Part shown: piece after piece, positions 1 through 64,000 of the stretch | Numbering within the stretch: the first letter of the stretch is position 1 | Layout of the letters: each line of letters opens with the position of its first letter | Assembly (NCBI GenBank): GCA_022705745.1 | Contig: JAKJDW010000004.1 | Span: 3,614-67,613 of the forward strand | Length of the DNA stretch: 64,000 nucleotides | Origin: Patescibacteria group bacterium | GTDB lineage: Bacteria > Patescibacteriota > Gracilibacteria > Absconditabacterales > Absconditicoccaceae | Direction of reading: 5' to 3' | Translations under genes and position numbers: made by a program | Notes under the pieces: model-generated | Told to the model about the DNA's origin: nothing | Databases searched by the model: none | What the model saw: the letters and a program-made list of their open reading frames with translations, nothing else

Positions 1-77
1 ATATCATATTTATCACTTCAAAACAAATTTGCTTGTTCCCTTCTACATAATTTAAACTTTGGTCATGTATACTTCAT
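1..77 (-). CDS. rpsD: 30S ribosomal protein S4, N-terminal fragment (gene runs off the left edge)
   Basis: Minus-strand ATG at 75-77. Code-25 translation MKYTGPKFKLCRREQANLFGSDKYD matches the S4 N-terminus (M.RYtGPk.KLcRReG). It follows rpsK as in the alpha operon. Confidence 0.75.
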
Positions 78-117
78 TGATAATAATTAATTATAAATTT
101 TTGAATATTTTGATTTT

Positions 118-507
118 TTAGTTTCTTTTTGGTCTAACTCCTTTTACTCCACCAAACTGGATCGGTGTGGCTTCTTGTATATACAACAAATCTACCAAAG
201 CTACTTCGTTGATAGCTTTGAAAACCCCATCCCTTGCCATACCTATTCACTTTATTACAAGTCATATCTCTTTTAATCAAAAACTCTGAGCTTCTTTCAA
301 AATATTTTTTGTGAGTACTTCTGCCGCATAGGGAGTGTCTTTTTTTGCTCATTTATATCACAAAAGTCATGTCCCTCCTCCTAGAATCTTGTTTCATTCA
401 TTATCTGTTAAAATGATAAGAGTATTGTTTGGGGTAGTTTTTACATGTAAAACTCAGCTCGTAATTTTTATATCTTTTTTCTTGTTTGTCTTTTTTATAG
501 AAGCCAT
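118..507 (-). CDS. rpsK: 30S ribosomal protein S11
   Basis: Code-25 translation MASIKKTNKKKDIKITSGVLHVKTTPNNTLIILTDNEGNKILGGGTGLLGYKGAKKDTPYAAEV...EATPIQFGGVKGVRPKRN. Eight in-frame TGA fall at Gly positions. Ends in TAA. 390 nt, frame-consistent. Confidence 0.95.
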
Positions 508-537
508 AATTAAAATAATTTAATTAACTAAATAAAA

Positions 538-912
538 CTATTTTTTCAAAATAGGTCTAACTTTTGATCTACCGAGAAGTTTTTTTGCTGTCCTAGCATT
601 TTTTCTAGTAACTTGTCATCTAACGGGCAGACCAATACTGTGTCTCATCCCTCTGTAACACTTGATTTCTTTTAACCTTTTGATAGCAGAAGCTATCTCT
701 CTTTTGAGATCGCTCTCCAAAACATAGTTTTGTAGCTCGTCACTAATTTTTTTTTGTTCTTCTTCAGAAATATCTTTTACTTTTTTCATAAAAGGGATTC
801 CCAATTTATCTAATATTTTTTTTGATCTACTTCTGCCAATACCGTATATGCTAGTCATAGCTATCCATATAGATTTGTCCTCAGGTAGAACATGTCACAT
901 CAATCTAAACAT
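538..912 (-). CDS. rpsM: 30S ribosomal protein S13
   Basis: MFRLMGHVLPEDKSIWIAMTSIYGIGRSRSKKILDKLGI...[40 protein letters not shown]. The Gly of the conserved S13 motif LPVRGQ is a TGA. Ends in TAG. Confidence 0.95.
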
Positions 913-959
913 TCTTTCAAATTTTTAATTAAAATAAATTATTTATATAAAACAAAAAA

Positions 960-1076
960 CTATCCTTGTCTAGTTTTGTGTCTTGGATTTTTTTTGCAAA
1001 TTACATAAAGTTTTCCTTTTCTTTTTACTATCTGACAGAACATACATCTTTTTTGTATAGAACTCTTTACTTTCAT
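960..1076 (-). CDS. rpmJ: 50S ribosomal protein L36
   Basis: [38 protein letters not shown], a 38-aa L36 with the Cys/His zinc-ribbon pattern. Lies between infA and rpsM. Confidence 0.95.
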
Positions 1077-1109
1077 TTCGATCAAATAAACAATATAAAT
1101 TATAGCATA

Positions 1110-1391
1110 TTATTCAGTCTCCATATCTCAAAGCTCTGTAGTTTCAACATCATTTTGAGTTGAATCGTAGCTATTGTACCTGTATACAATACGACCTTGC
1201 GTCATATCATATTGATTTACCTCCACTTTTACCCAATCACCTGGTATTACAGAAATATGCTTTTGCTTCATCTTACCAGATAGTTTGCAACGGATTTCCG
1301 CTCAAACATCTTTTAACTTAACCTTTAGGATTCATGCTGGAAGTTTTTCAAGCACTTCTCCATCTCGCTCTAAAGCAACTTCTTTAACCAT
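1110..1391 (-). CDS. infA: Translation initiation factor IF-1 (with a short C-terminal extension)
   Basis: [72 protein letters not shown]..., an S1-like IF-1 fold signature. Three in-frame TGA. The ATG overlaps the rplU stop (ATGGTTAA). Confidence 0.9.
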
Positions 1392-1707
1392 CAATCTCTA
1401 TTTTTTTAATTTCTAAAACCGTTTCACAAGGCCTAAATCAAATCCTTCTTTGGTATCTGTTTTTTCTTTTGAACTTCAAAACACCTATTTTTTTTCATTT
1501 TTTCGTTTCCAAAAGTTCTGCAGATACTTTTGCCTTTTGAATATAAGGAGATCAAACTATTACCTTTTCTCATTTGTCATCAAAAGCTAATAAAACTTCC
1601 TTGATATTTATTTTATCTCACTTATTTCATTCTATTTTATCTACAACTATAGTATCTCATTTTTTAACTATATATTGATGTCATTTTACTTCTATTACAG
1701 CATACAT
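1384..1707 (-). CDS. rplU: 50S ribosomal protein L21
   Basis: MYAVIEVKGHQYIVKKGDTIVVDKIEGNKGDKINIKEVLLAFDDKGEKVIVGSPYIQKAKVSAELLETKKGKKIGVLKFKRKNRYQRRIGFRP... matches L21 (MYAV...GgKQy.V..Gd...vekl). Confidence 0.9.
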
Positions 1708-1740
1708 AATGTCGTTGGTTTATATATTTAAAATTTGAAG

Positions 1741-2004
1741 CTAAGCAATTTTTCATAATTGTGCCAAAGTATTATATTTTTTCTTATTAGTCCTATATGC
1801 GTTTGAAACGATAGCTTTCACTCTTTTGTATCTCCTAGAACTAGGAAAATCATAAACAACAAATTTTCTATATCGCTTTGTGCCATAGTGCTTTTGTTTT
1901 TTAGCTTTTTCCAAAATATGAGAAGATCGTAACTCCTTTTTATAAAAAGAAATCATTCTCTCATTTGTAGTTAAGTCTCAAGTTCTTCGAACAGTAAATC
2001 ACAT
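1741..2004 (-). CDS. Small basic hypothetical protein (87 aa; alternative start at 1956)
   Basis: Code-25 ORF MGFTVRRTGDLTTNERMISFYKKELRSSHILEKAKKQKHYGTKRYRKFVVYDFPSSRRYKRVKAIVSNAYRTNKKKYNTLAQLGKIA. No family recognised. Confidence 0.4.
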
Positions 2005-2045
2005 GATTTTATTATTTAATAATAAATAAATTTTTGATTTTAATT

Positions 2046-2131
2046 TGCCGAGAACCGGAATTGAACCGGTACTCCATATTACTGGAAATGGATTTTAAGT
2101 CCATCGCGTCTACCAATTCCGCCACCCCGGC
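2046..2131 (-). tRNA. tRNA-Leu (anticodon TAA), long variable arm
   Basis: Reverse complement GCCGGGGTGGCGGAATTGGTAGACGCGATGGACTTAAAATCCATTTCCAGTAATATGGAGTACCGGTTCAATTCCGGTTCTCGGCA. Anticodon stem ATGGA/TCCAT, loop CTTAAAA. Confidence 0.9.
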
Positions 2132-2172
2132 TTGGTTTCAACACTTAATATTGTAAGTGTCTAAACGCTAAT

Positions 2173-2520
2173 CTATTTAACAACTTCTTTGTATATCTTA
2201 TCAAAAACCTCTGGAAAAGCTACTGCAATATTTGACAAAACTTTTCTATTCAAAAGGATGTTTTTCTTGGACATTTGTCCAATAAAAGCACTATACTTGG
2301 ATCACTTTTCCCTTAAACTAGCCGACAACCTTCCTGTCCATAATCTCCTAAAATCTCTTTTTTTTAGTTTTCTAGAAACATAGGCATGTTGTCATTGTTT
2401 TACTAAAGCATCTTTTACTTGGGTATACAAGTTTTTTCTACCCAGTCTAAAACCTTTGGCAGCTTTAATATATTTTTTGTGAGATCTTTGTCTTTGTAAT
2501 CCACTAGAAACCCTAACCAT
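2173..2520 (-). CDS. rplT: 50S ribosomal protein L20
   Basis: MVRVSSGLQRQRSHKKYIKAAKGFRLGRKNLYTQVKDALVKQGQHAYVSRKLKKRDFRRLWTGRLSASLREKGSKYSAFIGQMSKKNILLNRKVLSNIAV... matches L20. Two TGA read as Gly. Confidence 0.95.
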
Positions 2521-2528
2521 TTTTTATG

Positions 2529-2726
2529 TTATTTATAAGGAAGTAAAATTTTGACCATTCTGCTATTAGCTTTGGATAATTTTTTTCAATAAGGACTTTT
2601 TTTATTCGTCTTACCTTTGTTGGTAAGTAGGTGATTATTACAAGATTTTGAAGTTAAAACTTTTCAAGTTTTTGTAATTTTAAATCTTTTTGATGCACCA
2701 CTATGTGATTTTGCTTTATTTGCCAT
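2529..2726 (-). CDS. rpmI: 50S ribosomal protein L35
   Basis: MANKAKSHSGASKRFKITKTGKVLTSKSCNNHLLTNKGKTNKKSPYGKKLSKANSRMVKILLPYK. Has the L35 signature (AKRFK.T..GK, C-terminal LPY). Confidence 0.9.
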
Positions 2727-2734
2727 CTTTTTAA

Positions 2735-3280
2735 TTAAAATTTACTGAATAAAATAATACTATATCATTGTGCCTCTTTTTTTGGTGTAGAATATTGTGT
2801 TTTTCAAGCATCAGATAACTTTTCTACGATTTGGTTTAACATATCTACGGCTTTTGATTCATACATTCTTTCCCTTCACTTCAGTCTTATTGAGAATTTT
2901 ACATTATTTCATTCTAACAAAAATTCTCTTCATTTTTTTATTTTTAATTCTAAGTCGTTATTTCATATAGAGTAGTTGATTTTCAATTCTTTCAAAACTT
3001 TCTGTTTTTGAGTTTTCTTTTTTTCTCTCTCATCTTTTTGTTTTCTATACATATATTTACCATAATCCGTCAATAATGCGGTACAAACCTGTTTTACGGG
3101 GTCATAATGTATTTGAACTAAATCAAGACCTTTTTGTTCTGCCATTTCCAAAGCTACCCTTCTTGGGAAAGATCACAAGTTATTTTTTTTTTCATCCACA
3201 ATAACTATTGTTCAAGCTTTTATAGAACTGTTTACATATACTATTCTTTCTCATTTATGCTCAAAAGGTCTTTCTTGCAT
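2735..3280 (-). CDS. infC: Translation initiation factor IF-3
   Basis: MQERPFEHKGERIVYVNSSIKAGTIVIVDEKKNNLGSFPRRVALEMAEQKGLDLVQIHYDPVKQVCTALLTDYGKYMYRKQKDEREKKK...IRLKGRERMYESKAVDMLNQIVEKL. Classic infC-rpmI-rplT order. Confidence 0.9.
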
Positions 3281-3316
3281 ACAATATTTTATAAACTAAA
3301 TAGCCAAGGTCTAATT

Positions 3317-3391
3317 CGCTCCCGGCGGGACTCGAACCCGCGATCTTCGCCGTGAGAGGGCGATGTCCTAAAACCGCTAGACTACGAGAGC
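3317..3391 (-). tRNA. tRNA-Glu (anticodon CTC)
   Basis: RC GCTCTCGTAGTCTAGCGGTTTTAGGACATCGCCCTCTCACGGCGAAGATCGCGGGTTCGAGTCCCGCCGGGAGCG. Anticodon stem TCGCC/GGCGA, loop CTCTCAC. Resembles bacterial tRNA-Glu (GTCTAG..AGGACA.CGCCCT.TCACGGCG). Confidence 0.85.
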
Positions 3392-3411
3392 CCACAAAGT
3401 TTTATTAAATT

Positions 3412-3500
3412 TATCCCCAGGTGGATCCCGCAATGTGCGGGACTAGCCCGAACCACCAACTTATCCCGCTGTATAGCGGGATTGCTCTATCCAATCTATC
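3412..3500 (-). pseudogene. Decayed copy of tRNA-Arg(TCT) carrying two GC-rich hairpin modules
   Basis: Aligns to the intact tRNA-Arg at 3528-3601 (shared ttatccccaggtgga...cgaaccaccaactta...ttgctctatcc). TCCCGCAATGTGCGGGA (3426-3442) sits in the T-arm, TCCCGCTGTATAGCGGGA (3464-3481) replaces the anticodon arm, and the 5' acceptor is lost. Confidence 0.6.
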
Positions 3501-3527
3501 TTTCTTCAACTTGTTGGTATGTTATTT

Positions 3528-3601
3528 TATCCCCAGGTGGACTCGAACCACCAACTTACAGCTTAGAAGGCTGTTGCTCTATCCGATTGAACTATGGGGA
3601 C
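3528..3601 (-). tRNA. tRNA-Arg (anticodon TCT)
   Basis: RC GTCCCCATAGTTCAATCGGATAGAGCAACAGCCTTCTAAGCTGTAAGTTGGTGGTTCGAGTCCACCTGGGGATA. Anticodon stem ACAGC/GCTGT, loop CTTCTAA. G1-U72 wobble. Confidence 0.85.
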
Positions 3602-3630
3602 TTGAGACATACCTGGTAAATAATTTAATT

Positions 3631-3705
3631 TGGACCCTATCGGAGTCGAACCGATTACCTCCTGCGTACAATCCCGCAATTCTGCGGGACTAGCCAAGTG
3701 AGAAT
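3631..3705 (-). pseudogene. Decayed copy of tRNA-Ala(TGC) with a GC-rich hairpin replacing part of the anticodon and D arms
   Basis: The first 47 nt match the intact tRNA-Ala at 3979-4053 with one mismatch (tggaccctatcggagtcgaaccgattacctcctgcgt[a/g]caa). TCCCGCAATTCTGCGGGA (3672-3689) then substitutes for aacaggcgctcta, and the 5' acceptor is degenerate. Confidence 0.6.
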
Positions 3706-3978
3706 TTAACACTTAACAAATCACTCGTAATTCATTATCCTATCAATGTGTCACGATTTTTTCAAATTAGACTCAATTTTCAAAGCTATTTTTTTATTTT
3801 CACATTCCAAATATCAAACCAGCTTTAAATCATTTCACATTCTTTTTGTAGAATAAACTTTTCAGTCCAAATGTTGTTGGTATCTTATTTTTACATTCCC
3901 CGTAATTCATAAATAGAATCTCGTTCCCTTTAATAAATACACATAGAACATAAAATAAAGATTGTTTTGATTTAAATT

Positions 3979-4053
3979 TGGACCCTATCGGAGTCGAACC
4001 GATTACCTCCTGCGTGCAAAACAGGCGCTCTAAGCCAGGTGAGCTAAGGGCCC
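3979..4053 (-). tRNA. tRNA-Ala (anticodon TGC) with the G3:U70 identity pair
   Basis: RC GGGCCCTTAGCTCACCTGGCTTAGAGCGCCTGTTTTGCACGCAGGAGGTAATCGGTTCGACTCCGATAGGGTCCA. Loop TTTGCAC. G3 pairs with T70. Confidence 0.9.
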
Positions 4054-4097
4054 ATATAAGTTTGGACACAACTTCTACAACAATTTGTTTTACTATT

Positions 4098-4190
4098 AAC
4101 CGACTACCTCCTGCGTGCAATCCCGCAATTCTGCGGGACTAGCCAGGTGTGACTTTAGGAATCCCGATCTATCGGGAAGCTAAAGGGCCC
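4098..4190 (-). pseudogene. 5'-part copy of tRNA-Ala(TGC) interrupted by two hairpin modules
   Basis: aaccgactacctcctgcgtgcaa + TCCCGCAATTCTGCGGGA (4121-4138) + ctagccaggtg + tgactttaggaa + TCCCGATCTATCGGGA (4162-4177) + agctaaagggccc. The downstream flank catataagttt is also duplicated from the intact gene. The T-arm and 3' acceptor are missing. Confidence 0.55.
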
Positions 4191-4199
4191 ATATAAGTT

Positions 4200-4282
4200 T
4201 GGGGAGAGTGTGATTTGAACACACGTAGCCGTGAGGCGTCAGATTTACAGTCTGATGCAATTGACCGCTCTGCCATCTCCCC
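4200..4282 (-). tRNA. tRNA-Tyr (anticodon GTA), long variable arm
   Basis: RC GGGGAGATGGCAGAGCGGTCAATTGCATCAGACTGTAAATCTGACGCCTCACGGCTACGTGTGTTCAAATCACACTCTCCCCA. Anticodon stem TCAGA/TCTGA, loop CTGTAAA. Confidence 0.9.
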
Positions 4283-4497
4283 TTTTTATACTTTATATAG
4301 TGAATACATTCTACCATTTCCCCCCAATAATATTAGCCGTGAGGCGCCCCGATACATCGGGGTGCAATTGACCGCTCTGCCATCTCCCCTTTTTATACTT
4401 TATATAGTGAATACATTCTACCATTTCCCCCAATAATATTAGCCGTGAAACGCCCTGATACATCGGGGTGCAATTGACAGCTCTGCCAATAAATAAT
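4283..4497 (-). repeat. Two tandem ~107-bp units, each a 52-bp upstream spacer plus a tRNA-Tyr 5' half whose anticodon stem-loop is replaced by a CCCCGATACATCGGGG hairpin
   Basis: Unit 1 is 4283-4389 and unit 2 is 4390-4497 (more decayed). agccgtgaggcg[CCCCGATACATCGGGG]tgcaattgaccgctctgccatctcccc compares with the real gene agccgtgaggcg[TCAGATTTACAGTCTGA]tgcaattgacc.... A third, weaker copy lies near 4527-4575. Confidence 0.7.
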
Positions 4498-4863
4498 TTT
4501 CTACTATTCTCTTCAAAATAAAATTAACTATGAGGTGTCCAGGTGGATCAGGGGACTATTGACCACTTCTTCGTATATTTTAAAACAACAAATACAGCAT
4601 AATATTGTTGCTTATAAGTATGACAATTATGTATATGAAAATAAAAAGCAAAATCAAGTGTTTTTATATTATTTTATCATTTTTTCGACAGAATGGTTGT
4701 TTTTAATCTCGCTTTGGTTCTATATGCTTGTTTAAAAATGAGAAAAAAAGATGGACTTTCCTAGCTTTACAAGCAAAAGAAAAAGTGAGGCGAGGTTTTT
4801 ATTTGGATTTGATTGATAAAAAAAGTTACTTTAAAATTATTTTATGATATCAAAGTAGCATAA

Positions 4864-5559
4864 TTATCTTTTGAATGCTTGAAGATGGTTTTTACTTCCG
4901 TTAAGAAGGATTTGGAGTCATTGTATTATAGAAGGGTGATTTTTGAACAATGGCATCATATTTTCTAAATCAACAATATCTTTTTCTTCAACCAAAATAC
5001 CAACCTGTATTGCTTCTGCGCTACTTGTTTTTCATTTTACTATAAGATCATCGTATAATTGTTGTAGTTCTGTATTTTTGAATTCTCCTGCTGACATTCA
5101 CTCAGTTGGATTTTCCAATCAGTATGCTTCCAAAATTGTTGCGATTACGGATTGATGGTTTATCTCTCCTTTTATTATATTATTAAGTCTTTTGTCGCCT
5201 CGCTGATCATACATTACTTGATATATATCTTGTGCCAACTTTTCTTCTTCTATAATAAATTGCAATTCAGAGATTTGTTCAGGAGTTAGATCAAGTCATG
5301 TATCCACAACAAGATTCATATGATTAATTCATGTTGCTGACGAATTGCGTCAGATTCCTTGTTGTCATCAACCACGAACTGTTTGTCCTCTTTTTGCGTT
5401 TCATCATCATTGTCATTGTTGTTGATTTGTAGTTATTTTAGAGCCTCTGGATTGAGATGTTAATTCTAGTCTGTTTCTATTGACTTGTTCAAGTGATGTA
5501 CATCAAGCAAATAAAAAAACTAATCCCAAAACTGAAAATAGTATTAATGTTTTTTTCAT
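4864..5559 (-). CDS. Lipoprotein with a ferritin-like DUF2202-type domain
   Basis: MKKTLILFSVLGLVFLFAGCTS... The lipobox is LFAGC, whose Gly is a TGA. A Gly/Gln-rich linker follows, then LTPEQISELQFIIEEEKLAQDIYQVMYDQRG...NHQSVIATILEAYGLENP...LQILLNGSKNHLQAFKR, which resembles DUF2202. Confidence 0.75.
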
Positions 5560-5732
5560 GACATATTTATAGTATATAAAAATGGAGGCCTTTTATATTT
5601 TTTATAAAAACTTTTTCAATAGATTTTCAAAATAAAAAAAATGTTTTTTAGCTTGTGTAAAAAACAAAACAAACCCTGTCTCAATATAAATCGCAAATTA
5701 ACTTTTTGATAATAATCTACAAATAAATATGC

Positions 5733-5972
5733 TTAAAAAGTACCAACAGAATCTGATTTGAGTGGTGATCACATATCTAATACACCAAACATATATAAAA
5801 CTCCTAATACTATAATACCGAATCAAAACAAAACTATAGCATTTCTCGTTCATCCAAGATATTTTTCAGCTCGTGCATTTTTACCTAAAAGATCAACTAG
5901 TTGCGCTGAATAATAAATCAAAACAGCCCCTATCAACATAAACAATGAACCCAAAATTATTTGTTTTCGCAT
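5733..5972 (-). CDS. Small membrane protein (79 aa, two predicted TM helices)
   Basis: MRKQIILGSLFMLIGAVLIYYSAQLVDLLGKNARAEKYLGGTRNAIVLFGFGIIVLGVLYMFGVLDMGSPLKSDSVGTF. Code-25 ORF ending in TAA. Confidence 0.5.
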
Positions 5973-6009
5973 TGTGTGTTTTTGATATAGTTTGTAAATG
6001 ATACAAAAT

Positions 6010-6083
6010 AGCGGGTAACGGGACTCGAACCCGTACGAACAGAGCTGAAGTCTGCTATGCTACACCAACTACATCATACCCGC
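6010..6083 (-). tRNA. tRNA-Gly with anticodon UCA, the decoder of reassigned UGA codons
   Basis: RC GCGGGTATGATGTAGTTGGTGTAGCATAGCAGACTTCAGCTCTGTTCGTACGGGTTCGAGTCCCGTTACCCGCT folds as a cloverleaf. Acceptor GCGGGTA/TACCCGC, D stem ATGT/GCAT, anticodon stem GCAGA/TCTGT, loop CT-TCA-GC, T arm ACGGG/CCCGT. G1:C72, C2:G71, G3:C70 and U73 are the bacterial Gly identity set. Confidence 0.85.
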
Positions 6084-6275
6084 ACAACAACAAAAAAAAC
6101 ATTGGCGTGACGCACTTTATACAATATATAAATGTAGAATGTAAAATCAAGTATTTTTGACGCCAAAATGCTTGTCTAAAAACAACATAAGGACTAGCTT
6201 AAATTTTTTGTTGCAATTTGTATATATCTTTCGTATATTCAATCTTGTTTTATTTATATAAAATACGCGTATATT

Positions 6276-7715
6276 ATGAGATTCAACAATCCAATTTATG
6301 AAAATGAAGAATTAACTTATCAAGATGTGTTTTTATTTCAAAATTATTTTGAGTGAAAATCTAGGTTTGAAGTTGAAATAAAACCGACAAACTCACTTTG
6401 AACAGAAATCCCTATAGTTGTAGCAAACATGAATGCTGTAGCAGGGAAAAGAATGGCAGAAACTATCGCTCGCTATGGTGGATTAGCGGTTTTACCACAA
6501 GATATGTCCATAGAGACATTGGAAAGAGTTATAAAGCATGTAAAAAGTGCTAATCCAAAATATGACACTCCCATCACGGTTAAAGCGAAAAACACAATTA
6601 GGGATGCTATGTGAATAATCCACAAAAGAGATCATAATTGTGTAGTAATGGTAGATGATGATTTTAGAGCTATTTGAATTTTTACCCCAAAAGATTTTGC
6701 GGATTTGGATCAATTTTCCTTGCTTTGAGATATAAAAAAATGACAACTTATTACATGAGAAGTGTGAATTTCAAACGAAGATGCTTTTAATATAATGGAT
6801 GAAAAAAATATATCATCGTTGCCAATTGTAGATAAAAATTGAGTATTGAAATGAATCTTAACCAAAAAAAATACCATTAGAAATAGTATTTACAAACCAA
6901 CTTTGGACAAAAATGGAAAACTGAATGTAGCAGTGGCTATAGGAATAAATGGTTTTGAAGAAAAGGTTCATAGGTTATTTGAATTGTGAGTAGATATTTT
7001 TGTTTTGGATACAGCACATGGGTATCAAAAGTCTATGATAGAAAATATCAAAAAATTTAGAAAGTTGTTTGGAAACTGAGCTACTTTAATTGCTGGGAAT
7101 GTAATTACAGAAAAAGCGACCCGTGAATTAATTAAAGCATGAGCAAGTGGTGTAAAAGTATGAATATGACCTGGAGCTATGTGTACCACTAGAATGAAAA
7201 CTGGAGTATGAAGACCTCAATTTACAGCAGTATACAAATGTGCAAAAGAAGCAAAAAAACATAGTGGTTTTGTACGGGCGGATGGTGGAATAAAGTCACC
7301 AAGAGATATGAACTTAGCTTTAGCTGCTTGAGCAAATCATGTGATGTTTGGCTCCTTATTTGCTGGGACTTTAGAATCAGTATGAGATGTAAAATATGAT
7401 AATGATGGGAATATGTACAAGGACAATTATGGAATGGCAAGTAAAAAAGCAGTAAATTTGAGAAATCAGAACGAATCAAAGTTTTGATTGTTGAAAAAAG
7501 AGATGTTTCGTGAATGAATTTCTAACTCAAAAATTTATATAAAAAAGTGAAGAGAATCAGTATGAGATATTGTAGATGATTTTGTTGCATGACTTCGTTC
7601 TGCTATGACTTATGTATGAGCTAGTAATTTAAAAGAATTTAATGAAAAAGCTATTATTTGAGTACAGACTAATGCAGGTTTTGCTGAATGAGAACCTGTG
7701 GGAGAAATGAGATAA
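6276..7715 (+). CDS. guaB: IMP dehydrogenase / GMP reductase family protein with a CBS pair
   Basis: 479 aa under code 25: MRFNNPIYENEELTYQDVFLF...IPIVVANMNAVAGKRMAETIARYGGLAVLPQDM...FVLDTAHGYQ...[28 protein letters not shown]...ADGGIKSPRDMNLALAAGANHVMFGSLFAG. Catalytic loop [11 protein letters not shown]. Many TGA read as Gly. Confidence 0.9.
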
Positions 7716-7825
7716 GATTTATAAGATAAGGTTTATAGAATAAGTTCTCGTTTTATCAAAATCATTTGAAAAGGAGAAAGGAAATCTTATGCTAAAAGTA
7801 AGAATTTATTTACTAAGAAAAAATT

Positions 7826-8026
7826 ATGGAAACAAAAGATTGTAATGGAAACATTTTACAAACGGGAGATACAGTCCAACCTATCAAAGATCTTCAGGTA
7901 AAATGAAGTTCACAAGTGTTCAAAAAATGAGAAGCTATCAAGAAAATTCGTCTTACAGATGATCCCGATTTTGTGGAAGTGAAATGAATTTATTTGAGAA
8001 CAGAGTTTTTGAAAAAAAGAAAATAG
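7826..8026 (+). CDS. PhnA/YjdM-like small protein
   Basis: METKDCNGNILQTGDTVQPIKDLQVKGSSQVFKKGEAIKKIRLTDDPDFVEVKGIYLRTEFLKKRK resembles the PhnA C-terminal domain (D.nGn.L.dGD.V..iKDLkvKGs...lK.Gt.vk.IrL). Confidence 0.7.
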
Positions 8027-8053
8027 TTGTTTTAAAATATAAAATTAGTTTCT

Positions 8054-8521
8054 ATGCCAATAAACAATCCTCTCGCAGAAAAAGAAATCAAAGAATTGAT
8101 CAAAGTAGCCAAAAAAACTCGTAAAAATGCTTTCGCTCATCGTTCTATGCACAAAATATGAGCTAGTGTTTTGACTATGGATTGAAAAATTTTTTGATGA
8201 TGCAATGTAGAAAGTGCTATTAGTGGGCTTGGTACTTGTGCAGAACGCTGTGCTGCAGACAATGCTGTTTCTCATGGACATTATGAGCTTAGGGCTGTAT
8301 GCACTGTAGATACCCAACTTGTACCCATTTGCTGAGCTTGTTTGCAATATATTTTATTGTTTTCTCAAGTTTCTGATCAAGATATTTGGATGGTTAGTGC
8401 TGATCTTAAATGAAATTATGAGATAAAAACACTTAGCCAGTTATTGCCAGAATGATATAAAACAAAAAAAATAGAAAATCTCAAAATATACAGTAAAAAA
8501 AATAAACAAATTAAAAAATAA
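8054..8521 (+). CDS. cdd: Cytidine deaminase
   Basis: MPINNPLAEKEIKELIKVAKKTRKNAFAHRSMHKIGASVLTMDGKIFGGCNVESAISGLGTCAERCAADNAVSHGHYELRAVCTVDTQLVPICGACLQYIL.... Zinc motifs CAERCA and PICGACLQ. Confidence 0.85.
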
Positions 8522-8548
8522 TCTTTTATTATTTAAATCTACAAAAAA

Positions 8549-9160
8549 ATGACTTGAGAAGAAATTACAACAAATGTGGTAGAAGCGTGAGAAGTTGTTC
8601 GCGCTGGAATGAGTGTTAGCACAATGGTACTTATTTTAGCTGGATTTTTGATTTTGTATTTTATTTTAAGGTATAATTCGTTGATAAGGCTTAGAAACAA
8701 CATCAAAAATTCTCTAGCTGATATTGATGTACAAATGAAAATGAGATTTGATTTGGTTGATAATCTTGTAAATACTGTAAAAGGTTATGCTGGACATGAA
8801 AAAGAAACTCTTGAAAATCTAACAAAGGCTAGAACAAATTTCTTGAATGCTAGTTCTATGAGTCAAAAACTTTCTGCTGATCAAGCGTTAAGTGGAGCTT
8901 TGAAAAGTTTGTTTGCTGTATCAGAAAATTATCCAGACCTAAAAGCTAATCAGAACTTTTTGCAATTACAATCAGAACTATCAGATATAGAAAACAAAAT
9001 CGCCGCAAGTAGAAGATTCTTCAATTCTACTGTAAATGAATACAATTCATCTATAGAAACTTTCCCTACAAACATTGTTGCTAAATTGTTTGGGTTTAGG
9101 CGTGAAGAGTTTTTCGCTACAGCAGAAGTAGAAAAAGCAGTTCCAAAAGTTCAGTTCTAA
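8549..9160 (+). CDS. lemA: LemA family protein (alternative start 8609)
   Basis: ...MVLILAGFLILYFILRYNSLIRLRNNIKNSLADIDVQMKMRFDLVDNLVNTVKGYAGHEKETLENLTKARTN...YPDLKANQNFLQLQSELSDIENKIAASRRFFNSTVNEYNSSIETFPTNIVAKLFGF is the LemA signature. Confidence 0.85.
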
Positions 9161-9164
9161 GTGA

Positions 9165-9535
9165 GTAGAAAGTTACGGCAAGTTTGTAAAGTTACAAATT
9201 ATTAATCTTTATAAACTTTACGACAAAAAAGTTCTTCCCTTGCGAAGCGAAGCGGAGTCCCGATGTATCGGGAGAGGGAAGTTGCTCTATCGTAGTTGGG
9301 GGTTGTTGGGGTAAAACCCCCACCTACCCGCCCGTAGCCCCGCAATACTGCGGGGCGGGGCGGGGGAGAACAACCTCCCCAAGGGGAGGAATTTTATCTC
9401 CAAACTTTACTAATCTGTTTGTCCACAGAATTGCAGGACTATACAATATTAGAATTTTTTTCTTTCCTACCACTCGCTCCGTAGGACTACGGGACGGGTG
9501 GTAGGGGATGCAACTTTTAAACTTAATAAACAACT
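9165..9535. repeat. Composite cluster R1: AT-rich word repeats followed by nested GC-rich palindromic modules
   Basis: gtttgtaaagttacaa...ataaactttac, then cttcccttgcgaagcgaagcggag[TCCCGATGTATCGGGA]gagggaag, ctctatcGTAGttggggg[ttgttggg]gtaaaacccccacc, cccGTAGccccgcaatactgcggggcggggcggggg, cctccccaaggggagg, ctaccactcgctccgtaggactacgggacgggtggtag. Confidence 0.9.
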
Positions 9536-9538
9536 GGG

Positions 9539-10477
9539 ATGCCAAAATGAATTTATAGTTCTATTCATCAAAACAGATTTAGGAGTCTTTGTTTATTAAT
9601 ACTATTCCCTGTATTATTGTTTTTGATTACAAACATAATTTTGACTTTTTCATTTATGGATAGCTCTGAATGAATATATTTTCTTCAATCACGAAAAATG
9701 GCTTTGTATGAAACGAATAACATTTTCTTGTTACTATGACCAATCATAGTAATTTGGTGAGTTGTTTCTTTCTTTTTTCATAGACAAATCATATTTAAAT
9801 TTGCTTGAGCAAAACCTATCACAAGGAAAGAAAATCCAGAAATTTACAATATTGTAGAAAATTTATGTATCTCCAAATGACTAGCCACACCAAAAATATG
9901 AATAATAGAAGATGATAGTTTAAATGCTTTTGCGACTTGATGGAATGTCAAAAATTGATGGATAGTTTTTTCTAGATGAATTTTAAATAAATTAAACAAA
10001 TCTGAAATAGAAGCAGTTGCATGACATGAACTAACGCACATTTTGAACAAAGATTCTTTGATGATGATAATTATAGTTGTTTTTGTGTGAATTATTGGGA
10101 CATTGGGACAGGTTTTGATTAGATATTCTGGAAGATCTAGAAATGAAAAATGAGGAAATATACTGCCTTTGATATGATTGTGATTGTTGTTATTGTGATA
10201 TTTAATCTACCCTTTGATTAGGCTGGCACTTTCTCGTAAAAGAGAATATTTGGCTGATGCTGGTAGTGTTGAGTTAACAAAAGATAAGTATGCTATGATT
10301 AGTGCTTTACAAAAAATAAGCGAAAACCCTGTGATAGAGTCTATCCAAAAAGATACCGTAGCAGCTATGTGTATAGAAAACCCATTTTCAAAAGCAAAGT
10401 CTACTAGTTTTTTTAGCAAACTATTATCTACTCATCCTAGTATAGAAGATAGGATCAAAATGCTGAGTAGTTATTAA
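9539..10477 (+). CDS. htpX: M48-family zinc metalloprotease HtpX
   Basis: 312 aa: MPKGIYSSIHQNRFRSLCLLILFPVLLFLITNIIL...FKFAGAKPITRKENPEIYNIVENLCISKGLATPKIGIIEDDSLNAFATGWNVKNGWIVFSRGILNKLNKSEIEAVAGHELTHILNKD...YLADAGSVELT...THPSIEDRIKMLSSY. HExxH motif is HELTH. Confidence 0.85.
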
Positions 10478-10483
10478 AATAAG

Positions 10484-10835
10484 GATGAATACGAACTTCG
10501 TTCGTGATAAGATGATGAAACTTGCCCCGCTTAGCGGAGTGAATGTTAAAGTGATAAAATGATAAAGTGATAAAATGTTAAAATGATAAAATGATAAAGT
10601 GATAAAATGATAAAGTGATAAAATGTTAAAATGATAAAGTGATAAAATGTTAAAATGATAAAATGATAAAGTGATAAAATGTTAAAATGATAAAATGATA
10701 AAGTGATAAAATGTTAAAGTGATAAAACTTGCCCCGCTAAGCGGGGTGAATGTTGAAATGCTAAATGCTTGTCCCGCTTAGCGGGGTGAATGATGAGGTG
10801 ATAAATGCCTGTCAATAAGCAGGGTTCCTTGTTTT
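10484..10835. repeat. Composite cluster R2: three CTTGCCCCGCTTAGCGGGGTGAATG-type hairpins bracketing an 8-nt microsatellite
   Basis: aaacttgccccgcttagcggagtgaatg (about 10518-10545), aaacttgccccgctaagcggggtgaatg (about 10724-10751), atgcttgtcccgcttagcggggtgaatg (about 10766-10793), and gcctgtcaataagcagggt. Confidence 0.9.
10541..10728. repeat. 8-nt tandem repeat (TGATAAAA / TGATAAAG / TGTTAAAA), about 23 units
   Basis: Direct reading: gaatgttaaagtgataaaatgataaagtgataaaatgttaaaatgataaaatgataaagtg... uninterrupted for about 188 nt between two copies of the same GC hairpin. Confidence 0.95.
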
Positions 10836-10846
10836 AAGAAGATGCT

Positions 10847-11803
10847 TTATTTATCTTTACTACTGAAAATTTTTTTAGTAAGAATAATTAGCAAAATTAC
10901 TATTATCCCACCTCCAGCTACATAAAACCAGTTCCGTAAAATTAAAGTTTTGGAAAAAGATATTGTCCCGGGGCCGGTATATTCGGTTGTTTGGTCGATA
11001 TTTGTGATATGAAAATTATAATGTGGTTGATAATTTATATCTATTTTTATAGAAAAAAATCCTTTGTAGTCTGGTAAATTCAAGTTTTGAGTAGACAAAG
11101 ACTCTCTTTTGCCAGCTTCTAATAAAAAATCACTTATTTCAAAATATTCTGAATAGCCAAAAAAATTTGAAATAATTCCCGTAATATTGACGGATTGGTT
11201 TGTGTTTCATTGGTTTTCTAGATCTAAAACTATTCGGTTATGGATTTGATCTCAGGATAAGCTAAGCCTTTTAGCTTTGATTTTGGATTTTACTTTGACT
11301 CATCATACCAAAATATCAATACTATGCGACTTACTAAAAACTACTTTCATAGCTCCCAACGATTTATTTTCGTCTTGAATAGAATACAAGACACAACCAT
11401 GACTTATGCCTGAATATCATACAGGAAACTTGATTTTATAGCTTTGTTGTTTTTCGCTTTTGGCTGGTACTTCTAGGCTAAAATCTCATGGGAGGATATA
11501 TTGACCGAAATTTGGTTTAGCTTTATCTGGGTCCAAGCAAGCTCTATTTCCGTTTGGAGTAATAGCTCCATCCACAAAATTTATATTCAATTTAACATCA
11601 GACTCTGATTTGTTTTCAAAAATCATACAAATTTCGGTTTCTTTATCTGCTTGAGTGACGATATTCATCTCGTTATTTGGGATTTCTTGGCAAAATCTGG
11701 TATGAATATCCCCAATATTTTGTCCAACAGAAAAATACAGGAAACCAGTAGCGATGCTGATTGTAAAAAAAATGTTTTTAGCAATTTTTATTTTGTGTTT
11801 CAT
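10847..11803 (-). CDS. Cell-surface protein, paralog 1: signal peptide, beta-rich ectodomain, C-terminal TM anchor (DUF916/DUF3324-like architecture, tentative)
   Basis: 318 aa: MKHKIKIAKNIFFTISIATGFLYFSVGQ...RFCQEIPNNEMNIV...INFVDGAITPNGNRACLDPDKAKPNFGQYILPGDFSLEVPAKSEKQQSYKIKFPVGYSG...LPDYKGFFSIKIDINYQPHYNFHI...WFYVAGGGIIVILLIILTKKIFSSKDK. Confidence 0.7.
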
Positions 11804-11837
11804 TCAATATTGGTTTTGTATATGATAAGTTGTTTTC

Positions 11838-12875
11838 TTATTTCTCTTTTTCTACATAAAGTACTTTTTGTTTACCTTTTCTAGTTGCTAATATTATCAA
11901 TATAATAATCACTAATATTATAATCAAACTAACCCATGGAATTGCAAAATAAAAAGAAGAAATAGAAGTTTCTTTTTCTGCCAACACAGATTCATCTATC
12001 TTAAAGTTACTTATATCCAAATTAAAATGCGGTGCATGTTTTGCTGTAATATCAATATTAAACAATCATTTGTAATTTGGTAATTGACCAAAATTTAGAG
12101 GGAATATAAAAGTTTCGTTTACTTTGACCACTTCTCCTGTCGTAGAAAAATCTTTTTTGATTTTGAATATATTGGTCAAAGATCCCTGTAATTCTGTTTT
12201 TAGATCAATGTTTCCTTGGTTTTCAGCTCAAACTTCTATTATTAATTCATTATTTACTATCTCTTTTTTGAGTATTTTTAATTGTAAATCGTTTACTACT
12301 TCTCCGGGATCTCATACAAAATACTCCAAAAACATAGCCTTTCACACAATAATATTTATAGACCTATCTGTGTTCCCTGCATCTGCATTGGTGTAAAATA
12401 GGCATCATTCCTGTTTTCATTCTATTCACAAAGGAAATTGTATATTGAAGTTGTGTACAATATACTCTCAAGCTGGCACATCAAGTTGTATTTGTGGAGT
12501 GTCTATAAAAGAGCCAAAAACATTTTCCATAGTTTGATTACATGCTGTGTGTCAAGCATCTGTTACGCTTGTACTAAAAAATGAAAAATTTATTGTTACA
12601 TCGTTGGAAGTATCGTTTTGGGCTACTATACAAATTTTTCATTTTTCCATTTGTCATATAGTTCAGCTTACTTTGGTTGTCAAATCTTCTAATCAATTAT
12701 TGCAAAACCTCACATATACTCACCCTAATTTTGATCAAACTGAGTTTTGCATTTCTGTATCAGATTGAGAAATGGTTTCCCCTTCTCATCATGTAGGAGT
12801 AGTTTCAGATAAAGAGAATCCTGTGAATAATAAGCCAAAAATTACAAGACCAATCAAAGGTTTTTTTATAGACAT
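11838..12875 (-). CDS. Cell-surface protein, paralog 2 (same architecture as 10847-11803)
   Basis: 345 aa: MSIKKPLIGLVIFGLLFTGFSLSE...VRFCNNGLEDL...INFSFFSTSVTDAGHTACNQ...LPNYKGLFNIDITAKHAPHFNLDI...FAIPWVSLIIILVIIILIILATRKGKQKVLYVEKEK. Blocks RFC, INF..., LP.YKG.F.I.I...P.FN..I are shared with paralog 1. Confidence 0.7.
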
Positions 12876-13137
12876 TTCTTTTTTTTTAAAATTAAATAAA
12901 AAAAATTTTTGATAAGATCAATACAACTAAAATAGTTGATATTCTTTTGATACAAAATATCAATTAAATAACACAAAAAAACAACCAATTTAATTTTGGA
13001 ACAACAAACTATATTTACATTTTTTGTTTTTCTATCTTTTGGCACAATAAGAGATTCTAGTAAGTAAGCGAGTTTATCAAAGAATATGTAAATATATACT
13101 ATTTTTTGTTTTTTTTATAAAAAAAGTGCCCAAAAAT

Positions 13138-13165
13138 TTGCAAAATAAAAAAAAACAATTATAAT
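13138..13165 (+). promoter_or_regulatory. Sigma-70-like promoter TTGCAA-16-TATAAT upstream of the surface-protein gene, lying outside the left inverted repeat
   Basis: TTGCAA at 13138-13143 and TATAAT at 13160-13165, with a 16-nt A-rich spacer. The same hexamer pair occurs at the putative sRNA promoters 16404 and 17116. Confidence 0.5.
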
Positions 13166-13211
13166 TGTATTGGCGAAAATAGATGAAGACGGTCTTTAAT
13201 AGTCAAATATT

Positions 13212-13235
13212 CTATGTTATATTATGTGGCCTAGG
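13212..13235. repeat. Left arm of a 24-bp inverted repeat bracketing gene 13265-13822
   Basis: ctatgttatattatgtggcctagg. The reverse complement of 13885-13908 is ctatattatattatgtggcctagg. 23/24 identical, with a 19-nt perfect core ttatattatgtggcctagg. Confidence 0.9.
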
Positions 13236-13264
13236 GCATATTTTATATTGTTACAAATAAAAAA

Positions 13265-13822
13265 ATGAAAAAAATATACAAATTATGAGCCCTTATAGTG
13301 GCTCTTTTTGCACTTGGTTTTATAACATTAAGTGTTCAAGATGCTCAAGCTGCTGATAAAGAGGTTAGCTTAAGTATTACAGCAGGAAGTAATACTTGTA
13401 CTTTTGGTAATTATAATCCAATGACATCTCCAGCTTCTTATACTACTGGAGTTGTGGTGTCTAATCAACCAAGTTACGAATGTATTTTACTAGCAGGTCA
13501 ACAAGATTGATGACAAGCTAATACAGTAACTGTTCAATCAACTAATCTAACAGGTTCTTGGACTGGAGCAACACATCGTATTCCTGCTGCAAATGTAAAA
13601 CTTAAGCATGTTAACGCTCCAATAGTTAGGTCATGAGCTTGCCAAATAACTACTTACTTATCAACTGGATATACAAATGTTGCAAGTACACAGACTTTGA
13701 TAAAAAAAGATGAGCTTACAATATGTACTATTGGCTCTTCAACTCAAATACAAATTACAATTCCTGCAAGCTTACCAGTAGGAACTTATAGTGGATATAT
13801 GATATTTACAGAGCCTGCTTAA
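13265..13822 (+). CDS. Small secreted beta-rich surface protein (185 aa; WxL/SCPU-like C-terminus, tentative)
   Basis: MKKIYKLGALIVALFALGFITLSVQDAQAADKEVSLSITAGSNTCTFGNYNP...QQDGGQANTVTVQSTNLTGSWTGATHRIPAANVKLK...IQITIPASLPVGTYSGYMIFTEPA. Signal peptide with an AQA cleavage site. Confidence 0.75.
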
Positions 13823-13884
13823 TTTAATAAAAAAACAAACAAAAGTCTAGGTTAATAAAAATCTAATAGTTTAGATTATTTTAT

Positions 13885-13908
13885 CCTAGGCCACATAATA
13901 TAATATAG
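13885..13908. repeat. Right arm of the 24-bp inverted repeat bracketing gene 13265-13822
   Basis: cctaggccacataatataatatag, the reverse complement of the left arm with one mismatch. Confidence 0.9.
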
Positions 13909-14029
13909 CCAATCTAAATTATGGCATCGTTCGTTATTTGAAAATATAAAACTCTATGTGTATGCCATTTCTTGTTCTTTATATATCCCAAACTTAGACT
14001 TTTTACATAAAAACATTTGCTTTTTGAGA

Positions 14030-14058
14030 AATAATCAATATCAATTGTATTGATTATT
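14030..14058. promoter_or_regulatory. Perfect 11-bp inverted repeat (AATAATCAATA-N7-TATTGATTATT) upstream of gene 14091; candidate operator
   Basis: aataatcaata tcaattg tattgattatt read directly. It lies 33 nt upstream of the ATG at 14091. Confidence 0.35.
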
Positions 14059-14090
14059 TTTTTTTGATTTTAAAAAATTCATTTTTTGTG

Positions 14091-14645
14091 ATGAAAAAAC
14101 TGGCTTTATTTGTACTCTTATACTTCTTTGTTTTTTTTGCTATCGTCTTGGCTCAAGCCCAAACAACAAAAGAGGTTCAGCTAACTGTTTTGAAATACGG
14201 CTTAGTAATTTGAACTCCTGCCAATCTAAATTTAGGAAATGTTACCGCATGATCCCAGATAGAAAAGACTTTTGATGGTCATTTTTGGGTAGAAGATTTT
14301 AGAAAATGATATGGGACTGGGTATTACACCACAATCCAATGTGATGGACTATATTGACCCGATGATTTTGTGATTACCTGAATGCTATTGAAATGAAATT
14401 TTATAGAGATTCTAGAATGAGATGAATGAGAAGAGGAGTTGATACACTCCTATTTGGATTCTTGGAAAGATATTACCCAGCCACAACTCTATTTCTACAA
14501 AAATAGCAGTACTCCACAAAGCTCTAATGGTCGGAAATATTGAAGCAAGCCATCCATCAATGTTTCCATACCAAGTGATGCGCCAGCTGGTGATTATAAA
14601 TGAAGAATCACATACACACTCTATGATATGAGTTTTGATTCCTAA
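14091..14645 (+). CDS. Small secreted surface protein (184 aa; WxL-domain-like, tentative)
   Basis: MKKLALFVLLYFFVFFAIVLAQAQTTKEVQLTVLKYGLVIGTPANLNLGNVTAGSQIEKTFDGHFWVEDFRKGYGTGYYTTIQCDGLYGPDDFVITG...IPSDAPAGDYKGRITYTLYDMSFDS. The blocks W.EDFRG..G.GYY and GDYKG.ITYTL resemble WxL proteins. Confidence 0.7.
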
Positions 14646-14661
14646 TTGACTAGACATAAAA

Positions 14662-14691
14662 AAATCCGAAAAAAATTTCGGGATTTTTTTT
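14662..14691 (+). terminator. Rho-independent terminator after gene 14091-14645
   Basis: aatccgaaa-aaaa-tttcgggatt followed by a T run (ggatttttttttat). Confidence 0.6.
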
Positions 14692-14735
14692 ATATAGCAT
14701 TTTTTGTATGCTTTAATCAAATTTTTTTATTCTAA

Positions 14736-15115
14736 GGTGCTGTTCTTGCAACCCCGCTTGTGGAAATTTTTAAGCTACAGGTAGGAGAAACAGCAAATTG
14801 TCTCCCTTTATCAAAGGGAGCTGGTCTCCCCCGCTGAATAGCGGGGGTAGAGGGATTTATATACAGCTTGTCATTTCGACTAAGTGAACGAAGTGAACAC
14901 ACGGAGACAAAGAAATCCTTCCCTCGGGGGAAGCTGTTCTAATGTAGTTGGGGGTAAAACCCCCACCTAGCTACACAAACAACCTCCCCCAAGGGAGGAA
15001 CTTTTGTCACAACAAACTGTCTCCCTTCATAGAAGGTAGCTGCTCTCCCCGCCCCGCTTAAACAGCGGGGCAGAATTGCGGGGATAGAGGGATTTAACAT
15101 CCTCCCATTTCTTGC
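14736..15115. repeat. Composite cluster R3 of GC-rich palindromic modules
   Basis: ttgtctccctttatcaaagggagctggtct, cccccgctgaatagcggggGTAGagggatttatataca, gtcatttcgactaagtgaacgaagtgaac, cttccctcgggggaagctgttctaatGTAGttgggggtaaaacccccacctagctac, cctcccccaagggagg, ctgtctcccttcatagaaggtagctgctct, ccccgcttaaacagcgggg, cagaattgcgggg. Confidence 0.95.
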
Positions 15116-15173
15116 AATATAAATAAATCTATAGACTTATAAAAAACAAAAAAATCTCCCCAAAGGAAGACTC

Positions 15174-15392
15174 TTATAGGCTATTTCGTTCATCTACTGA
15201 AATTCAGATATATTCAATTATACAATTTACAACTCATCTTGAAATATCTTTTCATCAATGATTTGGGAATGGAACTCTATATCCATCTTTCATCATAAAC
15301 ATATGTTTTCATCACACATAAGGTCATTCAAATCAAAGTTTTCTTAATTTCTTCACCAATTCTCTAGCATTAATAGGTGTAACTTTAGGCAT
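15174..15392 (-). CDS. hicA: Type II toxin HicA (mRNA interferase)
   Basis: MPKVTPINARELVKKLRKLGFEGPYVGGKHMFMMKDGYRVPFPNHGGKDISRGVVNCIIEYIGISVDERNSL matches the HicA pattern (..el.k.L...GF......GSH..f...g..v.vP.H.gkdi..G.l..il...gi). The ATG overlaps the hicB stop (TATGCCTAA). Confidence 0.85.
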
Positions 15393-15624
15393 AACCAAAC
15401 TCTTTATTCATAGTAAAATCCTTTTTTAAGTCTATTTTCCCATTTTTAATATCATCTATCATCAATGTTTCTATTAAATTGATCATATTTCATCTTGCAT
15501 CCTCAAAACTATCTCATTGAGTAAAATATCATGGTTTATTTGGGATTTTTGCAATAACCACTCAATCTTCATCTTTGTAATATACTGTTTGGTCTAATAA
15601 GGAATGAATATAATTTGTGAACAT
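15385..15624 (-). CDS. hicB: Type II antitoxin HicB (UPF0150-like)
   Basis: MFTNYIHSLLDQTVYYKDEDGVVIAKIPNKPGYFTQGDSFEDARGNMINLIETLMIDDIKNGKIDLKKDFTMNKEFGYA. HicB-like block y.a.iP..pG..tQGdt.eEA..n. It lies directly upstream of and overlaps hicA. Confidence 0.8.
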
Positions 15625-15721
15625 TTTCCCATTAGTTACTGGATAAAACTAATCCAATTATAAACATAAAAGCTATTTTTTCAAGCTGAAAATAAATCTT
15701 TGAATCAATGAACAAATTTCA

Positions 15722-16345
15722 GTTGTATTTGTCATTTCGACTAAGTGAACGAAGTGAACGCACGGAGACAAAGAAATCCTTCCCTCGGGGGAAGTTGCTC
15801 TAGTGTAGTTGGGGGTAAAACCCCCACCTAGCTACGCAAACAACCTCCCCCAAGGGAGGAACTTTTGTCACAACAAACTGTCTCCCTTCATAGAAGGTAG
15901 CTGCTCTCCCCCGCTGAATAGCGGGGGTAGAGGGATTTATATACAACTGTCATTTCGACTAAGTGAACGCACAGAGAAATCTCTTTACAAAAAATGTCTC
16001 CCTTTATCAAAGGGAGTTGTTCTAATGCTGCGCCCCGCAGAATTGCGGGGGTAGAGGGATTTATATACAACTGTCATTTCGACTAAGTGAACGAAGTGAA
16101 CGCACGGAGAAATCTCTTTACAAAAAATGTCTCCCTTTATCAAAGGGAGTTGTTCTAATGTAGAGGGATTTATATACAGCTTGTCATTTCGACTAAGTGA
16201 ACGCACGGAAAAATCCACTTTTAACAAACTGTCTCCCTTTCGCGAAACAAAGTGGAGTCCTCTCCCGATATATCGGGATCTCACTTTGTTCGAGATCTAT
16301 CGGGACAAAGGGAGGTGACAATTTTCCCCCACCCTTTTTCCTTTT
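15722..16345. repeat. Composite cluster R4 of GC-rich palindromic modules, including about 125-bp tandem units and a three-level nested hairpin
   Basis: Starts with a 181-bp copy of the R3 segment (15731-15912). Then come repeated units GTAGagggatttatatacaactgtcatttcgactaagtgaacg(aagtgaacg)cacggagaaatctctttacaaaaaatgtctccctttatcaaagggagttgttctaatg. The nested element is at 16229-16316. Confidence 0.95.
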
Positions 16346-16403
16346 CCCACATACCACCAAAATAATACTTTTCAACAGATGGCAGAAAGATCTCCATTTT
16401 TAT

Positions 16404-16431
16404 TTGCAATTTAATTTTTTTTAGTTATAAT
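16404..16431 (+). promoter_or_regulatory. Promoter TTGCAA-16-TATAAT of candidate sRNA copy A
   Basis: TTGCAA at 16404-16409 and TATAAT at 16426-16431, inside a 42-nt block (atctccatttttatttgcaatttaattttttttagttataat) identical to 17103-17143. Confidence 0.55.
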
Positions 16432-16437
16432 CATCTC

Positions 16438-16497
16438 TGTATCAATATAGAGAAGGGATCCGAAAAGTGTTAGTGCTTTAGGTACCTTCTTTTTTTT
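16438..16497 (+). ncRNA. Candidate about 60-nt small RNA (copy A), convergent with the 3' end of NYN gene A
   Basis: Long stem-loop gagaagggatccgaaaag-TGTTAGTG-ctttaggtaccttct followed by T8. The loop and inner stem are conserved with copy B, while the outer stem differs but stays complementary. Confidence 0.45.
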
Positions 16498-16508
16498 GTT
16501 CAGAAATT

Positions 16509-17003
16509 TTAATGAGAAATGTAATGTTTAATATTTATTAAATAATCAAAGTTTTCGTTCATCAAATCATTATATAGTGAAGATGCATATTTTTTGTTTG
16601 GGAATAATATTTTTAGAAATCTTTGTTTTTTGATTAAAAAATCTATGAGTATTTTGAAATCTCAATCTCACGAAACTATTAATATTTTATCAAATTTATC
16701 CGCCTCATCCAATAACTTTGCCATAACATGAAAAATTAAATCACTATCTATATTTCATTTTTTATTGGTCTCCATAAGTAATTGCTGTTTTTTGAAAACC
16801 ACAATAAATCATGCCTCTTGTAATTTAGTATACAATCGATTATTTTCATCTTGCATATAACCTATAAAATAATATGCCTTTTTTATTTTATATTTATCAA
16901 AAAGATAGATTCTCAATTTACTAAAATCTACTGACCATCACTCAGACCTTGTTCATAAATGTAAATTTTGACCATCAATATAAGCGATATTATTCTCTTT
17001 CAT
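16509..17003 (-). CDS. NYN-domain (LabA/DUF88-like, PIN-fold) predicted RNase, paralog A
   Basis: 164 aa: MKENNIAYIDGQNLHLGTRSEGWSVDFSKLRIYLFDKYKIKKAYYFIGYMQDENNRLYTKLQEAGFIVVFKKQ...KKGNIDSDLIFHVMAKLLDEADKFDKILIVSGDGDFKILIDFLIKKQRF. NYN hallmarks IDGQN, KGNID.D, SGDGDF. Confidence 0.85.
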
Positions 17004-17115
17004 CTTTCAAATAAAATATCAAATAAATGTTTCTTTATCTCTACACAAACTCCCAATCCAACGCCCAAACTTCCTGACCGCACCTCACCGACAATACTTT
17101 TATCTCCATTTTTAT

Positions 17116-17143
17116 TTGCAATTTAATTTTTTTTAGTTATAAT
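17116..17143 (+). promoter_or_regulatory. Promoter TTGCAA-16-TATAAT of candidate sRNA copy B
   Basis: TTGCAA at 17116-17121 and TATAAT at 17138-17143, identical to copy A. Confidence 0.55.
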
Positions 17144-17149
17144 GATATT

Positions 17150-17207
17150 GTTATCACGACGAAAGAGATTCCAAAAAGTGTTGGTGCTTTAGGACATCTC
17201 TTTTTTT
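17150..17207 (+). ncRNA. Candidate about 60-nt small RNA (copy B), antisense to the last codons and stop of NYN gene B
   Basis: agagattccaaaaag-TGTTGGTG-ctttaggacatctct followed by T7. The outer stem AGAGAT/ATCTCT replaces GAGAAGG/CCTTCT of copy A. The NYN-B stop codon (17189-17191) lies in the 3' arm. Confidence 0.45.
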
Positions 17208-17710
17208 GTTTGTTTAAAATACTCAATTTTTTTACGAATATCAAATAAACTTAAATTGATACCGTACTGGGGTTTAATGCTTTTATATAAAGATGAATAT
17301 TTATTGTTGGGGAATAAAATATTCTTAAAAATATTCTTTTGAATAAGATATTTTACCATCTTTATGTAATCTCAATCTCATGATACTAATACAATTTTAT
17401 CAAATTTTTTATTTTCAATAATTGTTTTCATGGTCTCAAAAACAATGTCTGTATCGACATTTCACTTTTTCTTTCCTTCTAAAGACTGTGAATGCTCTCT
17501 AAAATATACTATAAATCAAGCTTTTTGCAAACTTTCGTATAAAGTTTGACACTCTTCATTTACATATCATAAAAAATAATATGCCGTTTCTACACAAAAT
17601 TTATCTTTTAAGTATTGCCTAAATCTTTTGTAGTCCATATTCCATCATGCACTTTGTAATCATAAATGTAAATTTTGACCATCAATATAAGCGATATTAT
17701 TCTCTTTCAT
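17189..17710 (-). CDS. NYN-domain predicted RNase, paralog B
   Basis: 173 aa: MKENNIAYIDGQNLHLGLQSAGWNMDYKRFRQYLKDKFCVETAYYFLGYVNEECQTLYESLQKAGFIVYFREH...KKGNVDTDIVFETMKTIIENKKFDKIVLVSGDGDYIKMVKYLIQKNIF.... The first 17 codons and the 5' leader (76 nt) are identical to paralog A. Confidence 0.85.
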
Positions 17711-17742
17711 CTTTCAAATAAAATATCAAATAAATACTTCTT

Positions 17743-18114
17743 TTACTTTATAAATCTAAAATACTCCATCTTTTTATTTCAAAAATTTATAAGCAATCAA
17801 ATTTTAACCTTATATACTTCCAAATAATTTATTAATTGCGCTTTATTTACATCTTCTATTTTTGTGGTTGCCTTTAATTCAACCATAATATCTTCGTCTA
17901 CCAAAAAATCTACCCTTCTATTTCATACATGTGTCCCATCATAATGAATTTGCATATTTTTTTCTCTCTCAAAAGTTAATCCAGCCTTTTGAAACTCTAA
18001 CAATAAGGCCCTTTGATAAACAACTTCTGGGAATCAACATCACAGCTCATTGTGTACCTTCATCGCACAACCTATTATTTTATATGTAATATCTCATTTG
18101 TAAAAATCATTCAT
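17743..18114 (-). CDS. GxxExxY protein (PD-(D/E)xK nuclease superfamily)
   Basis: 123 aa: MNDFYKGDITYKIIGCAMKVHNELGCGFPEVVYQRALLLEFQKAGLTFEREKNMQIHYDGTHVGNRRVDFLVDEDIMVELKATTKIEDVNKAQLINYLEVYKVKIGLLINFGNKKMEYFRFIK. GxxExxY here reads G-F-P-E-V-V-Y. Confidence 0.85.
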
Positions 18115-18204
18115 TACTATAATAATAAATAATATAAACAAAATCAATATACCAATAAAATATTAAATTGCAACACTTTTGTCAAAAAAAACTATGACAA
18201 GCGT

Positions 18205-18332
18205 CCACATCCACACCATCTACACCATCTGTGCTCATCTGTGTCATCTGTGCTCATCTGTGTCATCTGTGGTCATCTGTGGTCATCTGTGGTCATCTGT
18301 GGTCATCTGTGGTCATCTGTGGTTATCTGTGG
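18205..18332. repeat. 9-10-nt tandem repeat (CATCTGTGGT and variants), about 12 units
   Basis: ccatctacaccatctgtgctcatctgtgtcatctgtgctcatctgtgtcatctgtggtcatctgtggtcatctgtggtcatctgtggtcatctgtggttatctgtggttatctgg. Confidence 0.95.
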
Positions 18333-18336
18333 TTAT

Positions 18337-18402
18337 CTGGTGGTTTAAAAAAAAACCCCTCTCCTGCTCCCAATCCCGCGAGAACGGGAAAGAGAAAGGA
18401 AA
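18337..18402 (-). terminator. Terminator of the S-layer-like gene, built from a GC hairpin with a nested TCCCGCGAGAACGGGA module
   Basis: Minus strand reads aaaaaaCCCCTttcctttctctt[tcccgttctcgcggga]ttgggagcaggagAGGGGttttttttt. It lies about 60 nt downstream of the stop at 18461. Confidence 0.6.
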
Positions 18403-18460
18403 GGGGTTTTTTGTGAGTTTTTTAGACTACGAGTGATAGTCTAATATTTTTCAACATTGA

Positions 18461-21319
18461 TTATTGTGCAGCTACATTATACTTTTCTGTAAACAGATCT
18501 TTTCATGTTTCGTTATAATCAAGAGACGCAATTTGTGCCTGAAGTATTTCAGGTTCAATACTTGCACCGTCTATAAGAATATAATTAATCAACTCATCAT
18601 TGTTAAATATTGTTCCAGTATCAGTAAGAGCAGTAATCCGCTTTCAGAAGTTAGGATTTCCAAGGTTACATTTAAGTTGATTAACATCATCTGTAAGACA
18701 AACTTCTCCATCAAAATCAGAATCCTTAGTAAGTGATCTTACTCTGAATTCAAGATCTTTTACATCAATATTAACATCATCATCTACATTCTTGATAACC
18801 ACCTTAAACATATTATAAGCATGTTTGGTGAGAGTAATATCAGGTCTAGTTGCTCTAAATGTATATGGATTTGTTGAAAGTTTTTGAGGCGCATCATTAG
18901 TAAGTTCCACTACAGAAGAAGTAGCCCTTACAGAACCAGTTGTAATATTGAAGAGAACGCCACTACCATGATAATCTTTGATAGTTCCTAAACTAGCCAT
19001 AAGTTTAAAGTTTACGGTTTTATTTTTAGGAATCTCGACACTCATATTTCTTACTTCAAAAATATCTTCATCATCATTAAATGTAATATTGGCATTTACT
19101 TCAGTTGCAGTATCTGAATCAATTTTAAACAAGGTCAGATTTCCATCAAATAATGTTTCAAAATCTGTAGCAGATAGTGAACCTTGATTCTCAAGATCAA
19201 AATCTTTAAGAACAGCAGTGTCGTTGTTTGCTTTTATAGAGAATCTACCTACTTCTTGTTCCTTATTAGCAAATAATGATTCTGTAGCAGGTCAAGCAAT
19301 AGTTGCTTTGTTAAGTTTTATATCACCAGCTTTTATACTAACAGCATCACCTTTTCTTGCAGGTACAGCGTAGGTAATGGTATGATCATCCATATTTTCT
19401 ACAGTAACAAGTTCTACTTCAAATTGAACAGTTGCACCTGTTAATGGAGCAGGCACTCTGGTATTAATTATAATTTCTATTTTAGCAGTAGTACCAGCAT
19501 CAATACCAACTTCCATATCTGTAGCAGAGATTGCGAAAGGAGCTTTTATATCAGCATCTGCAATTTCAAACTCTTCTCCATTGATTTTAAATACAGCAGA
19601 TCCATTAGAATATAACTCACCAAAGGCACCAACTGTGTTTAAAGTAGGAGTAATTGTAACTGCTTGAACTGTAAGGTCAGTAGCTGTTTTAAGTTCTCCA
19701 GCAAATAGTTTTACTTGAGAAGTACCAGGAAGTACATTCTTTTCAATAGCTAATTTTTTGAAGCTAATATCAGATCCGTGTACTTTAATTTCCGCGAGAC
19801 CACCTGCAGTAGCGTTCATTCCAAAACCTGAATTACCTTCAAGAACATCTACATTGTCATAATCAAAATCAATATCAACAATTTCTTTAGAGTAAACAAC
19901 ATCAGCTTTGATTTCTACTATCACTTTTTCATCTTTAGCTTTAGCTGTATTAAGTCCTGATACGATAACTTTATCTTTACTAAGACTTACACCACCTACA
20001 ACAGCACCATCTATATATGCTTCAGCATTTGCAAAAATATCATATAGATTTTCAGCAGGATCTGTATCAGCCTCTAAAGAGAATCCTCTAAGAGTTCAAG
20101 CATGATCAAATATTATTTCAACTTTAGCAAGAATCTTATTTTCTCCAGCTTTAGCTGTAGAGTCTCCCTGTTTAACATTGAATGTAACATTCTTAGTCTG
20201 CGCAGAAGTTGTCTTTACAGTACCTAGAGTAAGAGGAGTACCACTTGCTGTTCCATTCGCAACATTTACAGCAGTTACTTTAAAGTTATGAGTAGAGTTT
20301 ACTGCATTAGCATGTTCATCCATAGACATCATTACATCAAACTCCATAGAAGAACCAGCTTTAAGGTCAAGAGCAGGAGAGAACTTAACTATTACTTTGT
20401 TTGTACTAGAAGATACAGGCTTAGCAGTAGTTTTTATGTTTCCTCCTTGAACATAAACTTGAGGTCTATTGTCTGGATCATTCATGTCAGCAAGACCATC
20501 TCTAGAAATCTCTAAAGAAGACACTCTAGCTCCATTTTCACCAGCTGTTAATTTAATTCTTCCAATATTTACATTTACAGCATTCATAGGAACATCTTGT
20601 TGAGCTGGAACGCTTACTTTGGATATAGTTACATATCCAGGAAGAACTTCTGTTGCTTCATCGCTACAAGCAGCTATACAAGCTTCATAGTCGTCAGCTA
20701 AAATACAAGTCAATAATTCTTCAGCTGAACATCCAACAGCTGGAGCATAATTGTCATCAGCTCTCATCATCATAAGCATTACATAACCTCTCACTTCTTT
20801 CATGTTAGGATTATCAATCATGTTCATAATCCCTTCATCTTTCAAAGCTTGAAGGTGCTTTTTGTAATATGGGTCTCCACCATTATTTTCATCTCCCCAT
20901 AATGCTCTAGATAAAACTGTTCCAAATTCAGCTCTAGTTACTATACCATTTGGATTGAATTTTGTAATTCCAACCCCCATAAGACCTAGTTGACAAGCTT
21001 TTGTCACACCATTGTCGTATGCAGTATCTAGTGCTACAGATACATCTGGGAATTTACATTCCTTAGTTGTATCAAGTTCTTGTAGACCTAAGTCAAGAAC
21101 ATAGTTGGCTACCATTTTAGCCATTGCAACTCTTGTCAAATTACCATACATGTCAGCATCATCTATGCTAGCCATTGTAGTAATTCATTTGTTTTTTGCG
21201 TACCCGTATGCTTCTGTTAGCTCATCACTGTATGAAGCAGCATTAGCATAGGTAGGCATCATTGTTGCTAACAAAGCGAAAATCGCTGAGTAAGCAAAAA
21301 GTTTTTTAAATGTTTTCAT
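18461..21319 (-). CDS. S-layer-like surface protein (952 aa): signal peptide, SLH-like repeats, then repeated Ig-like beta domains
   Basis: MKTFKKLFAYSAIFALLATMMPTYANAASYSDELTEAYGYAKNKGITT...CKFPDVSVALDTAYDNGVTKACQLGLMGVGITKFNPNGIVTRAEFGTVLSRALWG. The SLH-like blocks are F.DV and F.P.G.VTRAEF. A long Thr/Val/Asn-rich region follows. Four standard-code ORF pieces are joined by TGA, and the length is a multiple of 3. Confidence 0.85.
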
Positions 21320-21394
21320 GTGTACATTAAAAAAAATATAAAAGGTACCACAATCTTTGTTAATTCGTGTATTAACGATCTCATGTCATTACCA

Positions 21395-21885
21395 AAACAT
21401 CATCTCAAACTCACCAAACCTAGCCCCCCTTAGCAAGGGGGGTAGGGGGGATCCGTCCACAACCAACTGTCTCCCTTTTTCAAAGGGAGCTGCTCTATTG
21501 TAGTAGTGGGATTTCTCCCCGCATAGCCCCCTTCGAACGAAGTGAAGCCCCGATTTATCGGGGAGCAAGGGGGGTAGGGGGGATCCGTCCACAACCAACT
21601 GTCTCCCTTTTTCAAAGGGAGCTGCTCTATTGTAGTGGGATTTCTCCCCACCTAGCCCCCTTCGAACGAAGTGAAGCCCCGATTTATCGGGGAGCAAGGG
21701 GGGAAGGGGGGATCCGTCCACAACCAACTGTCTCCCTTTTTCAAAGGGAGCTGCTCTATTGTAGTGGGATTTCTCCCCTTTTTCAAATTAACCATCTCCC
21801 TCATTAAATGAGAACTAGCTAAAGAAATCCTTCCCTTGGGGGAAGTTGTTCTATCGTAGTTGGGGGTAAGTATCCCCGGTTTCAA
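21395..21885. repeat. Composite cluster R6: about three tandem copies of a ~130-bp unit of GC-rich modules plus extra modules, just upstream of the S-layer-like gene
   Basis: Unit starts at 21433, 21565 and 21694 (periods 132 and 129 nt): gcaaggggggtaggggggatccgtccacaaccaactgtctccctttttcaaagggagctgctctattGTAGtgggatttctcccc.cctagcccccttcgaacgaagtgaagccccgatttatcgggga. Ends with cttcccttgggggaagttgttctatcGTAGttgggggtaag. Confidence 0.95.
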
Positions 21886-22509
21886 GCAAATTTGAAAAAC
21901 AAGTTTGAAGTAACATTTTGTATAACATGTGCTGTCTATACTCCTATAGACTAGCTACGAAACCTACACAAAATATATCTCCATATATTTAATGTAATGT
22001 TAAGGATCTACACGGTGTAAATAAACTAATTTGTAGGATGTGTTGGACTATCAAAACACAAATAGCGATAAAGATCAAATCTCTTTTTCCCCGTAGGTTT
22101 AGGAAAGGTGAAACCGACCAATACCTGTTATCTAAATATGTCTATGTAGACCAACAAATAACCGATCTACTCATCGTATCTCCATACGATAAGACCGATA
22201 AGGAAGTGGTAGCTTTTTCAACGAAGATTGCAAGACAAATGTAGACAGATTTTTACAAACAAAAAAGAGATACAAGATATCTTTCTTTGCATAAACCTGT
22301 GAACAAATGTGCTATAGACCTACGCTAGAAAAGCTTTGCCCTTCTGTATGGCTATACGAATCAGATGACAAATCGTGACAGCTTTGGGACTAGTGTTACA
22401 GTAAAAAAAAGAAAAAAATTAGCTTTAATATCAATCAAGGACTGTGTTTTGGAAATGGGAATCGTATTGTCCATTTTCGCTTGCCTTTTCATCGTTTTGG
22501 TATGTGATT

Positions 22510-22680
22510 ACCCTACCACCCGCAAGTCCCGGGGTCAATTTTCACACTCGGGTGGTGCTGAGTAGAGGGGATCTGGCCACAAGGGGGAAAAACAGCCCCC
22601 CTTAACAAGGGGGGGTAGGGGGGATTTCAGCCACAAGTGGAAGAGACTAGCGACTATTGACTATCGACTAACGACTAATG
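22510..22680. repeat. Composite cluster R7 (3' side of comEC)
   Basis: ccctaccacccgcaagtcccggggtcaattttcacactcgggtggtg, GTAGaggggatctggccacaagggggaaaaacagccccccttaacaagggggggtaggggggatttcagccacaag, then a short CGACTA-periodic tract (gactagcgactattgactatcgactaacgactaatg). Confidence 0.9.
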
Positions 22681-22681
22681 T

Positions 22682-24541
22682 CTATCTCCTCATCCTTACT
22701 AATACTAACCAAACAATAAACAATCCTAACAAAACATACTTAATCCAACTTCCTTCTGCATGCAAATAAACCCCAAATTTCTGTGCTAATTCGGACATGA
22801 AATAGATGTAATTCAACAACAACTTTTCTGGCCAAAGTCGAATTCCCCATGGAAGTGCTTGGAACAAAACCGTACTAATAAACCCATAAATCATCACTAC
22901 CGCAACAATCGGAACTACAAGAAAGTTCGCAATAATTCATGTCAAATTTGTCGTTCCCATAAAAAACAACATCACAGGCAAAACTCCAATCGTAGCTCCA
23001 ACCGTAGGAGTAACAAACTCTTTGAGAAATTTCTGAAATCATGTTTTGAATAAATTTTTTTTCTTTTTGGAAGTAATGGTGGTTTGTTTTTCGTTATTAG
23101 CTCACGGTTTATTGAAATAACTTACACAATTTTCTATCAATTTTCAAAAATAAATTATTCCTATAATAGCTGAAAAACTAAGCAAAAACCCGACATCATA
23201 AGCCAAAAAATACGGATTTATGATCAACATGACAATGAATGCAATAGACATCGCCCTCCAAATATTGATCTCTTTTCACCAAAAAAGTGCCAACATTCCT
23301 AGTCATCACATCACTGTTGCTCTAAAAACCGAGCTGTCTAGTCAACAAATCATGGAATACAAAATAATTGTCAGCAAAATTACCGCATTTCTCACATAAA
23401 AAGGCAGAAAAAATAAAATCGCTCACAAAAAAACTACTATCATAATAATATTTCATCAGCTAACCGCGATAATGTGGACAAGTCACGATTTCACGAATCA
23501 TTGATAATCGTCTGGCGGAATCTGCGATCTATCTCAAACCAACATTCACAAAACCAATCCAGCTTGTTTATTTTCTCCGTAGGCAGATACTACCATCTTT
23601 TGCAAGCCCTTCCTAATTTTCTGAATAAAAGAAATCTTGCTTTTGCAATTCTGCTCTGAAAGAGAATGTAAGTTCTCATCATTACCTTTTCCAGAAAAAT
23701 TGTCTCCCTTTATCAAAGGGAGCTGCTCTCCCCGCACCGCCCCGCAGTATTGCGGGGCTACAGGAGGGTAGAGAGATTTTTTTAATCCTTTAGTCCCCGA
23801 AAGACTGTGGAGCGGAGCTAAAAAAGGAGGATAAATTTGAGCCACAAGCGAGACATTCTTCCCTTGGGGGAAGTTGTGTGCGAAGCTAGATGGGGGTAAG
23901 AAATCTTCTGTTTCAAAAACATCATCAGCAAAATTATGATATTCACATTCATCCTTGAAAACTAAATAACTTTGCCCATATATCGTACCATAAAACCCTT
24001 TCATCATCAGCCATTTGGAGTAATTGAACTCATAATCAAATAGTCATGACAAGCTCGGTTTGCTGACAAAATCATTCCATTGCTTTTGAAAATCAAAAAT
24101 ATTTCCCGCTCCCGTATAAGCTAGATCCACCCTTCAATTTAGCCACAAAATATCTCAAATTTCAAATTTTCTTGAAGAAATTAAAAAATATTCGCGCCCA
24201 GCATTGTCTTGGAAAATGTATTTTTGATAAGAATAAATATCGGAAACAATACCCGTTCCTACAAAATATTTTCAAACAGGTCAGTCCATATCACGCGAAA
24301 TTCTTCATTCTAAATTGGGCAAAGATTTGATATCCTGATCGTACTTATAATTTTTGACAAAAATAGACAGAATAGAAATTAGAAATGCTAATGTAATTAA
24401 CAAGGATGTACGAGCAGTATTTTTGAATTTTTTAACAATAGAATGTCAAAGTAATAATAGAATCAACAGCAACAATGCTAAAAAAACATTCTCAAAAACC
24501 GTTAAAACAAATACAAATATCGCAAATGATATTATGAACAT
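22682..24541 (-). CDS. comEC: DNA internalization competence protein ComEC/Rec2 (619 aa) with an in-frame palindromic-element insertion
   Basis: MFIISFAIFVFVLTVFEN...SKWLMMKGFYGTIYGQSYLV... [insert] ...AGLVLGMLVGDRSQIPPDDYQGFVKSGLVHIIAVSGGNIIMIVVFLGAI...AYDVGFLLSFSAIIGIIYF...GATIGVLPVMLFFMGTTNLTGIIANFLVVPIV. ComEC blocks LG.r..i.....F..sG..Hi.AvSG. The 1860-nt frame is continuous. Confidence 0.85.
23699..23905. repeat. Cluster R8: GC-rich palindromic modules inside the comEC reading frame
   Basis: attgtctccctttatcaaagggagctgctct, ccccgcaccgccccgcagtattgcggggCTACagg, agggtagagagattttttta, cttcccttgggggaag. On the coding strand these read ...FPQGKNVSLVAQIYPPFLAPLHSLSGTKGLKKSLYPPVAPQYCGAVRGEQLPLIKGDNFSG... 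with no stop. Confidence 0.9.
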
Positions 24542-24571
24542 GGATTGTATTATTGATTAATTAAATCATCT

Positions 24572-24658
24572 TCTATCCTATCACTCTACCACCCGGGTGC
24601 TGTTTGACCCCGGGATAACTCCCGGGGTCTATTTTGACCCGGGTGGTAGGGTGATCTT
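24572..24658. repeat. Cluster R9: CTACCACCCGGGTG...CCCGGGTGGTAG hairpin with a nested CCCCGGGATAACTCCCGGGG
   Basis: tcactctaccacccgggtgctgtttgaccccgggataactcccggggtctattttgacccgggtggtagggtga. Related half-copies occur at 22513-22556 and 25808-25820. Confidence 0.9.
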
Positions 24659-24660
24659 AC

Positions 24661-25590
24661 TTACTTAATGAACTTACTCACCTTGTCCGAACTAGAGAGA
24701 GAAACAAACTCTTTCTCAAAAACCTTTAATGGGTACAAAAAGTGCAATCTAGACCCAATCCCCGCATCACAAGACTGAAACAATTTCAAAGTATCCAACA
24801 AAGAATGCTTCGTCCAATCATAAACCACTAAATCTGGAATAACTTTTCTCAAGCCAGAATAGAATCCCTTATCAAAACTAATGTCTGCAGGGAAAAATAT
24901 TTTTTTATGATCTGGATATTTCAAAACAAATTTCTTTATTTTTTCAATATTATCATCTGTGAAATGCTTCGGAGAAATGTTGATCAAAACCGTGGAGGAC
25001 AAAGAAACTGGATTCTTGTTTTTGAAATCTTCTAAAATATCTTTAGAAAAATCCTGATACAAAACCGCTGATTTCGCTCAATACTGAACCGCTCTTTCAT
25101 AGGATATTTTTTCTCTACAAATAACCCTTTTTGTTTTCTTGAACATATATTTGAACAATTTTTTTGTATATTTTTTTTGATCCGTACCAATTCATCACAC
25201 TAAAATAAAATTCTTTTTCCTAATGTCATGGCGATACAATATTTTCAAATTCCATCAATCGTGTGGGAACTTTCTAGACTCATCTAAAACTTCTCATCAC
25301 CCAAAAACTTTGAAATATTTTCTATATTTATCCAATCAAAGAAATATCTGTAATTGGCGAAACCTCCTGCTAATCACCGCATTTTCTACGAAATCTAGTT
25401 TATCTAAAATTCATGGTTCTAGCCAGGTTTTGTTGTGTTGTATCCGGGTCTGTATCCGTTGCAAATCTCAAACCTCTACGGTAAAAGATTCTGGATTGTA
25501 TTCTCTTTGCAAATAATTTAACAGACCAAAAAATAGCATTTCATCTCCAAAATTTCTATAGCCATAAAATCATTTGATATAAAGTTTCAT
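24661..25590 (-). CDS. Polysaccharide pyruvyl transferase family protein (CsaB-like)
   Basis: 309 aa: MKLYIKGFYGYRNFGDEMLFFGLLNYLQREYNPESFTVEVGD...FKVFGGGEVLDESRKFPHDGWN...FILVGGIGTDQKK...CDAGIGSRLHFLYPLKVF. The opening block GyyG..N.GDe.l resembles CsaB. Confidence 0.65.
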
Positions 25591-25682
25591 ATGAATGAAT
25601 TAAGGTTAAAGATTCTAATTCCTTGATAAGGTATATAAACAATGGGGAATATGGATTTGGGCTTCAGGTGGAAGGAATAACA

Positions 25683-25822
25683 AGCTGTCTCCCTTTTGCA
25701 AAGGGGGCTGCTCTAATGTAGAGGGATTTAATATTCTCTCCACTTTTGCAGCCCCAGCCCGTAGCCCCGCAGTATTGCGGGGCGGGGCGGGGCGGGGTCA
25801 AACAGTACCCGGGTGGTAGGGC
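25683..25822. repeat. Composite cluster R10
   Basis: agctgtctcccttttgcaaagggggctgctctaatGTAGagggatttaat, cccGTAGccccgcagtattgcggggcggggcggggcgggg, gtacccgggtggtaggg. Confidence 0.9.
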
Positions 25823-25823
25823 A

Positions 25824-28800
25824 TTATAAATTAAATAAATACTCCAAATACTCTTCTTTCAACTGCTGATATTTTTGAACTATCGGTGGCGGAACAAGCT
25901 CATTAATTCTCTGATTCAAAGAACTTGAAACCGTTGATGGATACTGAGATTCATACATCGCTTTGAATTCGTTTGTACTATAAACATTACCGTCAAGCTC
26001 TATCGTAGAATCTCAATTACTTATAGCTTTTTCTATCTGATTTAACAGGTCAAAATAATTTTTTATCTCACTATTGTAATACATCACTCTCCAGTTACTC
26101 TTTAGATATTCCTCAAAAACATCAAAATACTCTTTGTAAAGTTTGTTTTGATTCAATCTCTTTGTAGACAGTTTAGAATAAGGCATGTTTTTACAATAAA
26201 ATTTCTGTCCGCCGTATGTCAAACAAACCTGATTTCAGAAATTCTGTAATTTCGCCGTTTTTAATACGCCAAAATCATCAACAATAATAGATTCCAAAAC
26301 TCAATTGGATACCAAAAACTTTTGTCATTCTGTTGGATGAGGATAACAAAATTTATCAAAAATAATATTTTTGTATCATAGTTCTATGCAGGTTGCCTTG
26401 TTTGGTAACGAAAAATTTCATGTAAGCAAAGTCTCTTGATGTGGGACCAGTATTCAAGCAAGTTTTTTCTTGGTGCTTCAGATTTTCAAGTAAAATCCAT
26501 TAGCCAAATTGATATTTTTTGAATATCATTGTGAAAGTAAAGAAGGATCTGACTCATTTTCATCGTTTGTGGACAAAGAATCTATGGATGAACGAAGTAC
26601 AGAAGGATCAATTGTGTAAAGTAATCGTACCGACTCTCAAAGCGAATCCTTCCCTTTTGGATTTGGGATTAGTCAAGTAATTTTTATGTCTACTCCTGTC
26701 AACTCATTTTCTTCTTTTTCCAAAAGTTTATCCTTCTCTGGATCATAGCTATATGTGGCAAAAATCGTATCTTCATACATCAAAGAAATCGTAGTAGCTT
26801 TAGTGTTTGGGAAGCTAAAAGTTCATCTCAAAGTTTTTGTCTCGTTTGGCGATATTCATCAATAATTTTTCAAGGATTTTTTGGTAGTATTTACCATTAA
26901 ATAAAATCATTCCGAAAACTGAATTGGGAATCATTTATGCATAGTGATTGTAATTTCCTCCTTGTCCTTATCATCTCACTCCGGATCATACAGAACATAG
27001 TCTATGGTAAACTCATAATCATCCAAAATTTTAGTTTCTTCTACAGGACACAATCTTTTTCAAAAACATGGAGAAGCCCGCAATCACAAGCTATTTTGTT
27101 GAGCATATTTTTGAGCTGATTGAAATAATGATTGATATTTATAGTTTTTTCATTTATATGAATACTCTCGTGCATATCAATTTTTAACTAATTTTTCGTT
27201 TATATTTTCTCAGTTCAAAAAAACATATCACACAAACCTATCAAAATCATCTTTTTCTGCTTGCTGAAACGAAATCGTTTTATTTGCGAGTAGGGAATTA
27301 AGATATTCTTTTGCTTCTGGCCCAAAACATTCAACTTTCCCACATCTCAAAGCAGAAGATTCTGGTGCGTCTATTCAAGCAAGTCTGATATTAAACTCCT
27401 GTTCCAGATAAGAAATTTTGATAGTATCTCCATCAATAATGGAAATAACCTTGTATTCTCCGTCTGGAATTTCTTTGATTTTGTTTGGATTGTAAATGTA
27501 TGTGTCCACTATTTGCTGGTTTGAATTGAGAATATGAACAATTACAGGATTTTTGTCTTGGGTACTATTTGGTAAGGTATAATCTCACTTGAAAGTCTGC
27601 TCAGCCCCAAAAGTTAGAATTCATTTTAGACTTTTATTTGTAGCTTTCCCCTCTTTTATATATTGCAAAGTGTATTGTGACAGATCAACCTGTGTTCCAG
27701 TAAGTAGTAATAATGTAATAGTTTCGTTATCTTTATCAGATCAAGGTGGATCATAGTCTATATGTTTTATCTTTATGTTTTTCAAAGAAGCTATATTTCA
27801 GGTGAAAAGTTCTTCTTCCAATTCTTCATCAATCTCTTCTTCATCTATATCTATCCAGAACTCTAATTGGTTTTGGATATTTTCTTCATCTGTTCCACTA
27901 GCTTTGGACATAGAGTTTCTACAGTATCTATCTATAATTTTTCAATCTTTTATCAGATTTATACAATGATCAGTTTTTGTAGGGAATCAGTACTTTCAGA
28001 CAAATGACATAGTCTCTTTGGCGAACAAAGTATTTCATTTTATTGATTTTATTTCCCCATCAAATCATTGAACCTTGTAATCTCTAAGATTAATATCGGA
28101 ATTAGTTTTATTTTTTAATTTCAAAATCTGATAGTTTCAATAATATTTCAAGCTAGATATTTGTATATCTCAGTTGATGGAATCGTTGGTGTTGAATTGG
28201 AATCATTCAGCTTGCGGACAGAATCATCATCAGTTATTTACTTTAATATATTGAACAACTGGCTCCGGAGAAATCTGAATAAATTGGCTTTGTCATATTG
28301 TCATTCATGGCGAAAACTTGTCTACATAATCAAAAACTCCTGCACACTGAATGAGATCAGTTCACATATACAAAGATATTCATTGGGTTCATCAATTTAG
28401 ATAAACTATATCCAACACTTCCAAATCAGCCCCATCTTTTCAATAAACAATGAGCCATCCAGAACTATTTAAAGAAAAATTTGAATCATATAAGGAATCT
28501 CGTCATTCATTATATCGGACATCGGAATCTGTGATGAGAAACCTCTTTCCTAGTTGTAATTCAGTAGAACTGAGTACGATTTCCTGATCCAAAGCAGATC
28601 CTCAAAGTTTTATTTGAGGGTAATCATCCCCTACATCATCCGTAATATTCAGCTCCACATAAGAAGGATAAATTCAGCTTCAATAGTAAACTTCAGAAAT
28701 ATCCAAAATCCAATCCGCATAAAAATCATCGCAATCTATCGGTATATTTAGATCGTTTCCTGTGTTCCCGGGGTCTGGATTGTAAGGATTTTTGTTTAAT

Positions 28801-30155
28801 GTAACATCTATCAAATTCTCTCAAGTGGTGAAATATTTAGTTGGATTTGCTGCAATTCATCGATTAGTATTATAGTATCTGTCAGAATTTAATCCAACTA
28901 CTGTTGTTGTCCAGCTATCTCATGTTCAAATTTTTTCAAAAGAAGTTTTGTAATCTTGATAATAATCCACATAACTTGAATGAACAAAAAAATTATCCAA
29001 AACCTGTCCAGATCGTATTAAATCTAAGTTGAACTCTTCATTTGTGAAATTGATGGAATTAGCTATTGTCTGAATATTTTTTCATGTCTGAAACATCGAA
29101 TAAAGAGAATTTGCAAAAACTTTGGATACTCAGGATGGAATATTTGCAGAAAATGTGAAATTGAGATTCCCAGAAAGACTCAATTCTCCAGAGAATGTAT
29201 CATTTCAAATATTTGTGATTTCAAACCGGTTTTCATCTCAATCAAAGTAGATTTCCGTAGTTTTTAATTGAGGAATATTAGGTTCAGTTCAAGAATATTC
29301 GTTTAAATATTCTAGTTTAAAAGAACCAACTCATAAGTTTCATATTCATTTTTCGTATGTAAGTGTTATTTGTGTGACTGTGTTTGAAACACTAAATATG
29401 ATATTTTTTTCTTTATTTGGTAAGAAATCCGCAAATTCAAAAATAACTTCATCATTTTGATCTGTGAATATTGCTTTTCCGGAAAATACCGATCCTCAAG
29501 GAACAGAACTACCATTTGCTTTTGTTCGAACAGTTGCTTGTGCACCTGTTGTGAGTATGAATTCTGGACTTTTTAGTCGATCTCAAGAAGAATCAAATTT
29601 TAATTTAGGGGCTGTTGATGTATAATCACTACCTAATCAATAGGCTGTTCGTCATGTTGGGAGATTGGCTCTTCCATCCGCAAAAGAAACATCAAAAACA
29701 ATATTACCATTTCATTCTGTCGTCAATTGAGCTACTAGAGGGATAAAATTTTCTTCGCCAAAAATTTCATCGTTCCCAAAATCATCATCCATACAACTCT
29801 CATTGATAATTTCACCATTTGTCGTATCATCCCAAAATCAAGTCTGTTCATTTTGTCATTCTCCAACAAAATATTCTCAATTTAAGTCTGGGTTTTCTAA
29901 ATTGACACCTACGAATAAATTATTGTCTAAAAGCTGTCCAGTCTGTCAACCTTTGGTTATCGGTCACCAGAAATCGTCGTCTGGCTCTGTGTTTTCTAAG
30001 CTTCCTTTATTTTCAAAAAAATCGTCACTTAAGTTTGACGATTCTTGTTGTGGTTCCTTATAGTTTTCTACCTTATCTCATCGAACAAAACTAGAGGAAA
30101 AAACAGATTGAAATAAAATTAAAATAGACAATAATACAGACAAAATTTTTTTCAT
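25824..30155 (-). CDS. Giant secreted nuclease (1443 aa): signal peptide, about 800-aa beta-rich region, SNase (thermonuclease) domain and lamin-tail-like (LTD) repeats
   Basis: The frame is open over 4332 nt under code 25; I walked it codon by codon and saw no TAA or TAG. N-terminus MKKILSVLLSILILFQSVFSSSF. LTD-like IKHIDYDPPGSDKDNETITLLL, IDYVLYDPEGDDKDKEEITIT and ITGLIPNPKGKDSLGESVRLLY. SNase core YKVISIIDGDTIKISYLEQEFNIRLAGIDAPE...CFGPEAKEYL...DDFDRFVGYVFLNGENINEKLVKNGYAREY. Confidence 0.8.
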
Positions 30156-30736
30156 TTCATCTTATTAGTTGATAAATTTAATTTTTTATATTGTTTTGTC
30201 TAACATTGTCAACATTAAAAACATTGTGCTGTTAACTGCGAACAAATTATAAACCACCAACTCAAATAAACCTAATGTATTTGTAATATTTGTAAATCAA
30301 GTATTTGGAAATCAAGCTAGATATCTTTATACCAAAAAAATAACTCTTTTTTTTAAATCTTCTATTGACTTTTTTATTTCTAGATTATCCCTCAATCTCC
30401 TTTCTTTTACTTTAAATCACCCAACTTATTGTGGATGTAAATACAAATTCAAATCTACAAATACAAGGATTTGTATTGAAACAATGAAATAATGCTTGAT
30501 TTAATGAGAGGATAGGGTTGTTCTTTATAGTTATTTCTCAAGTTTATCAGTTCGTTTACCCCCATAGTATTGTGAAGTGGCGCAGACAATGGAGTAGTGG
30601 GAAAATGTAAAAATACTAATCCTTATAGGACTGAAATAACATATCTTTTATCTTGAAAGTAATAAAAGTTTTATTACTATTTGAGTAGTTTGATTCTGTA
30701 TCAAAACACATAGATGGTTTATTTACTATTGAAAAT

Positions 30737-31891
30737 ATGAAAAAAAAACACATAGCTATGGCGGGATGAGGGACATGATGACATGTTTTTCCCATAAAAA
30801 GTTTAATAGAGCATATACACAAAAATCCAAAATATTCTCAAAAAATATCAAAAATCATCCGATTTGGGCAAAAAAAATCTCTGGAAAAAGAACTTTTTGA
30901 TGAACTAAAACAAAAATATCCTTTACTATATTTTCAAAATATAGTGTCTGGAAAGTATCGCAGAGAAACTTGGTTTAGCTCTAAACTGAAAAATGTTCGT
31001 GATATTTTCAAATTTATGTTTGGAATATTTCAATCTATCTTTTATCTTGTTATACACAGAGTTGATGTGGTTTTTTGTAAATGATGATATGTTGCTTTAC
31101 CAGTAGTGTTTGCAGCAAGATTTTTAAGAAAAAAAATTGTTGTCCATGAATCAGATGTTCGTTCTTGACTAGTTAATAAAATAGCAGCAAGATATGCAAA
31201 CAGAGTTTTTACTGGTTTTGATTGAGTTTTTGTAAAATCAACAACAGTTGGACAGATATTGTCAGACGAAATTATCAGTAAACAAAGTATCAAAAATCCA
31301 CCAAAAGTAAGAGATATTTCACAAAAAAATATAGAGTTGACGATACAGGAACAGCTTTTTTATTCTGATCCATCCAAAACCTATTTATTAGTTATGTGAT
31401 GATCTCAATGATCCAAAAGACTTTATCAAGACTTACAAAATACTATTGTCTCAAATCCAGAAATTTTCAAAAATTATGAAATATTTGTTGTTTTGTGAAA
31501 AGAAAATGTTCAACAAAAAGAGCTGTTTGAAAAAATAAAAAATGTTCATACTTTTGATTTCCTTTCTCAGTCGGAGATGTGACTTTTGCTAAAACATTGT
31601 GATATTTCTCTGACTCGTGCTGGCACAACTTCTTTGGCTGAACAAAAATTATATAATCTCAAAATAATCATGGTTCCAATACCTTGGACTCATGACCAAT
31701 ACGATAATGCCAAATATTATGTAAAACATTACGATGATATTTTATTGGATTCAAAGGATCCAGACTACAAAAACAATATGTTGAAAATATTTGACGATTA
31801 TAAGAATTTTAAAAAAAGTGAACAAAATGTTGATATACTTTCGGTGATTTCCAAAGCGAAAGATGTTATTGTAAACGAACTTATAAGTTAA
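30737..31891 (+). CDS. murG: UDP-N-acetylglucosamine--N-acetylmuramyl-(pentapeptide) pyrophosphoryl-undecaprenol GlcNAc transferase
   Basis: 384 aa: MKKKHIAMAGGGTGGHVFPIKSLIEHI...[39 protein letters not shown]...LLVMGGSQGS...ISLTRAGTTSLAEQ. The G-loop GGGTGGH is written GGA TGA GGG ACA TGA TGA CAT (30764-30784). Confidence 0.9.
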
Positions 31892-32340
31892 AAATCTCTA
31901 AAAATATTTTCTATTTTTGATTTAGAATATTCTTCATCATACTTTTTTAAATAAGGTTCTTTTTTTGTTATTTCTTTATCAAATCATACGGAAATTTTTG
32001 AATCATTTCTCAATTCTTCCACCAAATCTCACTCCAATACAGGATCGACTTTTCATAAATCCCTATCTAAAATAATGTCTTGCTCAACTTTTGATTTAAG
32101 ATTTTCACTTTCCTTTTTGGCTAAAAAATAATCATAATCTATTTGCTTATGAATCCAATATTTTTCTGGACTACCCAAAACTTGAGATAATAAAATATCC
32201 CACTGTATAGTGATGTTTCTTTTTCATTTTATTAACTCGTTTAACTCACTACCACTTTTTCATAACATTAATGAAAAATCTTTTTGAGTTAAACCTCTTG
32301 CCCTAATTTCTTCTATTAAAAATTCTCCAGGATGTTTCAT
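31888..32340 (-). CDS. higA: HigA-family XRE/HTH antitoxin-like regulator (no HigB partner seen)
   Basis: 150 aa: MKHPGEFLIEEIRARGLTQKDFSLMLGKSGSELNELIKGKRNITIQWDILLSQVLGSPEKYWIHKQIDYDY.... HigA pattern HPGE.L.EE........dfa..lG.s...l.elI.GKR.IT...a..Ls..lG......W...Q..YD. Its stop overlaps the murG stop (convergent). Confidence 0.8.
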
Positions 32341-32361
32341 TTTTTATTTGCTTATTTCATA

Positions 32362-32541
32362 AATTCTATGAACTAGTGAAATTATACTCAAAAAGATAAA
32401 ATCTGTCAAATTTTTGAACACTTTTTATACAATTCTATGAAACAGTGAAATATATAAAAAAAAATAACAAGGATTCGAAATAAGAAAATGGATCAATAAT
32501 TATATTTTTTAAAATTTTCACTAATTCTACGAATTAGTGAA
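32362..32541 (-). promoter_or_regulatory. higA promoter (TTGACA-17-TATAAT) with three related operator-like repeats
   Basis: On the minus strand, TTGACA is the RC of 32404-32409 and TATAAT the RC of 32381-32386. Direct repeats AATTCTATGAACTAGTGAAAT (32362-32382, overlapping the -10) and AATTCTATGAAACAGTGAAAT (32431-32451). Perfect palindrome TTCACTAATTC-TAC-GAATTAGTGAA (32517-32541). Confidence 0.6.
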
Positions 32542-32661
32542 AAAATTATATAAAGTAGTGAAAAATATTTCACATCGTTTTGAAATTTTAAAATCAAAAA
32601 AATAAGGTTTGATTAAACCCAACTTTTCGTAAGACCGGTCCAAAAAAAGAGTTTTAAAAAA

Positions 32662-33312
32662 TTAAGGAGTTTTTTTTATATTCATTCATATACAAAAAAG
32701 TTGTAATTTTTCTGATCAAGATTTTTTGATATAAATTTTTTCTCCAACTATTGGAAATCATATACTAGACAAATGTGCACGAATTTGGTGTCTAACTCAT
32801 TTTGAAATTTTAACCAACAATGTTGTCGTATTGGTATTTTTGTTATAATACAATTTTTCTACATTTGTGTCAACTTGATGGGTCCTTTTTTTGTCAATTT
32901 TCCCAATTTGCTTTCTATCTAAAAATACAACCATACGATCCTTTGAAAATTTGTGATGTCATATTAGATACGAAATTTTTAGGCTATTGGGGGCAAATTT
33001 TCAGTAGACATCTGCGACATAATATTTTGTTATTTTTCATTTAAACTGTGCTTGTTTATATTTTTCTTTTACTAGAGGAGTTTTTGCGAAGTATAGCAAT
33101 CATGCTGTATCATTATCTAACCTGTTTAATAATCAATATTCTTGTTCTTTTCCAAACATATCGTCTAAATAAAATAATATTGATTTGATGTACTGATCTT
33201 TTGATTCTAATAAAAAATCTAAAAAACATTTTTCTTTTCAAAAAGTGCTTGGAATACTGTGAGGTTTCCAAAAATAATAAAAAAAACTATCTTCATAAAC
33301 TGTTATTTTCAT
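32662..33312 (-). CDS. RluA-family pseudouridine synthase
   Basis: 216 aa: MKITVYEDSFFYYFWKPHSIPSTFGKEK...EYGLLNRLDNDTAGLLYFAKTPLVKEKYKQAQFKGKITKYYVADVYG...TLLVKISKGVRHQIRAHLSSIGFPIVGEKIY. Motifs RLD.DT.GLL.FAK and HQIR.HL...G.PI.G. Confidence 0.8.
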
Positions 33313-33324
33313 CAACTCTCTTCA

Positions 33325-33445
33325 TCAGGAAGCGTAAAGTTGTAAGATTAATAAAGTGAGAAAGTTTGTAAAGTTTATAACTTGTAACTTGATAAACTTG
33401 TAACTTTCAACTTGTAACTTGATAAACTTATTACTTTATGAACTA
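33325..33445. repeat. AT-rich word-repeat cluster (GTTTGTAAAGTT / CTTGTAACTT / GATAAACTT)
   Basis: gcgtaaagttgtaagattaataaagtgagaaagtttgtaaagtttataacttgtaacttgataaacttgtaactttcaacttgtaacttgataaacttattactttatgaac. Confidence 0.85.
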
Positions 33446-33446
33446 A

Positions 33447-34466
33447 CTAGAATTTTCCTTTTTCTTTTTTATATTTACCCAAAAGTATATAAACCAAGGA
33501 GGTAGCTATAAATATTGAAGCGAAGGTAGCTGATATAATTCCAACTCATATAGTAAACGCGAAATGTTTCATTATCCCTGTTCCAAAAACAAACATCGCT
33601 ATTACTATTAATAATGTAGAAAAAGATGTTCACACAGATCTTTTCATAGTTTGCCAAATACTGTCTTCAAACACTCTTCAATAAATGACATCTTTTCATG
33701 TTCATTTATTTTGTAAATTTTCCCTAACCCTATCAAAAATTATTATCGTATCGTTGATTCAATATCCCATAATAGTCAAAATAGCGATAATAAATATTGA
33801 GTCTATTTGTATTGTGTTATTAAGCCACATCCACACCCCATAAGCTCATGCTGGTATCGCAACATCAAAAATCATGGTAATAGCAACAACCAGTCATAAT
33901 ATTGATGGAGATACATAGTTTCTGATAGCTGAAAAAGAAAACAACATATAAATTACAATAAATATTACTCATACTATAAGTGCTGTGATAGCTGACTTTT
34001 GCATATAAGAGCCAACACTTGGTCATGTGATTGTTTGTTCTATTATCTCATCTGTAGATGAAATTAAATTATTTTCCAATAAATATTGTTTTATTTCATC
34101 TGACAATTCTGCTACCTTTTCATCTGTATCTACTTTTGTATTTATTTTGAATGTTGTAGTATTTTCTATTGTTTCCAAAGAAACCCTTAAATCTTTATAC
34201 TGATGGCCCAACAAATACTGTTTTAGACTTTCCTGTTCTTTTTGATTGTCTAGTATTTTGTCTATTCATAAACTTATTCATCCAGTAAACTCTTCTGAAT
34301 ATCTAGCATTAGAAAAGAAGAAAAAAATTGAAGCTAAAAATAAAATAATAGAAATCGCTATCCAAATGGGAGCTTTTTTGATAATATTAAACCTTGCTTT
34401 CATGTTAAAATTATAAAATTTAAAATTTGTTATCGTAATATTTAAGTATTTATCAAAAAAATTCAA
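33447..34466 (-). CDS. secF: Protein translocase subunit SecF (probable true start at 34403)
   Basis: ...MKARFNIIKKAPIWIAISIILFLASIFFFFSNARYSEEFTGG...TITGPSVGSYMQKSAITALIVGVIFIVIYMLFSF...AITMIFDVAIPAGAYGVWMW...IIAILTIMGYGINDTIIIFDRVRENL...RSVGTSFSTLLIVIAMFVFGTG. Confidence 0.85.
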
Positions 34467-34469
34467 TGG

Positions 34470-34715
34470 GAAAAAGTATTAAGTGGGAAGTCCATCAAGT
34501 AACAAGTTTATAAAGTTACAAGTCGATGACTATTCCTCTTAAAAAAGAGGGCTAAAACTTTATTAAAAAAATTCTTCCCTTGGGGGAAGCTGTTCTGATG
34601 TAGTTGGGGGTATTACCCCCACCTAGTCCCTCATAAATTCGGGACGCCACAACCTCCCCAAGGGGAGGGATTTTATCTTAAGTCTTATGCACTTTGAACT
34701 TTTAACTTTAAGAAC
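34470..34715. repeat. Composite cluster R12 (AT word repeats flanking GC modules)
   Basis: caagtaacaagtttataaagttacaag, cctcttaaaaaagagg, cttcccttgggggaagctgttctgatGTAGttgggggtattacccccacctag, tccctcataaattcggga, cctccccaaggggagg, gcactttgaacttttaactttaagaactt. Confidence 0.9.
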
Positions 34716-34720
34716 TTATT

Positions 34721-35446
34721 TTAAGCTTTTATAGATTCATAAAAATTTTGGGCAGCATCTTCTTGTGCTTTTTTCTTATTAGTACCAAATCATTCTGCTT
34801 TTTTGACTCATAGGACATATATTTCCGCCTTGTAAGTTAAAACATTTCATTTAGAATCAATCTCATGCTCAATATCTTTGTAAGATGGTAATTCTTTGTA
34901 TAGTTTTTGAAGGTGCTCTTGTACCATAGTTTTGTAACTTTGTATGGGTTTTTTGCTTATTTTGTTATACATTGTATATACATTTTTTTCTACAAAAACT
35001 TCTGCTTGAGCGTAACCAAAGTCCAAAAACACGAATCATATCAAAGCCTCCAAAGCGTCTGCCAAAATAGCATCTTTTTTTCTTCATTGCGTTTTTTCTT
35101 CTCATCTACTCACAAGAATATGTTTGTCTAAATTAATATTTCTAGCAACCTGTGCCAAGTTTCCTTCTCTAACTAATGCTATCTTATATAAAGTCATCTC
35201 AGATTCGTCCATCTTGGGATGTTTTTGGAATAACAATTTACATACAATCGCTCACAAAACTCAATCTCACACAAATTCTAATCTTTCATTATGTCATAAT
35301 ATTTTTTTGAAATCAGCAGCAAAAGATTTATGCACGAAAGCTTGTAATAATAAACCTTCGTTTTTTATTTTTGATGGATCCAATCATAGTTCTTTTATGT
35401 ACGAATATATTTTTTCTTTTTGTTCTAGTACTTTTTTATTAAGCAT
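34721..35446 (-). CDS. rnc: Ribonuclease III
   Basis: 241 aa: ...LLLQAFVHKSFAADFKKILGHNERLEFVGDGVLGAIVCKLLFQKHPKMDESEMTLYKIALVREGNLAQVARNINLDKHILVSRGEEKTQGRKKDAILADALEALIGFVFLD...KTMVQEHLQK. Signature ERLEFVGD. Confidence 0.9.
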
Positions 35447-35470
35447 TATTGTTGCAAAAAAATTAAAAAA

Positions 35471-36907
35471 TTATCTTTCGTAACTAAACGGCGTGTTGGC
35501 TGTATAAGAAATAAAATCGTTTCAAATAATTAACTCCATGTCATAATTGAGTTCTTCTCATGTAATAAATTGATTTTCTCATTTTTCAACGACATTTACT
35601 GGGAAAAAATATTGTAATGTGTCTATCGTCTTTGAATAATTTTGATCTCAGTATGTGACAACTTTTGTTTGTTCTATCGTTCAAGAATGATTTTCAATTC
35701 ATGCAAGATTAAATCAGTATTTTTTTAATTTTACTGCTATTTTATTGGCTCGTCCCGTTGGGGAAAGTCTGTGTTGTGAAGCAAAGTTTTTGTCTATAGC
35801 ATTTTTTATTAAAATTCTTGGATTTTCGACTAGATATCAATTATTGTGGGTTACAAAAAAAGTAAATCTTTGAATATAATCATAAAAAGAAATATTGTTG
35901 GATTTTGCTCCGTTTGGTACCATAACTGCTTGTCCACCAAAAGCCTCTCTGTTCCCATTGTAAAGAAAACATCCAGCATCTGTGAGTTTGTAAGAAGAAT
36001 AAGTACAATATGTGTTTAATCAAAAACTAAAAATATGTTTAAAATCGTAAATATATCTGAACATTCCCACCATTTCTTTTGAAGATATATTTGTATAAAC
36101 CATCCTAGTATAGGTAGAATACATTTCTTTTAGTTTTCAAACATTTGTTATGTTTTTTCTCTGTAAGGCTGTATCAATCACCGCTTTTATCACATTTTGC
36201 TGTCTTTGAGATCTGGCAAAATCTGATGTAGTGTGTCTAGATCTAACATATTTGAGTGCTGTATCTCAATCTAAAGTTTGTTGTCATGCAGAGATATGGA
36301 ATGTTTGATATCATAAATTATCATCTGGGTATGTAATATCGTGTATTGTGTTTTCGATATAAATATCTATTCATCATAAAGTGTCCACTATTTCTTTGAA
36401 TCATTGAAAATCCGCTACTAGATAATATGGAATTTCTAGTCACAAAATTTCTTCTACTTTTGCAATAAGATTTTCTGCTCCAGATCATATATTATTTCAT
36501 CCGCGACTATATCCACGGGCAAACAGACCGTTTATTCTTCATAAATATCAAGAAGAATTGACATACAAGTCTCTTGGAATAGATATCATCGTAACGGCTC
36601 ATAATTCCGGATTTCGTGAGGTTGCTATCATAGAATCTGCCAAATATCATCAATGGTGATCATCTCATCAAATTCAAACCAACATAATATTTACATTACC
36701 AAACTCATCTCTACGCATTTCTTGTCAAAGATTGGAACTAACTGTTTTAACGGTAGACTTTCACAATGAGCCCAAAAGCACATGTCCACCATGAATTAAG
36801 TTTTTTCAAAAAAATATTATCAGAGACAAACATATTAAAAAAACGATGTATTTTAATATTTTTGAAAAAATTTTGTTTTGTTTGGAATCTGTTTCATGTA
36901 TTTCTCA
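35471..36907 (-). CDS. LytR-CpsA-Psr (LCP) family cell-envelope phosphotransferase
   Basis: 478 aa: MRNTGNRFQTKQNFFKNIKIHRFLICLSLIIFFG... (N-terminal TM) ...NVNIMLVGIGGDDHHGGYLADSMIATSRNPELGAVTMISIPRDLYVNSS...INGLFARGY...IPYYLVADFQGFKEIVDTLGGIDIYIE...DGDTALKYVRSRHTTSDFARSQRQQ. Confidence 0.8.
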
Positions 36908-36950
36908 TACTTTTGATTGTTTAAACTTTGCTCACATAAGTTAACTATTA

Positions 36951-38117
36951 TTTATTTATAAAAATATCCCCCGTAGATAATATATGATTCAAAGAAAAGC
37001 TATCTCACAATATTTGCTTTAACATAATATATGAATCTGGTTTTTTGAAAACAAATCAAAAATCTTCTATTATTTTTTGTTCGGCCTTTATGTTTATTTT
37101 TATGTTTTTTTCAAGATCTGTTCAATAAATGAATTTATTGGAAACCTCTATGTTTCCATTTATAATATTTTTAATAAAATTTTCTGACTTTTTATTTATT
37201 ATATTTATATTTAAACTTATCATATCTTGATAATTAGCTAATTGTTTTAGCTGAAACTTACATTGGCTTTTATGAAAACTTAAAGAAACTGCATAAGTTG
37301 TTCATTCCTTTTCTGGAATTTTTATGACTAAATCGCTATTTTTGTCGTCAATGTTTCATTTTATAGTATAGTTTTTGTCATTATAATAAAGTTCTAAGTT
37401 TTCTATTTTTAATTCTATGTCTGAGTCAGATTTAATAATCAAAAGTCATTCAAAAAAATTAATTTTAAAATTTGTGTTATCTGAAATGTAATCAACAACA
37501 TCTTGCTCAATTTTTATTTTATATGCAAAAAATCAATTATATTTAAGCTCATTTATTGGATAAAAAATATTTGATGCTAAAATCGTTTGTAATAAAAAAC
37601 TAAAATCTTTGTAAAAATTTGTATTACTTTTTTCCTTTAAATCTAAGAACATTCGTTTGTTTTCTAGTTTTTTAGAAATTAGTAACAATAGATTGTTTTG
37701 ATAGTTCCCTGAGCCTAAATCTATAAAAAAATCCTGCAAATTAATATATCTTTCATTCTCTATGTTTTTGTAAGCTATATTCCCTGAAAGATTTAATATG
37801 TTTTTTTCTTTTTTATCTAAAAAGTGTAGTGAGATTTGGTTGTGTAAATCTTGTTTGTTAGCTAAATAATTTGTATAGGCATTTAATTCTATGTTTGAGT
37901 TGAGTAGAAAATCAGCATTTTCTCAGTCTATTTCCAACTTAGTTTGAGTTTCTTTTTGTCAGCTAAATCATAAATCATTGATACTGTTTAAGATATAACT
38001 AATTTGTTGTGTAAAAACAGAGATAGCTTGATTAAAATCCATCTCCAAGTACATATTTTTTTGACAAGCAGACAAAATTATGACTGGAAAAAGAAGTATT
38101 ATAAAATATTTTTTCAT
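36951..38117 (-). CDS. Hypothetical lipoprotein (388 aa)
   Basis: MKKYFIILLFPVIILSACQKNMYLEMDF... (lipobox LSAC). Asn/Lys/Ile-rich with no recognised domain. I walked the frame codon by codon from 37535 to the TAA at 36951. Confidence 0.65.
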
Positions 38118-38215
38118 ATTATTTATGAAATTATTGTTAAATGTGGTTTGTTTATATTTAATTTTTGATTACTTTCAACAGTAAAGATTTGAAGGAGCAA
38201 AGAAAGTAAAACTTA

Positions 38216-38665
38216 TTGCCTCCCTTCAAAGAAGGGAGCTGCTCTAATGCTATGCACCGCTTGCCCCGCTTAAACAGCGGGGCAGAATTGCGGGGCTACA
38301 ATTTATGGGGATTTAGGCCACAAATAGAAAAAACAAAAAATTGTCTCCCTTTTGCGAAACGAAGTGGAGTCCTCTCCCGACACATCGGGATCTCACTTTG
38401 TTCGAGATCTATCGGGACAAAGGGAGCTGTTCTTCCGCATCTCTTGCAGCCCCGCAGAATTGCGGGGCTACAATTTGTTGGAATTTAAGCCATAAGTAGG
38501 AGAAACAGCAAACTGTCTCCCTTTCGCAAAGGGAGCTGTTCTTTTAGAGGGATTTAGTGTATTCCACCACACAGAATTGCTTGACTCAAGAAAGAGAATT
38601 ATCCCTGTTTCTACTAGTCATGTCCTTCGCCCTCCCGTAGTACTACGGGAGGGCTCGAGGACGAC
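38216..38665. repeat. Composite cluster R13, including a second copy of the three-level nested hairpin (38341-38427)
   Basis: ttgcctcccttcaaagaagggagctgctctaatg, ccccgcttaaacagcgggg, cagaattgcggggCTAC, ttgtctcccttttgcgaaacgaagtggagtcctc[tcccgacacatcggga]tctcactttgttcgagatctatcgggacaaagggagctgttct, ccccgcagaattgcggggCTAC, GTAGgagaaacagcaaactgtctccctttcgcaaagggagctgttct, cctcccGTAGtactacgggagg. Confidence 0.95.
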
Positions 38666-38741
38666 AAACACATTTATGAACACTTGAAAAAAATAAATAA
38701 AAAAATAAAATATTTGTTGTATTTTTATATAAACATCAATT

Positions 38742-39533
38742 ATGATAGATTTAAAATCCTTGTTTTTTAGGAAAAAACGCCAAAAAGTCCTTGTAATATC
38801 TGGATGAGGGTTCAAATGATTATATGCTGTTTGAGTTTTGAAATGACTGGAAGAGCTTTGATTAGATAAAAAGATAGAAGCGGTTTTTGGTGTTAGCATA
38901 GGAGCTATTATTTGAGCATTATGGTCATATGGAATTGAGGCTGACAAAATTTTTAAAATACTGAATGATGTTTCTTTTGATAAGTTTTATACTAAAAATA
39001 TTTTTAAAAAAACTTGATGAATTTTGTCTAATGAAAAAATTAAAGTTATGATGAAGGAACATTTACCAGATAGCTTTTCTTCTTTGCAAAAAAAACTATA
39101 TGTTTGAGCAGTTGATGCAAATGGTGCTAAATTTATTTTATTTGAAAAGTGACAATTGCAAGAAATTATTTTATGAAGTATGGCGATACCTGGTATTTTT
39201 CCACCAGTACAATACAAAAAATATAATTTGGTTGATGGATGAGTGTTAAACAACTTTCCCGTAGATTTAGCCAAAAAACTTTATCCAAAAAACATAATAA
39301 TATGAATAGCTCTGCATAAATTCAAAAAAAATCAAGTAATAGATACGGCTATTCATAATTTAATGGTAAATTTTGAAATTATTTTAAGAGCAAAGTTATT
39401 AGAAAACACAAAATATGTAGATCATTTATTTCACAAAAGGGTGCCAATCCCTGTATTATCTTTGGATAAAAAGAAAATGAAACAAGCTTTTGATATGTGA
39501 TATCAAGATTGTATTAAAGAGTTTGGGGGATAA
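38742..39533 (+). CDS. Patatin-like phospholipase
   Basis: 263 aa: MIDLKSLFFRKKRQKVLVISGGGFKGLYAVGVLKGLEELGLDKKIEAVFGVSIGAIIGALW...AIPGIFPPVQYKKYNLVDGGVLNNFPV. Motifs GGG.kG, G.S.G and DGG..N.P. Confidence 0.8.
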
Positions 39534-39722
39534 GCAAAGTTTGTAAAGTTGAAAGTTTATAAAGTTGCAAGTTAAAAGTTTGTAAAGTTAAAAGTTGAAA
39601 GTTTATCAAGCTGCAAGTTATAAGTTTGTAAAGTTAAAAGTTGAAAGTTTATCAAGCTGCAAGTTATAAGGCGCTTATGAACTTTACAAACTTTATGAAC
39701 TTTACAAACTTAAACGACTATT
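39534..39722. repeat. AT-rich word-repeat cluster with a 58-bp direct duplication and inverted GTTTGTAAAGTT / AACTTTACAAAC arms
   Basis: gcaaagtttgtaaagttgaaagtttataaagttgcaagttaaa[agtttgtaaagttaaaagttgaaagtttatcaagctgcaagttata]x2 aggcgcttatgaactttacaaactttatgaactttacaaactt. Confidence 0.9.
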
Positions 39723-39724
39723 CC

Positions 39725-40801
39725 CTAATCTTTTTTCAAATCCAAACCACACTTTAGCTTTTTTACTATGAAAAGGTAATAGTTAACTCAGAAAAAAATT
39801 AGTGCCATCATGACAAATATTATTATTTTGTTTAATCTATTTGCTGATTGCATCAACATCAAAACCATCATTACAAACGACCGAATCCAGACAAAAGCTC
39901 TTACTTCTGGTCTAGTCCATTTTAGTCATAAAAGTCTGTGGTGTATGTGTGTATAATCTCATTTCATGGGATTTTTTTTGAGAATCAAAATCCTATATAA
40001 TCATACCCATATTGCATCAAAAATCACAAGAGACAAAGCTACTACCAATGTTCATATTTTTGCTCATCATAGAACCGATAAATAAGCCAAACTAAATCCA
40101 AAAAACATAATTCATACATCTCTGAGAAGTCATAATGGTTTATATTCTAATACAGTAGACACTAAACTTATGAAAAATAAAACCAAAGACATGTTGGATG
40201 TAAGAACTAAGATATCTCGATTATTGAATTCGGTATAATATCTCATGACAACGAATTTTATTAACAAGAAAATGGTCAAGAATCATATTGCACTAACTCA
40301 GCTAGCTTGTGCATTTATTCAATCAATCCAATTTATAGCATTTATACAAAGCATTGCTCGTACTACAAAAAATACTACAAAAACATATTGTGGGATATGT
40401 CGAACAAAAGATCAAAGAATTAGTTCTTGTCAAACTCCGATTTTTCAAACATAGACAGCAATAATTGCTCATCATATATGGGATACTAATCTGACAATCG
40501 AAGGAATTCTAAATTTTACTTTTCACATATATCACAATTCTTCTATTAATTCGACTATTAAAATTGGAAGGACTCATAGCACAAGACCTCGAAGCATATT
40601 ATTTGAACTTGTCCCTGGAAAAAACCAAATCATTGTAAGAACGAAACTGATGTATGCAAAAATTCACATAAGTGTAGGAACCGGTCATCTAACTCATTTC
40701 AAATCTGCACCAGGTCTGTCTAAAATTTTGATTTTTTTGAACAAATATCGTCAAACAAAAAATACTGCTATAATGAGTAGAACAGAAAATAAATAGTTCA
40801 T
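39725..40801 (-). CDS. Glycosyltransferase family 4 (MraY/WecA/TagO-like polyprenyl-phosphate sugar-1-phosphate transferase)
   Basis: 358 aa, multi-TM: MNYLFSVLLIIAVFFVGRYLFKKIKILDRPGADLKGVRGPVPTLMG...VRAMLCINAINWIDGINAQASGVSAIGFL...GDYTHIHHRLLGLKWTRPEV. Motifs NAiN.iDG..g.asG and H.HHrLl. Confidence 0.8.
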
Positions 40802-40980
40802 TGATTTTATTTAAAAAATAAACTAAATAAAACATATTGAATATATTGTTTTTTTCAAATCAAAATGTAAAGTACTTGAAAACAATTTAGAAAACAACAT
40901 AATTGGTGATATGTTTCTAATTGGAACAATGGTCTTACTTTGTCAACTTACAAACTTTTAAACTATAAATAACTCATTGT

Positions 40981-42117
40981 ATGTTAAAAGTATTTTTAGC
41001 TGATATAGCTCCAAAAAATCTTTCAAGAGAGATTTTACAAGACAGAATGAATGAACTAGAAAATCTAGTAGACACTTTTTGATGATTGGTGATTGTGACA
41101 AAACTCCAAAGAAAAGAACAACCAGATTTCAAAACATATGTTTGAAAATGAAAATTGGAAGAAATTATCCAAGAAATGATTAGTGTTTGAGCAAATTTAT
41201 TGATTGTATGAAATGTTTTAAAACCTTCTCAAATATTTGAAATAAATGAACAACTTCGTGTTGCAAGTGAACAGGCCTGATTAAAAGAGCCTATAAAAGC
41301 ACGAGATAGAATAGATTTGATTTTGAAGATTTTTGAAAAGCACGCTCAAAGTACAGAAGCTAGATTACAAATAGAGCTAGCAGCAATTAAGCATATGGGG
41401 CCAAGAATTTACGGAATGGGAATGGAACTTTCTCGTCAATGATGAAGTAGCTGAAGCTGATGATGAGCAACTAGATGAATCTGAGAAACTAATACAGAAA
41501 GAATGAAAAGACACTTGAAGGAAAGGCAAATTAAAATCAAAGATAAATTAAAAGAGTTTGAAAAAATGAGAGAATTACATAGACAAAGCAGAATCAAAAA
41601 GTGATTACCAATTATTTGAATAGTTGGTTATACAAATGCTGGTAAGTCATCCTTATTGAATGCTCTAACTAAAAAATGAGTTTTGGCTGAAAATAAACTT
41701 TTTGCTACACTTTGAACAAATGTATGAAAATTGTTTCTTTTTACAGATCCAGAAAAGTGAATTTGAAAAGAAGTTCTATTAAACGATACAATTTGATTTA
41801 TTCGTGATCTACCTCCAAAACTTATTGATGCTTTTTCAAGTACCTTGGAAGATAGTATAGAAAGTGTTTTTTTACTGCATATCATAGATGCTTCTGATCC
41901 ATTTATTCAAGAAAGAATAAATGTGGTAGATGAAATTCTAGATGATATCGGAGCTAAACAACATAGAGTTCTAGTTTTCAATAAAATTGATTTAATAGAC
42001 GAAAGTAGACTTAAAGAACTTAAAGAAACTTACAAAAATTATGATTCTGTGTTTATTTCAATTATTGATGAAATAGGGCTGGAAGACCTAAAAGATAGAA
42101 TTATCAATCTAATATAA
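40981..42117 (+). CDS. hflX: GTPase HflX
   Basis: 378 aa: ...NELENLVDTFGGLVIVTKLQRKEQPDFKTYVGKGKLEEI...ARLQIELAAIKHMGPRI...LSRQGGSSGSGGGATRGIGETNTE...LPIIGIVGYTNAGKSSLLNALT...LLNDTIGFIRDLPPKLIDAFSSTLE...VFNKIDL. Confidence 0.9.
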
Positions 42118-42161
42118 GTGTTTAAAAAAATGGTTGTTGAAATATTCAACAACCATAACTA

Positions 42162-42662
42162 TCATATAGAATTAAAATTTTTTTTCTTTCTTTCATATTT
42201 TTTGTTTATTTTATGTCTTGGGAATATTAATTTGTTTGTTAAATTCCCATCTAATAAACAAAATACATCTCCCCTATTTACAAGGGTCTTATGATTTTTT
42301 GTTTTGTATGAAACCCAATAAATCACATTGGATTGTATTGGGACATTTAAGAAATCATAAATAGGTACCTTTCCAAATGTTATCTTTGGTTTATCTTCTA
42401 GTATCCGGATTTGAAATCCAGAAAATTCAAAGTCTTGTATGTCTTTAAATTCTTTCGAAGATGCGCCATGTCCACCATTACAAACAAAAATGTTTAAATT
42501 GGTGGTATAAGTTTTTATTTTTATTTGTTTCTTTCCATTTGTATGAATTTTAGCCTGGAAAGTGGCTGATTTAATAATATTGGGGACAATTTTCACTGTT
42601 TCTAAACAAGGGTATGTCTCCTTTAACCCTTCAATTAAAAAAACAATAATTACTTCTTCCAT
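42162..42662 (-). CDS. Hypothetical protein (166 aa) with no in-frame TGA
   Basis: Complete standard-code ORF MEEVIIVFLIEGLKETYPCLETVKIVPNII...VCNGGHGASSKEFKDIQDFEFSGFQIRILEDKPK.... All of its Gly codons are GGN, unlike neighbouring genes. No family recognised. Confidence 0.6.
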   Translation of the reverse strand: MEEVIIVFLIEGLKETYPCLETVKIVPNIIKSATFQAKIHTNGKKQIKIKTYTTNLNIFVCNGGHGASSKEFKDIQDFEFSGFQIRILEDKPKITFGKVPIYDFLNVPIQSNVIYWVSYKTKNHKTLVNRGDVFCLLDGNLTNKLIFPRHKINKKYERKKKNFNSI

Positions 42663-43059
42663 TTTTTTGAATTTTAGTTTTATTTTTTATTACAGTACGG
42701 ATTTTTTAATATAAATTCTTTTTCGTAAATCAACCGTTTTTTAATTTTAGTTTTAATATTGGATTTTAGTTGAAGCGAGATATGTTCTCTTATAAATCTA
42801 ATTATAACAAAAATATAAGCAAAATTTTGTTGATTAAAATATGGAGAATGTATGAAATATTAACGAAATTGAGCGAAATATAAATATATTTTATCTACAA
42901 AATGGGTAATAAATTTGATTTTTCAAGACACTTTAAATTAAATTATAGATTTTTGAGTTGTGAAAAAAGTTTCCTTATTAAATTTAAAACCGAATTTATT
43001 GAAAATCAAATTTATTTATTTATTATCAGAATTAGAATTTATATTAAAATTTTTATTGG

Positions 43060-44181
43060 ATGAATAAAATACTTAAAAAATTTTTAATCTCTTTTTTTAT
43101 AACTTTATTTTTCTATGTATTAATATATTTTATTGTATTTTATTACGACTATGCTTGAGAAACTATTTTACGATTCAAAAAAAATATTTATTATTTAATT
43201 TTTCTTTTTATTTCCATTGTTTGAGGTTTAAGTTTATACGGAAACGAAAATAATAAATCAAAATTTATTATTTCTATAATATTTTTAGTCAATTTTGTAT
43301 ATTTAATTTTTATTTTTAGTGTATGAAATATTTGATTAAGCCGAATTCAATGATTGTTTTTGATATGATTTTTATTATTGTGATTGGTTTTTAGTAATTT
43401 AAGAAATCGAGTTTGAAATGTTGTAATTATTGCCTCTGTATTATGAATTTTTTTAACAATATTTTTTACACTCATTCCTTTATATTGAGAATGACCAGAT
43501 CTTGAAGGATTTGAAAATAATTTTGAAACACAACTTATTACATATTCCAAAATAGGTTTACATACTAATGTAGCTATTTTAGAAAAAGATAACAAAAAAT
43601 ATAATTTAATAAAATGAATTAAAAATTATGATTTGGCTATTTGACCATCATGATCAAATATAACATTTAAAGCAAATAATTTATATTTAAATGCTTTTTG
43701 ATATATTTTATTTAAAAATAAAGAAATATTACAAATATATCCTCAAACAGCTATTAAAATAAACCCTAATTTCGAAATAGAAATAATAACTGGAATGGTA
43801 AAATATTATCCACAAGAAATTAAAAGTTTTTCTTTTACTGGAAAAAATATAGCTTTATTGATTGTGGATCAAGAAAATATTGATATTATTTTGGGGCGAT
43901 ACGACGATCAGTTAAAAAATTATATTTGGGAACAAAATGGAAAAGAAATTCACCAGAATAAAACGATTTTATTAATTTCAAAAAATACTTTAGAATTTTT
44001 GAATAAAATTTTCCCAAGACAATTTAAACAAAATTTAGAAAATTTTGATTTGTTTGATAAATATTTGGAATATAACTTAGAAGAAAAAGAAGATCTAAAA
44101 ACCTTTGATCAAGAAAATATAAAAAAATGAATATGGCAAAGTGTAAAAGATTGATTAAAATTTACAGAAATTATCAAATAA
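43060..44181 (+). CDS. Hypothetical integral membrane protein (373 aa; about 5 N-terminal TM helices plus a soluble C-terminal domain)
   Basis: MNKILKKFLISFFITLFFYVLIYFIVFYYDYAGETILRFKK...FLIGFLLLGLVFSNLRNRVGNVVIIASVLGIFLTIFFTLIPLYGEGPDLEG...MVKYYPQEIKSFSFTGKNIALLIVDQ.... In frame with track ORF 43795-44130 and joined by TGA codons. Confidence 0.7.
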
Positions 44182-44183
44182 AC

Positions 44184-44810
44184 TTAGTCAAAGTCTATTT
44201 TCAACTGTCAACCCTTTCCTTCAATAATTTTATATCCTCTTGTATCTGTTTTTTCATCTGTTTTTTTATCTATTTTTTTGTCTGTTTTTATTGTATTTCA
44301 AATTTTTTCTTCTGGAGGTAAATTTTTTAAGTCTGGAATATGTCAAGGAGGTAAAATATTACACTCCAAATCAATAGATAAGATATCTTCCTCATGTTTT
44401 CGGATTGGGAGCATTCATTCTTGTCTAATAATTTCTGATTCTTGTTCCATCTCTTCTACTTCTTCCATTAGTTTCCATATTTCTTCTTGTTTCTTGATTT
44501 CATATATATTTAAAAAATGAAGATATTTACTATATAATCACATTAATGGTTTTTTTGTTTTATTCTTTATATAACTTAAAGATTTTTCTTCTAATAATGG
44601 ACGATATATTTTTTCATGAAAAGAGATGGAAAAACTTTTCTCTTTTCGAATGTTTTTTATTTCTCCTAAATGTTCTCTTCAATTTTTAAAAAAACTTAAT
44701 AAAATATCACTTCAAAATCTTGTTGATAATTTTTCCCAATTAGTAATGTATTGTTGTTTTTCATCATTTTTTAAATATTCTTTCCATTCTTTTTTAAAGG
44801 TTTTATCCAT
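44184..44810 (-). CDS. Hypothetical charged protein (208 aa)
   Basis: MDKTFKKEWKEYLKNDEKQQYITNWEKLSTRFGSDILLSFFKNGREHLGEIKNIRKEK...EEVEEMEQESEIIRQEGMLPIRKHEEDILSIDLECNILPPGHIPDLKNLPPEEKIG.... Ends in TAA, 3 nt from the convergent gene. Confidence 0.55.
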
Positions 44811-45254
44811 TTCAATTTATTAATAATTTAAAAAAAATTAACTAACAGTGTTTATTATAATAATTTCTTTTGTTTTGTCAAGTGCTATTTTTATTTTGAA
44901 ATACAAGAAATACAATCCACATTTTAATTAAAAATCTACTTTATATTATTGTTTTTTAATTAAAAAGTTTCTAACATTTTTTGAACTTTTCAACAAAATA
45001 TTATAAATACTTTTTATTTAGTTTTGTATATTTTTTACAATTCAACATTTTTTTTACACAAAAGCTTTTTAATAAAATATAGTTATAATGTAGTAAAACA
45101 AATTTCAACAATTTTTTATAAAATATATATTATTATTGTTATTAATTTTTTAAATTTATATTTTAAAATTTAATATATAAATAACAAATTATTTGTTGAA
45201 AAGAAAAAAACAATTCTTATATTAAAAATAATAATTTATTTTTTTATAAAGAAA

Positions 45255-45662
45255 ATGGAAATATTTAAAAGATCTATTTTTGGTTTGGTTTTTTTGTCAT
45301 TAATTTTTTATTTGTTTTATTTGTTTTTCAATTGAATAATTGTGGTAAATGAAAGCTTTTTAGATCAAAATAATATTATAATTTGACTTTATATTTTGAT
45401 ATTTTTATATTATTTAGTTTTTTATGTAATTAAACCAACTTATATCAAAAAATTTAAGTTACGAAATACTTTAATTTGAATATTTATTATTATATCCAGT
45501 CAATCTTTCTTTTTAAATTCTGGACATGAATGATTGTATTTTGCTGATATATTTACAGTAGTTTGATTATTTTTAACTATAATTTGACCAACAAATTTAC
45601 TTGTTTCCAAAAAACTAAAACAAGAAAAATTAGAAAAAAAGATGGAAATTATAGAGGTTTAA
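45255..45662 (+). CDS. Small membrane protein (135 aa, about 4 TM)
   Basis: MEIFKRSIFGLVFLSLIFYLFYLFFNGIIVVNESFLDQNNIIIGLYILIFLYYLVFYVIKPTYIKKFKLRNTLIGIFIIISSQSFFLNSGHEGLYFADIFTVVGLFLTIIGPTNLLVSKKLKQEKLEKKMEIIEV. Confidence 0.55.
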
Positions 45663-45788
45663 TGTATTTTTGTGAAAATATGGTAAGATGTACAAAAAAT
45701 TCAGTAAAAAAGTGCTGGATTTTTTTGCTTTTTTTTAAAAAATATTTATAATTAATTTGTATTATATTTATTTAATAAAATAATAAAA

Positions 45789-46403
45789 ATGACATGAGTT
45801 GAAAGTTCTGGTGAAAAAGGATTTTTTGATAAAATATCGGATTGAGTCAAAACTGTATGGGAGAAAGCAAAAGAATTATTTTGACAGATTGCTGATTGGT
45901 TTAAAGAGATGTTTTGAATTGAAAGCAAAACGCAAAAAAGTTTAACAGAATTAGCTAAGGAAATTGTAGAAAATCAAACAAAAGATGATCTTAAAAAATT
46001 AATTAAAGATATGGAAGAGACCACTTGATTAACAGAAATTGAGATGAAATTTATTTGAAGAAATAAAGAATTGTCTGATTATTATAAATGGTTGAAAGAT
46101 AATTTATCGGAGAAGGTTGCGAAAAAAGAAATGGATATATTTTTATCTAATTTTATTGAAAAAACAAAAAGTGATGATAAATTAACTACAGATGAAGAAA
46201 AACAATTAAAATCAAAAATTTTGACTAGCGATGAAAAGAAGGAGTTATTAGGAGATAAAAATCTTCAAAAAATTATTCAAGAGATAGTTGATAGTTGAGA
46301 AGATTATAGTGTTAAAGAAATAATTGCTGTTTATGATAAAAATGAAACAAAAACGAAGGATGAGATTTTGAGTAAACTATCTGGAGAAAAGGATTTGGAT
46401 TAA
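45789..46403 (+). CDS. Hypothetical charged, helical protein (204 aa)
   Basis: MTGVESSGEKGFFDKISDGVKTVWEKAKELFGQIADWFKEMFGIESKTQKSLTELAKEIVENQTKDDLKKLIKDMEETTGLTEIEMKFIGRNKELSDYYKWLKDNL.... In frame with track ORF 46071-46298. Confidence 0.55.
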
Positions 46404-46438
46404 GATTTAATATAATAATTTATTTATTTGAGTAAAAG

Positions 46439-47419
46439 ATGTTGATAGAGCAACGAAGAGAAGAAGTAGCAAAAGAGTATATAGACAATTTAAAGTTACA
46501 GGAAACAGATTGAGTTTTGAAACAAATAGGTGATTTATTGTGATTATTTAAAAAAGAAATAGAAGAAAAAAGTAAGTTAACAAAAGATGTAGAAAAAAAA
46601 TTGCAAGATTTTTTAGTTTCTGGTTGATTATTTTCTGAATTTAAATGATTTTTTTCAAGACTATTATTGCCCTCAGAAATTCAGAAAAAATTAGAAAACG
46701 CAAAGGAGGTACTTAAAAATAGTACAAATAAACAAGAAGCTAGAGAAAAATTATGATTATATGTTAACAAAGAACCAGAAACTACTGTATTGAAAACAGA
46801 AAATCTTGAATGAGATGCTAAGTGAGGTGTTGAACAAAATCTTGATGATGAAAACTTATTAACAGATAGTAAAGAATATTTAAAAAATTTTTCTGAAGCA
46901 GAGAGATATGTTATAGAACAAGCTAAAAAATATTGAATTACTGATAAAAACCAGATAGCCTATATTTTAGCAACAGTAAAATGAGAAAGTAATTTCAAAA
47001 ATATCAAAGAATTTTGATGAAAAAATAAACGATATTGAAAAGATAATTATTTTGGTAGAGGTTATGTTCAACTTACACACAAAAGTAATTATAGGAAATT
47101 TACAAATATTATAAGAAAAAATAAACTACAATTTAAAGATAATTTTTGAAACAATCTTGGTAAAGAAGAGTTGAATTTGGTGAAAAACCCGGATTCTATT
47201 CTTAAAAGTAATGATTTAGCTGCTTTTATTTTAATTCATTGAATGAAAGAATGATTGTTTACATGAAAAAAATTATCAGATTTTGTTAACGAACACATGG
47301 TAGATTTTTATAACGCAAGAAATATTGTTAACTGAATGAGTAGTTCTCCAGGCAAATTTCAAAATTTAGCAAAAAAATATTTATCTCAAATGGAAGATAA
47401 ACAAAAAATTATAACATAG
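46439..47419 (+). CDS. Protein with a C-terminal GH19-like (chitinase/lysozyme-type) peptidoglycan hydrolase domain
   Basis: 326 aa. The N-terminal 150 aa are helical and unknown. Then ERYVIEQAKKYGITDKNQIAYILATVKGESNFKNIKEFGGKNKRYGKDNYFGRGYVQLTHKSNYRKFTNII...NPDSILKSNDLAAFILIHGMKEGLFTG. The block Y.GRG.iQLT...NY is typical of GH19-type endolysins. Confidence 0.6.
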
Positions 47420-47475
47420 TAAGTTTTTTTTCGTCATTTTAATAACTTGTTTAAATATTTATTTTTTTGTTTTAA

Positions 47476-47838
47476 TTAAAATAAGTTTACAACTAACCTT
47501 ATTATTGCGTATGATAATATAGATACGAAAATTGCTATAAAAGCTGAAAATATCATTTTATTTGCTGCAGACACAGAATCCTCTTTTCAACTGGCTGTAA
47601 TTAATTTTATTCATCAATAAACTAAAACAACCATAGCTACTCCAGCTATAGAAAACCAAAGATAATCGTTTATTATCTGTATTATATCAAAAATTGTACT
47701 TTCATCACTTTCTATTTGCGTGGGTCAGGTGACCACTATATCTTCTTGTCCATGTGGAACGGGTATGTTCATATTAAGTCAAAAAACATTTACCAAATTA
47801 AAACCAAATATAAACAATATTAACAATAATTTCATCAT
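47476..47838 (-). CDS. CPR-type pilin-like protein (TrbC/VirB2-like or T4SS-pilin-like topology), 120 aa
   Basis: MMKLLLILFIFGFNLVNVFG (signal) ...STIFDIIQIINDYLWFSIAGVAMVVLVYGGIKLITASGKEDSVSAANKMIFSAFIAIFVSILSYAIIRLVVNLF. It has two hydrophobic helices around a G-G...SG-D loop, the pattern of small pilins annotated in CPR genomes. Confidence 0.6.
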
Positions 47839-47862
47839 AGACTTTTTTTATAATTATAAATA

Positions 47863-48762
47863 TTAATTTACTATAGATCATCCTAAATCTTCAACACATT
47901 TAGTTTTCATTTCAGAATTATATATTCTTTTTCGCATACAATTCTTGTCAAAACTATTTCAATCTCATTCACATATTTTACACCTATATCATCATACCGT
48001 ATGAGCTTCCATTTTATCTGCGGACATAGAAAAAGGTGGTAGATATTTTCGTTCACGAAACTGCATTGTTCATTGAGGATGTCCAAAAGTAGATTTTAAA
48101 CAAATTTGTTCTTTTAAATCATTACCAACTAATATTATTGATCATGTTTTACATCAAATTTCAAATGCAGAGAGGTCATCACTAGTTTTTATGCTACTTT
48201 TTGGGATGGATATTATTAAATTAATTACACTTACACTTAATAATGCTAACATAATTCAGGAAACAACATAAATTAAATTTTTTTTGGATTCAGCTGATTT
48301 TCGGTCTTTTCATCACAAAACTTCTATCATATATTTTACAGAATTAAATATTATCATAGAAATAGAAAGGACAATAGTCATTCTAAGTAAAAACTTAGTA
48401 ATTCTAACTATCAATGGTGCTTTGGAATGAACATTTATTATTTCAGTTTTTCGTTGTCAACCCATTTGAATACAAGTTTGTTCGTTTAAACCTTCTTGTT
48501 TCACATTATTTATAAAACAAGCTGGTTGGAAAGGAGCACCTCATACTTCTATAACTGTTTTTTCTCTAAGAATAGTATCTCAAACTGTTTTTTTATTTTT
48601 TCATATATTTATTATATAATCATGACTCATAGCGGGATTGAACACCTGTTCCATTAAGTCTGTTCAGAAAGCGTTATCTAATAAAAAAAACCCACTTATA
48701 GAAAAAAAGAAACTTAGAATATAAACAATTAATGTTTTTTTATTTTTTTTAAATAAAAACAT
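47863..48762 (-). CDS. Membrane protein (299 aa) with an internal pilin-like two-helix module and a Cys-rich C-terminal domain
   Basis: MFLFKKNKKTLIVYILSFFFSISGFFLL...APLIVRITKFLLRMTIVLSISMIIFNSVKYMIEVLGGKDRKSAESKKNLIYVVSGIMLALLSVSVINLIISI...CKTGSIILVGNDLKEQICLKS...GGYRCKICEGDGNSFDKNCMRKRIYNSEMKTKCVEDLGG. Confidence 0.55.
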
Positions 48763-48766
48763 TTTA

Positions 48767-49177
48767 TTAAAGGTTTTTAAGTAAATCTTCAGCCTCTTCT
48801 TTTTCTTTATCTCTAATAAGGTCTTCTTTGGTTTGTATACTAGTCATCGTTTTTTGATAGTGTACGGCATCAAATTTAGTTTGATATTTTTCTTTGATTT
48901 CTTCTTTTTTCTTTTCATATTTTTCTTCAATTTCAGCTATTTTGTCTCTTTCTCTAATAAGAATCTCTTTTAGCTTATTTACCTGTTCTTCGTTCATCAT
49001 AGGGACTAAATTAAACCAATTTTGTTTTTCTTCGTCTTTCGATAAAGACCTAGAATTTAATACCAAGATTACAGCATCAGGATGGTTTTCCAAAAAATAA
49101 TCTGGAATATTAAATTTTGATGCCTTTTCCCATAATTCTTGAGGTAGTTTTTGTTTTATAAGTTCTACATTAGTCAT
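48767..49177 (-). CDS. Acidic coiled-coil protein (136 aa), no Gly at all
   Basis: Complete ORF MTNVELIKQKLPQELWEKASKFNIPDYFLENHPDAVILVLNSRSLSKDEEKQNWFNLVPMMNEEQVNKLKEILIRERDKIAEIEEKYEKKKEEIKEKYQ.... It lies 25 nt after pilT and 4 nt before the next gene, so it appears to be in the same operon. Confidence 0.65.
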   Translation of the reverse strand: MTNVELIKQKLPQELWEKASKFNIPDYFLENHPDAVILVLNSRSLSKDEEKQNWFNLVPMMNEEQVNKLKEILIRERDKIAEIEEKYEKKKEEIKEKYQTKFDAVHYQKTMTSIQTKEDLIRDKEKEEAEDLLKNL

Positions 49178-49202
49178 TTTTTTTGATTGTTAGTTTATAA
49201 AT

Positions 49203-50282
49203 TTATATTTTTGTTGAATTTTTATTCAAAATTCATTCAACATCATTTGGATTAATAATACCTTTATCTATCAAAGTTTCTGCATATTGTTTTAAAGTTA
49301 TCATTCAAACCGTATTAGAGGTTTTTATAATGTTATTTATTTGGTTCATATCTTGCTTTTTAATATTTGTTTTTATAGATTGAGTATTCAACATTAACTC
49401 AAATATTCATATTCTGGCTGAATCATCCATACTTTTAACTAAAACTTGAGACTGAATTCCGATTAAAGATTCAGAAAGTCTTTCAGCAATGCTTCATTGA
49501 GTATTTGGTGGAAAAAAAGATATAAATTTTTTTATTGTATGAGAGGCAGAATTTGTGTGTAAAGTACTAAAAACCAGATGTCCAGTTTCTGCTAAATTTA
49601 GCACAGCTTCTGCAGTTTCTTTGTCACGAATTTCTCAGACAAAAACTATGTCAGGATCTTGCCTCATTGCTGATTTTAATGCATTTGCAAAAGACCGAGT
49701 ATCTTTTCAGATTTCTCTTTGTGATATAATACATTTTTTTGGTTCAAAAACATATTCTATAGGATCCTCTATTGTTATTAAAATTCTAGATTTATTTTTA
49801 TTGATTTCTTCTAGTATAGCAACTAAACTAGTAGATTTTCAATTACCAGTAGGTCAAGTAATCAAATATAACCCATTTTTCTTTTTTAAAACATTTTTTT
49901 TAATACTATTTGAAACACTATCCAACATAATATCTTCCAATTTTTTGGCTACTTTGTCGATTTTTCTCATAACAAGAGTAATTCCTCCAGTTTTTAGATA
50001 AGCATTTACTCTATAAATCGTTTTATCTTTGGATATGTAGGCAAAATCCGATTCTTTGTCTCATAAAAACTTATTAAATCTTTGAGAATTTCAATAAAAT
50101 AACTGTTTTAAAAATAATTCCATTTGTTCAGAGCTTATTTTACCAGAAGATTCTTCCTTAACAATCTTTCAGTTTAATCTATAAGAAATATATTCTCCAC
50201 TAGATAAATGTAAATCTGAAATATTTGGATTTTTGGCTATCAATGATAATGTTTTTTCAATATCTATTCAAGGATTTTCCAT
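49203..50282 (-). CDS. pilT: Type IV pilus retraction ATPase PilT-like (PilT/GspE/VirB11 superfamily)
   Basis: 359 aa: ...[21 protein letters not shown]...[123 protein letters not shown]. Both Walker A glycines flanking PTGN are TGA. Confidence 0.85.
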
Positions 50283-50528
50283 ATTTAAATTTATATTATA
50301 AATTATACGGTATTATTATAATAAAAAACATTATTTTTGTCAAAAAAATCGGGCTTTAATTTTGTGTTTAGTTTGACATTTGTATCAAAATAGTTTTTAA
50401 AAATAATTTTTGTAAATTTTAGGTCAATGAACTTAATTTATATTTTTTGCTTTTTTGTTTGCTTTTTTACTTTACATTATTATATAAAATACATAGAAAC
50501 TTTTACTTGACTTGTAATCAATTTTTTT

Positions 50529-51044
50529 ATGAGAACAAAGAAGCTCCGTACAAACACAGTAATCTTTTTGGTGGCAATACTATTTTCGCTTGTTTTGTTT
50601 TATTTTATGGAAAACCCTGTTTTTTTTTCTGCCAGTATTTTATCACTACAAGACGCTCAGACCATGATAGCAAATCATTGGGATTTAGCATACAAAAACG
50701 AGAAAAATGTGTTGGATGTTTTTGTTTCGGATACCATAAAAAATATAAACGAGCTTTCTGTTTCAATTATTTATGATGATCAAGAAGTTCAGATAGATTT
50801 AGATAATATCAAACAACAGTGTGATTATGAAATAGTATCTCAAATGGGATGAAGTTTGATTTTAAAATTTAAAAATTTTAATTGAAAATTTGATTATGGA
50901 CAGAGCCTATTTGAATTACCCTTTTGAGGTAAAGAACCATCAATATTGCTGAGTGAGTGAAGTGTTTTATTACTAAATTGAAATAATAAAACATTATCAA
51001 TATGATCGCTGAATCAAAACAAAGATTCACATCATGGATTTTAA
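50529..51044 (+). CDS. Signal-anchored hypothetical protein (171 aa)
   Basis: MRTKKLRTNTVIFLVAILFSLVLFYFMENPVFFSASILSLQDAQTMIANHWDLAYKNEKNVLDVFVSDTIKNINELSVSIIYDDQEVQIDLDNIKQQCDYEIVSQMGGSLILKFKNFNGKFDYGQSLFELPFGG.... Confidence 0.55.
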
Positions 51045-51062
51045 TAAAAAACCAATATGTAG

Positions 51063-52694
51063 ATGAATAAATTTTATAAAAAATTAGCCGTTTGAGTGTT
51101 TATGTTTTTTTCAGCCCTAGTTCCATTGGTTTCTTTGGCAGAGGAGCCAGATTCTTTTTCTGTAAAGGTAGAACCAGACACTTTTTGAGTTTGACAGCCA
51201 GTAGATATTACAATAACAGCACTCAAAAATGGTGAAATATTAAAAGATTATATTTGAGATGTTTTGTTTGAAATAAATTGATTGTTGCCGGATGATTATG
51301 TTGTTCCTAGTATGGGATTTTATTCTTTTTTACCCCAAGATCAGTGAACAAAGACCTTTTCAAAATGATTAGAAATTAAAAAAGCAGGTACATATCAAAT
51401 AAAAGTATCTGATGTTACGGATTTAAATTACGAATTTCACTGAACAGCGACGGTTGTTGTATGAAATGCTAGTTCAGATTCGAGCTTGAAACAAATAAAC
51501 ATAACTTCTCCTATAGATTCTTCTATAGAAAAAAAATCTACTATAAATATAATTTGATCTAGCTTTGATTTAAGGAACTCACCGATAGATGTTTATTTAA
51601 ATGATATCTTAGTTACCAGTTGACAAACAGATTCAATGTGAAATTTTAATGTATATGTTTGAAATTTAAACTCTGGACCAAACACTATTCAAATAAAAGC
51701 TGTAAATATAAATAATGTTTTATTGTGAGAATCTAATGTGGTGACAGTAACCTATCAACCCCCATTTGATTGAGTGTTTAATTCCATAGAAATAATACCT
51801 TCTTGAGTCTTAAAGGAATGAGATAAAGTTACATTTACTGTTTCTGCTGTAGATGAAGTAAGCTCAGCTCAGATGATATTTGATGATGGCACCAGCTATC
51901 CTTTGGATCTTCTTTCTCCAGGAATTTTTAAAAAAGATATAATTATGACAGATATTTTGGGTAATAAAAATATTTCTGTTGTTTTGATGTATGCATGAAT
52001 ACCGAGAAACTACGACAATGTTGCAAGTATTTTTGTGAAAGAAAACAAGGGTGTTGGGAATGTAAGATTTGTTTCTACTTGAGTGGATGGGACATCAGTA
52101 ATAGTTTCTTGGGATTCTAGATGACATTTTCCTAAATATAGAGTTTTTTATGGTACTGACCAAAATAACTTACAAAAAACGGTAGATATAAACGCTACTG
52201 GAGTTTTGATAGAAAATTTGCAGACTGATACAACTTATTATTTCCAAATTTCTCCTTTGGATGAATTGTCTAATATATCATGAGACCCTTCAAGTATTGT
52301 AGAATATAATCCACAAAAAGTTAAAGCTTCTTGTATTGTTCAGTGAATAGTGGTAAAATCTGAAAAAATATGAGATAAATATTTTTTGGTATGGGATGAG
52401 GTAAAAAATGCCACTAAGTACGAAATATATAGATCAGATTGGGAAGATATGTCAGATAAAAAGTTGGTTTGAGAAACGACAGAAGCTAGTTTTGAGTATT
52501 TTTTTGATAAATATGCAGAAAAAGATCAGTATGCATATTATCAAGTGCAAGCAATTTGTTCTGATGGAACTAGTGTTCTCATAGACCAAGCACAAAAAGT
52601 TCAAGTTTGACCGTTTGAAGATACCTTACTGATTATTATAGTTAGTTTGTTTTTGTATGCAGTATATAAATTATATAGGACTCAAAAATATTAA
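51063..52694 (+). CDS. Surface protein (543 aa): signal peptide, Ig/FN3-like repeats, C-terminal TM anchor
   Basis: MNKFYKKLAVGVFMFFSALVPLVSLAEEPDSFSVKVEPDTFGVGQPVDITITALKNGE...VIVSWDSRGHFPKYRVFYGTDQNNLQKTVDINATGVLIENLQTDTTYYFQISPLDELSN (FN3-like) ...KYEIYRSDWEDMSDKKLVGETTEASFEY...LLIIIVSLFLYAVYKLYRTQKY. Confidence 0.7.
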
Positions 52695-52751
52695 CGATCG
52701 TTTTTTGTCCATTTTTTAAATTGTGCTTTATTGTTTCAATTTTTTATAATT

Positions 52752-55646
52752 ATGTCTATGTTTCCAAAAAAATATATAAATAAAAATAAAAACATACAAA
52801 GATCATCTTTTCCCTCATCAAAATTTATTTATTCAAGAGCTTTGTCTGCTGATCAAAAGGTTCATCCTGGAGCTCTGTTTTTAATTTTTATGAAAGACTA
52901 TATTTCTAAAATGAGCTTATGGGGTTCTGATGGGCTTGATTTTGATATAAACTTTGCTTTGTCATCAAATTGGTATTCCAAATTAAATAGAAATAATGTT
53001 AATTTAAAACAATTACAATTAGATCTTAAAAAACAAGTGAAGCAGAACATAAAATTTTTGGAAAAACTTGGATTTTCTTTTTTTATAAACGAAAATCATT
53101 TTGTTGTAGATGAAAAATTTTATATTTTTCTTAGAGAAGTTTTTGTTAATTTATATAAAGATTGAAAAATTCATTTAGAAAAAAAAGTAGTTTCACGAAG
53201 CAAAGAATTACAGACAAATGTATTGAAGACCAATCTGTTTATTAAAAAAAAGAAAAAAAAGGAATTTGTTATTAAATATTTTATAGAATCTAAATGAGTT
53301 TCTATTAGTGTTCCTACGAAAAATCTCAAAACTATTTTTGCAGATGTGGCTGTAGCTGTAAATCCACAAGATAAAAGATATAAAAAATTGATATGACAAA
53401 ATGTAATTATTCCAATAATAAATAAAAACATACCTATCATATGAGATGATAGTGTGGTTTCTTTTGAGTGAACTTGAGTGGTTAGAATTACACCATGACA
53501 TGATGAATATGGTCTTGAAATTGCACAAAAACACAATTTACCAACAAATATATATGCAATAGATGTTGATGGAAATTTTACTAAACATGTTGGAGATTTT
53601 GTTGGTAAACCTGTGGATGTTTTTATTGAAAATGTTGAAACTTATATAAATGATATATGAAATTTAGAACAGATAAATGAAACGGAAGAAGAGCTTATGT
53701 ATTGTGCTAAATCTGGGGAAGAACTATATAAAATTACTATGGATCAGTGGGGTATTAAATATGATTACTCTTTAGATTTTTTGCTTCAAAATTTTGAGAC
53801 AAAAGATATTACAATAAAGTGATTTGATGTAGAAAACCACATTTTGGATTATCTCAAAGATTTAAATTTTGTTAATATTTCCAACAAATCTGCAAAGGGA
53901 ACCTTAATACCGGTTTTGTATTCTGAAAAATGACAAAAATATTTGATAAATGATGATGTTTTGGTAGAGCAGTATAAAATTGCAAAGTCCAGAAAAGATC
54001 TCACACTAACTGCTGTAATACTCAATTTAGTTTTGGATAATCAATTAAATGATGTTTTTAGCATAGAGGAGCTTGTTGATGTTTTGTTTTCTTTTGATTT
54101 TTCTGGTGGCGTCAGCAAGCTTTCAAAATATATAGATATTTATGAAAATACTGAAAGATCTAGTTTAAAAAACTGACTGAAAGGCATTAAAAGGCTTTTG
54201 TGAAAAATAGAAAGAGATTCTGAAAAAATAATGATTCTTTTGGAACTTTTAGGAGACAGTTTTGCAATAAAGTCTGATTGAGAACGCTTTAGTTTGGATT
54301 TTTCTGCTATTTTTTGATCTCAAGAACCATTGGTTTTGCAAAAACAAGATAGTTTTAATAAAGATTTTTTGGATACTGTATGGTTGTTGTTTAAAAATAA
54401 CCTTTGAAAAAGTATGGAGGGATATTCTGGTATAAAAAACTTGTGAAATATATTTATTTGAACAAAAGATGATAAAGAATTTTTTGTAAATTTGTTACTA
54501 CTGTGATTGGATTATTCCAAAACACTATTTTTTTCAGATTCGCTATTTATTCCTTATTTGACTGACCAAGAATCAAATATTATTACAAATTACAACTCTA
54601 AATTTTTAACAAAAGAACTTTCTGGAATACTTGATTTGTTCAATTCAGACTTGCTAAGATTACTTTTGTTGTTATGACAAAAAGAAAACAACAAAGTCAT
54701 ATTGGATACTAATAATATTGAATATATACATTTTATGTTGAATAAAGTTTGGAATGCATACAGATATGTTTACAACAACTACATTAATTGAATTTCAAAA
54801 ATAAACATTAAAGAGCTTTTTAATTTGATAGAACAGGACATAAGTGATTATGATAACTGGATTTTGCATTGACTCAAATCTCTGCTAGAAGAATTAAAAA
54901 ACAAAAATAAAAACATATTGGATTTTGGGTCTAAAATTTTAAAATTTATTATCAATGATCTTTGTGAAAATTATTTGGAGTCTACTAAAATTTATGAGTA
55001 TGAGAGTACTCCGCATGTAGCTTTGTTTTCTTTTATCGTTTCTTTGGAGATTTTAAGACCATTGATGCCGTTATTTATGCAGGAAATAGAAAAGCTATTT
55101 TTTAACAAGCTTAAAATATCGAATTTTGATATAAGCACTATATGAGATTTTAATTTGAAAGAAAAAAATTATAGAATGAATATTTTTATGGATATTGTAG
55201 ATAAGCTCAAAAAAATAAAACAAAATTTATGAGTTAAAAAACATGAAACAGTAGATGTGTTCGTTCAAGCGAATTTGGAGTTTATAAATTTTTTATCAGA
55301 AAGAGAGGATCTATTGGAAGCCTTGTTAAACATTAGAAATATAGTTTATGTTAAAGATTATGAAAAAACACCATCAGATTATGAAATGGATAATGTAATT
55401 GATATAAATATTTGAGCCAAAAGTGTTTCAGAACAGATTGGAGTAACTAAAAATGTGTTGATGGAAATGGAAGAAGATTTAAAAAACAAACAAGAATATT
55501 TACAACATATGAAATCTTTGATAAGCTCCATTCTTTCAACAGCATCTATGGAAATTATAGAAAAGAAAAAACAAGATATTCAAAATTTACAAAAAGAAGT
55601 GGAGGAACTGGAATTTAAAATTAATAAAATGAAGATAAAAGGATAA
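52752..55646 (+). CDS. Valyl-tRNA synthetase homolog with degenerate HIGH and KMSKS signature motifs
   Basis: 964 aa. ValRS-like editing (CP1) block [66 protein letters not shown]. Blocks FVNLYKDG, NKVWNAYRYV and a C-terminal coiled coil are also present. HIGH reads VHPGAL (about 52861), DWCISRQ.WWGH.IP reads NFVNISNKSAKGTLIP, and the KMSKS position reads YNSKFLTK (about 54590). Confidence 0.75.
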
Positions 55647-55814
55647 TGTTTATAAATTCATCATCAATTAGAAAGTACTGATGTAATGTTTTTAAAATAG
55701 TTTGCATTTTGCATTTTTTTTATTAGTATAGCACAACACTTGTTTTAGTGCTACTGTTTTTTAGAATAATCTGTGCTTTTCTGTAAATTATATTTAAATT
55801 TTTAATTTATAGTT

Positions 55815-56870
55815 ATGGATTTTGATCCTAAAAAAAATTATTATGAAATATTGTGAGTGTCAGAAGACGCTACTGAAGACGAAATCAAAAAGGCCTTTAG
55901 AAAAGCGGCTGTAAAATATCATCCGGACAAGGCATGATGAAACAAAGAAAAATTTCAAGAAGTAAATGAAGCTCATCAGATACTTTGAGATAAACAAAAA
56001 AGACAACAATATGATATGTTTAGAAAGTGATGATTTGGTGGTTTTGGATGATGAAATTTTTGATGATTCCAAACTTGATGAGCAAGTTTTGATTTTGGTG
56101 ATTTATGAGATATTGTTTGAAATATTTTTTGATGATGATTTGGTAGTTTTGGATGAGGTGGATGACCCAGAAGTTGAGAAGATCTCAAAAAGAAAATTAC
56201 AATCACTTTTGATGAATCGTATTTATGAGTTACAAAAAAAATATCTTATACTCGTAAAAGAGTGGTAGAATGAGCAGAAGCAAAAACTTGTGATATGTGT
56301 TCTGGTAGAGGGAGAGTAACTAAACAAGTTCAGTCTCCTTTTGGGGTGATGCAAAGTCAAAGCACTTGTCCCACCTGTGGATGAAGCTGACAACAATACT
56401 TTAAAGATTGAAAAAAATTAGCAAACGGGTGATTGGAAGAAGTAAAGGAAATTTTGGAAGTGAAGATTCCAGCATGAATAAACCATGGAGCTTATTTGAA
56501 ATATTCCAACAAATGAGATGATGGACAAAACGGTATGCCAACAGGAGATTTATACATACAAATTAATGTAAGCGAGAATCCAAATTATATTAGAAAATGA
56601 GATCATATTTATGTAAATCAGGAAGTTACGATTTATGATTTGGTTTTATGATGAGAGTATGAAATTCCACATCCAAGTGGAAAAATTAGAATAAAAATTC
56701 CTAAATGAACACAATTGGATGAGCAGATAAAAATTTCAGGAAAAGGTTTTGGTAGTGGGGGAATTTTTGCAAAAAAATGAGACTTATTCGTAGTTCCAAA
56801 ACTAAAAATTCCAAGAAGATTGAGTAAAGAACAAGAGGTTTTATGGAAAAAATTACAAGAAACTAAGTAG
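55815..56870 (+). CDS. dnaJ: Molecular chaperone DnaJ
   Basis: 351 aa: [69 protein letters not shown] (J domain, HPD), a G/F-rich region, then a zinc finger CDMCSGRGRV...CPTCGGSG. 16 of the 24 Gly codons in the G/F tract are TGA (hand count). Confidence 0.9.
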
Positions 56871-56875
56871 TTTTT

Positions 56876-57088
56876 TTATGAACTATCTATTATATTTTCA
56901 AAAGATCATATCATATTTTTTAGATTTTCTGATTTTATCAAAAATATAGCATCATCGGAAGATAGTACAATTAAATCATTTCCGGATTTTAATTTAAATT
57001 TGTCTCTAACATTTTTTGGAATTACTATTTGTCATTTTGTACCAACAGAAGCTGATCATTCAATTTTGATAGAACTTTGTTTTTTCAT
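56876..57088 (-). CDS. AbrB/MazE/SpoVT-family DNA-binding protein
   Basis: 70 aa: MKKQSSIKIEGSASVGTKGQIVIPKNVRDKFKLKSGNDLIVLSSDDAIFLIKSENLKNMIGSFENIIDSS. Looped-hinge-helix motif GQIVIPK.vR....lk.Gd.l. Confidence 0.75.
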
Positions 57089-57407
57089 AGCGTATTGAAA
57101 TTGTATAAAGTATGAAATGTATAACCTTTTAGAAAAAAACTGCAATGTTTTTTAAAATAATAAAAAATTCGTTTAAAAAGTTTTACTTTTTAAGCAAACT
57201 ATGTTTTTAAAAGTTTATTGAATGGGTTATTTTATAAAAAAAGTATAGGATAATTTTTAATTTATGTATATAAACTTGGATAAATATAAATAAGTCAAAC
57301 CATTTAGCAGGCAAAAAGGTAAAAAAACTTGAAAAATAAAAAAAAATTATTATTATAGCACCGATATAGTTTTGGTGCTACTTTTTATTTTTTAACCAAT
57401 ATCAAAC

Positions 57408-57893
57408 ATGTTCAAAGGGAAAGTTTATGTTTACAAAAACATTAATTGAAAAGAGGAGAAAATTGAAAGAGAATTTGATAATTCTCAAGATTTCCAATCA
57501 TTTGTTCAAAACAATGAGGTTTCATGATTAGAAAGTTTTTCTGACACGCCAAGATCTCCAATATTGTGACTGTGAGATTGGGCAAATTTACAGAATTATT
57601 TTGATAATCTCATTGATAGAAGACTGTGACTAATCTATGATTGATACGATGAAGAGCAAGACAATTATGCTGGGTGAAATCTGATTGATCTCAATAAATA
57701 TGAATCAGAATTAAAAAAAATTGACTATCAAAAGCAACACAAAGATGAAACATTAAAACATCTCAAATCAACTCTTCAAAAGCTCAAAGATTACAAGAAA
57801 AAATTCAAAAATGAGTGAAGAGAAGATATGATCGAAAGTATTGATTTGGATATTAAAAAGATTGAAAATGAGATATCTAAATTTGATAAATAA
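57408..57893 (+). CDS. Hypothetical protein (161 aa)
   Basis: MFKGKVYVYKNINGKEEKIEREFDNSQDFQSFVQNNEVSGLESFSDTPRSPILGLGDWANLQNYFDNLIDRRLGLIYDGYDEEQDNYAGGNLIDLNKYESELKKIDYQKQHKDETLKHLK.... A clean terminator follows. Confidence 0.55.
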
Positions 57894-57906
57894 TGTTTTT
57901 GTTTGC

Positions 57907-57932
57907 GAGCTAGATTAATCTAGCTCTTTTTT
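57907..57932 (+). terminator. Rho-independent terminator
   Basis: GAGCTAGA-ttaa-TCTAGCTC followed by TTTTTT. Confidence 0.75.
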
Positions 57933-57951
57933 AAATGGTAAAAAAGAGAAA

Positions 57952-58557
57952 ATGAAAAAATCAGAAAAAACTTTGAAAAGCACGGTCAAGAATTGTGATA
58001 ATTCTATTAAGAGAAACTTTGCAAAAGTTAATAAGTATCTTTGAGTTAGTTGATGGATAATTGTGATATTTGTTGTCTTTATCATTTCTCTTGTTATTTA
58101 TTATCAAAACAGGATAGCCAACATAGAATCTCGTGGAATTATTTACTATCAAGATCCTTATAGAATCGATCGTACTTTAAATGTTTTTGATGAGTTTGAT
58201 AGATATTTTGATAGACAGGACAAATACTTCAAAAATCTTTTTAGAGAACAAGAGGAATTTATTAGAAGATATGGAAAAAATTTTGATTTAGACAAAGCGA
58301 GAATGGTAGATATGTCTGATAAATCTCAACAAAAATATCAAAAGTATTATTTACAAAATTGAAAAGTTTATTCTTATGAGATAAATTACAACAATTGAGT
58401 GGTAAATTGAAATATTGTGGTAGATGATATTGAACAAAGAGATGTATTGATCCAAAGATTACAAAAATTGTGACTTGAATTGTCAAATTCAGATTTAAAT
58501 ATTATGTTTTCTTGAGAACTTGATAATATAAATTCTTTGATAAGCATATTGGATTAG
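57952..58557 (+). CDS. Membrane-anchored hypothetical protein (201 aa)
   Basis: MKKSEKTLKSTVKNCDNSIKRNFAKVNKYLGVSGWIIVIFVVFIISLVIYYQNRIANIESRGIIYYQDPYRIDRTLNVFDEFDRYFDRQDKYFKNLFREQEEFIRRYG.... In frame with track ORF 58063-58362. Confidence 0.55.
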
Positions 58558-58671
58558 GGACTATTTTGCCTAGAAAAATTATTAGTGTTTGTATAAATAA
58601 ATTGATTTTATTTGAAATGAGTAAAGTAGGAGCTTTGTTATGATATAAGAAATTCAAAAAATTAGTTTTTA

Positions 58672-58926
58672 TTATTTTTTGTTCCTGCTGTTTTCAATTT
58701 GTTCTCATAAATATTCAAAACGAGGTTTTGTGATTCCATCTATAATTACATCTTCAAAAAACATTTTTTTTGGTCTGACTCGTAATTGAGATTTTCATTC
58801 TGTATCGTTGTAAAGAGCTTTATACAACACCAACTCTTCTCAACTTTCACTATGTACTACAATATCAATTAATTCGTACAAGTTGCCTTTATAGTGTTTG
58901 TATATTCATTTTTTAATAGAGTTCAT
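58672..58926 (-). CDS. DUF1653-like protein
   Basis: 84 aa: MNSIKKGIYKHYKGNLYELIDIVVHSESGEELVLYKALYNDTEGKSQLRVRPKKMFFEDVIIDGITKPRFEYLGEQIENSRNKK. DUF1653 pattern Y.HYKG..Y.........hsE..e..VvY.aLY.......vRP..mF. Confidence 0.7.
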
Positions 58927-58942
58927 CTTTTAGAACTAATTA

Positions 58943-59659
58943 TTAAATAAAAAATTTTGTCCAGTAGTCCAACCAGAGAATGGAATCTAAATGTAGTGGT
59001 GGAATATTGTGTTTTTTTGATAAGGTTTGAAAATAATTTTGAATTTCTGTATTGCTAACCTTATTTTTTATATCTAAAGAATTAGTATAAATTCTTTTAA
59101 TCCTGCTATCAACTGGTATTTCTATACTCATTGGATATATAGTTTCTTTTCAAGAAATGATTTCATGGGCATATCCAAACATTTTAACGGCAAAAACATT
59201 CGTTTTGCTGTCTTTTTTTGTGTTCATTACCTTGGAAATAAGATCATTCAATTCTTCTAATTTGTTTCAAAAATTTAGGAAAATTATATTTTTTTGTAAA
59301 ATTTTGTTGAATTTTTTAATTTTATTAGTTTTGATATTATAGATCCTTTTGTTGTATTTAGAATTGGTCAGAAAATCATATCGCCAAACACTATTATCTT
59401 GTTTTTTTTGTCGTAATTCTTGTAATGTTTTTCGATCTTTTTGAATTTTATCTCCAAATTCTTGTCGTCGCAATTCTCATGTTCAGGCGATTTGGTAGCT
59501 TACTAGAGCACATTGTAGAGTTAAATATAAAAACAAATTTTCATCTTTATTTTGTATTTTCCTCCAGCTTTCTTTTAGTGCTAAAAACTGTGGATCCTTT
59601 TGTTCCAGTTTTTTAATTTTTTGGATATTGTATTTTGATATGAAGTTTTCTATTTTCAT
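58943..59659 (-). CDS. N-glycosylase/DNA lyase, AGOG-type 8-oxoguanine DNA glycosylase family
   Basis: 238 aa: ...FLYLTLQCALVSYQIAGTGELRRQEFGDKI...SKTNVFAVKMFGYAHEIISGKETIYPMSIEIPVDSRIKRIYTNS...KHNIPPLHLDSILWLDYW resembles the AGOG pattern (LvSYQl.g.GE..W..F; K..vFavKMfgYa; iPvD.Ri; ppLHlDs.lW). Confidence 0.7.
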
Positions 59660-60075
59660 TTAGTTTTTTTCAATTGATCTCTGATGTCTATGAGCACATC
59701 TAATTCTGATATTTTTGGCTCTTCTACTTTTTTTTCTGATTTTTTGAGTTTGTTGATACCTTTTACTACAAAAAATAATGTAACGCTTACCATAAGAAAC
59801 GCTAATATTGCGTTGATAAATAGTCCGTAAGCTAATACAGAAGCTCAAGCTTCACGAGCTAATGCTACACTAGAAAAAGTTTCTCCACTGGGATTTGATA
59901 AAACTACAAATAGATTTGAAAAATCTGGTATTTTGAATATCCCAGATATAACTGGCATAATTATATCATCTACTAGAGATTTTACTATAGTAGAAAATGC
60001 TGCTCAAATCATAATTCATATAGCCATGTCTATCATGTTTCACTTTATGGCAAATTCTTTGAATTCTTTAATCAT
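59650..60075 (-). CDS. mscL: Large-conductance mechanosensitive channel
   Basis: 141 aa: [59 protein letters not shown]...VLAYGLFINAILAFLMVSVTLFFVVKGINKLKK.... It ends ...KKTK-TGA-AAA-TAG, overlapping the ATG of the next gene. Confidence 0.9.
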
Positions 60076-60165
60076 TTTTTATTGTATTTAAATAAAACAG
60101 TTATTTTTTTAGTTAAAAATCTAAAGTTTTCAAGGATATTTTTCATTAGTTTATCAATTTTTTGA

Positions 60166-60545
60166 ATCCCCTTTTTAAGGGGTTACTCTATCGTAGTTGG
60201 GGGTTGTAGTTGGGGATTGTCAGGAATTACTGGGAAGAAAAACCCCCACCTACCCCGCAGTATTGCGGGGGAGAACAACCTCCCCCAAGGGAGGAACTTT
60301 TGTCACAACATTATTGCCTCCCTTTGAAAAAGGGAGTTGGTCTTCCCGATTTATCGGGATAGAGGGATTTATTTACATCCCCCTTGACTACGGAGTTCTC
60401 CGTAACGAGCAAGGGAGATGCTTATTAGCTTTTAATAAATCCCCCTTAATCCCCCTTATTAAGGGGGATGTTTGTTAGCTTTTAATAAACCCCTTAACTA
60501 CGAAATTCTTCGTAGCGAATAAGGGAGAGGTAGGAGACTTTCCTC
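60166..60545. repeat. Composite cluster R15
   Basis: tccccttttTaaggggttactctatcGTAGttggggg[ttgtagttggggattgtcaggaattactgggaagaaaa]acccccacctac, cccgcagtattgcggg, cctcccccaagggagg, ttgcctccctttgaaaaagggagttggtct, tcccgatttatcgggaTAGagggattta, tcccccttattaaggggga, ctacggagttctccgtaac, ctacgaaattcttcgtag. Confidence 0.95.
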
Positions 60546-60656
60546 ATTGTGGACTGTGTCAGTTTTTTTGTCTATATTTGTCTACTTGCTATTGAAAAAC
60601 AAAAAGAATATTTTATTATTCGTTTTGAAGTTTTATTTTTTTTATATAAAGAAATT

Positions 60657-63302
60657 ATGGGATTATTTTGAACTAAAACCAAAAAATTTGTTTATTCTTT
60701 CAATGAATCTAAAGGAGTAGACAAATACATTATTGGAGGAAAGTGAGCTAATTTAGCAGAAATGATGTCTTTGGGGCTACCTATTCCTGATGGGTTTACT
60801 GTAAGTACAGAGGCTTGTGAGTTTTATTATAAGAATAATAAAACCAATAGTCAGGAAGTATTGGAGCAGATAGAAGCTAAATTACAAAAACTTGAAAAAA
60901 CTATGGGTAAAAAATTATGAGATTCACAAGACCCATTGTTGGTTTCTGTTAGATCTGGGGCAGCTGTTTCTATGCCTGGTATGATGGACACAGTATTAAA
61001 TCTATGACTAAATGATGAATCTGTGATTTGATTAGCCAACAGGACTTGAAATGAAAGATTCGCTTGGGATAGTTATAGAAGATTTATTCAGATGTTTGGA
61101 GATGTTGTAATGTGAGTAGAACATCATCATTTTGAAGAACAACTACACAAGGTTAAGACAGAAAAATGAATAAAAGATGACACAGATTTAACCGTTGAAG
61201 ATTTACAAAAGGTAGTTTCTTTGTACAAAGATATGATACAAAGAGATACTTGAAAAATGTTTCCAAATGATGGTAGAGAACAGTTAAAAATGGCCATAAA
61301 TGCTGTATTTGATTCTTGGAACAATGATAGAGCTATTGTTTATAGGAAATTAAACAATATTAAATGACTTATATGAACTGCTGTGAATGTTCAATCAATG
61401 GTTTTTGGGAATATGGGTGAAACTTCATGAACAGGAGTATGTTTTACAAGAAATCCTTCTACTGGAGAAAATAAATTTTATGGAGAATTTTTGATGAATG
61501 CTCAGGGAGAAGATGTGGTAGCATGAATTAGAACTCCTGAACATATTGAGGAACTAGAAAAAGTTATGCCAGAATGTTATAAAGAGCTTGTAGATATTTA
61601 TCATTTGCTTGAAAAACACTACAAAGATATGCAAGATTTGGAATTTACTATCCAAGAATGAAAACTTTATATTCTTCAAACAAGAAGTGGAAAGAGGACA
61701 GCTGTTGCTGCAGTAAAAATGGCTGTAGATATGGTTGATGAATGATTGATAGATGAAAAAACAGCTATTCTTAGAATCAATCCAGAACAGCTTGATGCTT
61801 TACTTCACAAACAAATAGAAGCTTCTGCAAAGCATTCAGCAGAGCTATTGACAAAAGGTCTTCCTGCTTCTCCTGGAGCTGGTGTATGACAAATTGTGTT
61901 TACAGCAGAAGATGCTCATGAATGGGCTCAAGAAGGTAAAAAATTAATTTTAGTTAGAAATGAGACATCTCCAGAAGATATTCAATGAATGCATGCTTCT
62001 CAATGAGTTTTGACTGCTAGATGAGGTATGACTTCACATGCTGCAGTAGTAGCTAGATGAATGTGAAAATGTTGTGTTGCTGGAGCTAGTGAGATTGTAA
62101 TAGATGAAAAATCTAAAACACTTACAATAGGTTCAAAAACATTTAGAGAATGAGATGTTTTGACATTAGATGGTTCAACTGGAGAAGTTTTTGCATGAGA
62201 ACTAAAAACAGTAGATCCAGAACTAAGTTGAGATTTTGCTACATTAATGCAATGGGCAGATAAATATAGAAGATTGGGAATCAGAACAAATGCTGATACT
62301 CCAGCAGATGCTTTGATGGCTAAAAAATTTGGAGCAGAAGGTATATGACTTTGTAGAACAGAACATATGTTCTTTGCTGATGATAGAATTAAAGCTGTTA
62401 GAGAGATGATTTTATCTGACAATTTGGATGATAGAAAAAAGGCTCTTGCTAAACTTCTTCCATATCAAAAAGAAGACTTTGTTGGGTTATTCAATGCTAT
62501 GGAATGACTTCCTGTTACAATTAGATTTTTGGATCCTCCATTACATGAGTTCTTACCAACAGAAGAACATGACATTGTAGAATTAGCTAAAGAAATGAAT
62601 GTAGAACTTTCTGTACTAAAAGATAGAATAGCTTCACTTCATGAAATTAATCCTATGTTGTGACATAGATGATGTAGATTGGTTATTACTTTCCCTGAGA
62701 TAGCAGAAATGCAGACTGAGGCTGTGATTTCAGCGGCTTGTGAACTAGCTAAAGCAGGAAAGCAAGTAATGCCTGAGATTATGATTCCATTAGTATGATT
62801 CAAACAAGAGTTAGATTTCAATTTAGAAATTGTACACAGAGTTGCAAAAAGTACTATGGAAAAATATGGAGTTGAAGTAAATTATACAGTTGGAACAATG
62901 ATAGAAGTTCCTAGATGAGCTTTGACTGCTGATAAGGTTGCTGAATCTGCTGAATTCTTTTCTTTTGGAACAAATGATCTTACTCAGATGGGATTAGGTT
63001 TCTCTAGAGATGATGCTGGTAAATTCATCAAAGAATATGTAAATCAAAGTATTTTTGATAAAGATCCTTTCCAAACCTTAGATCAGGAATGAGTAGGACA
63101 ATTAGTAGAAATAGCAGTAGAAAAATGAAAATCTACTAGACCAAATATCAAGTTAGGAATTTGTGGTGAACATGGATGAGATCCTGCTTCTATTGAATTC
63201 TGTCATAGAGTTGGACTTACTTATGTTTCTTGTTCTCCGTATAGAGTTCCTATTGCGAGATTAGCTGCAGCTCATGTTGCTTGTAATATATCCAAAAATT
63301 AG
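60657..63302 (+). CDS. ppdK: Pyruvate, phosphate dikinase
   Basis: 881 aa: [54 protein letters not shown]...[27 protein letters not shown]...[20 protein letters not shown]...[24 protein letters not shown] (phospho-His loop) ...[12 protein letters not shown]...[11 protein letters not shown]...[11 protein letters not shown]. Confidence 0.95.
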
Positions 63303-63716
63303 GAAATATATGGGAACATACCAATATACAATTCTCATTTTTTGGATTTGGTGGCTCTAAATTCACATAAGCTTGTTGATATGGGTTTGAAATATCAAAC
63401 AATTTTTTAGTGGTCGTTTTGTTTGTATACTATACAACAAGATAAACTAAAAACTAAATTTTACTGAGAAATAAAATTTTATCACTACTTATTTTTTATC
63501 ACAAGAAAACAAAATTTTTAGATCTTTCGCTTAGTTTAGTATATAAATTATGCCGAAGAAATGAGAAACCCTTGTTTTAAATACGATTTTACTATGCTTT
63601 TGAGGCATTTGGGTTCAGAAAAATTTCTCTTGACCTTGAGGAAAAAAAGAATAATAATTGAATGTCTTTTTATCTCTATTTAGAGATAGGGTATTTTTTA
63701 TCTTTTTCTTATAACC

Positions 63717-64000
63717 ATGAAAACAAAACTCTTTCTTTTATTTTCGGTGCTTATTTGATGATTATTTTTTGCATTATCATCGGTATGGGCAGTAAACCCT
63801 ACCGTAACGAATGTAAGTGCAACGCCAACAACTTGATACTATAAGTCATGAGGTACTGTAGATATCACAGTAACTTTTAGTGAGGCTGTGTTTGTGACAG
63901 GTACTCCTGTTATAACCTTGAATACAACACCAATAAGAACATGAATTTATGTATCATGAAGTGGAGAAACTACATTGTTATTTCAATATACAGTAATTGA
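63717..64000 (+). CDS. Secreted repeat-domain surface protein, N-terminal fragment (runs off the right edge)
   Basis: MKTKLFLLFSVLIGGLFFALSSVWAVNPTVTNVSATPTTGYYKSGGTVDITVTFSEAVFVTGTPVITLNTTPIRTGIYVSGSGETTLLFQYTVI.... Signal peptide followed by an Ig-like repeat motif (tVtF.e.V.VtGtP.l.L). Confidence 0.65.

Follow-up and report, generated by a model that had tools for sequence, protein, structure and literature searches.

The locus raises the question whether the short stem–loop found at the 3′ end of a predicted ribonuclease gene is a gene of its own and, if so, what it does to the ribonuclease. The window, by which we mean the whole stretch of 64,000 nucleotides that was analyzed, contains two tandem units of about 710 bp, each made up of a minus-strand NYN ribonuclease gene and a convergent plus-strand promoter, hairpin of about 58 nt and T-run (Table 1). 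The sequence-only reading had described this tandem arrangement, and the repeat spacing bears it out: direct repeats lie 707–712 bp apart across positions 16390–17750 and a pairwise alignment of unit 1 with unit 2 has about 62% identical columns. The identical 42-nt block carrying a TTGCAA-16-TATAAT promoter was likewise recovered as described. The identity at the 5′ end of the two NYN genes is also real, but the 76 nt are the total of leader and coding sequence and not a 76-nt leader followed by another 17 codons. Similarly, the C-rich leader which had been counted as part of the unit exists in the window (31–43% C and 6–7% G); it is, however, organism-specific and was rejected as a part of the module because other loci have no conserved C-rich leader.

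Table 1. Features of the two-unit locus. Positions refer to the window, the ends of the sRNA1 and sRNA2 transcripts are inferred, and reading frames use genetic code 25 where indicated.
Feature	Position	Strand	Remarks
42-nt identical block, unit 1 (sRNA1 promoter)	16390–16431	+	−35 TTGCAA 16404–16409, 16-nt spacer, −10 TATAAT 16426–16431
sRNA1, about 59 nt	16439–16497	+	5′ tail GTATCAATATA, hairpin 16449–16492, run of 8 T
NYN1, 164 aa	16509–17003	−	code 25; PF01936 match E 2.6e-13; C-terminus truncated relative to the family
76-nt block, identical to 17660–17735	16953–17028	−	25 nt of NYN 5′ leader and first 17 codons (51 nt)
C-rich spacer between NYN1 start and sRNA2 promoter	17040–17101	+	unit 1 counterpart 16330–16389
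42-nt identical block, unit 2 (sRNA2 promoter)	17102–17143	+	−35 17116–17121, 16-nt spacer, −10 17138–17143
sRNA2, about 58 nt	17150–17207	+	5′ tail GTTATCACGACGAAA, hairpin 17157–17208, run of 7 T
NYN2, 173 aa	17189–17710	−	code 25; PF01936 match E 1.7e-16
PDDEXK_3 (GxxExxY) ORF	17743–18114	−	32 nt upstream of NYN2, same strand; neighbour in this organism only

The window has exactly two occurrences of a 33-nt promoter block and two of a 20-nt core, where none is expected by chance, and a search of the 64 kb with a covariance model of the element gave two matches only, both adjoining NYN genes. Related strains differ by a T-to-G change within the 42-nt block: L001 lacks it altogether, L004 has it in copy 1 but not in copy 2, and L005 has it in each of the two copies. 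From this pattern gene conversion between the two copies, already suspected from their identical NYN 5′ ends, is likely. The locus is a tandem duplication of the module, and gene conversion would keep the regulatory ends of both copies identical.

Under translation table 11 there is no long open reading frame in the region of NYN1 and NYN2, and both genes can be read only with TGA as a sense codon. We assigned genetic code 25 (TGA = glycine) because 12 of the 12 in-frame TGA codons align with glycine in homologues using code 11; the glycines of the IDGQN/NVDxD/SGDGD motifs are TGA-encoded in the window. With this code the call of opposite-strand NYN (PIN-like) genes of 164–173 aa was confirmed with the PF01936 profile, which scores 51.1 bits for NYN1 and 61.5 bits for NYN2 at a cut-off (curated gathering score) of 24.2. 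The residues D10, D86, D88, D112 and D114 within the three motifs show no exchange in two sets of 17 and 32 homologues. For the fold comparison an AlphaFold2 model (pLDDT 85.8) of the protein P0001, which is 96% identical to NYN2, was used; its best structural matches are 2qip (E 6.5e-9, TM 0.69–0.73) and the NYN domain of MARF1 (5yaa/6fdl). By profile, invariant acidic residues and predicted fold NYN1 and NYN2 are thus true members of the NYN domain family. The structure 2qip, of VPA0982, is still labelled "unknown function". Judged from the family, the NYN proteins of the window would be ribonucleases, and the NYN protein is probably an active RNase; a bacterial member has been described as a Mn-dependent non-specific single-strand RNase in vitro (bioRxiv 10.1101/2024.04.08.588522). 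NYN1 and NYN2 are 49% identical and form a divergent paralogous pair inside one genome. The PDDEXK_3 ORF and NYN2 could be co-transcribed from a promoter-like site at 18173–18146.

Turning to the opposite strand, both plus-strand stem–loops fold and are followed by a T-run, as had been proposed. The folding energies are −14.3 kcal/mol (z −2.0) for 16449–16492 and −15.6 kcal/mol (z −2.6) for 17157–17208, and the covariance-model matches extend over 16435–16504 (58.8 bits, E 3.8e-10) and 17147–17215 (60.3 bits, E 1.7e-10). Among homologues a TTGACA-16..18-TATAAT promoter with at least 10 of 12 matching positions is present in 34 of 62 distinct copies as compared with 2.9% of 90-mers drawn at random from these loci, and in 50 of the 62 copies the −10 hexamer ends 23–28 nt ahead of the core. 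Promoter position and sequence are kept even in GC-rich genomes, and in the copies of a 60-sequence alignment the hairpin is followed by C-UUUU on the same strand. Homologues therefore share what is expected of an independent small RNA gene, a conserved sigma-70-type promoter together with a hairpin and U-run on the same strand, and their comparison strengthens the call of a separate promoter-to-terminator plus-strand RNA well beyond what two copies could provide. We conclude that the predicted sRNA is probably an independent gene with its own sigma-70-type promoter and intrinsic terminator.

The consensus RNA starts with a single-stranded 5′ tail, GUAUCAAUACGAAA, followed by a hairpin. The hairpin has a variable, covarying basal stem, an A.G mismatch, an internal loop rich in purines (GAAA/UAA) that is surrounded by a CC/GG clamp, and, at the apex, a GG/CC stem with a UGUUAGUG-type loop. 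Across phyla the RNA keeps its core sequence together with the internal loop and the A.G mismatch, and in Saccharibacteria variants the clamp changes to UC/GA or UU/AA. Of the cells, 86.9% are paired, and the observed covariation score was reached by none of 500 shuffles, which are blind to kinship, and by none of the slid controls. Covarying pairs are found at columns 22-54 (GC 30 / AU 21), 26-50 (UA 30 / CG 11 / AU 5), 33-44 (GC 51 / AU 9) and 17-59 of alignment A4. The top mutual-information pairs among 144 distinct copies (average-product correction, again kinship-blind) are all nested hairpin pairs, and this analysis gave no covariation for further structure or a second partner. The conserved apical part and the compensatory changes in the basal stem, first seen between the two units, are therefore true for the window and generalize over 60–144 homologues. 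A pseudoknot between 5′ tail and apical loop was rejected since GUAUCAAUAC and GUGUUAGUGC differ by transitions only and the mutual-information pairs are all nested. A likeness to a kink-turn, to loop E or to the 11-nt GAAA receptor (CCUAAG) was seen by eye only, the opposite strand misfits, and we do not claim it.

For the linkage of the RNA to the NYN gene two samples of loci were compiled. In the first, consisting of 80 genome loci fetched through the NYN protein, the RNA is present at the NYN 3′ end in 80 of 80 (53 were found by a strict regular expression, 25 more by the covariance model and 2 by inspection). The second consists of 80 metagenome loci for which only the RNA core served as query; a convergent NYN gene adjoins the RNA in 66 of them, and 5 lie at contig ends. 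About seven RNA copies without a NYN gene retain promoter, hairpin and U-run terminator, and in L016 an RNA copy persists beside a truncated NYN gene; the only loci with more than a single hairpin are L012, with two motifs in tandem, and L090, with two tandem RNA genes. The co-occurrence with NYN genes, which the sequence-only reading had named among its checks, is thus found in both samples, and the element is tied to NYN and not to unrelated upstream genes. RNA gene and NYN gene are linked, in either orientation, in essentially every Patescibacteria locus examined. The module is also present in the cultured Parasediminibacterium sp. JCM 36343.

The orientation differs in a gut clade of Saccharibacteria (L085/L224–226, L227–229 and L230–231), where the RNA gene lies downstream of the NYN gene on the same strand. 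This co-directional architecture is found in at least three, related, NYN lineages of Saccharibacteria and was seen in these only. In L085, L227 and L230 promoter, hairpin and U-run are inverted as one unit, the −35 hexamer overlapping the NYN stop codon in L227 and L230 and lying a few nucleotides beyond the stop in L085. In the co-directional loci no complementarity between the RNA and the NYN mRNA was found (z −0.6 to −1.1). A near-identical RNA subtype is convergent in L091, L067, L066 and L051.

These loci bear on the simplest alternative, namely that there is no separate small RNA at all and that the hairpin is a terminator or 3′-UTR element of the NYN mRNA, possibly serving self-recognition as in Regnase-1, with the promoter hexamers arising fortuitously in AT-rich DNA. 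The hairpins do fold on the NYN strand too, although more weakly (−9.0 and −12.2 kcal/mol), UUUU-CGU follows the hairpin on that strand, and the covariation at columns 28-42 of the mutual-information alignment (A-U/C.A) reads as A-U/U.G there. The total of 113 G.U against 29 A.C pairs favours the sRNA strand, but 85 of the G.U pairs come from two loop-adjacent positions; in the basal stem the counts are balanced (28 G.U and 24 A.C) and therefore the hairpin would be about equally stable in the NYN mRNA. These counts alone are accordingly not decisive for the strand assignment. Against an mRNA element speak the 85 U.G and G.U cells next to the loop (columns 35-42 and 36-41), which pair on the sRNA strand only, the canonical U-run on that strand, the promoter that is conserved in position and sequence also where the genome is GC-rich, its joint inversion with hairpin and U-run, and the copies that keep all three without any NYN gene. 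We regard this explanation as highly improbable.

If the RNA is a gene, it could act on the NYN mRNA. sRNA2 covers the 3′ UTR of NYN2 and reaches 19 nt into its coding sequence, and the conserved CTTTAGG of the hairpin contains the NYN2 stop codon (17189–17191). The NYN1 stop (16509–16511) lies 11 nt past the T-run and therefore NYN1 ends near the stem–loop; sRNA1 has no coding overlap and overlaps the NYN1 3′ UTR only, provided that the mRNA reaches that far. The statement that the NYN genes end at or inside the stem–loop hence holds for NYN2 but not for NYN1. On the basis of this geometry a type I toxin–antitoxin (TA) system had been suggested, in which the RNA would be exclusively a cis-antisense RNA that leads to decay or block of the NYN mRNA by pairing with its 3′ end, with no recognition of the protein. 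The convergent overlap is indeed shared by the window and most other loci, the NYN stop codon is usually within the hairpin, and the common hairpin could terminate transcription in both directions, like the shared bidirectional terminators of txpA/RatA and of the pAD1 par (Fst) locus. By eye, a YUNR-type sequence is present in many of the loop variants, which would also suit an antisense RNA, as would an RNase III-like ORF in the window (34721–35446, judged from its translation).

Several findings, however, do not agree with pure antisense control. The RNA is co-directional and non-complementary in the three Saccharibacteria lineages, about seven copies maintain promoter and terminator with no NYN gene to pair with, sRNA1 does not reach the NYN1 coding sequence, and antisense pairing alone does not require a core, an internal loop and an A.G mismatch that are conserved across phyla. 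The toxin would moreover be a soluble enzyme of 164–173 aa and not a small membrane peptide. Nor does the RNA pair preferentially with the 5′ region of NYN: sRNA1 matches the AYIDG codons over 9 nt, but trans pairing at this site was rejected as chance, since cognate pairs score −11.9 and non-cognate pairs −11.5 kcal/mol and in only half of the loci (50%) does the cognate RNA score better. By its geometry the window has the convergent 3′ overlap; a type I mechanism is not established and is partly contradicted by these findings, and as the sole mode of action we consider it improbable.

The surroundings of the module offer no further partner. All-against-all clustering of the flanking ORFs of 80 loci gave no conserved neighbour family, operon or protein partner, and a conserved protein partner was rejected for that reason; 130 neighbours fall into 125 Pfam families, many of the neighbours are housekeeping genes, and the genomic context differs from locus to locus. 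Some loci have mobile-element, toxin–antitoxin or restriction–modification neighbours. Defence genes (type I restriction–modification, PbeA or DRT, AbiEii, an OLD-family nuclease) are found next to a few loci, so that an association with defence islands is weak and not general, and PADLOC reported a weak NYN/LabA match only. A plasmid or phage origin was rejected, as tblastn gave no match in PLSDB plasmids or GenBank phages and only 6 of 2.9 million IMG/VR contigs match.

Taken together, we favour a self-contained two-gene module consisting of a compact NYN (PIN-like) endoribonuclease and a dedicated structured RNA of about 58 nt that would be its antitoxin-like partner, and we give this reading a probability of roughly 0.55. 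Because of the co-directional, non-complementary loci, the NYN-less copies and the cross-phylum core, the RNA is most likely a dedicated partner of NYN and probably an inhibitor. The RNA would specifically partner the NYN protein and be recognized through the conserved hairpin core, and would most likely act as an antitoxin-like inhibitor or pseudo-substrate which, much as in type III TA systems, restrains an RNase that may be non-specific. In the convergent geometry of the window and of most loci the RNA also matches the 3′ end of the NYN mRNA with perfect complementarity, for NYN2 across its stop codon. An added antisense layer is therefore possible, which could work through a duplex, through cleavage by RNase III or through removal of the stop codon.

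Linkage, conservation and orientation independence would serve equally well if the RNA were a cofactor or substrate, either in a ribonucleoprotein in which it activates, targets or scaffolds NYN, or with NYN as the maturation enzyme of an RNA having another role. By computation an inhibitory role, an activating or cofactor role and a NYN protein that merely processes the RNA are indistinguishable. The NYN proteins are 55–65% identical across classes, which is unusually high for a toxin and, like the absence from GenBank plasmids and phages, counts against a toxin–antitoxin module; this conservation and the superphylum-wide spread would fit a stable cellular function, as would the many housekeeping neighbours, and the NYN-less copies suggest that the RNA has a value of its own. 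On the other hand, the 5′ tail is conserved and not variable and the RNA is therefore not a programmable guide, and no covariation points to further structure or a second partner. Variable context, divergent paralogous pairs within a genome, tandem duplication and intact RNA beside a degraded or absent NYN gene are patterns of accessory or TA-like genes and fit these better than a cofactor. We hold a cofactor or substrate role to be rather unlikely, although less so than pure antisense control.

Going beyond the favoured antitoxin-like module, a more far-reaching proposal is a new class of RNA-partnered RNases present across the Patescibacteria superphylum with occasional transfer into Bacteroidota. 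Here the RNA would bind NYN directly, either as a type III-like antitoxin or as a switch that sets a non-specific RNase free upon a trigger such as phage infection or stress, and the overlap with the stop codon would be a second, antisense layer. As a whole this proposal is tentative, and we consider it somewhat short of an even chance.

The closest parallels are the type III TA systems (ToxIN, CptIN, TenpIN, AbiQ/antiQ), in which, too, the gene of an endoribonuclease is closely coupled to that of a small structured RNA and a protein antitoxin is missing. As in these accessory loci of variable context, there is a terminator hairpin between the two genes or at their junction, and the RNA would be recognized by its structure and not by pairing with the mRNA; conserved structure and orientation-independent linkage suggest, if only indirectly, that it may bind and inhibit NYN directly. 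Nevertheless the nuclease has the NYN (PIN-like) and not the ToxN/AbiQ/CptN fold, and its RNA consists of one hairpin, is driven by a promoter of its own, lies downstream and is usually convergent, whereas type III RNAs are upstream repeat arrays, separated from the toxin gene by a terminator and processed by the toxin. With the type I systems of 3′-overlap type (txpA/RatA, bsrG/SR4 and par/Fst RNA I–RNA II) the module shares convergence, a predicted 3′ overlap, a common hairpin and an RNA of about 60 nt with its own promoter. It differs in that its RNA is conserved across phyla, that the linkage outlasts the inversion of the RNA gene, which abolishes complementarity, and that type I toxins are small, usually hydrophobic peptides of typically less than 60 aa whereas the two proteins here are soluble. 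SymE/SymR and RalR/RalA are precedents for nuclease toxins under small-RNA control, but SymE is AbrB-like and RalR a DNase, their RNAs are antisense to the 5′ end or coding region, and these enterobacterial systems have no homology to the module. Other PF01936 proteins (LabA, MARF1, VPA0982/2qip and the CRISPR-associated NYN of Bacteroides fragilis, a Mn-dependent non-specific single-strand RNase) have the same domain; the family described here is in contrast a minimal stand-alone domain, and we came across no description of a small RNA gene dedicated to any of the others. Regnase-1 (ZC3H12A), a PIN-like/NYN-like RNase with a conserved 3′ stem–loop in its own mRNA, is eukaryotic and of another family, and the element of the module differs by its opposite-strand promoter and its ability to be inverted.

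At the gathering threshold Rfam 15 detects tRNAs only in the window. With E values up to 5 nothing credible matches the element, the sole overlap being an lncRNA family (16 bits at a gathering score of 50, E 1.2), and ten consensus-like loci searched with E up to 1 gave no match at the element either. A known RNA family was rejected on these gathering and permissive searches. We found no paper describing the NYN/RNA pair in the literature searched, and the pairing of NYN with a small RNA thus appears to be new, as had been presumed, with respect to Rfam 15 and these papers.

The Patescibacteria (candidate phyla radiation), ultra-small and mostly uncultured, account for much of the diversity of bacteria, and in code-25 genomes genes such as these are concealed from standard-code scans. 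According to a 2022 transcriptome paper no small RNAs were validated in TM7x, the best-studied cultured member. A structured RNA that is near-universal at the NYN loci examined, with clear promoter and terminator and a fixed partner, is therefore a ready entry point into RNA regulation in Patescibacteria, and the covariance model provides annotators with a new RNA family that is missed by current pipelines. If the RNA inhibits the nuclease, the module would be, by the literature searched, the first TA-type system with a NYN toxin as well as a new family of RNA antitoxins; if it is a cofactor, the pair would represent a minimal ribonucleoprotein of a new kind. Both possibilities are open to direct tests because the module occurs in cultured Parasediminibacterium.

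The sequence-only reading had described a tandem duplication of a module consisting of a NYN ribonuclease gene and a convergent small RNA gene, and this description is right in all essentials, the periods, identical blocks, hairpins and NYN genes all being found. The repeat period of the two units is 707-712 bp and their identity about 62%; they share two identical blocks, which are listed with the other features in the table. About 58 nt of sequence, beginning 7 nt past the -10 hexamer of either unit, fold into a long hairpin with 7-8 T behind it (folding energies -14.3 and -15.6 kcal/mol, those of the opposite strand being weaker), and no plus-strand ORF of the window is served by the promoter or terminator of these small RNAs. 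Related strains differ in a T-to-G change within the 42-nt block, which may be absent, confined to one unit or present in both units; this pattern supports ongoing gene conversion between the units. The spacers before the two sRNA promoters are strongly enriched in C and poor in G on the plus strand (31-43% C and 6-7% G, the genome background being about 29% GC), a feature not common to the other loci.

With translation table 11 there is no long minus-strand ORF at 16500-17700 of the window. Reading TGA as a sense codon raises the ORF content of the window from 3,338 to 22,715 codons and yields the genes NYN1 and NYN2, which both match the Pfam family PF01936 (NYN) with scores well over the cut-off. 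Since 12 of the 12 in-frame TGA codons in these genes align with glycine in homologues that use code 11 (motifs LHLG, KKGN and SGDGD), we assign code 25 to the window and therefore place the organism within the Patescibacteria, as a member of Gracilibacteria or Absconditabacteria type. The stop codon of NYN2 lies inside the conserved CTTTAGG of the sRNA2 hairpin; NYN1 terminates earlier, at an acquired stop codon 11 nt past the T-run of the sRNA1 hairpin. On the same strand, 32 nt upstream of NYN2, there is an ORF of the PDDEXK_3 (GxxExxY) nuclease superfamily, and a promoter-like site further upstream suggests that this ORF, NYN2 and NYN1 may be read as one transcript. The PDDEXK_3 neighbour is not conserved at the other loci. 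A tandem array of a 10-nt repeat separates the promoter-like site from the 3' end of a minus-strand ORF of 952 aa.

Features of the duplicated module and repeats in the window
Feature	Position	Strand	Remarks
42-nt identical block	16390-16431 = 17102-17143	+	TTGCAA, 16-nt spacer, TATAAT
76-nt identical block	16953-17028 = 17660-17735		25 nt of NYN leader and first 17 codons
C-rich spacers	16330-16389, 17040-17101		before the sRNA promoters
sRNA1	about 16439-16497 (predicted)	+
sRNA2	about 17150-17207 (predicted)	+
NYN1	16509-17003	-	164 aa, ORF with TGA as sense codon
NYN2	17189-17710	-	173 aa, ORF with TGA as sense codon
PDDEXK_3 ORF	17743-18114	-
Promoter-like site	18173-18146		TTGCAA-16-TATATT
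Tandem array	18226-18344		10-nt repeat CATCTGTGGT x 12
Repeat-rich intergenic stretches	14790-16300, 21432-21778, about 25556-25801, 38216-38488, 60197-60478
AT-rich short tandem-repeat arrays	10542-10813, 39536-39711		intergenic

The repeat-rich intergenic stretches are built of units of about 110-133 nt with the GC-rich hairpins CTCCCTTTATCAAAGGGAG and CCCCGCTGAATAGCGGGG, one stretch being a 129-nt x 2.7 tandem array; they match no Rfam family and may be REP- or MITE-like elements. The AT-rich arrays contain AATGATAA-type repeats (16- and 24-nt periods) and AAAGTTG-type repeats (7-, 16-, 23- and 46-nt periods).

The homologues of NYN2 number more than 4,500, many being 55-65% identical, across Gracilibacteria, Absconditabacteria, Peregrinibacteria, Saccharibacteria, Paceibacteria and others. 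The first distant loci inspected had the same layout, with the RNA on the opposite strand at the 3' end of the NYN gene and with the order -35/-10 promoter, 5' tail GTATCAATACGAAA, variable basal stem, core and T-run, the conserved core being CCGAAAGG-TGTTAGTG-CCTAAGG. It had been proposed in the sequence-only reading to search for co-occurrence of the RNA and NYN genes with a covariance model, and the two proved to be linked in all loci fetched by the protein and in most of those fetched by the RNA. For this purpose loci were fetched via the NYN protein (80 genome loci) and via the RNA core pattern (80 metagenome loci), and the covariance model was built from 60 copies. Among the protein-fetched loci a strict regular expression for the core matched 53 of 80 and the covariance model added 25; the remaining two (L059 and L091) contain recognisable variants of the RNA. 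Conversely, 66 of the 80 loci fetched by the RNA core have a convergent NYN gene at most 120 nt away, five are at contig ends and nine lack a NYN gene. About seven of these nine have promoter, hairpin and U-run, and the other two look like chance or degenerate matches. In the NYN-less copies (L103, L104, L123, L129, L138, L158 and L175) hairpin and U-run are intact, as is the promoter wherever the contig extends (that of L104 begins at the motif start), and the flanks available hold no NYN gene. At one further locus, L016, a truncated NYN gene (1345-1698, 117 aa) stands beside an intact RNA (1671-1739). In the 64-kb window the covariance model matches the two copies only (58.8 and 60.3 bits), and none of the loci examined revealed a conserved protein neighbour of the module.

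Two loci deviate in copy number: L012 (3505-3605, minus strand) encodes a single RNA with two tandem hairpin motifs ahead of the U-run, and L090 (2977-3142, minus strand) has two complete tandem RNA genes behind one NYN gene, both arrangements bearing a faint likeness to the repeat arrays of type III antitoxins. A full module (RNA 76.6 bits) is also present in a cultured Bacteroidota isolate, Parasediminibacterium sp. JCM 36343 (L025, NZ_JBKHKJ010000018.1, within 57167-62658). Its neighbours there are a large serine recombinase on one side and an ATPase/TOPRIM nuclease of the OLD family on the other, a setting that points to horizontal acquisition on a mobile or defence island.

The alignment of 60 distinct copies (A4) supports the secondary structure. 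Standard pairs make up 86.9% of the cells, the covariation score was reached by none of 500 column shuffles, and every measure drops when the 3' partners are slid. Covariation is seen at the column pairs 22-54 (GC 30, AU 21), 26-50 (UA 30, CG 11, AU 5), 33-44 (GC 51, AU 9) and 17-59 (GC 40, GU 12, AU 4), and the CC/GG clamp, invariant elsewhere, is UC/GA or UU/AA in Saccharibacteria variants. Two further features are conserved, an A.G mismatch at columns 25/51 and an internal loop rich in purines, with GAAA or GAAC facing UAA or UUA; mutual information over 144 copies recovered nested pairs alone. A promoter score of at least 10/12 was obtained for 55% of the copies and for 2.9% of random 90-mers. 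The distance from the end of the -10 hexamer to the core is 23-28 nt in 50 of 62 copies, and from this fixed position we predict transcription to start at the G of GTAT. We conclude that the module is real and, by the comparative data, statistically robust.

The hairpin would form in the NYN mRNA too when the arrangement is convergent, and because G.U and A.C are balanced in the basal stem (28 versus 24) the structure alone leaves the strand undecided. The decisive observation on both strand and mechanism comes from Saccharibacteria of animal guts (L085/L224-226, L227-229 and L230-231), in which the RNA gene is co-directional with the NYN gene and directly downstream of it. The NYN proteins of these loci are 72-75% identical to that of L085. 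The RNA genes have their own promoter, with a -35 hexamer that shares bases with the NYN stop codon in L227 and L230 and in L085 lies a few nucleotides past it. They also carry their own U-run, and no second NYN gene is found near them. Complementarity between RNA and NYN mRNA is not in excess over shuffled controls at these loci (z -0.6 to -1.1). Since a nearly identical RNA subtype is convergent in L091, L067, L066 and L051, promoter, hairpin and terminator are moved together, and the RNA stays linked to NYN even where the antisense overlap is lost.

These findings bear on the mechanism put forward in the sequence-only reading, a type I toxin-antitoxin system acting through an antisense RNA that overlaps the NYN mRNA 3' end. 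The convergent 3' overlap in the window agrees with it; the complementarity is dispensable in one Saccharibacteria clade, and the proposal is partly supported and probably incomplete. From the co-directional loci and the NYN-less copies, together with the conservation of the core across phyla, the lack of a conserved protein neighbour and the absence of complementarity in trans between the RNA and the NYN 5' end, we argue that the RNA would be a structure-specific partner of the NYN protein and not only an antisense RNA. In the geometry of the window the RNA can in addition base-pair with the NYN mRNA at its 3' end, spanning the stop codon of NYN2, so that a type I-like layer may coexist with protein recognition.

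The NYN protein retains every acidic active-site residue and is predicted to fold like 2qip and the NYN domain of MARF1; the ssRNase activity of one bacterial NYN enzyme is Mn-dependent and non-specific (bioRxiv 10.1101/2024.04.08.588522). The most economical reading of these data would therefore be an inhibitory, antitoxin-like role of the RNA. Such a role agrees with the variable genomic context, the divergent paralogous pairs within genomes and the tandem duplication, with the degraded NYN gene beside an intact RNA in L016, and with occasional mobile-element or defence neighbours (AbiEii in L011, the recombinase and nuclease in L025). The high conservation of the NYN protein and the absence of its family from GenBank plasmids and phages count somewhat against a classical toxin, and the RNA could conceivably be a cofactor or substrate of the NYN protein instead.

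Compared with known systems, the module would in function be closest to type III toxin-antitoxin systems, in which an RNase is paired with a structured RNA and there is no protein antitoxin. In its geometry it is closest to those type I loci in which two convergent transcripts use one terminator (par/Fst, txpA/RatA). Its nuclease fold, RNA architecture and gene order differ from type III, the size and nature of its protein differ from type I, and unlike in type I complementarity is dispensable in one clade. The module thus belongs to neither type, and its protein is a genuine NYN family member. No family of Rfam 15 credibly matches the RNA and the literature searched gave no description of a NYN-associated small RNA. 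The results define a conserved small-RNA family across the Patescibacteria that is tied to a nuclease family, and the RNA-NYN module is testable in a cultured carrier and tractable host, Parasediminibacterium sp. JCM 36343.

What the first reader, a model, noticed from the sequence alone, without database searches (positions are those of the whole stretch)
23699..23905. Palindromic-element cluster inserted in frame inside comEC, adding about 70 residues to the protein
The comEC reading frame (22682-24541, minus strand) stays continuous through about 207 nt made of the same modules found in intergenic clusters. These are TGTCTCCCTTTATCAAAGGGAGCTGCTCT, CCCCGCAGTATTGCGGGGCTAC, a GTAGAG...-type unit and CTTCCCTTGGGGGAAG.

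The translated insert (...FPQGKNVSLVAQIYPPFLAPLHSLSGTKGLKKSLYPPVAPQYCGAVRGEQLPLIKGDNFSG...) falls between the N-terminal OB-fold/DUF4131-like part and the conserved LG.R...G..H..A.SG channel domain. The flanking ORF pieces share the same frame (both have coordinates equal to 2 mod 3).

This parallels Rickettsia palindromic elements, which insert in frame into protein genes. It is not something I know to be reported for CPR bacteria.
Basis: partly seen in the sequence, partly recalled or inferred. Interest (0 to 1): 0.75.

Follow-up and report, generated by a model that had tools for sequence, protein, structure and literature searches.

The report
Palindromic repeats inserted in-frame in comEC
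A cluster of small hairpin-forming repeats that normally sit between genes has landed in frame inside the DNA-uptake channel gene comEC of an uncultivated Absconditabacterales bacterium, adding a floppy ~70-residue loop that the protein tolerates; this is a known kind of event (as in Rickettsia) seen here in a new bacterial group and at a strikingly recurrent site.

Summary
Under genetic code 25 (TGA sense), comEC (22682-24541, minus strand, 619 aa, Pfam Competence E 4e-43) reads through a 50%-GC block (23694-23905; the rest of the gene is 33% GC). The block is built from the same modules that form about 9 intergenic clusters in the window (chance expectation 0-0.3).

The allele is real and functional:
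- The same insert with an intact frame occurs in five other assemblies.
- dN/dS between insert-bearing alleles is about 0.15, both upstream and downstream of the insert.

AlphaFold puts the insert in the only segment below pLDDT 50 (aa 215-286). It loops out between the OB-fold region and the channel domain. A short-linker ortholog has a 7-residue turn at that position.

Across 118 orthologs this linker has a median of 12 aa, but 48 carry expansions of at least 6 cassette types. A strain about 96% identical carries a different palindromic cassette at the same site. A REP-associated tyrosine transposase lies next to comEC in sister strains and itself carries an in-frame cassette.

Verdict: these are tolerated selfish REP/RPE-like DNA in a permissive loop. 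This is a new member of a known kind (Rickettsia RPEs, intragenic GTAG/CGTC REPs). I found no report of it for candidate phyla radiation (CPR) bacteria. Interest is moderate.

The parts
22682..24541 (-). comEC coding sequence (619 aa, code 25, 22 in-frame TGA = Gly codons). It has N-terminal TM helices, a beta-rich OB-like region, the insert, and the Competence channel domain. There is no C-terminal metallo-beta-lactamase domain.
   Evidence: PF03772 aa 333-617, E 4e-43; Absconditabacterales ComEC homologs; dN/dS about 0.15.
23694..23905 (+). In-frame palindromic-module cluster, the insert, encoding ComEC aa ~213-283. GC is 50% against 33% for the rest of the gene. Only the frame in use is free of stop codons.
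   Evidence: DNA/RNA fold z-scores are -3.8 and -3.9, with 0 of 200 shuffles folding as well.
23697..23729 (+). Module M1 (AAATTGTCTCCCTTTATCAAAGGGAGCTGCTCT). It forms an 8-bp hairpin, 23704-23711 / 23715-23722. On the gene strand the hairpin is followed by ACAATTTTTC, which matches a terminator-like consensus.
   Evidence: families D2/D3, 12-13 copies; 10 copies, 0 expected; (terminator-like match; 3 found against 1.8 expected, so not significant).
23737..23815 (+). REPIN-like doublet. The M2 palindrome (CCCCGCAGTATTGCGGGG, 23740-23757) reads GTAG-CCCCGCAATACTGCGGGG on the gene strand. It is joined by a spacer containing the GTAGAGAGATTT unit (23768-23779) to a degenerate inverted copy M2' (23787-23815). 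Together they form a 25-pair long hairpin.
   Evidence: helix 23737-23765 / 23786-23815; (GTAG tag).
23829..23905 (+). D15-like unit (GGATAAATTTGAGCCACAAGCGAGAC) plus module M4 (23851-23877; 6-bp hairpin CTTCCC/GGGAAG at 23858-23873) and its tail ...GCTAGATGGGGGTAAG.
   Evidence: families D9, D15, D18; 5 copies, 0 expected.
23660..23919 (-). The segment that is replaced in the ~96%-identical allele L003. It is 260 nt here. In L003 it is 122 nt and carries a CACCCGGGT...ACCCGGGTGG palindromic cassette instead.
24572..24661 (.). Intergenic palindromic element immediately upstream of comEC (CTACCACCCGGGT...GACCCCGGGAGTTATCCCGGGGTC...ACCCGGGTGGTAG). It belongs to the same family as the cassette that occupies the comEC linker in L003. 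In L001, L002 and L040 this spot instead holds a RAYT gene with other modules.
22493..22654 (.). Intergenic module cluster immediately downstream of comEC, containing CCCCCCTTAACAAGGGGGG and CACCCGAGTG...GGGTGGTAG units.

Best explanation
What it is. The insert is a mosaic cluster of short, GC-rich, hairpin-forming repeats that became inserted into the comEC gene of an Absconditabacterales bacterium that uses genetic code 25. These repeats are REP/BIME/REPIN-like elements that normally live between genes in this AT-rich genome. The insertion point is the linker between the N-terminal OB-like region and the membrane channel (Competence) domain.

Why it survived. It landed in a permissive, probably extracytoplasmic loop. 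Its net length is a multiple of three. The frame it fell into happens to lack TAA and TAG. It is therefore translated as a proline- and glycine-rich peptide of about 70 residues that is probably disordered and loops out of an otherwise unchanged fold. ComEC remains functional.

What kind of thing it is. This is selfish DNA that is tolerated, not a designed domain. The same linker has been colonised repeatedly and independently by different repeat families across the order. It has even been swapped between near-identical strains.

Shown versus inferred:
- Shown: the repeat identity, the intact frame in six assemblies, purifying selection on both halves of the gene, the looped-out low-confidence position, and recurrence at this site.
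- Inferred: mobilisation by a REP-associated tyrosine transposase (about 0.4 confidence for this sub-claim), the extracytoplasmic location, and neutrality.
For: Repeat identity and chance:
- Module copies against chance expectation are 10 vs 0, 6 loci vs 0, 5 vs 0, and 13 vs 0.3.
- 36% of the linker DNA matches repeats elsewhere in the window. For the other 1549 nt of the gene the figure is 0%.
- GC is 50% in the insert and 33% in the rest of the gene.
- The insert folds into hairpins with z about -3.9.

Real and in frame:
- The identical insert is found in L001, L002, L040, L043 and L045, with full-length or frame-intact ORFs.

Functional gene:
- dN/dS is 0.14-0.16 at dS about 0.07 between insert-bearing alleles. 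The upstream half gives 0.11 and the downstream half 0.19.

Survivorship rather than design:
- Only 1 of 6 frames is open. Composition-matched shuffles are open 13.5% of the time.

Structure:
- In the insert-bearing model (pTM 0.74) the only segment below pLDDT 50 is aa 215-286.
- The short-linker control (pTM 0.80) has a 7-residue turn at that position and the same flanking elements.

Hot spot:
- The linker is 8-111 aa across loci and 118 homologs, with a median of 12 aa and at least 6 cassette types.
- In L010, L012, L015 and L017 the linker DNA matches repeats elsewhere in the same contig.
- Intragenic dispersed repeats were found in 4 of 26 comEC genes against 1 of 264 neighbouring ORFs, Fisher p = 2.4e-4.
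- An alternative cassette occupies the same site in L003, which is 96% identical.

REP/RAYT link:
- The L001 neighbour gene passes the NCBIfam equivalog cutoff for REP-associated tyrosine transposase (85.5 bits, cutoff 80). It also carries an in-frame cassette.
- M2 has the canonical 5'-GTAG tag.

Precedent:
- Intragenic REPs and RPEs are documented (PMC3733652; PMC10969869).
Against: - No transposase is encoded in the 64-kb window.
- The RAYT in sister strains is flanked by module families that are absent from the window. There is therefore no direct link between that enzyme and M1, M2 or M4.
- The GTAG tag is canonical only for M2 and one other family, not for M1 or M4.
- No terminal inverted repeats or target-site duplication mark the insert borders. 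The insertion mechanism (transposition, recombination or template switching) is unresolved.
- Low pLDDT in the insert partly reflects the absence of alignment depth there, so disorder is not proven.
- Only 3 substitutions separate the insert copies, so selection on the insert peptide itself cannot be assessed.
- No expression or read-level data were available.
Confidence: 0.8

Rival explanations
1. Adaptive variable loop. The OB-to-channel linker of ComEC is a selected landing pad. Repeat cassettes are recruited and exchanged there to diversify a surface-exposed loop of the DNA-uptake machine, for example to escape phage or host recognition or to tune DNA binding.
For: - At least 6 cassette types recur at one site.
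- Strains 96% identical carry different cassettes.
- comEC is enriched for such inserts over neighbouring genes, p = 2.4e-4.
- The loop is probably extracytoplasmic by the positive-inside rule.
Against: - The same pattern is expected from a merely permissive loop combined with a high flux of repeats.
- 70 of 118 orthologs keep the short linker.
- The cassette peptides share no sequence and are predicted to be unstructured.
- Other ComEC loops also accept repeat-like inserts.
- No test of positive selection was possible.
Confidence: 0.12
2. Copying without transposition. The cluster was copied into comEC by illegitimate recombination, gene conversion or replication template switching from an intergenic cluster. 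Hairpin-prone DNA would promote this. No dedicated transposase would be involved.
For: - The insert has no TIRs or TSD at its borders.
- The M1-hairpin-GTAGAG module order copies that of the intergenic cluster at 14795-14858.
- The window encodes no RAYT.
- Whole cassettes appear to be swapped between alleles with diverged flanks.
Against: - A bona fide RAYT exists in sister strains, adjacent to comEC.
- M2 carries the GTAG tag that RAYTs cleave (PMC3733652).
- IS200/IS605-type Y1 transposition leaves no TSD or TIR, so their absence does not discriminate between the two mechanisms.
Confidence: 0.3
3. Intragenic regulatory element. The hairpins attenuate or terminate comEC transcription, or stabilise an mRNA segment, so the insert acts at the RNA level and not as protein.
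For: - The M1 hairpin on the gene strand is followed by ACAATTTTTC and is flagged as terminator-like.
- The insert RNA is strongly structured, z = -3.9.
Against: - Terminator-like hits are not enriched: 3 found against 1.8 +/- 1.5 expected.
- The Competence domain downstream of the insert is under purifying selection, dN/dS 0.19. It must therefore be expressed.
- Cassettes at this site in other lineages have unrelated sequences.
Confidence: 0.05
4. Artefact or pseudogene. The insert is an assembly chimera through repeats, or comEC is decaying.
For: Repeats are a classic cause of misassembly. Logan contig L003 shows a different sequence at the same site.
Against: - Five other independent assemblies carry the same junctions and the same frame.
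- dN/dS is about 0.15 on both sides of the insert.
- No stop or frameshift occurs in any allele.
Confidence: 0.02

Closest known systems
Rickettsia palindromic elements (RPE; Ogata et al. 2000, as summarised in PMC10969869 and PMC3733652)
   Same: - Dispersed palindromic repeats are inserted in frame into protein-coding genes of a small, AT-rich genome of a host-dependent bacterium.
- The host gene stays functional.
- The extra peptide sits at a surface or loop position compatible with the fold.
   Different: - There is no sequence relationship to RPEs, and the phylum is different.
- RPE-1 is a single unit of about 100-150 bp, whereas this insert is a mosaic of 16-50-nt modules.
- RPEs are CGTC-tagged and lack a dedicated transposase (PMC3733652). 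Here one family is GTAG-tagged and a RAYT is present in sister strains.
- In Rickettsia nearly half of the copies are genic. In this window only 1 of about 9 clusters is genic.
GTAG-tagged REP / BIME / REPIN elements with RAYT transposases (REPtrons); intragenic REPs of Opitutus terrae, Xanthomonas recB and others (PMC3733652; PMC3116915)
   Same: - The elements are short GC-rich imperfect palindromes, mostly extragenic, arranged in mosaic clusters and inverted doublets that fold into longer hairpins.
- One family carries a GTAG tag.
- A RAYT equivalog is flanked by palindromes.
- Occasional in-frame intragenic copies encode 20-30 aa or more.
- There is precedent for different REPs at about the same site of one gene (Xanthomonas recB).
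   Different: [quoted passage not shown]
- The genome uses code 25.
- The insert is unusually large (about 70 aa, built from 4-5 modules).
- M1 and M4 lack the canonical tag.
- A cognate RAYT for these particular modules has not been identified.
- The hot spot recurs across a whole order, with at least 6 cassette types.
MITEs that create in-frame fusions (ERIC, BOX, Nezha and others; PMC10969869)
   Same: These are small non-autonomous repeats that are found inside ORFs and read through.
   Different: No terminal inverted repeats or target-site duplications were found at the borders. The modules are much shorter than typical MITEs.

Membership tests
ComEC/Rec2 DNA-uptake channel | Competence (PF03772) polytopic membrane domain | tested here: met
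   Pfam E 4.2e-43, aa 333-617, profile positions 1-268 of 270. There are 252 homologs, and sources name them ComEC/Rec2.
ComEC/Rec2 DNA-uptake channel | N-terminal OB-fold (DUF4131) domain preceding the channel | tested here: inconclusive
   PF13567 was not detected at E <= 0.01. The AF2 model has a beta-rich domain at aa 92-195. Foldseek gives only weak OB-fold hits (RPA, Stn1, IF1; E 0.3-0.6, probability 0.8-0.9).
ComEC/Rec2 DNA-uptake channel | C-terminal metallo-beta-lactamase nuclease domain (present in many ComEC proteins, not all) | tested here: not met
   The protein ends with the Competence domain at aa 619. All Absconditabacterales homologs are about 500-630 aa.
Rickettsia palindromic elements (RPE) | Dispersed palindromic repeat present in many copies in the genome | tested here: met
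   Modules recur 5-13 times in 64 kb against 0-0.3 expected. The insert folds with z about -3.9.
Rickettsia palindromic elements (RPE) | Inserted in frame in a protein gene that remains functional | tested here: met
   The ORF is continuous in six assemblies. dN/dS is about 0.15 on both sides of the insert.
Rickettsia palindromic elements (RPE) | Sequence homology to RPE families, or the CGTC tag | tested here: not met
   The module sequences are unrelated. The tag, where present, is GTAG, whereas RPEs are CGTC-tagged (PMC3733652).
Rickettsia palindromic elements (RPE) | A large fraction of copies lies inside genes | tested here: not met
   Only the comEC cluster, out of about 9 module clusters in the window, is genic. 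All other M1 copies recovered from metagenomes are intergenic.
REP/REPIN-RAYT system (GTAG REPs) | Short (20-40 nt) GC-rich imperfect palindromes, mostly extragenic, often clustered (BIME-like) or arranged as inverted doublets (REPINs) | tested here: met
   Searches show 59 GC-rich hairpins, nearly all in intergenic islands. The M2/M2' doublet forms a 25-pair hairpin. The CACCCGGGT element is an inverted doublet.
REP/REPIN-RAYT system (GTAG REPs) | Conserved GTAG tetranucleotide at one end of the palindrome | tested here: inconclusive
   The canonical 5'-GTAG arrangement holds for M2 (3 copies, including the comEC copy on the gene strand) and for the TGGGGGTAAAACCCCCA family (3 of 3). It does not hold for M1 or M4. 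GTAG is not the most enriched flanking tetramer overall.
REP/REPIN-RAYT system (GTAG REPs) | Cognate RAYT (HUH/Y1 transposase) in the genome, flanked by its REPs | tested here: inconclusive
   A RAYT equivalog (NF047646, 85.5 bits, cutoff 80) lies next to comEC in the 97.6%-identical strains L001, L002 and L040 and is flanked by GTAG-GCGCG palindromes. No RAYT is encoded in the window. The modules flanking that RAYT are absent from the window.
MITE | Terminal inverted repeats and a target-site duplication at the element borders | tested here: not met
   The only inverted pair found is internal (23779-23791 / 23823-23835, 77% complementary). The border sequences share only AGAAA.
Intein / self-splicing insert | Intein splicing motifs and a size of at least ~130 aa | tested here: not met
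   No Pfam domain falls in aa 200-330. The insert is 69 aa, low-confidence coil, and made of intergenic repeat DNA.

The most novel reading that the evidence does not exclude
The extracytoplasmic OB-to-channel linker of ComEC is a lineage-wide, selected landing pad in Absconditabacterales. REP-type selfish elements are repeatedly recruited there and exchanged between strains. This would generate strain-variable surface loops on the DNA-uptake machine, for example to evade phages or host defences that recognise ComEC, or to modulate DNA capture. Mobile palindromes would then be a genuine engine of adaptive protein variation in reduced CPR genomes.
Probability: 0.12. Interest if true: 0.8.

Novelty: new member of a known kind. 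Interest (0 to 1): 0.5.

Why it matters
ComEC is the conserved channel through which CPR bacteria import DNA. Natural competence has been demonstrated in Saccharibacteria (PMC10633639, seen). These bacteria cannot make nucleotides de novo.

The finding shows three things:
- REP-like selfish DNA and a RAYT transposase are active in Absconditabacterales, a code-25 lineage not among the phyla listed for such elements in PMC3733652.
- These elements can remodel an important membrane protein without killing it.
- One loop of ComEC absorbs such insertions again and again across an order-level clade.

There are also practical consequences:
- Gene callers using table 11 shatter these genes.
- Module clusters generate long spurious ORFs.
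- ComEC length variation in these metagenome-assembled genomes should not be read as pseudogenisation.
- The hot spot marks a structurally permissive site that could be used for tagging ComEC.

Tried and rejected
I used the 94%-identical database protein P0001 instead. It has the same insert, with TGA rendered as W.
- Searching the 72-aa insert peptide against the 5.8-billion-protein collection returned no candidates, not even P0001. This is uninformative and cannot be read as absence of other in-frame copies.
- Foldseek against the PDB found no ComEC-like structure, only weak OB-fold hits. Membrane orientation therefore rests on a crude hydropathy and positive-inside estimate.
- tblastn of the L001 RAYT against the window found nothing.
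- I looked for TIRs and a TSD at the insert borders and found none.
- I tested for general enrichment of GTAG next to all 59 hairpins and found none. Only two families carry the canonical tag.
- A GACCCCGGGA hit inside the 1445-aa ORF at 28766 is a chance 10-mer with no palindrome.
- GC skew follows gene orientation, so it could not be used to relate the strand bias of the modules to replication direction.
- The L004/L005 ortholog has a 77-aa linker that is not GC-rich and has no repeat matches. It may be an old, ameliorated insert, but I could not show that.
- Literature searches found no report of palindromic or REP elements in Absconditabacteria or Gracilibacteria genes. The library held is incomplete, so this is absence of evidence only.
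Full report

Yes. The window is 30% GC and uses a TGA-sense code. Stop-to-stop ORFs of at least 100 aa sum to 26,686 aa under code 25/4 against 5,534 aa under table 11. In-frame TGA codons fall at conserved glycines of ComEC, for example HIIAVSGGN.

Under code 25 the minus-strand ORF 22682-24541 is continuous. It encodes 619 aa with 22 TGA codons. Pfam Competence (PF03772) matches residues 333-617 at E 4e-43. The 252 detected homologs are ComEC/Rec2 proteins of Candidatus Absconditabacterales / SR1.

It is 50% GC, against 33% for the rest of the gene.

Each named module recurs in the window far beyond chance:
- M1 core: 10 copies, 0.00 expected.
- CCCCGCAGTATTGCGGGG: 6 loci, 0.00 expected.
- CTTCCCTTGGGGGAAG: 5 copies, 0.00 expected.
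- GTAGAGGGATTT: 13 copies, 0.30 expected.

All other copies lie in GC-rich intergenic islands at about 9.3, 14.8-16.3, 21.4-21.9, 22.5, 24.6, 25.7, 34.6, 38.2-38.6 and 60.2-60.4 kb. Among GC-rich islands longer than 60 nt, the comEC island is the only one inside a long ORF.

**2. Anatomy of the insert**

On the + strand the insert reads as follows:
- M1 (23697-23729), with an 8-bp hairpin.
- The M2 palindrome (23740-23757).
- A GTAGAGAGATTT unit (23768-23779).
- A degenerate inverted copy of M2 (23787-23815).
- A D15-like unit (23829-23854).
- M4 (23851-23877), with a 6-bp hairpin.
- A ...GATGGGGGTAAG tail ending at 23905.

M2 and its inverted partner pair over 25 positions (23737-23765 / 23786-23815), giving a REPIN-like doublet. 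The whole block folds much better than shuffles: DNA z = -3.8, RNA z = -3.9, with 0 of 200 shuffles folding as well.

The order M1, inner palindrome, GTAGAG copies that of the intergenic cluster at 14795-14858. No terminal inverted repeats or convincing target-site duplication mark the borders.

Only the frame in use is free of TAA and TAG. The other five frames have 2-4 stops. A composition-matched shuffle is open 13.5% of the time. The open frame is therefore what a survivorship filter would leave. It is not evidence of a designed coding element.

**3. Is the gene real, intact and functional?**

The same insert, with the same junctions and an intact reading frame, is present in five other assemblies:
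- L001 and L002 (ENA): 204 of 207 nt identical in the insert, 97.6% identical outside it.
- L040, L043 and L045 (JGI and other sources): 97.6-99.7% identical.

These alleles all carry the insert, so their divergence post-dates it. Outside the insert, dN/dS is 0.14-0.16 at dS of about 0.05-0.07. Taken separately, the upstream part gives 0.11 and the downstream Competence-domain part gives 0.19. Both halves are thus still under purifying selection. This excludes a pseudogene, a split gene and an assembly chimera.

The insert itself differs by only 3 substitutions (2 synonymous, 1 non-synonymous). That is too few to test selection on the insert.

**4. Where the insert sits in the protein**

The AlphaFold2 model of the 94%-identical P0001 (same insert; 63-sequence alignment) has pTM 0.74 and mean pLDDT 76.5. 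The only segment below pLDDT 50 is residues 215-286, modelled as coil. It lies between helix 198-213, which follows the beta-rich OB-like domain (strands 92-195), and helices 289-297 and 305-321, which lead into the channel domain.

A control model of a short-linker ortholog (P0017, 520 aa, pTM 0.80) goes from the last beta-strand (188-201) through a 7-residue turn directly into the equivalent helix (209-225). It shows no drop in confidence there.

Caveat: the low pLDDT in the insert partly reflects the lack of alignment depth, so disorder is likely but not proven.

Hydropathy and the positive-inside rule give this picture. The K/R-rich loops at 34-44 and 470-508 are cytoplasmic. The 286-residue soluble region 66-351 is then on the opposite side. 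This suggests that the OB-like domain and the insert are extracytoplasmic. This is inference. It agrees with the published Bacillus ComEC topology as I recall it. No ComEC structure exists in the PDB copy searched.

**5. The site is a recurrent hot spot**

In the alignment of orthologs, the stretch between 'YGTIYEQNS' and 'ISFIQKIRK' is hypervariable in length. The figures are:
- 8 aa in deep-branching genomes, including the complete SR1 genome RAAC1 (L032).
- A median of 12 aa over 118 homologs.
- 70 of 118 have 15 aa or fewer.
- 48 are longer.
- The window's 111 aa is the longest.

The long linkers fall into at least six unrelated peptide types:
- NPPTPF(Y/R)KGG.
- VILSETKNP...FFA(D/N)AQND, sometimes tandemly expanded.
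- VIPAKAGIH...GFPIRSGMTG.
- GFRPQSGTPEGGN.
- HPG...QHPGG.
- The M1/M2/M4 type described here.

Most are GC-rich relative to their genes.

In L010, L012, L015, L017 and the window, 36-63% of the linker DNA matches repeats elsewhere in the same contig. The rest of the gene matches at 0-12%.

A blind scan of 472 kb (290 ORFs of at least 150 aa) looked for dispersed repeats that sit inside an ORF and have intergenic partners. It recovered comEC in four lineages and only one doubtful 170-aa ORF elsewhere. That is 4 of 26 against 1 of 264, Fisher p = 2.4e-4.

L003 is about 96% identical in the flanking comEC DNA (dN/dS 0.155) but carries a different cassette at the same site. Its cassette is 122 nt against 260 nt here, a difference of 46 codons. 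It belongs to the CACCCGGGT...GACCCCGGGAGTTATCCCGGGGTC...ACCCGGGTGG family. In the window that family lies immediately upstream of comEC at 24572-24661.

Other ComEC loops also show repeat-like peptides in some orthologs: after TM2, at columns 275-295 of alignment A1, and after 'IIGIIYFGK'.

**6. What moves the modules?**

In L001, L002 and L040 the spacer upstream of comEC holds a 239-aa gene. It matches Pfam Y1_Tnp. It also passes NCBIfam's curated equivalog cutoff for REP-associated tyrosine transposase (NF047646, 85.5 bits, cutoff 80).

That gene is preceded by GTAG-GCGCG...CGCGCCTGC palindromes. It carries an in-frame cassette of those same modules, which splits the profile match into two stretches. 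Deleting the cassette in silico restores a single match covering profile positions 9-138 of 146. This is a second in-frame case in the same population.

M2 has the canonical REP arrangement, with GTAG immediately 5' of the stem. This includes the comEC copy on the gene strand. The TGGGGGTAAAACCCCCA family has it too. M1 and M4 do not.

The window encodes no RAYT, and the modules flanking the sister-strain RAYT are absent from the window. RAYT-mediated single-strand transposition is therefore a reasonable but unproven mechanism (about 0.4). Recombination or template switching between hairpin-prone clusters is the main alternative (about 0.3).

**7. Comparison with what is known**

In-frame palindromic inserts are classic in Rickettsia (RPEs; reviewed in PMC10969869). 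Di Nocera et al. 2013 (PMC3733652) showed the following:
- REPs sort into GTAG- and CGTC-tagged superfamilies.
- GTAG REPs associate with RAYTs.
- Both superfamilies occur inside genes in several species.
- Different REPs can occupy about the same site of one gene (Xanthomonas recB).
- Such insertions are probably neutral because they sit in linkers or loops.

GTAG REPs were listed there for Proteobacteria, Cyanobacteria, Chloroflexi and the PVC superphylum. My searches of the held literature found nothing for Absconditabacteria, Gracilibacteria or CPR.

The case here works like an RPE or an intragenic REP. By sequence features it is closer to the REP/BIME/REPIN kind. It is not a member of the RPE families: the sequences are unrelated and the tag is different.

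**8. Verdict**

The phenomenon is a new member of a known kind. The points of moderate novelty are:
- The lineage (code-25 Absconditabacterales).
- The host gene (the DNA-uptake channel).
- The size and mosaic nature of the insert.
- The order-wide recurrence at one linker, with strain-level cassette exchange.

Whether that recurrence reflects mere permissiveness, which I favour, or selection for a variable surface loop (about 0.12) remains open.

Noticed in passing
window 9300-60400 (module copies listed): The asymmetric module units (M1, M4, GTAGAGGGATTT) are on the + strand in 27 of 28 copies, across about 8 separate clusters. This holds regardless of the orientation of neighbouring genes or the local GC skew. 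Such strand bias is reminiscent of single-strand (Y1/HUH) transposition tied to replication direction. Copies within a cluster are not independent of one another.
   Followed up: partly
L001 5273-5992 (also L002 and L040); corresponds to window ~24560-24660: A REP-associated tyrosine transposase gene (NCBIfam NF047646, above cutoff) is present immediately upstream of comEC in 97.6%-identical strains. It is absent from the window, where a CACCCGGGT palindrome sits instead. The RAYT gene itself carries an in-frame palindromic cassette of about 54 aa (…CRREFEFAPAKGG…CRRDPVVLRGAPAKG…), made of the modules that lie just upstream of it.
   Followed up: yes
window 21371-21760: Three tandem copies of a ~130-nt composite of modules (98% identical between copies 2 and 3). 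They produce long spurious ORFs on both strands, for example 21389-21787 (132 aa under code 25). This is a trap for gene callers.
   Followed up: partly
window 10510-10765; 18252-18349; 39545-39682: Three unrelated tandem arrays. The first has an 8-nt period (A[AG]TG[AT]TAA, about 30 units) bracketed by CCCCGCTTAGCGG hairpins. The second has a 10-nt period (GTCATCTGTG, about 9 units) and lies next to the 975-aa secreted-protein gene. The third has a 23-nt period. Function is unknown.
   Followed up: no
alignment A1 columns ~90-125, 275-295 and 625-700 (orthologs P0010-P0012, P0015, P0019, P0024, P0049 and others): Besides the main linker, at least three other ComEC loops carry repeat-like, G/P-rich inserts in some orthologs. 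Examples are IRPRGQ..DPGV, PPTIEQPPLKGEE and SPLYERGFRGF. ComEC as a whole therefore seems unusually insertion-tolerant in this order.
   Followed up: partly
window 22682-24541 and 25824-30161: This ComEC lacks the C-terminal metallo-beta-lactamase nuclease domain. Two genes away lies a 1445-aa secreted protein whose ortholog in L001 has SNase (PF00565) and a faint LTD hit. It may be an extracellular nuclease partner for DNA uptake.
   Followed up: no
window 2046-6083: A cluster of six tRNA genes (Rfam) is interspersed with another hairpin family (TCCCGCAATTCTGCGGGA at 3426, 3672 and 4121) and with 65-nt direct repeats at 4318-4573.
   Followed up: no
window 16509-18162 and 14868-15911: There are two paralogous NYN-domain genes (16509-17099 and 17189-17755, sharing blocks 73-95% identical) next to a PD-(D/E)XK (PDDEXK_3) gene. 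A 183-nt module block is duplicated 861 nt apart (14868-15050 and 15729-15911, 97% identical). This looks like a repeat-rich, possibly rearranging region.
   Followed up: partly
L004/L005 comEC linker (P0003): A 77-aa linker that is not GC-rich and matches no repeats, but contains an AT-rich hairpin (GAGTTTCAGAAATGAAACTC). It could be an old, compositionally ameliorated insert.
   Followed up: no

Follow-up and report, generated by a model that had tools for sequence, protein, structure and literature searches.

A GC-poor envelope gene cluster of Absconditabacterales (SR1) links PilT with putative VirB2-type pilins

[quoted passage not shown] We investigated a stretch of 64,000 nucleotides (hereafter, the window) from an Absconditabacterales (SR1) bacterium, which is probably host-attached and which uses genetic code 25 (TGA = Gly): long open reading frames cover 6.5 kb of the 64-kb window with TGA as a stop and 56.8 kb once TGA is read as sense, and a tRNA with the anticodon UCA lies at 6010-6083. 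The novel point is a conserved linkage, within positions 42159-52694, of the gene for PilT with genes for VirB2-type pilin-like proteins. Most likely, the cluster serves a cell-contact apparatus; to the full reading, a vertically inherited module for a surface filament or for contact, related to the patescibacterial T4SS, we give about even chances.

An earlier note on this DNA had described a very AT-rich island of twelve genes, encoding an envelope appendage or contact apparatus, or else an integrated element carrying one. Its twelve-gene map agrees with public gene calls on identical contigs, and its description of the composition holds: windowed GC gives 24.3% for 42159-52694 versus 30.9% for the remainder of the window, the core (43060-50282) has 23.1%, and the minimum over 10.5 kb in the whole 64 kb (24.1%, starting at 40601) mostly overlaps the region. 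The spacers described as nearly pure A/T have 12-18% GC (11.9% in 44811-45254, 17.9% in 42663-43059 and 14.3% in 45663-45788), and GC3 is 0.174 for genes within the region and 0.232 outside (Mann-Whitney p=0.003). The right edge is gradual, 53-59 kb also having just 25-27% GC, and part of the contrast arises because GC-rich interspersed repeats, present elsewhere in the window, are missing from 42159-52694; the low GC is further explained by membrane and charged proteins rich in Lys, Asn, Ile and Phe and by AT-rich control regions. That most of the genes lack a known family also stood, with the number corrected from nine to seven of the twelve: these seven proteins have no significant match in Pfam, NCBIfam or PHROGs, six of them gave marginal matches only in an additional PADLOC scan, and relatives outside SR1 were detected for none.

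Lowest GC in the window might be expected of a horizontally acquired island or an integrated conjugative or phage element, an origin which would also explain an edge gene free of internal TGA; a weak match of the small pilin-like protein to a family of ICE pilins, the endolysin-type domain of one enzyme and an IS110 element that in some strains has inserted some 4 kb to the left point the same way. For the core, however, such an origin is contradicted, and altogether we regard it as extremely unlikely. All core genes use TGA heavily as Gly, and its share of the Gly codons is 63% inside the region versus 54% outside, so that the codon usage is native. Family searches of the region detected no integrase, transposase or relaxase, no VirB4, and no phage family apart from the endolysin-type catalytic domain, and neither att-like repeats nor a tRNA were found at the borders. 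Instead of being scattered, the orthologues are syntenic: the core keeps its order in every SR1 locus fetched, the cluster occurs in 12/12 SR1 species loci as well as in L027-L030 and L036-L038 (loci of relatives are given by their L numbers), its divergence follows that of housekeeping genes, and it is poorer in GC than its flanks in 7/8 relatives. The low GC is thus a long-standing property of the cluster, and its genes form a real unit, kept together across the order Absconditabacterales. The arrangement differs from that of other lineages in a manner consistent with the whole pilT...hflX block having been inverted and then having moved as one unit. A vertically inherited, order-wide cell-envelope gene cluster, not an acquired island, is the best explanation of these data.

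The originally proposed boundaries, on the other hand, were not upheld, as the genes at both edges lack counterparts in the loci of other species. The left one (42159..42662, minus strand) encodes a 167-aa orphan with a hypervariable middle part, without a homologue in any SR1 species locus fetched, where a PhoH-like gene and AsnRS take its position, and without a relative among viral contigs or phage genomes, which speaks against a mobile origin. It is present in conspecific strains, with 56 nt differences within 42200-42500 (18 synonymous and 24 non-synonymous codon changes) between flanks of about 99.5% identity. The earlier remark that it makes no use of TGA for Gly is right for its interior (0 TGA versus 9 GGN codons, the sole TGA being the last codon, just before TAA), but significance is marginal (binomial p=0.007 with the terminal TGA counted as Gly, uncorrected over about 50 genes), and the gene at 18461-21319 is a much stronger outlier (5/66, p=2e-16). 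At the right edge, on the plus strand, lie genes for a protein with a predicted signal anchor (50427/50529-51044) and for an FN3/Ig surface protein of 543 aa, anchored by a C-terminal TM segment (51063-52694; PF00041, E=4.5e-7). Both are present in conspecific strains; in the closest species (L001), neither they nor the ValRS-like gene that follows lie between pilT and dnaJ, and none of the other species loci contains them. If anything was added later, it could be only the small edge genes, at the level of strain or species.

Within the core, an apparent operon on the minus strand (operon A) runs from pilT through genes for a 136-aa protein, a large and a small pilin-like protein, with intergenic gaps of 25, 4 and 24 nt. 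Its first gene (49203..50282) encodes a hexameric secretion ATPase of the PilT family with 359 aa, the identification of which is firm (TIGR01420, 349.3 bits against a cut-off of 319.1; PF00437, 7e-48), and whose Walker A and B motifs and Asp and His boxes can be aligned with those in PilT of other Patescibacteria. Where these have the AIRNLIRE motif, it carries a degenerate version (SIKTNIKK), and a 4-aa insertion is specific to SR1. PilT identity is 53-80% across the 12 SR1 species loci, the 136-aa gene always adjoining. A perfect sigma-70 consensus (TTGACA-17-TATAAT, 12/12 matches; 50315..50343, minus strand) ends 33 nt upstream of the start codon of pilT; since promoter-like sites are in total no more frequent than in shuffled sequences, it is by position alone a suggestive candidate promoter.

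The 136-aa protein (48767..49177, minus strand; frame recovered) appears to be cytoplasmic, neither a TM segment nor a signal peptide having been found, and consists of a globular N-terminal part and a charged, probably helical tail. It has 1402 homologues; the best 120 are 133-160 aa long, nearly all 136, all named ones among them belong to Absconditabacterales, and Pfam domains occur in none of the 120. The family alignment has 35 invariant columns, and searches of PDB, Pfam, PHROG and PADLOC gave no match for the protein.

Such neighbours invite the idea of a hybrid machine, in which the ATPase and the 136-aa protein would directly power the assembly or retraction of a VirB2-type filament, independently of type IV pili, PilT filling the role that VirB11 or DotB has in other T4SSs. 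In every SR1 locus examined, pilT, orf136 and both pilin genes are adjacent and co-oriented, in the window with the short gaps given above behind a single consensus promoter; SR1 PilT has a degenerate AIRNLIRE motif and the lineage-specific insertion; and PilT has left its usual context, as in other Patescibacteria (L013-L015) it lies within a canonical PilMNO-PilB-PilT-PilC-pilin-PilD operon, whereas in SR1 it does not. It has also been described that monoderm-type T4SSs are without VirB11 and that the patescibacterial type gained VirB2-like pilins. We nevertheless consider this machine improbable. By its score, the ATPase is a true PilT/PilU, with far lower values for DotB (117 bits), TraJ (151) and VirB11 (58), and in more distant SR1 lineages (L006-L011) a gap of 220-320 nt or a small ORF separates pilT from orf136, so that co-transcription is not universal. 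To our knowledge, moreover, no PilT-driven VirB2 filament has any precedent. SR1-type bacteria reportedly possess a rich set of type IV pilus genes, which would need a PilT (PMC8080830).

By family and topology, both pilin-like proteins are of the T4SS/VirB2 type (PF18895) and not type IV pilins, as far as profile matches and predicted topologies tell. The small one (120 aa; 47476..47838, minus strand) has a predicted signal peptide and two TM helices with a short charged loop between them. It matches PF18895 (T4SS_pilin) over profile positions 3-68 of 71 with 23.6 bits, under the gathering cut-off of 26.6; however, 9/10 of its orthologues match as well (best 2.7e-8), and for those of L036-L038 the family is already recorded in precomputed annotation. 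A weak match to NF045849, a Mycoplasma ICE pilin-like conjugal transfer protein, was also obtained (E=4e-4). The large one (299 aa; 47863..48762, minus strand) is composed of a signal peptide, a Cys-containing ectodomain, a TM hairpin and a Cys-rich C-terminal ectodomain (8 Cys). Its pilin character is weakly indicated, by a hairpin match to PF18895 (E=0.002-0.006) found in 7/54 family members (best 1.4e-4; DUF6112 in 5/54), by an hhalign comparison with the small family that sets the loop and second helix in register (probability 28%, E=6e-4), and by an AF2 model (pLDDT 66) in which residues 81-149 form a helical hairpin and the C-terminal domain is alpha/beta; Foldseek against PDB gave no match for this model. 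The family is confined to SR1 (64 matches). The "two small pilin-like proteins" of the earlier note are hence pilin-like, but not both small, and the type IV pilus implied by their pairing with PilT finds no counterpart in the window, where no protein carries a class-III (prepilin peptidase) signal motif and pilT is the only type IV pilus gene.

The same observations bear on whether the cluster could be an accessory to type IV pili, its pilin-like and membrane proteins being unusual parts of a PilT-retracted machine. The family score, typical of a type IVa pilus ATPase, and the adjacency of the genes would be in line with this, and pilus-assisted DNA uptake is suggested by ComEC and a giant secreted nuclease, whose genes lie in other parts of the window. 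Given the missing class-III motif, a small pilin that matches a T4SS family and has two helices in a hairpin instead of one N-terminal helix, and the absence of PilB, PilC, PilM/N/O and PilD from the vicinity, unlike in the pilus operons of other Patescibacteria, we judge it very unlikely.

Convergent with operon A, an apparent operon B on the plus strand encodes a 4-TM protein, an acidic protein and a muramidase. The first (135 aa; 45255..45662) has four TM helices predicted from hydropathy and a highly charged C-terminal tail; Pfam, NCBIfam, PHROG and PDB contained no match, and its orthologues adjoin the slot of the hydrolase or large protein in L001, L002, L005, L007, L008, L010 and L012 (32-83% identity). 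The acidic helical protein (204 aa; 45789..46403) gave no match in Pfam, NCBIfam, PHROGs or PADLOC and evolves fast (29-77% identity), its orthologues holding the same position in L001, L002, L003 and L028-L030. The 326-aa enzyme (46439..47419) was rightly called GH19-like: behind a helical N-terminal region, a lysozyme-like catalytic domain (about residues 150-320) matches PDB 8xcl_A (1.9e-7), GH19 chitinases and PWe2 endolysin through the motifs ...GESNF... and Y-GRG-x-Q-L-T-H-x-x-NY, as well as phrog_29753 (2.8e-25) and the endolysin family phrog_181 (2.2e-16), with Pfam Glyco_hydro_19 at 14.5 bits, below its cut-off of 25.5. No TM segment was found in it. Signal peptides were found neither in the muramidase nor in both charged proteins, the acidic one included; their absence is unusual for VirB1-like enzymes. 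In L001-L005, L007 and L008, this slot always holds a peptidoglycan enzyme, but lineages have exchanged its catalytic domain (GH19-like or SLT) and gained or lost a C-terminal SGNH/GDSL domain.

A leaderless muramidase with phage endolysins as best family matches, preceded on the same strand by a 4-TM gene with a charged tail (in the window, L007, L008 and L012) and exchanging catalytic domains as lysis cassettes do, could alternatively be half of a domesticated holin-endolysin pair. Operon B would then be a device resembling a type 10 secretion system, or one for predatory lysis, releasing a wall hydrolase onto the wall of the host or its own, with the pilin neighbourhood reflecting conserved order only; a phage holin and secreted peptidoglycan hydrolases have indeed been proposed in the literature as predation factors of Vampirococcus. 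Yet the 4-TM protein matches no holin family of Pfam or PHROG and no LrgA/CidA family of Pfam, other phage genes are absent, and the pair always stands beside the pilin genes across the order, suggesting a shared function; we therefore hold this to be rather unlikely.

Upstream of operon B, a divergent control region of 444 bp (44811..45254) contains conserved blocks in comparison with L001, L002 and L029, a perfect consensus promoter at 44881-44854(-) and one with 10/12 matches at 45196-45223(+); among the conserved blocks is TTCAACAWTTTTT, whose copies at 45041 and 45104 are the only perfect ones in the window. The minus-strand promoter stands before the gene of a charged, fast-evolving, lineage-specific core protein (208 aa; 44184..44810), which lacks a TM segment, a signal peptide and matches in Pfam, NCBIfam, PHROGs and PADLOC and has orthologues in the closer relatives L001, L002, L028 and L029 only (31-43% identity). 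The neighbouring core gene (43060..44181, plus strand), likewise lineage-specific, encodes a 373-aa membrane protein with five N-terminal TM helices according to hydropathy, followed by a domain rich in beta structure and a helical bundle at the C-terminus, probably extracytoplasmic (AF2 model of low confidence, pLDDT 60). Foldseek found no match for the model, and the family, with just 108 representatives among 1.84 billion proteins, has none in Pfam or PDB; L001 has a counterpart of 80% identity, and in L007 and L008 the protein is weakly retained.

Taken together, PilT, two VirB2-type hairpin proteins with predicted Sec export, a peptidoglycan hydrolase and polytopic membrane proteins are parts related to the envelope or to appendages, and in this respect the earlier suggestion of an appendage or contact apparatus stands, while its alternative of an integrated element does not. 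For the vertically inherited contact module, we infer the following course. Both pilin-like proteins would be exported by Sec and remain in the membrane as helical hairpins with both ends outside, until T4SS machinery of the patescibacterial, MPF-FATA-derived type draws them into a short surface filament or conduit; the VirB4 ATPase for this would be encoded elsewhere in the genome, as reported for Gracilibacteria. The large pilin, with its disulfide-rich ectodomains, may be a minor, tip or adhesive subunit. The muramidase, in relatives along with the SGNH esterase, might open peptidoglycan, either the own wall for passage or that of the host at the contact site, and PilT, which would share its regulation with the filament genes, might retract type IV pili and thereby draw the cell onto its host. 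Neither the 64-kb window nor the relatives' loci of about 20 kb yielded a VirB4, VirB6, VirB3/PrgI, TrsD or coupling protein. The link to the T4SS is therefore carried only by the pilin family and the wall hydrolase, and conserved gene order alone is no proof that PilT, pilins and hydrolase work together. In TM7, a murein hydrolase is encoded inside the T4SS operon; in the SR1 cluster, the muramidase gene stands beside those of the pilins.

With TGA as a sense codon, open reading frames of at least 150 codons cover 56.8 kb of the 64-kb window, compared to 6.5 kb otherwise, and a tRNA with the anticodon UCA (6010-6083, minus strand; labelled SeC by ARAGORN, with the Rfam score of an ordinary tRNA) probably reads TGA as glycine, the genome being of code 25. 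Every protein of the region considered here (42159-52694) was translated with table 25; some gene-call sources use table 11 or TGA=Trp. The twelve genes mapped in the earlier note were all recovered; the true start of the large pilin-like gene lies at 48762, and an upstream extension of its reading frame, overlapping the neighbouring gene at 48767-49177, is spurious. The nearest genomes retrieved by a protein search with PilT are metagenome-assembled genomes of Absconditabacterales (SR1), and housekeeping proteins of the best relative (L001, JALOAF010000002) are about 90% identical to those of the window. Contigs that match the window exactly or at about 99% identity are present in several ENA metagenome assemblies, of which one carries the label anaerobic digester; ERZ27249271, ERZ2648087 and ERZ941557 are examples of anaerobic-digester samples with identical contigs, and the strain is common in such digesters.

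The window has a GC content of 29.9%, with 24.3% in the region versus 30.9% in the remainder and 23.1% in the core of the region (43060-50282), and the 10.5-kb stretch poorest in GC (24.1%, starting at 40601) largely coincides with the region. Gene GC3 is 0.174 inside versus 0.232 outside (p=0.003), GC1 and GC2 being lower as well. The AT-richness previously noticed by eye is therefore borne out, as is the description of the spacer 44811-45254 as almost pure A/T (11.9% GC); the spacer 42663-43059 has 17.9%. Since GC is still 25-27% at 53-59 kb, the low-GC region has no sharp boundary on its right edge. Part of the contrast arises because GC-rich (45-55%) repeats sit in spacers elsewhere: members of this interspersed and tandem intergenic family, with 80-97% mutual identity, lie at 9.3, 14.7-16.3, 21.4-21.8, 23.7, 34.5, 38.2-38.6 and 60.2 kb, where they give rise to spurious short ORFs, and none is found within 42-53 kb. 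In two strains of the same species (L031 and L033), an IS110 transposase is inserted beside one of these repeats, at about 38.2 kb. A replication origin was considered as the cause of the AT-richness and rejected: DnaA-box-like 9-mers are not enriched (30 vs 23±4.8 in shuffles) and do not cluster in the spacers. Local GC skew tracks gene orientation.

We are highly confident that the core is a conserved native cluster and not an island. In all 12 SR1 species loci compared (L001-L012), the genes of a 136-aa protein and of the large pilin-like protein come after pilT in the same orientation, and the small pilin gene is next wherever the contig reaches, except for L010 and L012, in which no orthologue was detected. 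The order pilT, 136-aa gene, pilin gene is also present in L028-L030, as well as in L036-L038, more distant loci whose small pilin has a precomputed PF18895 match; L027, possibly a chimeric contig, is without a small pilin gene. Next to the pilin genes, both close relatives (L001, L002 and L005) and distant ones (L007, L008, L010 and L012) encode a protein with four transmembrane (TM) helices. A large hydrolase-type protein is encoded there in L001-L005, L007 and L008, and L012 has a relative of it without domains. A 5-TM protein is kept in L001, L002 and L005, with weak retention in L007 and L008. Most lineages show the arrangement MurG...SecF-RNaseIII-LytR-(389-aa lipoprotein)-pilT...5-TM-(AsnRS, PhoH)-HflX. 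In the window and in L001, the whole pilT...hflX block has the opposite orientation, from which it follows that the core moved as one unit. Identity to L001 amounts to 80-88% for PilT and the 136-aa, 4-TM and 5-TM proteins, and to 40-72% for the pilins, the hydrolase and two charged proteins versus about 90% for HflX, DnaJ and PpdK, indicating that the exposed or secreted parts evolve fast.

The suggestion of the earlier note that an integrated element might be present could not be upheld for this core, which is syntenic across the SR1 loci. The cluster is poorer in GC than its own flanks in seven of eight relatives, and TGA serves as 63% of the Gly codons in the region compared to 54% outside. 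No integrase, relaxase or transposase family was found in the region with Pfam, NCBIfam or PHROGs; likewise, the proposed att-like repeats or tRNA-adjacent integration came down to low-complexity AT repeats of at most 85% identity and a nearest tRNA about 36 kb away. Synteny, shared low GC, native TGA usage and the lack of mobility genes, att sites and a nearby tRNA together exclude a recent island for the core, and that the cluster as such was acquired as an island is, given native codon usage, order-wide synteny and missing mobility genes, very improbable. A prophage was rejected, PHROGs matches being limited to the endolysin type on one protein, and so was a defence island, for which PADLOC returned nothing meaningful.

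The variable part are the edges. The gene at 42159-42662 (167 aa, minus strand) stands in place of the PhoH-like gene of other SR1 species, and the block 50283-55814, comprising signal-anchored, FN3 surface and ValRS-like genes, is missing between pilT and dnaJ in L001, while all edge genes are found in conspecific strains. The ValRS-like protein (52752-55646, plus strand) is highly divergent, with 265 bits versus a valS cut-off of 704, chiefly in the editing domain, and HPGA as its HIGH motif. The orphan gene at 42159-42662, which has no relative among viral contigs or phage genomes, is hypervariable: it differs by 56 nt, within 42200-42500, from three strains of the same species (L031, L033 and L034), whereas identity in the flanks is about 99.5%. 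The frame stays intact through these differences, which amount to 18 synonymous and 24 non-synonymous codon changes. It had been described as using no TGA for glycine, which is correct for the interior of the gene (no internal TGA versus nine GGN), as its sole TGA is the final codon, directly before TAA; with this terminal codon counted as Gly, the binomial p of 0.007, uncorrected for about 50 genes, is marginal. A far stronger codon-usage outlier, the most extreme one of the window, is located elsewhere: a 952-aa surface protein with a weak S-layer-homology match (18461-21319, minus strand) has TGA at only 5 of its 66 Gly codons (p=2e-16), possibly owing to very high expression or to a foreign origin.

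PilT (49203-50282) matches the curated TIGR01420 PilT/PilU model over its full length with 349.3 bits, above the cut-off of 319.1, as the earlier note had it, and the runner-up families score far lower (GspE 156, PilB 154, TraJ 151, DotB 117 and VirB11 58 bits). The Walker A and B motifs are kept together with the Asp and His boxes, and GPTGNGKST and DPDIVFVGEIRD align with PilT of other Patescibacteria. In model PilTs, the C-terminal AIRNLIRE motif is needed for retraction. This position is degenerate here, reading SIKTNIKK in the window and S-I/V-K-T/N-N-I-K-K in all SR1 orthologues, whereas PilT of other Patescibacteria retains A-V/I-x-N-L/M-I-R-E; a 4-residue insertion is also specific to SR1. 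No pilB, pilC or type IV pilin genes lie beside pilT in the window or the SR1 loci, whereas in three loci of other Patescibacteria (L013-L015) pilT adjoins type IV pilus genes in a canonical operon. Elsewhere in the window, not far from ComEC (22682-24541, minus strand; Competence domain, 4e-43), a secreted protein of 1443 aa with staphylococcal-nuclease and lamin-tail domains is encoded (25824-30155, minus strand); the two look like a DNA-scavenging and uptake pair, compatible with a PilT-retracted pilus.

The apparent operon of pilT, the 136-aa gene (48767-49177), the large pilin-like gene (47863-48762) and the small pilin-like gene (47476-47838), all on the minus strand, has intergenic gaps of 25, 4 and 24 nt, and a perfect promoter (TTGACA-17-TATAAT) ends 33 nt upstream of pilT. 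Since the gap between pilT and the 136-aa gene widens to 220-320 nt in distant lineages, the tight universal unit consists of the 136-aa gene and the pilin-like gene or genes, with pilT always adjoining. The family of the 136-aa charged protein has 1402 members; the best 120 of these are 133-160 aa long, nearly all 136, and every named member among them is SR1.

The small pilin (120 aa) scores 23.6 bits against PF18895 (T4SS_pilin; cut-off 26.6) with nearly the whole profile covered, the profile is matched by nine of ten orthologues (best 2.7e-8), and there is also a weak match to a Mycoplasma ICE pilin-like family. According to hydropathy, a signal peptide (1-20) is followed by TM helices at about 55-80 and 95-118, forming a two-helix hairpin; the architecture of T4SS pilins, a small protein with signal peptide and two helices joined by a short charged loop, is thus present. 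In the large pilin-like protein (299 aa), hydropathy likewise places a similar hairpin at about 117-184, behind a signal peptide and a first ectodomain that contains Cys; the ectodomain at the C-terminus is rich in Cys. The protein matches PF18895 weakly (E about 0.002-0.006), as do 7 of 54 family members (best 1.4e-4); hhalign against the small pilin family gives a probability of 28% with correct register, and an AF2 model of the trimmed protein (pLDDT 66) places the hairpin at residues 81-149. As no protein of the window carries a type IV prepilin signal, both are regarded as VirB2-type and not as type IV pilins, so that of the 'two small pilin-like proteins' reported earlier the pilin-like character stands, the type being VirB2-like and one of the two not being small.

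That the cluster is an accessory of the type IV pilus we regard as quite improbable, considering the type of the pilins and the missing type IV pilus genes. That this PilT, with the 136-aa protein, drives a VirB2-type filament as a hybrid machine is improbable to a lesser degree: the linkage of pilT, 136-aa gene and pilins is invariant, and PilT, part of a canonical type IV pilus operon elsewhere in Patescibacteria, has left this context in SR1 with an altered AIRNLIRE motif, but the clear PilT family score and the promoter-sized pilT gaps in distant lineages argue against it. Equally doubtful is its furthest extension, in which PilT, lastingly coupled to the two VirB2-type pilins by way of the 136-aa protein, would be the motor, instead of VirB11/VirB4, of a retractable filament of T4SS pilins that, together with the leaderless hydrolase, would serve to breach the host cell and feed on it.

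Convergent with this operon, in a second apparent operon on the plus strand, are the genes of the 4-TM protein (45255-45662), an acidic 204-aa protein (45789-46403) and the muramidase (46439-47419, 326 aa). The latter, in agreement with the earlier note, has a GH19-like lysozyme domain (catalytic part at residues about 150-326; PDB match 8xcl_A, 1.9e-7) and matches PHROG endolysin families (2.2e-16 and 2.8e-25), though Pfam PF00182 stays below the gathering threshold (14.5 vs 25.5 bits). The GH19 signature Y/F-G-R-G-x-x-Q-L-T-x-x-x-N-Y is present as YFGRGYVQLTHKSNY, with KGESNF, the catalytic Glu motif, upstream, and both align with 8xcl_A and with plant and bacterial GH19 chitinases, the signature also with an endolysin; the catalytic residues are accordingly named as putative, by alignment. 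Neither a signal peptide nor a membrane anchor was found in the protein. The hydrolase slot is GH19-like in the window and L001-L003 and SLT-type in L005, L007 and L008, and a C-terminal SGNH/GDSL esterase domain, cleanly lost from the muramidase of the window, is present in L001, L003, L004, L007 and L008. Proteins in this slot are 481-941 aa long (L001:12792-14237, L005:13095-14759, L007:13942-16767, L008:12826-15582, L012:12432-14528), the one of L012 (698 aa) having no recognisable enzyme domain. Its enzyme activity is predicted from sequence, with the wall of the cell itself or of the host, and chitin or murein, as candidate substrates.

The small 4-TM protein, with its charged C-terminal tail and encoded upstream of a leaderless endolysin-type muramidase, is compatible in architecture with a holin, and the gene arrangement resembles holin-endolysin pairs and type 10 secretion. 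A holin/endolysin-like export or lysis module would fit this architecture but is unlikely, since the 4-TM protein matches no holin family in Pfam or PHROGs. Unlike in holin-endolysin pairs, the acidic protein is interposed and there is no phage context.

Most core proteins remained unmatched in the profile and structure searches. No Pfam, NCBIfam, PHROGs or PDB-profile match was obtained for the 136-aa, the 4-TM (135 aa), the acidic 204-aa, the charged 208-aa (44184-44810, minus strand) and the 5-TM (373 aa; 43060-44181, plus strand) proteins, four of which gave a marginal match at best when scanned by PADLOC. Profile searches of the PDB found nothing for the small pilin and the 4-TM, 136-aa and 5-TM proteins either, and Foldseek retrieved nothing with E<0.1 in the PDB for two AF2 models, one of the large pilin-like protein (pLDDT 66) and one, built on a TGA=Trp translation, of the 5-TM protein (pLDDT 60). 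An exhaustive profile search recovered 108 representatives of the 5-TM family among 1.84 billion proteins, and 30 full-length members scanned contain no Pfam domain. The 444-bp spacer between the apparent muramidase operon and the 208-aa gene (44811-45254) contains a second perfect promoter and blocks conserved across species. The box TTCAACAWTTTTT occurs in it twice (45041 and 45104) and nowhere else in the window, a related TTTTCAACAAAA is located near 44985, and TTTGTTGAAAAG is present in inverted form near 45195; these boxes probably act as operators of the divergent promoters.

From the observed family assignments, topologies, conserved linkage and native origin, we infer what the cluster might do. 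The two pilin-like proteins would build a short surface filament of T4SS type, or decorate one, with the genes of the assembly machinery lying elsewhere; the modular wall hydrolase may open the peptidoglycan for this filament or attack the host wall; and PilT would retract type IV pili bringing the cell onto its host. We give an even chance to this joint reading as a contact apparatus, which is, in light of the literature on T4SSs of Patescibacteria (Quinonero-Coronel et al. 2025, PMC12102498; Wang et al. 2023, PMC10633639) and of the TM7 operon, the most economical one. Against it speak the leaderless hydrolase, five proteins without relatives outside SR1 and the fact that neither VirB4 nor another T4SS core part was found in the window proteins scanned.

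A VirB4-family ATPase is the hallmark of a T4SS, and T4SS pilins are defined by VirB4-dependent polymerisation into a pilus. No VirB4/CagE/TrbE was detected in the proteins of the region (Pfam, NCBIfam), in ten other large window proteins (Pfam) or among precomputed Pfam calls of L027-L038. The 5-TM and 4-TM proteins match none of VirB6/PrgH, VirB3/PrgI, VirB8/PrgL and TrsD in Pfam, NCBIfam or PDB profiles, extremely divergent versions being possible, and downstream of the pilins in L011 and L012 apparent housekeeping genes, and no T4SS genes, were seen by eye.

To our knowledge, the only predatory CPR bacteria in culture belong to the Absconditabacteria (SR1). The cluster is one of few envelope loci kept across the whole order and offers about nine candidate genes for the contact apparatus, hence a candidate list for contact or predation in SR1; on present evidence, the system does not form a category of its own. 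Of the components, PilT, GH19 lysins and, in Patescibacteria, T4SS-type pilins are already known, whereas their fixed association in SR1, the universal 136-aa partner protein, the large two-ectodomain pilin-like protein, the domain-swapping leaderless hydrolase and several order-specific membrane proteins are new. More generally, AT-richness and an abundance of orphan genes do not by themselves mark a stretch of a recoded, reduced genome as foreign.

Compared to known systems, PilT of the cluster resembles type IVa PilT/PilU in its full-length match and its Walker A/B, Asp and His boxes and differs from them in the degenerate AIRNLIRE (SIKTNIKK) and the SR1-specific insertion; its gene is set apart from pilB, pilC, pilM and type IV pilin genes and, unlike in type IVa pilus systems, precedes T4SS-type pilins. 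The muramidase, modular and with a long helical N-terminus, shares the lysozyme-like domain and GH19 motif with VirB1-like and PrgK/TraG-type hydrolases and GH19 endolysins, and as Gram-positive T4SS hydrolases combine SLT with CHAP, SR1 relatives pair SLT or GH19-like domains with SGNH; it differs in having no signal peptide or anchor, in its score below the Pfam GH19 threshold and in the loss of SGNH in the window.

T4SSs of Patescibacteria are monoderm-type and MPF-FATA-derived, have gained VirB2-like pilins, often in arrays, and usually lack a relaxase, and in the class Gracilibacteria virB4 lies apart from the other components and VirB6 escapes detection (Quinonero-Coronel et al. 2025, PMC12102498); in Southlakia epibionticum, T4SS and pilins are essential to epibiotic growth (Wang et al. 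2023, PMC10633639), and in TM7 a murein hydrolase is encoded within the T4SS operon. The survey (PMC12102498) does not mention PilT in its text (0 occurrences), and its supplementary tables have no searchable entry for Absconditabacterales. The SR1 cluster is similar in its tandem, here two, of Sec-exported two-helix pilin-like proteins of probable PF18895 type, in being chromosomal, non-mobile and without relaxase, and in the peptidoglycan hydrolase close to its pilins; with the T4SSs of Gracilibacteria it shares dispersed parts, virB4 not lying beside it. It differs in that no VirB4, VirB6, PrgI/VirB3 or TrsD was detected in the window proteins scanned or the loci of relatives, that one 'pilin' has 299 aa and two Cys-rich ectodomains, and that nothing in described T4SSs corresponds to its five other proteins. 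Its pilins are, furthermore, invariably linked to a PilT ATPase and the 136-aa protein, a linkage to VirB2-type pilins absent from the survey (PMC12102498), and the cluster extends the T4SS-pilin theme of Patescibacteria to a lineage with dispersed T4SS parts.

Follow-up and report, generated by a model that had tools for sequence, protein, structure and literature searches.

Introduction

Pseudo-enzymes resembling aminoacyl-tRNA synthetases, HisZ among them, are derived from synthetases and kept for a role other than charging (PMC9437257, PMC5388404). LeuRS-I of the Sulfolobaceae does not aminoacylate, binds tRNA and matters for growth; it still makes leucyl-adenylate, and the damaged part of the protein is its CP1, the disrupted editing domain (PMC9437257). 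LeuRS2 of the Halobacteria shows much reduced aminoacylation with its tRNA affinity retained (PMC4005665, PMC9437257), and ThrRS-ed of S. solfataricus is an active deacylase that complements an editing-less ThrRS (PMC11295145). Valyl-tRNA synthetase (ValRS) has been described among the most stable synthetases (PMC5388404), and a review of synthetase-like pseudo-enzymes names no ValRS case (PMC9437257). Our own literature search, incomplete in coverage, found neither a published ValRS paralog in SR1/CPR nor a comparable dead ValRS.

The window analysed here is a stretch of 64,000 nucleotides from a genome of the ultra-small SR1 (Absconditabacterales) bacteria, and it contains the following gene:

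52752-55646 (+): pseudo-ValRS gene, a full-length native bacterial-type valS of 964 aa, predicted to be catalytically dead (domain, profile, alignment, model)

The gene belongs to a real, old and widespread family of pseudo-ValRSs across SR1 (Absconditabacterales). Its product, hereafter the dead ValRS, would work most like LeuRS-I and LeuRS2, by a mechanism that is predicted. In the manner of these two proteins it coexists with a working synthetase and is kept by selection, and tRNA binding is predicted for it from conservation. With LeuRS-I it shares the condition of a full-length second class Ia synthetase beside a working one; it is unlike LeuRS-I in that the activation motifs are gone, CP1 is the best-kept part, and the gene is bacterial, valine-specific in origin and a displaced native one. 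LeuRS2 is likewise a coexisting homolog, but keeps low activity, whereas in the dead ValRS the signatures are wholly lost. HisZ, a paralog of a class II catalytic domain, has no anticodon domain; the dead ValRS keeps its tRNA-facing domains. Direct descent, domain order, predicted fold and anticodon-helix residues link it to the type-1 ValRS of T. thermophilus (1GAX/1IVS), from which it differs by the erosion of HIGH, DHAG, ISRQ, DTWFSS and KMSKS, the loss of the editing Asp and the coexistence with a working ValRS.

Reading frame, genetic code and profile matches

The host genome (G000) measures 1.06 Mb, with 29% GC and a completeness of 94%. The frame 52752-55646 (+) gives 964 open codons only with TGA read as Gly. 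CGA and CGG also stand for Trp in the Absconditabacteria code (PMC8629427). This reading alters residue 149 alone (R to W) in the dead ValRS, and nine CGA/CGG codons in the host's other valS give Trp, including the W of the ISR motif. Since homologs open with the same short N-terminal motif, the start codon was considered correct, and a wrong start or frame that would cut the catalytic core, a concern of the preliminary description of this DNA, was not found.

Pfam models matched the class I core and the anticodon-binding domain, with a weak match to the editing domain. The best NCBIfam match was bacterial ValRS (PRK05729). Scores lay below the curated cut-offs of active bacterial ValRS (NF004349/TIGR00422) at 271 vs 704 and 229 vs 612 bits, whereas an intact ValRS of the same family reached 1028 bits on the bacterial ValRS profile. 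The protein also falls outside the archaeal-type ValRS (NF009687; 156 bits vs a cut-off of 738). The preliminary description had aligned the 964-aa frame with ValRS by eye, and this colinearity was borne out by profile, alignment and predicted fold; residues 240-254 form the CP1 block, 665-672 the anticodon helix and 893-963 the C-terminal helical hairpin, in keeping with that description.

No T-box or other Rfam leader was found at either valS of the host at gathering score, and a promoter scan was at chance level. Both tRNA-Val genes of the host look ordinary. Part of the dead gene is contained in 18 metatranscriptome runs; in the four examined the contigs were shallow, with even coverage across both genes and spacers. 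A scan of named genomes returned three weakly matching loci (27-31% identity) in other phyla.

Two other genes of the host genome were observed in passing. The PF01195 match of the peptidyl-tRNA hydrolase (G000:C7:20133-20762, +) is split in two inside a single frame of 223 aa, which suggests that about 50 codons, absent from relatives, have been inserted. An IleRS-like ORF (G000:C11:55538-59761, +) is unusually long at 1407 aa from stop to stop; several genomes of the class Gracilibacteria have IleRS-like frames of 1230-1480 aa, possibly through domain fusion.

Erosion of the catalytic and editing motifs

Motif columns were read from an alignment of the dead ValRS with 30 intact ValRSs. The degenerate segments were:

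52836-52877 (+): eroded HIGH region, residues 29-42; retains H38 and G40 but neither the second His nor the Pro-Pro-Asn segment of the valine pocket (alignment)
53469-53513 (+): remodelled editing pocket, residues 240-254; G242 and P248 invariant, R245 for K270 (46/53), G254 for the catalytic D279 (alignment)
53871-53912 (+): eroded ISRQ segment, residues 374-387 (alignment)
54579-54608 (+): eroded KMSKS loop, about residues 610-619; N615 for the second Lys (alignment)

The HIGH position reads H38-P-G-A, its first His and Gly being kept and its second His replaced by A41; ISRQ has N and K for its Arg and Gln, and KMSKS has N615 for its second Lys. All 30 intact ValRSs carry the second His of HIGH and the second Lys of KMSKS, and no intact motif was found at shifted positions in this alignment. 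The erosion of HIGH, ISRQ and KMSKS noticed in the preliminary description was thus confirmed. For DHAG the claim held in part: the motif matches in neither alignment, but its column is ambiguous (residue 60 or about 70). The Trp of DTWFSS is also lost. The editing site, whose damage had been missed, has G254 for D279 of T. thermophilus, N191 for R216 and R245 for K270. D279 is the Asp that binds the amino group of the substrate in the ValRS editing site.

A set of 53 dead copies showed the same losses. Hardly any of them retains the second His of HIGH, the Arg of ISRQ, the Trp of DTWFSS or the second Lys of KMSKS; D279 is kept in four and lost in 49 (kept in 30/30 intact ValRSs), and 46 have Arg at K270. 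This K270R change is close to fixation (66/75) among the window's genus and relatives, where T214, T219, T272, H275 and D276 are kept. Genera g24 and g13 have lost T214, T219, H275 and D276 and relaxed K581 and C646, the CP1 His-Asp being among the relaxed residues, with the gene still under selection. We consider it almost certain that the 964-aa protein is dead as a synthetase. A database ValRS (P0140) with Tyr for the second HIGH His and a changed KMSKS was also observed, possibly at an early stage of erosion.

The replacement motifs are themselves conserved within the window's genus, where the Rossmann halves have a dN/dS of about 0.07-0.3, as would be expected of a Rossmann pocket rebuilt for another ligand or reaction. 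Between genera, though, the replacement residues differ completely, so that there is no shared new active site, and a rebuilt pocket is very unlikely. These genus-specific replacements, together with a HIGH-like motif retained in the dead copy of G015, indicate that the erosion may have run in parallel.

The working ValRS and its repeated replacement

A ValRS that is extraordinarily divergent and still working, one of the two options of the preliminary description, would agree with the colinearity, the full fold and the kept first His and Gly of HIGH. Its score of 271 bits against the cut-off of 704 and the erosion of the motifs in a different way in each genus speak against it, as does the presence of an intact ValRS. 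The search of the full genome for a second, canonical valS, suggested at the same time, found on another contig an archaeal-type ValRS of 807 aa (G000:C1:6962-9385; 949 bits vs a cut-off of 738), whose HIGH, ISR, KMSKS-type and editing motifs are intact. Because the genome carries this complete enzyme, the divergent-enzyme option was rejected as extremely improbable.

An intact second ValRS is present in nearly all genomes with a dead copy, the exceptions being incomplete assemblies such as G014 (73% complete). Where no second ValRS was found in a family member, the native enzyme is mostly intact; three genomes carry both an intact native and an archaeal-type ValRS. The working ValRSs of the dead-copy carriers fall into at least four lineages in the tree: two archaeal-type clades, a foreign bacterial type of 881-882 aa (the 882-aa form in genus g24 and part of g29) and an Absconditabacterales type of 987 aa (g65). 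The active gene has therefore been replaced repeatedly while the dead gene stayed. Two of the four lineages are full-length bacterial types, and the PF10458 arm was scored in the 881-aa type; the function of the dead copy is thus not tied to one partner. A complement for the missing coiled-coil arm of the archaeal-type ValRS was rejected as a general explanation, as the dead copy persists beside full-length bacterial-type partners.

valS moves often in Absconditabacterales. Working valS genes of the foreign bacterial type (882 aa) and of the transferred Absconditabacterales type (987 aa) were recorded at L061, L184-L189 and L145-L155; the G031 copy of the 882-aa gene has 21 in-frame TGA codons and is therefore adapted to the host code. 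At L055/L033 (G011:C172:1801-7294) the gene immediately upstream of an intact native valS is an archaeal-type valS, an arrangement that may be a snapshot from before erosion. G024 (L038 and L077) has a native ValRS with HIGH and KMSKS-type motifs beside an archaeal-type ValRS in the same genome, and in this native enzyme, which has a long branch, early changes are seen at R216 (His), D223 (His) and K270 (Thr).

Origin, distribution and genomic context

The comparison of orthologs in related genomes verified the same degeneration by motif in 55 of 141 Absconditabacterales genomes; by genus membership and profile score the dead form is estimated to occur in about 90 of the 141. Two features bear on its origin:

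51063-52694 (+): gene for a fibronectin-III-domain protein, upstream of the dead valS; marks the ancestral locus (domain match, neighbourhood)
53931-54326 (+): Absconditabacterales-specific helical insertion, about residues 394-525, also in the family's intact ValRSs; marks native origin (alignment)

The insertion, of roughly 130 residues, is typical of the family's intact ValRSs. Within the ValRSs of the family the dead copies group as a single clade with a support of 100 (IQ-TREE, 19 genomes; FastTree, 53 genomes), long branches being a caveat of these trees. In the RpoB tree 19/19 carriers fall in one clade of 22 genomes, whose other members, G023, G024 and G026, have an intact native ValRS; the dead-gene clade broadly tracks the RpoB tree, and the subgroups match. 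Of the 18 dead-copy loci examined, 16 have the fibronectin-III gene directly upstream, and G023 has it upstream of its intact valS; hence it marks the ancestral locus of the clade. The insertion, the nesting, the common locus and the match with RpoB show that the dead gene is the native valS, inherited vertically, and no duplicate. The 'non-catalytic paralog' of the preliminary description was accordingly right as to catalysis, but the gene is the original valS and not a new copy. The degeneration is essentially one evolutionary event in Absconditabacterales, with few independent pairs with a second ValRS.

No neighbouring genes pointing to a pathway were found at the 18 dead-copy loci. Throughout the clade valS is preceded by a conserved block made up of the fibronectin-III gene and a gene for a 205-aa protein (50427-51044, +), and this block adjoins a pilin/PilT cluster.

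An apparently independent case was found in G049, a genome of another family of the class with the standard code, in which a 1017-aa ValRS without HIGH or KMSKS stands beside an archaeal-type enzyme (L060). It is a singleton, without close relatives in the protein database.

L085:1889-4942 (G049:C47) (-): dead ValRS of G049, with D279 replaced by Glu and a long Lys/Ala-rich N-terminal extension (alignment)

Selection and predicted fold

The dead ValRS is kept under purifying selection. Full-length members measure 897-1013 aa, and full-length open frames occur in about 15 genera with genomes of roughly 1 Mb. Calculated by a counting method, with some pairs near saturation, dN/dS of the dead gene is 0.13-0.29 in the window's genus (working gene: 0.05-0.13), and six other genera gave 0.04-0.25; values for the working enzyme are lower by a factor of about two to four. 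The long branches and the selection relaxed relative to the working enzyme would suit a slowly decaying pseudogene without function, but a dN/dS of 0.04-0.29 even between close species, the full-length frames in all these genera, the domain-specific conservation and the lack of frame breaks or truncation leave almost no room for it.

AlphaFold, with an input alignment that included intact homologs, predicted a complete ValRS fold (pLDDT 86). The top Foldseek match of the model was 1GAX (E 5e-36), and structural comparison with VIA gave a Z of 25.6 over 742 residues (rmsd 6.0). The model contains the class Ia fold with CP1, the anticodon bundle and the coiled-coil arm:

55428-55640 (+): C-terminal coiled-coil hairpin, residues 893-927 and 933-963; fold kept, sequence below a PF10458 match (model, profile)

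Conserved domains and putative function

The best-conserved parts of the protein were:

53256-53684 (+): CP1 (editing-fold) domain, residues 169-311, the best-conserved domain; 1.4 A to T. thermophilus CP1 (1wk9) over 141 residues (model)
53361-53387 (+): basic CP1 helix, residues 204-212 (D207, K208, R209, K211), conserved across the dead clade (conservation)
54729-55217 (+): anticodon-binding helix bundle (PF08264), residues 660-822 (Pfam, alignment)

Of the columns conserved at 90% or more in intact ValRSs, the retained fraction was 0.81 in CP1, 0.59 in the anticodon bundle, 52% in the SC fold and 0.25-0.28 in the Rossmann halves, in a set weighted towards the window's genus. The anticodon bundle keeps K665, W667, N668, R671 and Y672 (K581, Y583, N584, R587 and F588 in T. 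thermophilus) as well as C738, Y741, E743 and K746 (C646, Y649, E651 and K654). In the more genus-balanced set of 53 genomes W583, N584, G267 and P273 are invariant, position 587 is always R or K, and K654 is kept in 52/53; many of the invariant Gly, Pro and Trp residues may be structural. CP1 carries many conserved basic residues in this set, and beyond the basic helix K181, N224, K286, F291, N294, I302 and N304 are strongly conserved. K581, N584, R587, C646 and E651, which we take to be tRNA contacts in ValRS from the 1GAX/1IVS structures, are all present in the 964-aa protein and partly relaxed in g24 and g13. Judged by sequence conservation, the best-kept parts, the CP1 surface and the anticodon helix, appear to face the tRNA.

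ValRS holds tRNA only with the anticodon domain and CP1 together (PMC11295145). In the ValRS complex tRNA is gripped by the anticodon helix and CP1, and since these are the surfaces that the dead ValRS retains, a non-catalytic tRNA clamp would be the simplest function; tRNA binding fits the conservation pattern, and a role in binding tRNA or other RNA seems somewhat probable. The native bacterial-type ValRS has lost its ATP- and valine-activation signatures and its editing Asp, valylation having passed to a horizontally acquired ValRS. The dead ValRS has stayed at the same locus, full length, vertically inherited and under purifying selection, through several further swaps of the working enzyme. 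For its function the following is proposed. Folded, as predicted, as a whole ValRS, it would act as a non-catalytic tRNA-binding protein, the anticodon helix clamping tRNA (tRNA-Val first) and CP1 holding the tRNA 3' end as in the editing-state complex of ValRS. With D279 gone and Arg at K270, the pocket may, speculatively, disfavour the charged amino group of an aminoacyl moiety. This loss and gain would favour an uncharged 3' end and therefore suggest protection or sensing: mostly uncharged tRNA might be held, protected or sensed, neither charged nor hydrolysed. Strict specificity for tRNA-Val is not expected to be universal, because g24 and g13 relax K581, C646 and the CP1 His-Asp.

The same CP1 surface and the helical domains might instead serve a protein scaffold or adaptor that keeps a tRNA-independent moonlighting interaction of the ancestral ValRS. 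The whole fold, dead Rossmann domain included, is predicted to be retained, six CP1 residues (K181, K286, F291, N294, I302, N304) are more conserved in dead than in intact copies, and anticodon residues are relaxed in some genera. On the other hand, the invariant N584 and the R/K at 587 lie on the anticodon-reading face, and no partner gene is co-located specifically with the dead form, so that we regard a scaffold as rather unlikely.

Editing raises the other alternative to a tRNA clamp. ThrRS-ed, a non-charging partner with editing-type and anticodon-binding domains, is a precedent for a protein of this composition (PMC11295145), and by analogy the anticodon domain of a trans-acting deacylase would select the tRNA while the remodelled CP1 (K270R, D279G/S, D276 kept) hydrolysed a non-standard acyl-tRNA, for example one that is N-blocked or acidic. 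That no domain is better kept than CP1, and that editing residues are kept together with K270R in the window's genus and relatives, would accord with such an activity. Unlike ThrRS-ed, though, the dead ValRS lacks the editing Asp and has a Rossmann fold, and the working ValRSs keep intact editing motifs. With D279 lost clade-wide and T214, T219, H275 and D276 lost together in g24 and g13, where selection continues, it has no intact hydrolytic editing site of the kind expected of a trans-editing factor. Editing in trans of the ordinary kind, as envisaged in the preliminary description, is for these reasons unlikely. Peptidyl-tRNA hydrolase (Pth) was found in 58/61 genomes, so that there is no gap to fill; a replacement for this enzyme was likewise rejected. 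g24 and g13 rule out a remodelled trans-hydrolase as the shared function, which could still apply in some lineages; as a general account we hold it to be improbable.

Implications

Roughly two thirds of the sampled species of the order, with genomes of about 1 Mb, retain a 2.9-kb dead synthetase, and in these genomes, which shed most dispensable genes, the dead copy is kept more faithfully than the working ValRS. At least one database entry names a dead copy valyl-tRNA synthetase, which makes valS unsafe as a phylogenetic or annotation marker in SR1. Tentatively, bacterial ValRS may have a second, near-indispensable, non-catalytic function that becomes visible when a foreign ValRS takes over charging; this would explain the independent recurrence here and in G049, although we think it doubtful. 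Candidates for such a function are, for example, a clamp protecting or sensing uncharged tRNA-Val, or a hydrolase of non-standard acyl-tRNA in the remodelled CP1 pocket. The finding bears on the role of inactive synthetase duplicates such as LeuRS-I and LeuRS2, and ValRS, usually seen as a stable single-copy synthetase, here provides natural evidence for a separable second function; one family holds intact, partly eroded and fully dead forms, a graded series in which that function can be tested directly.
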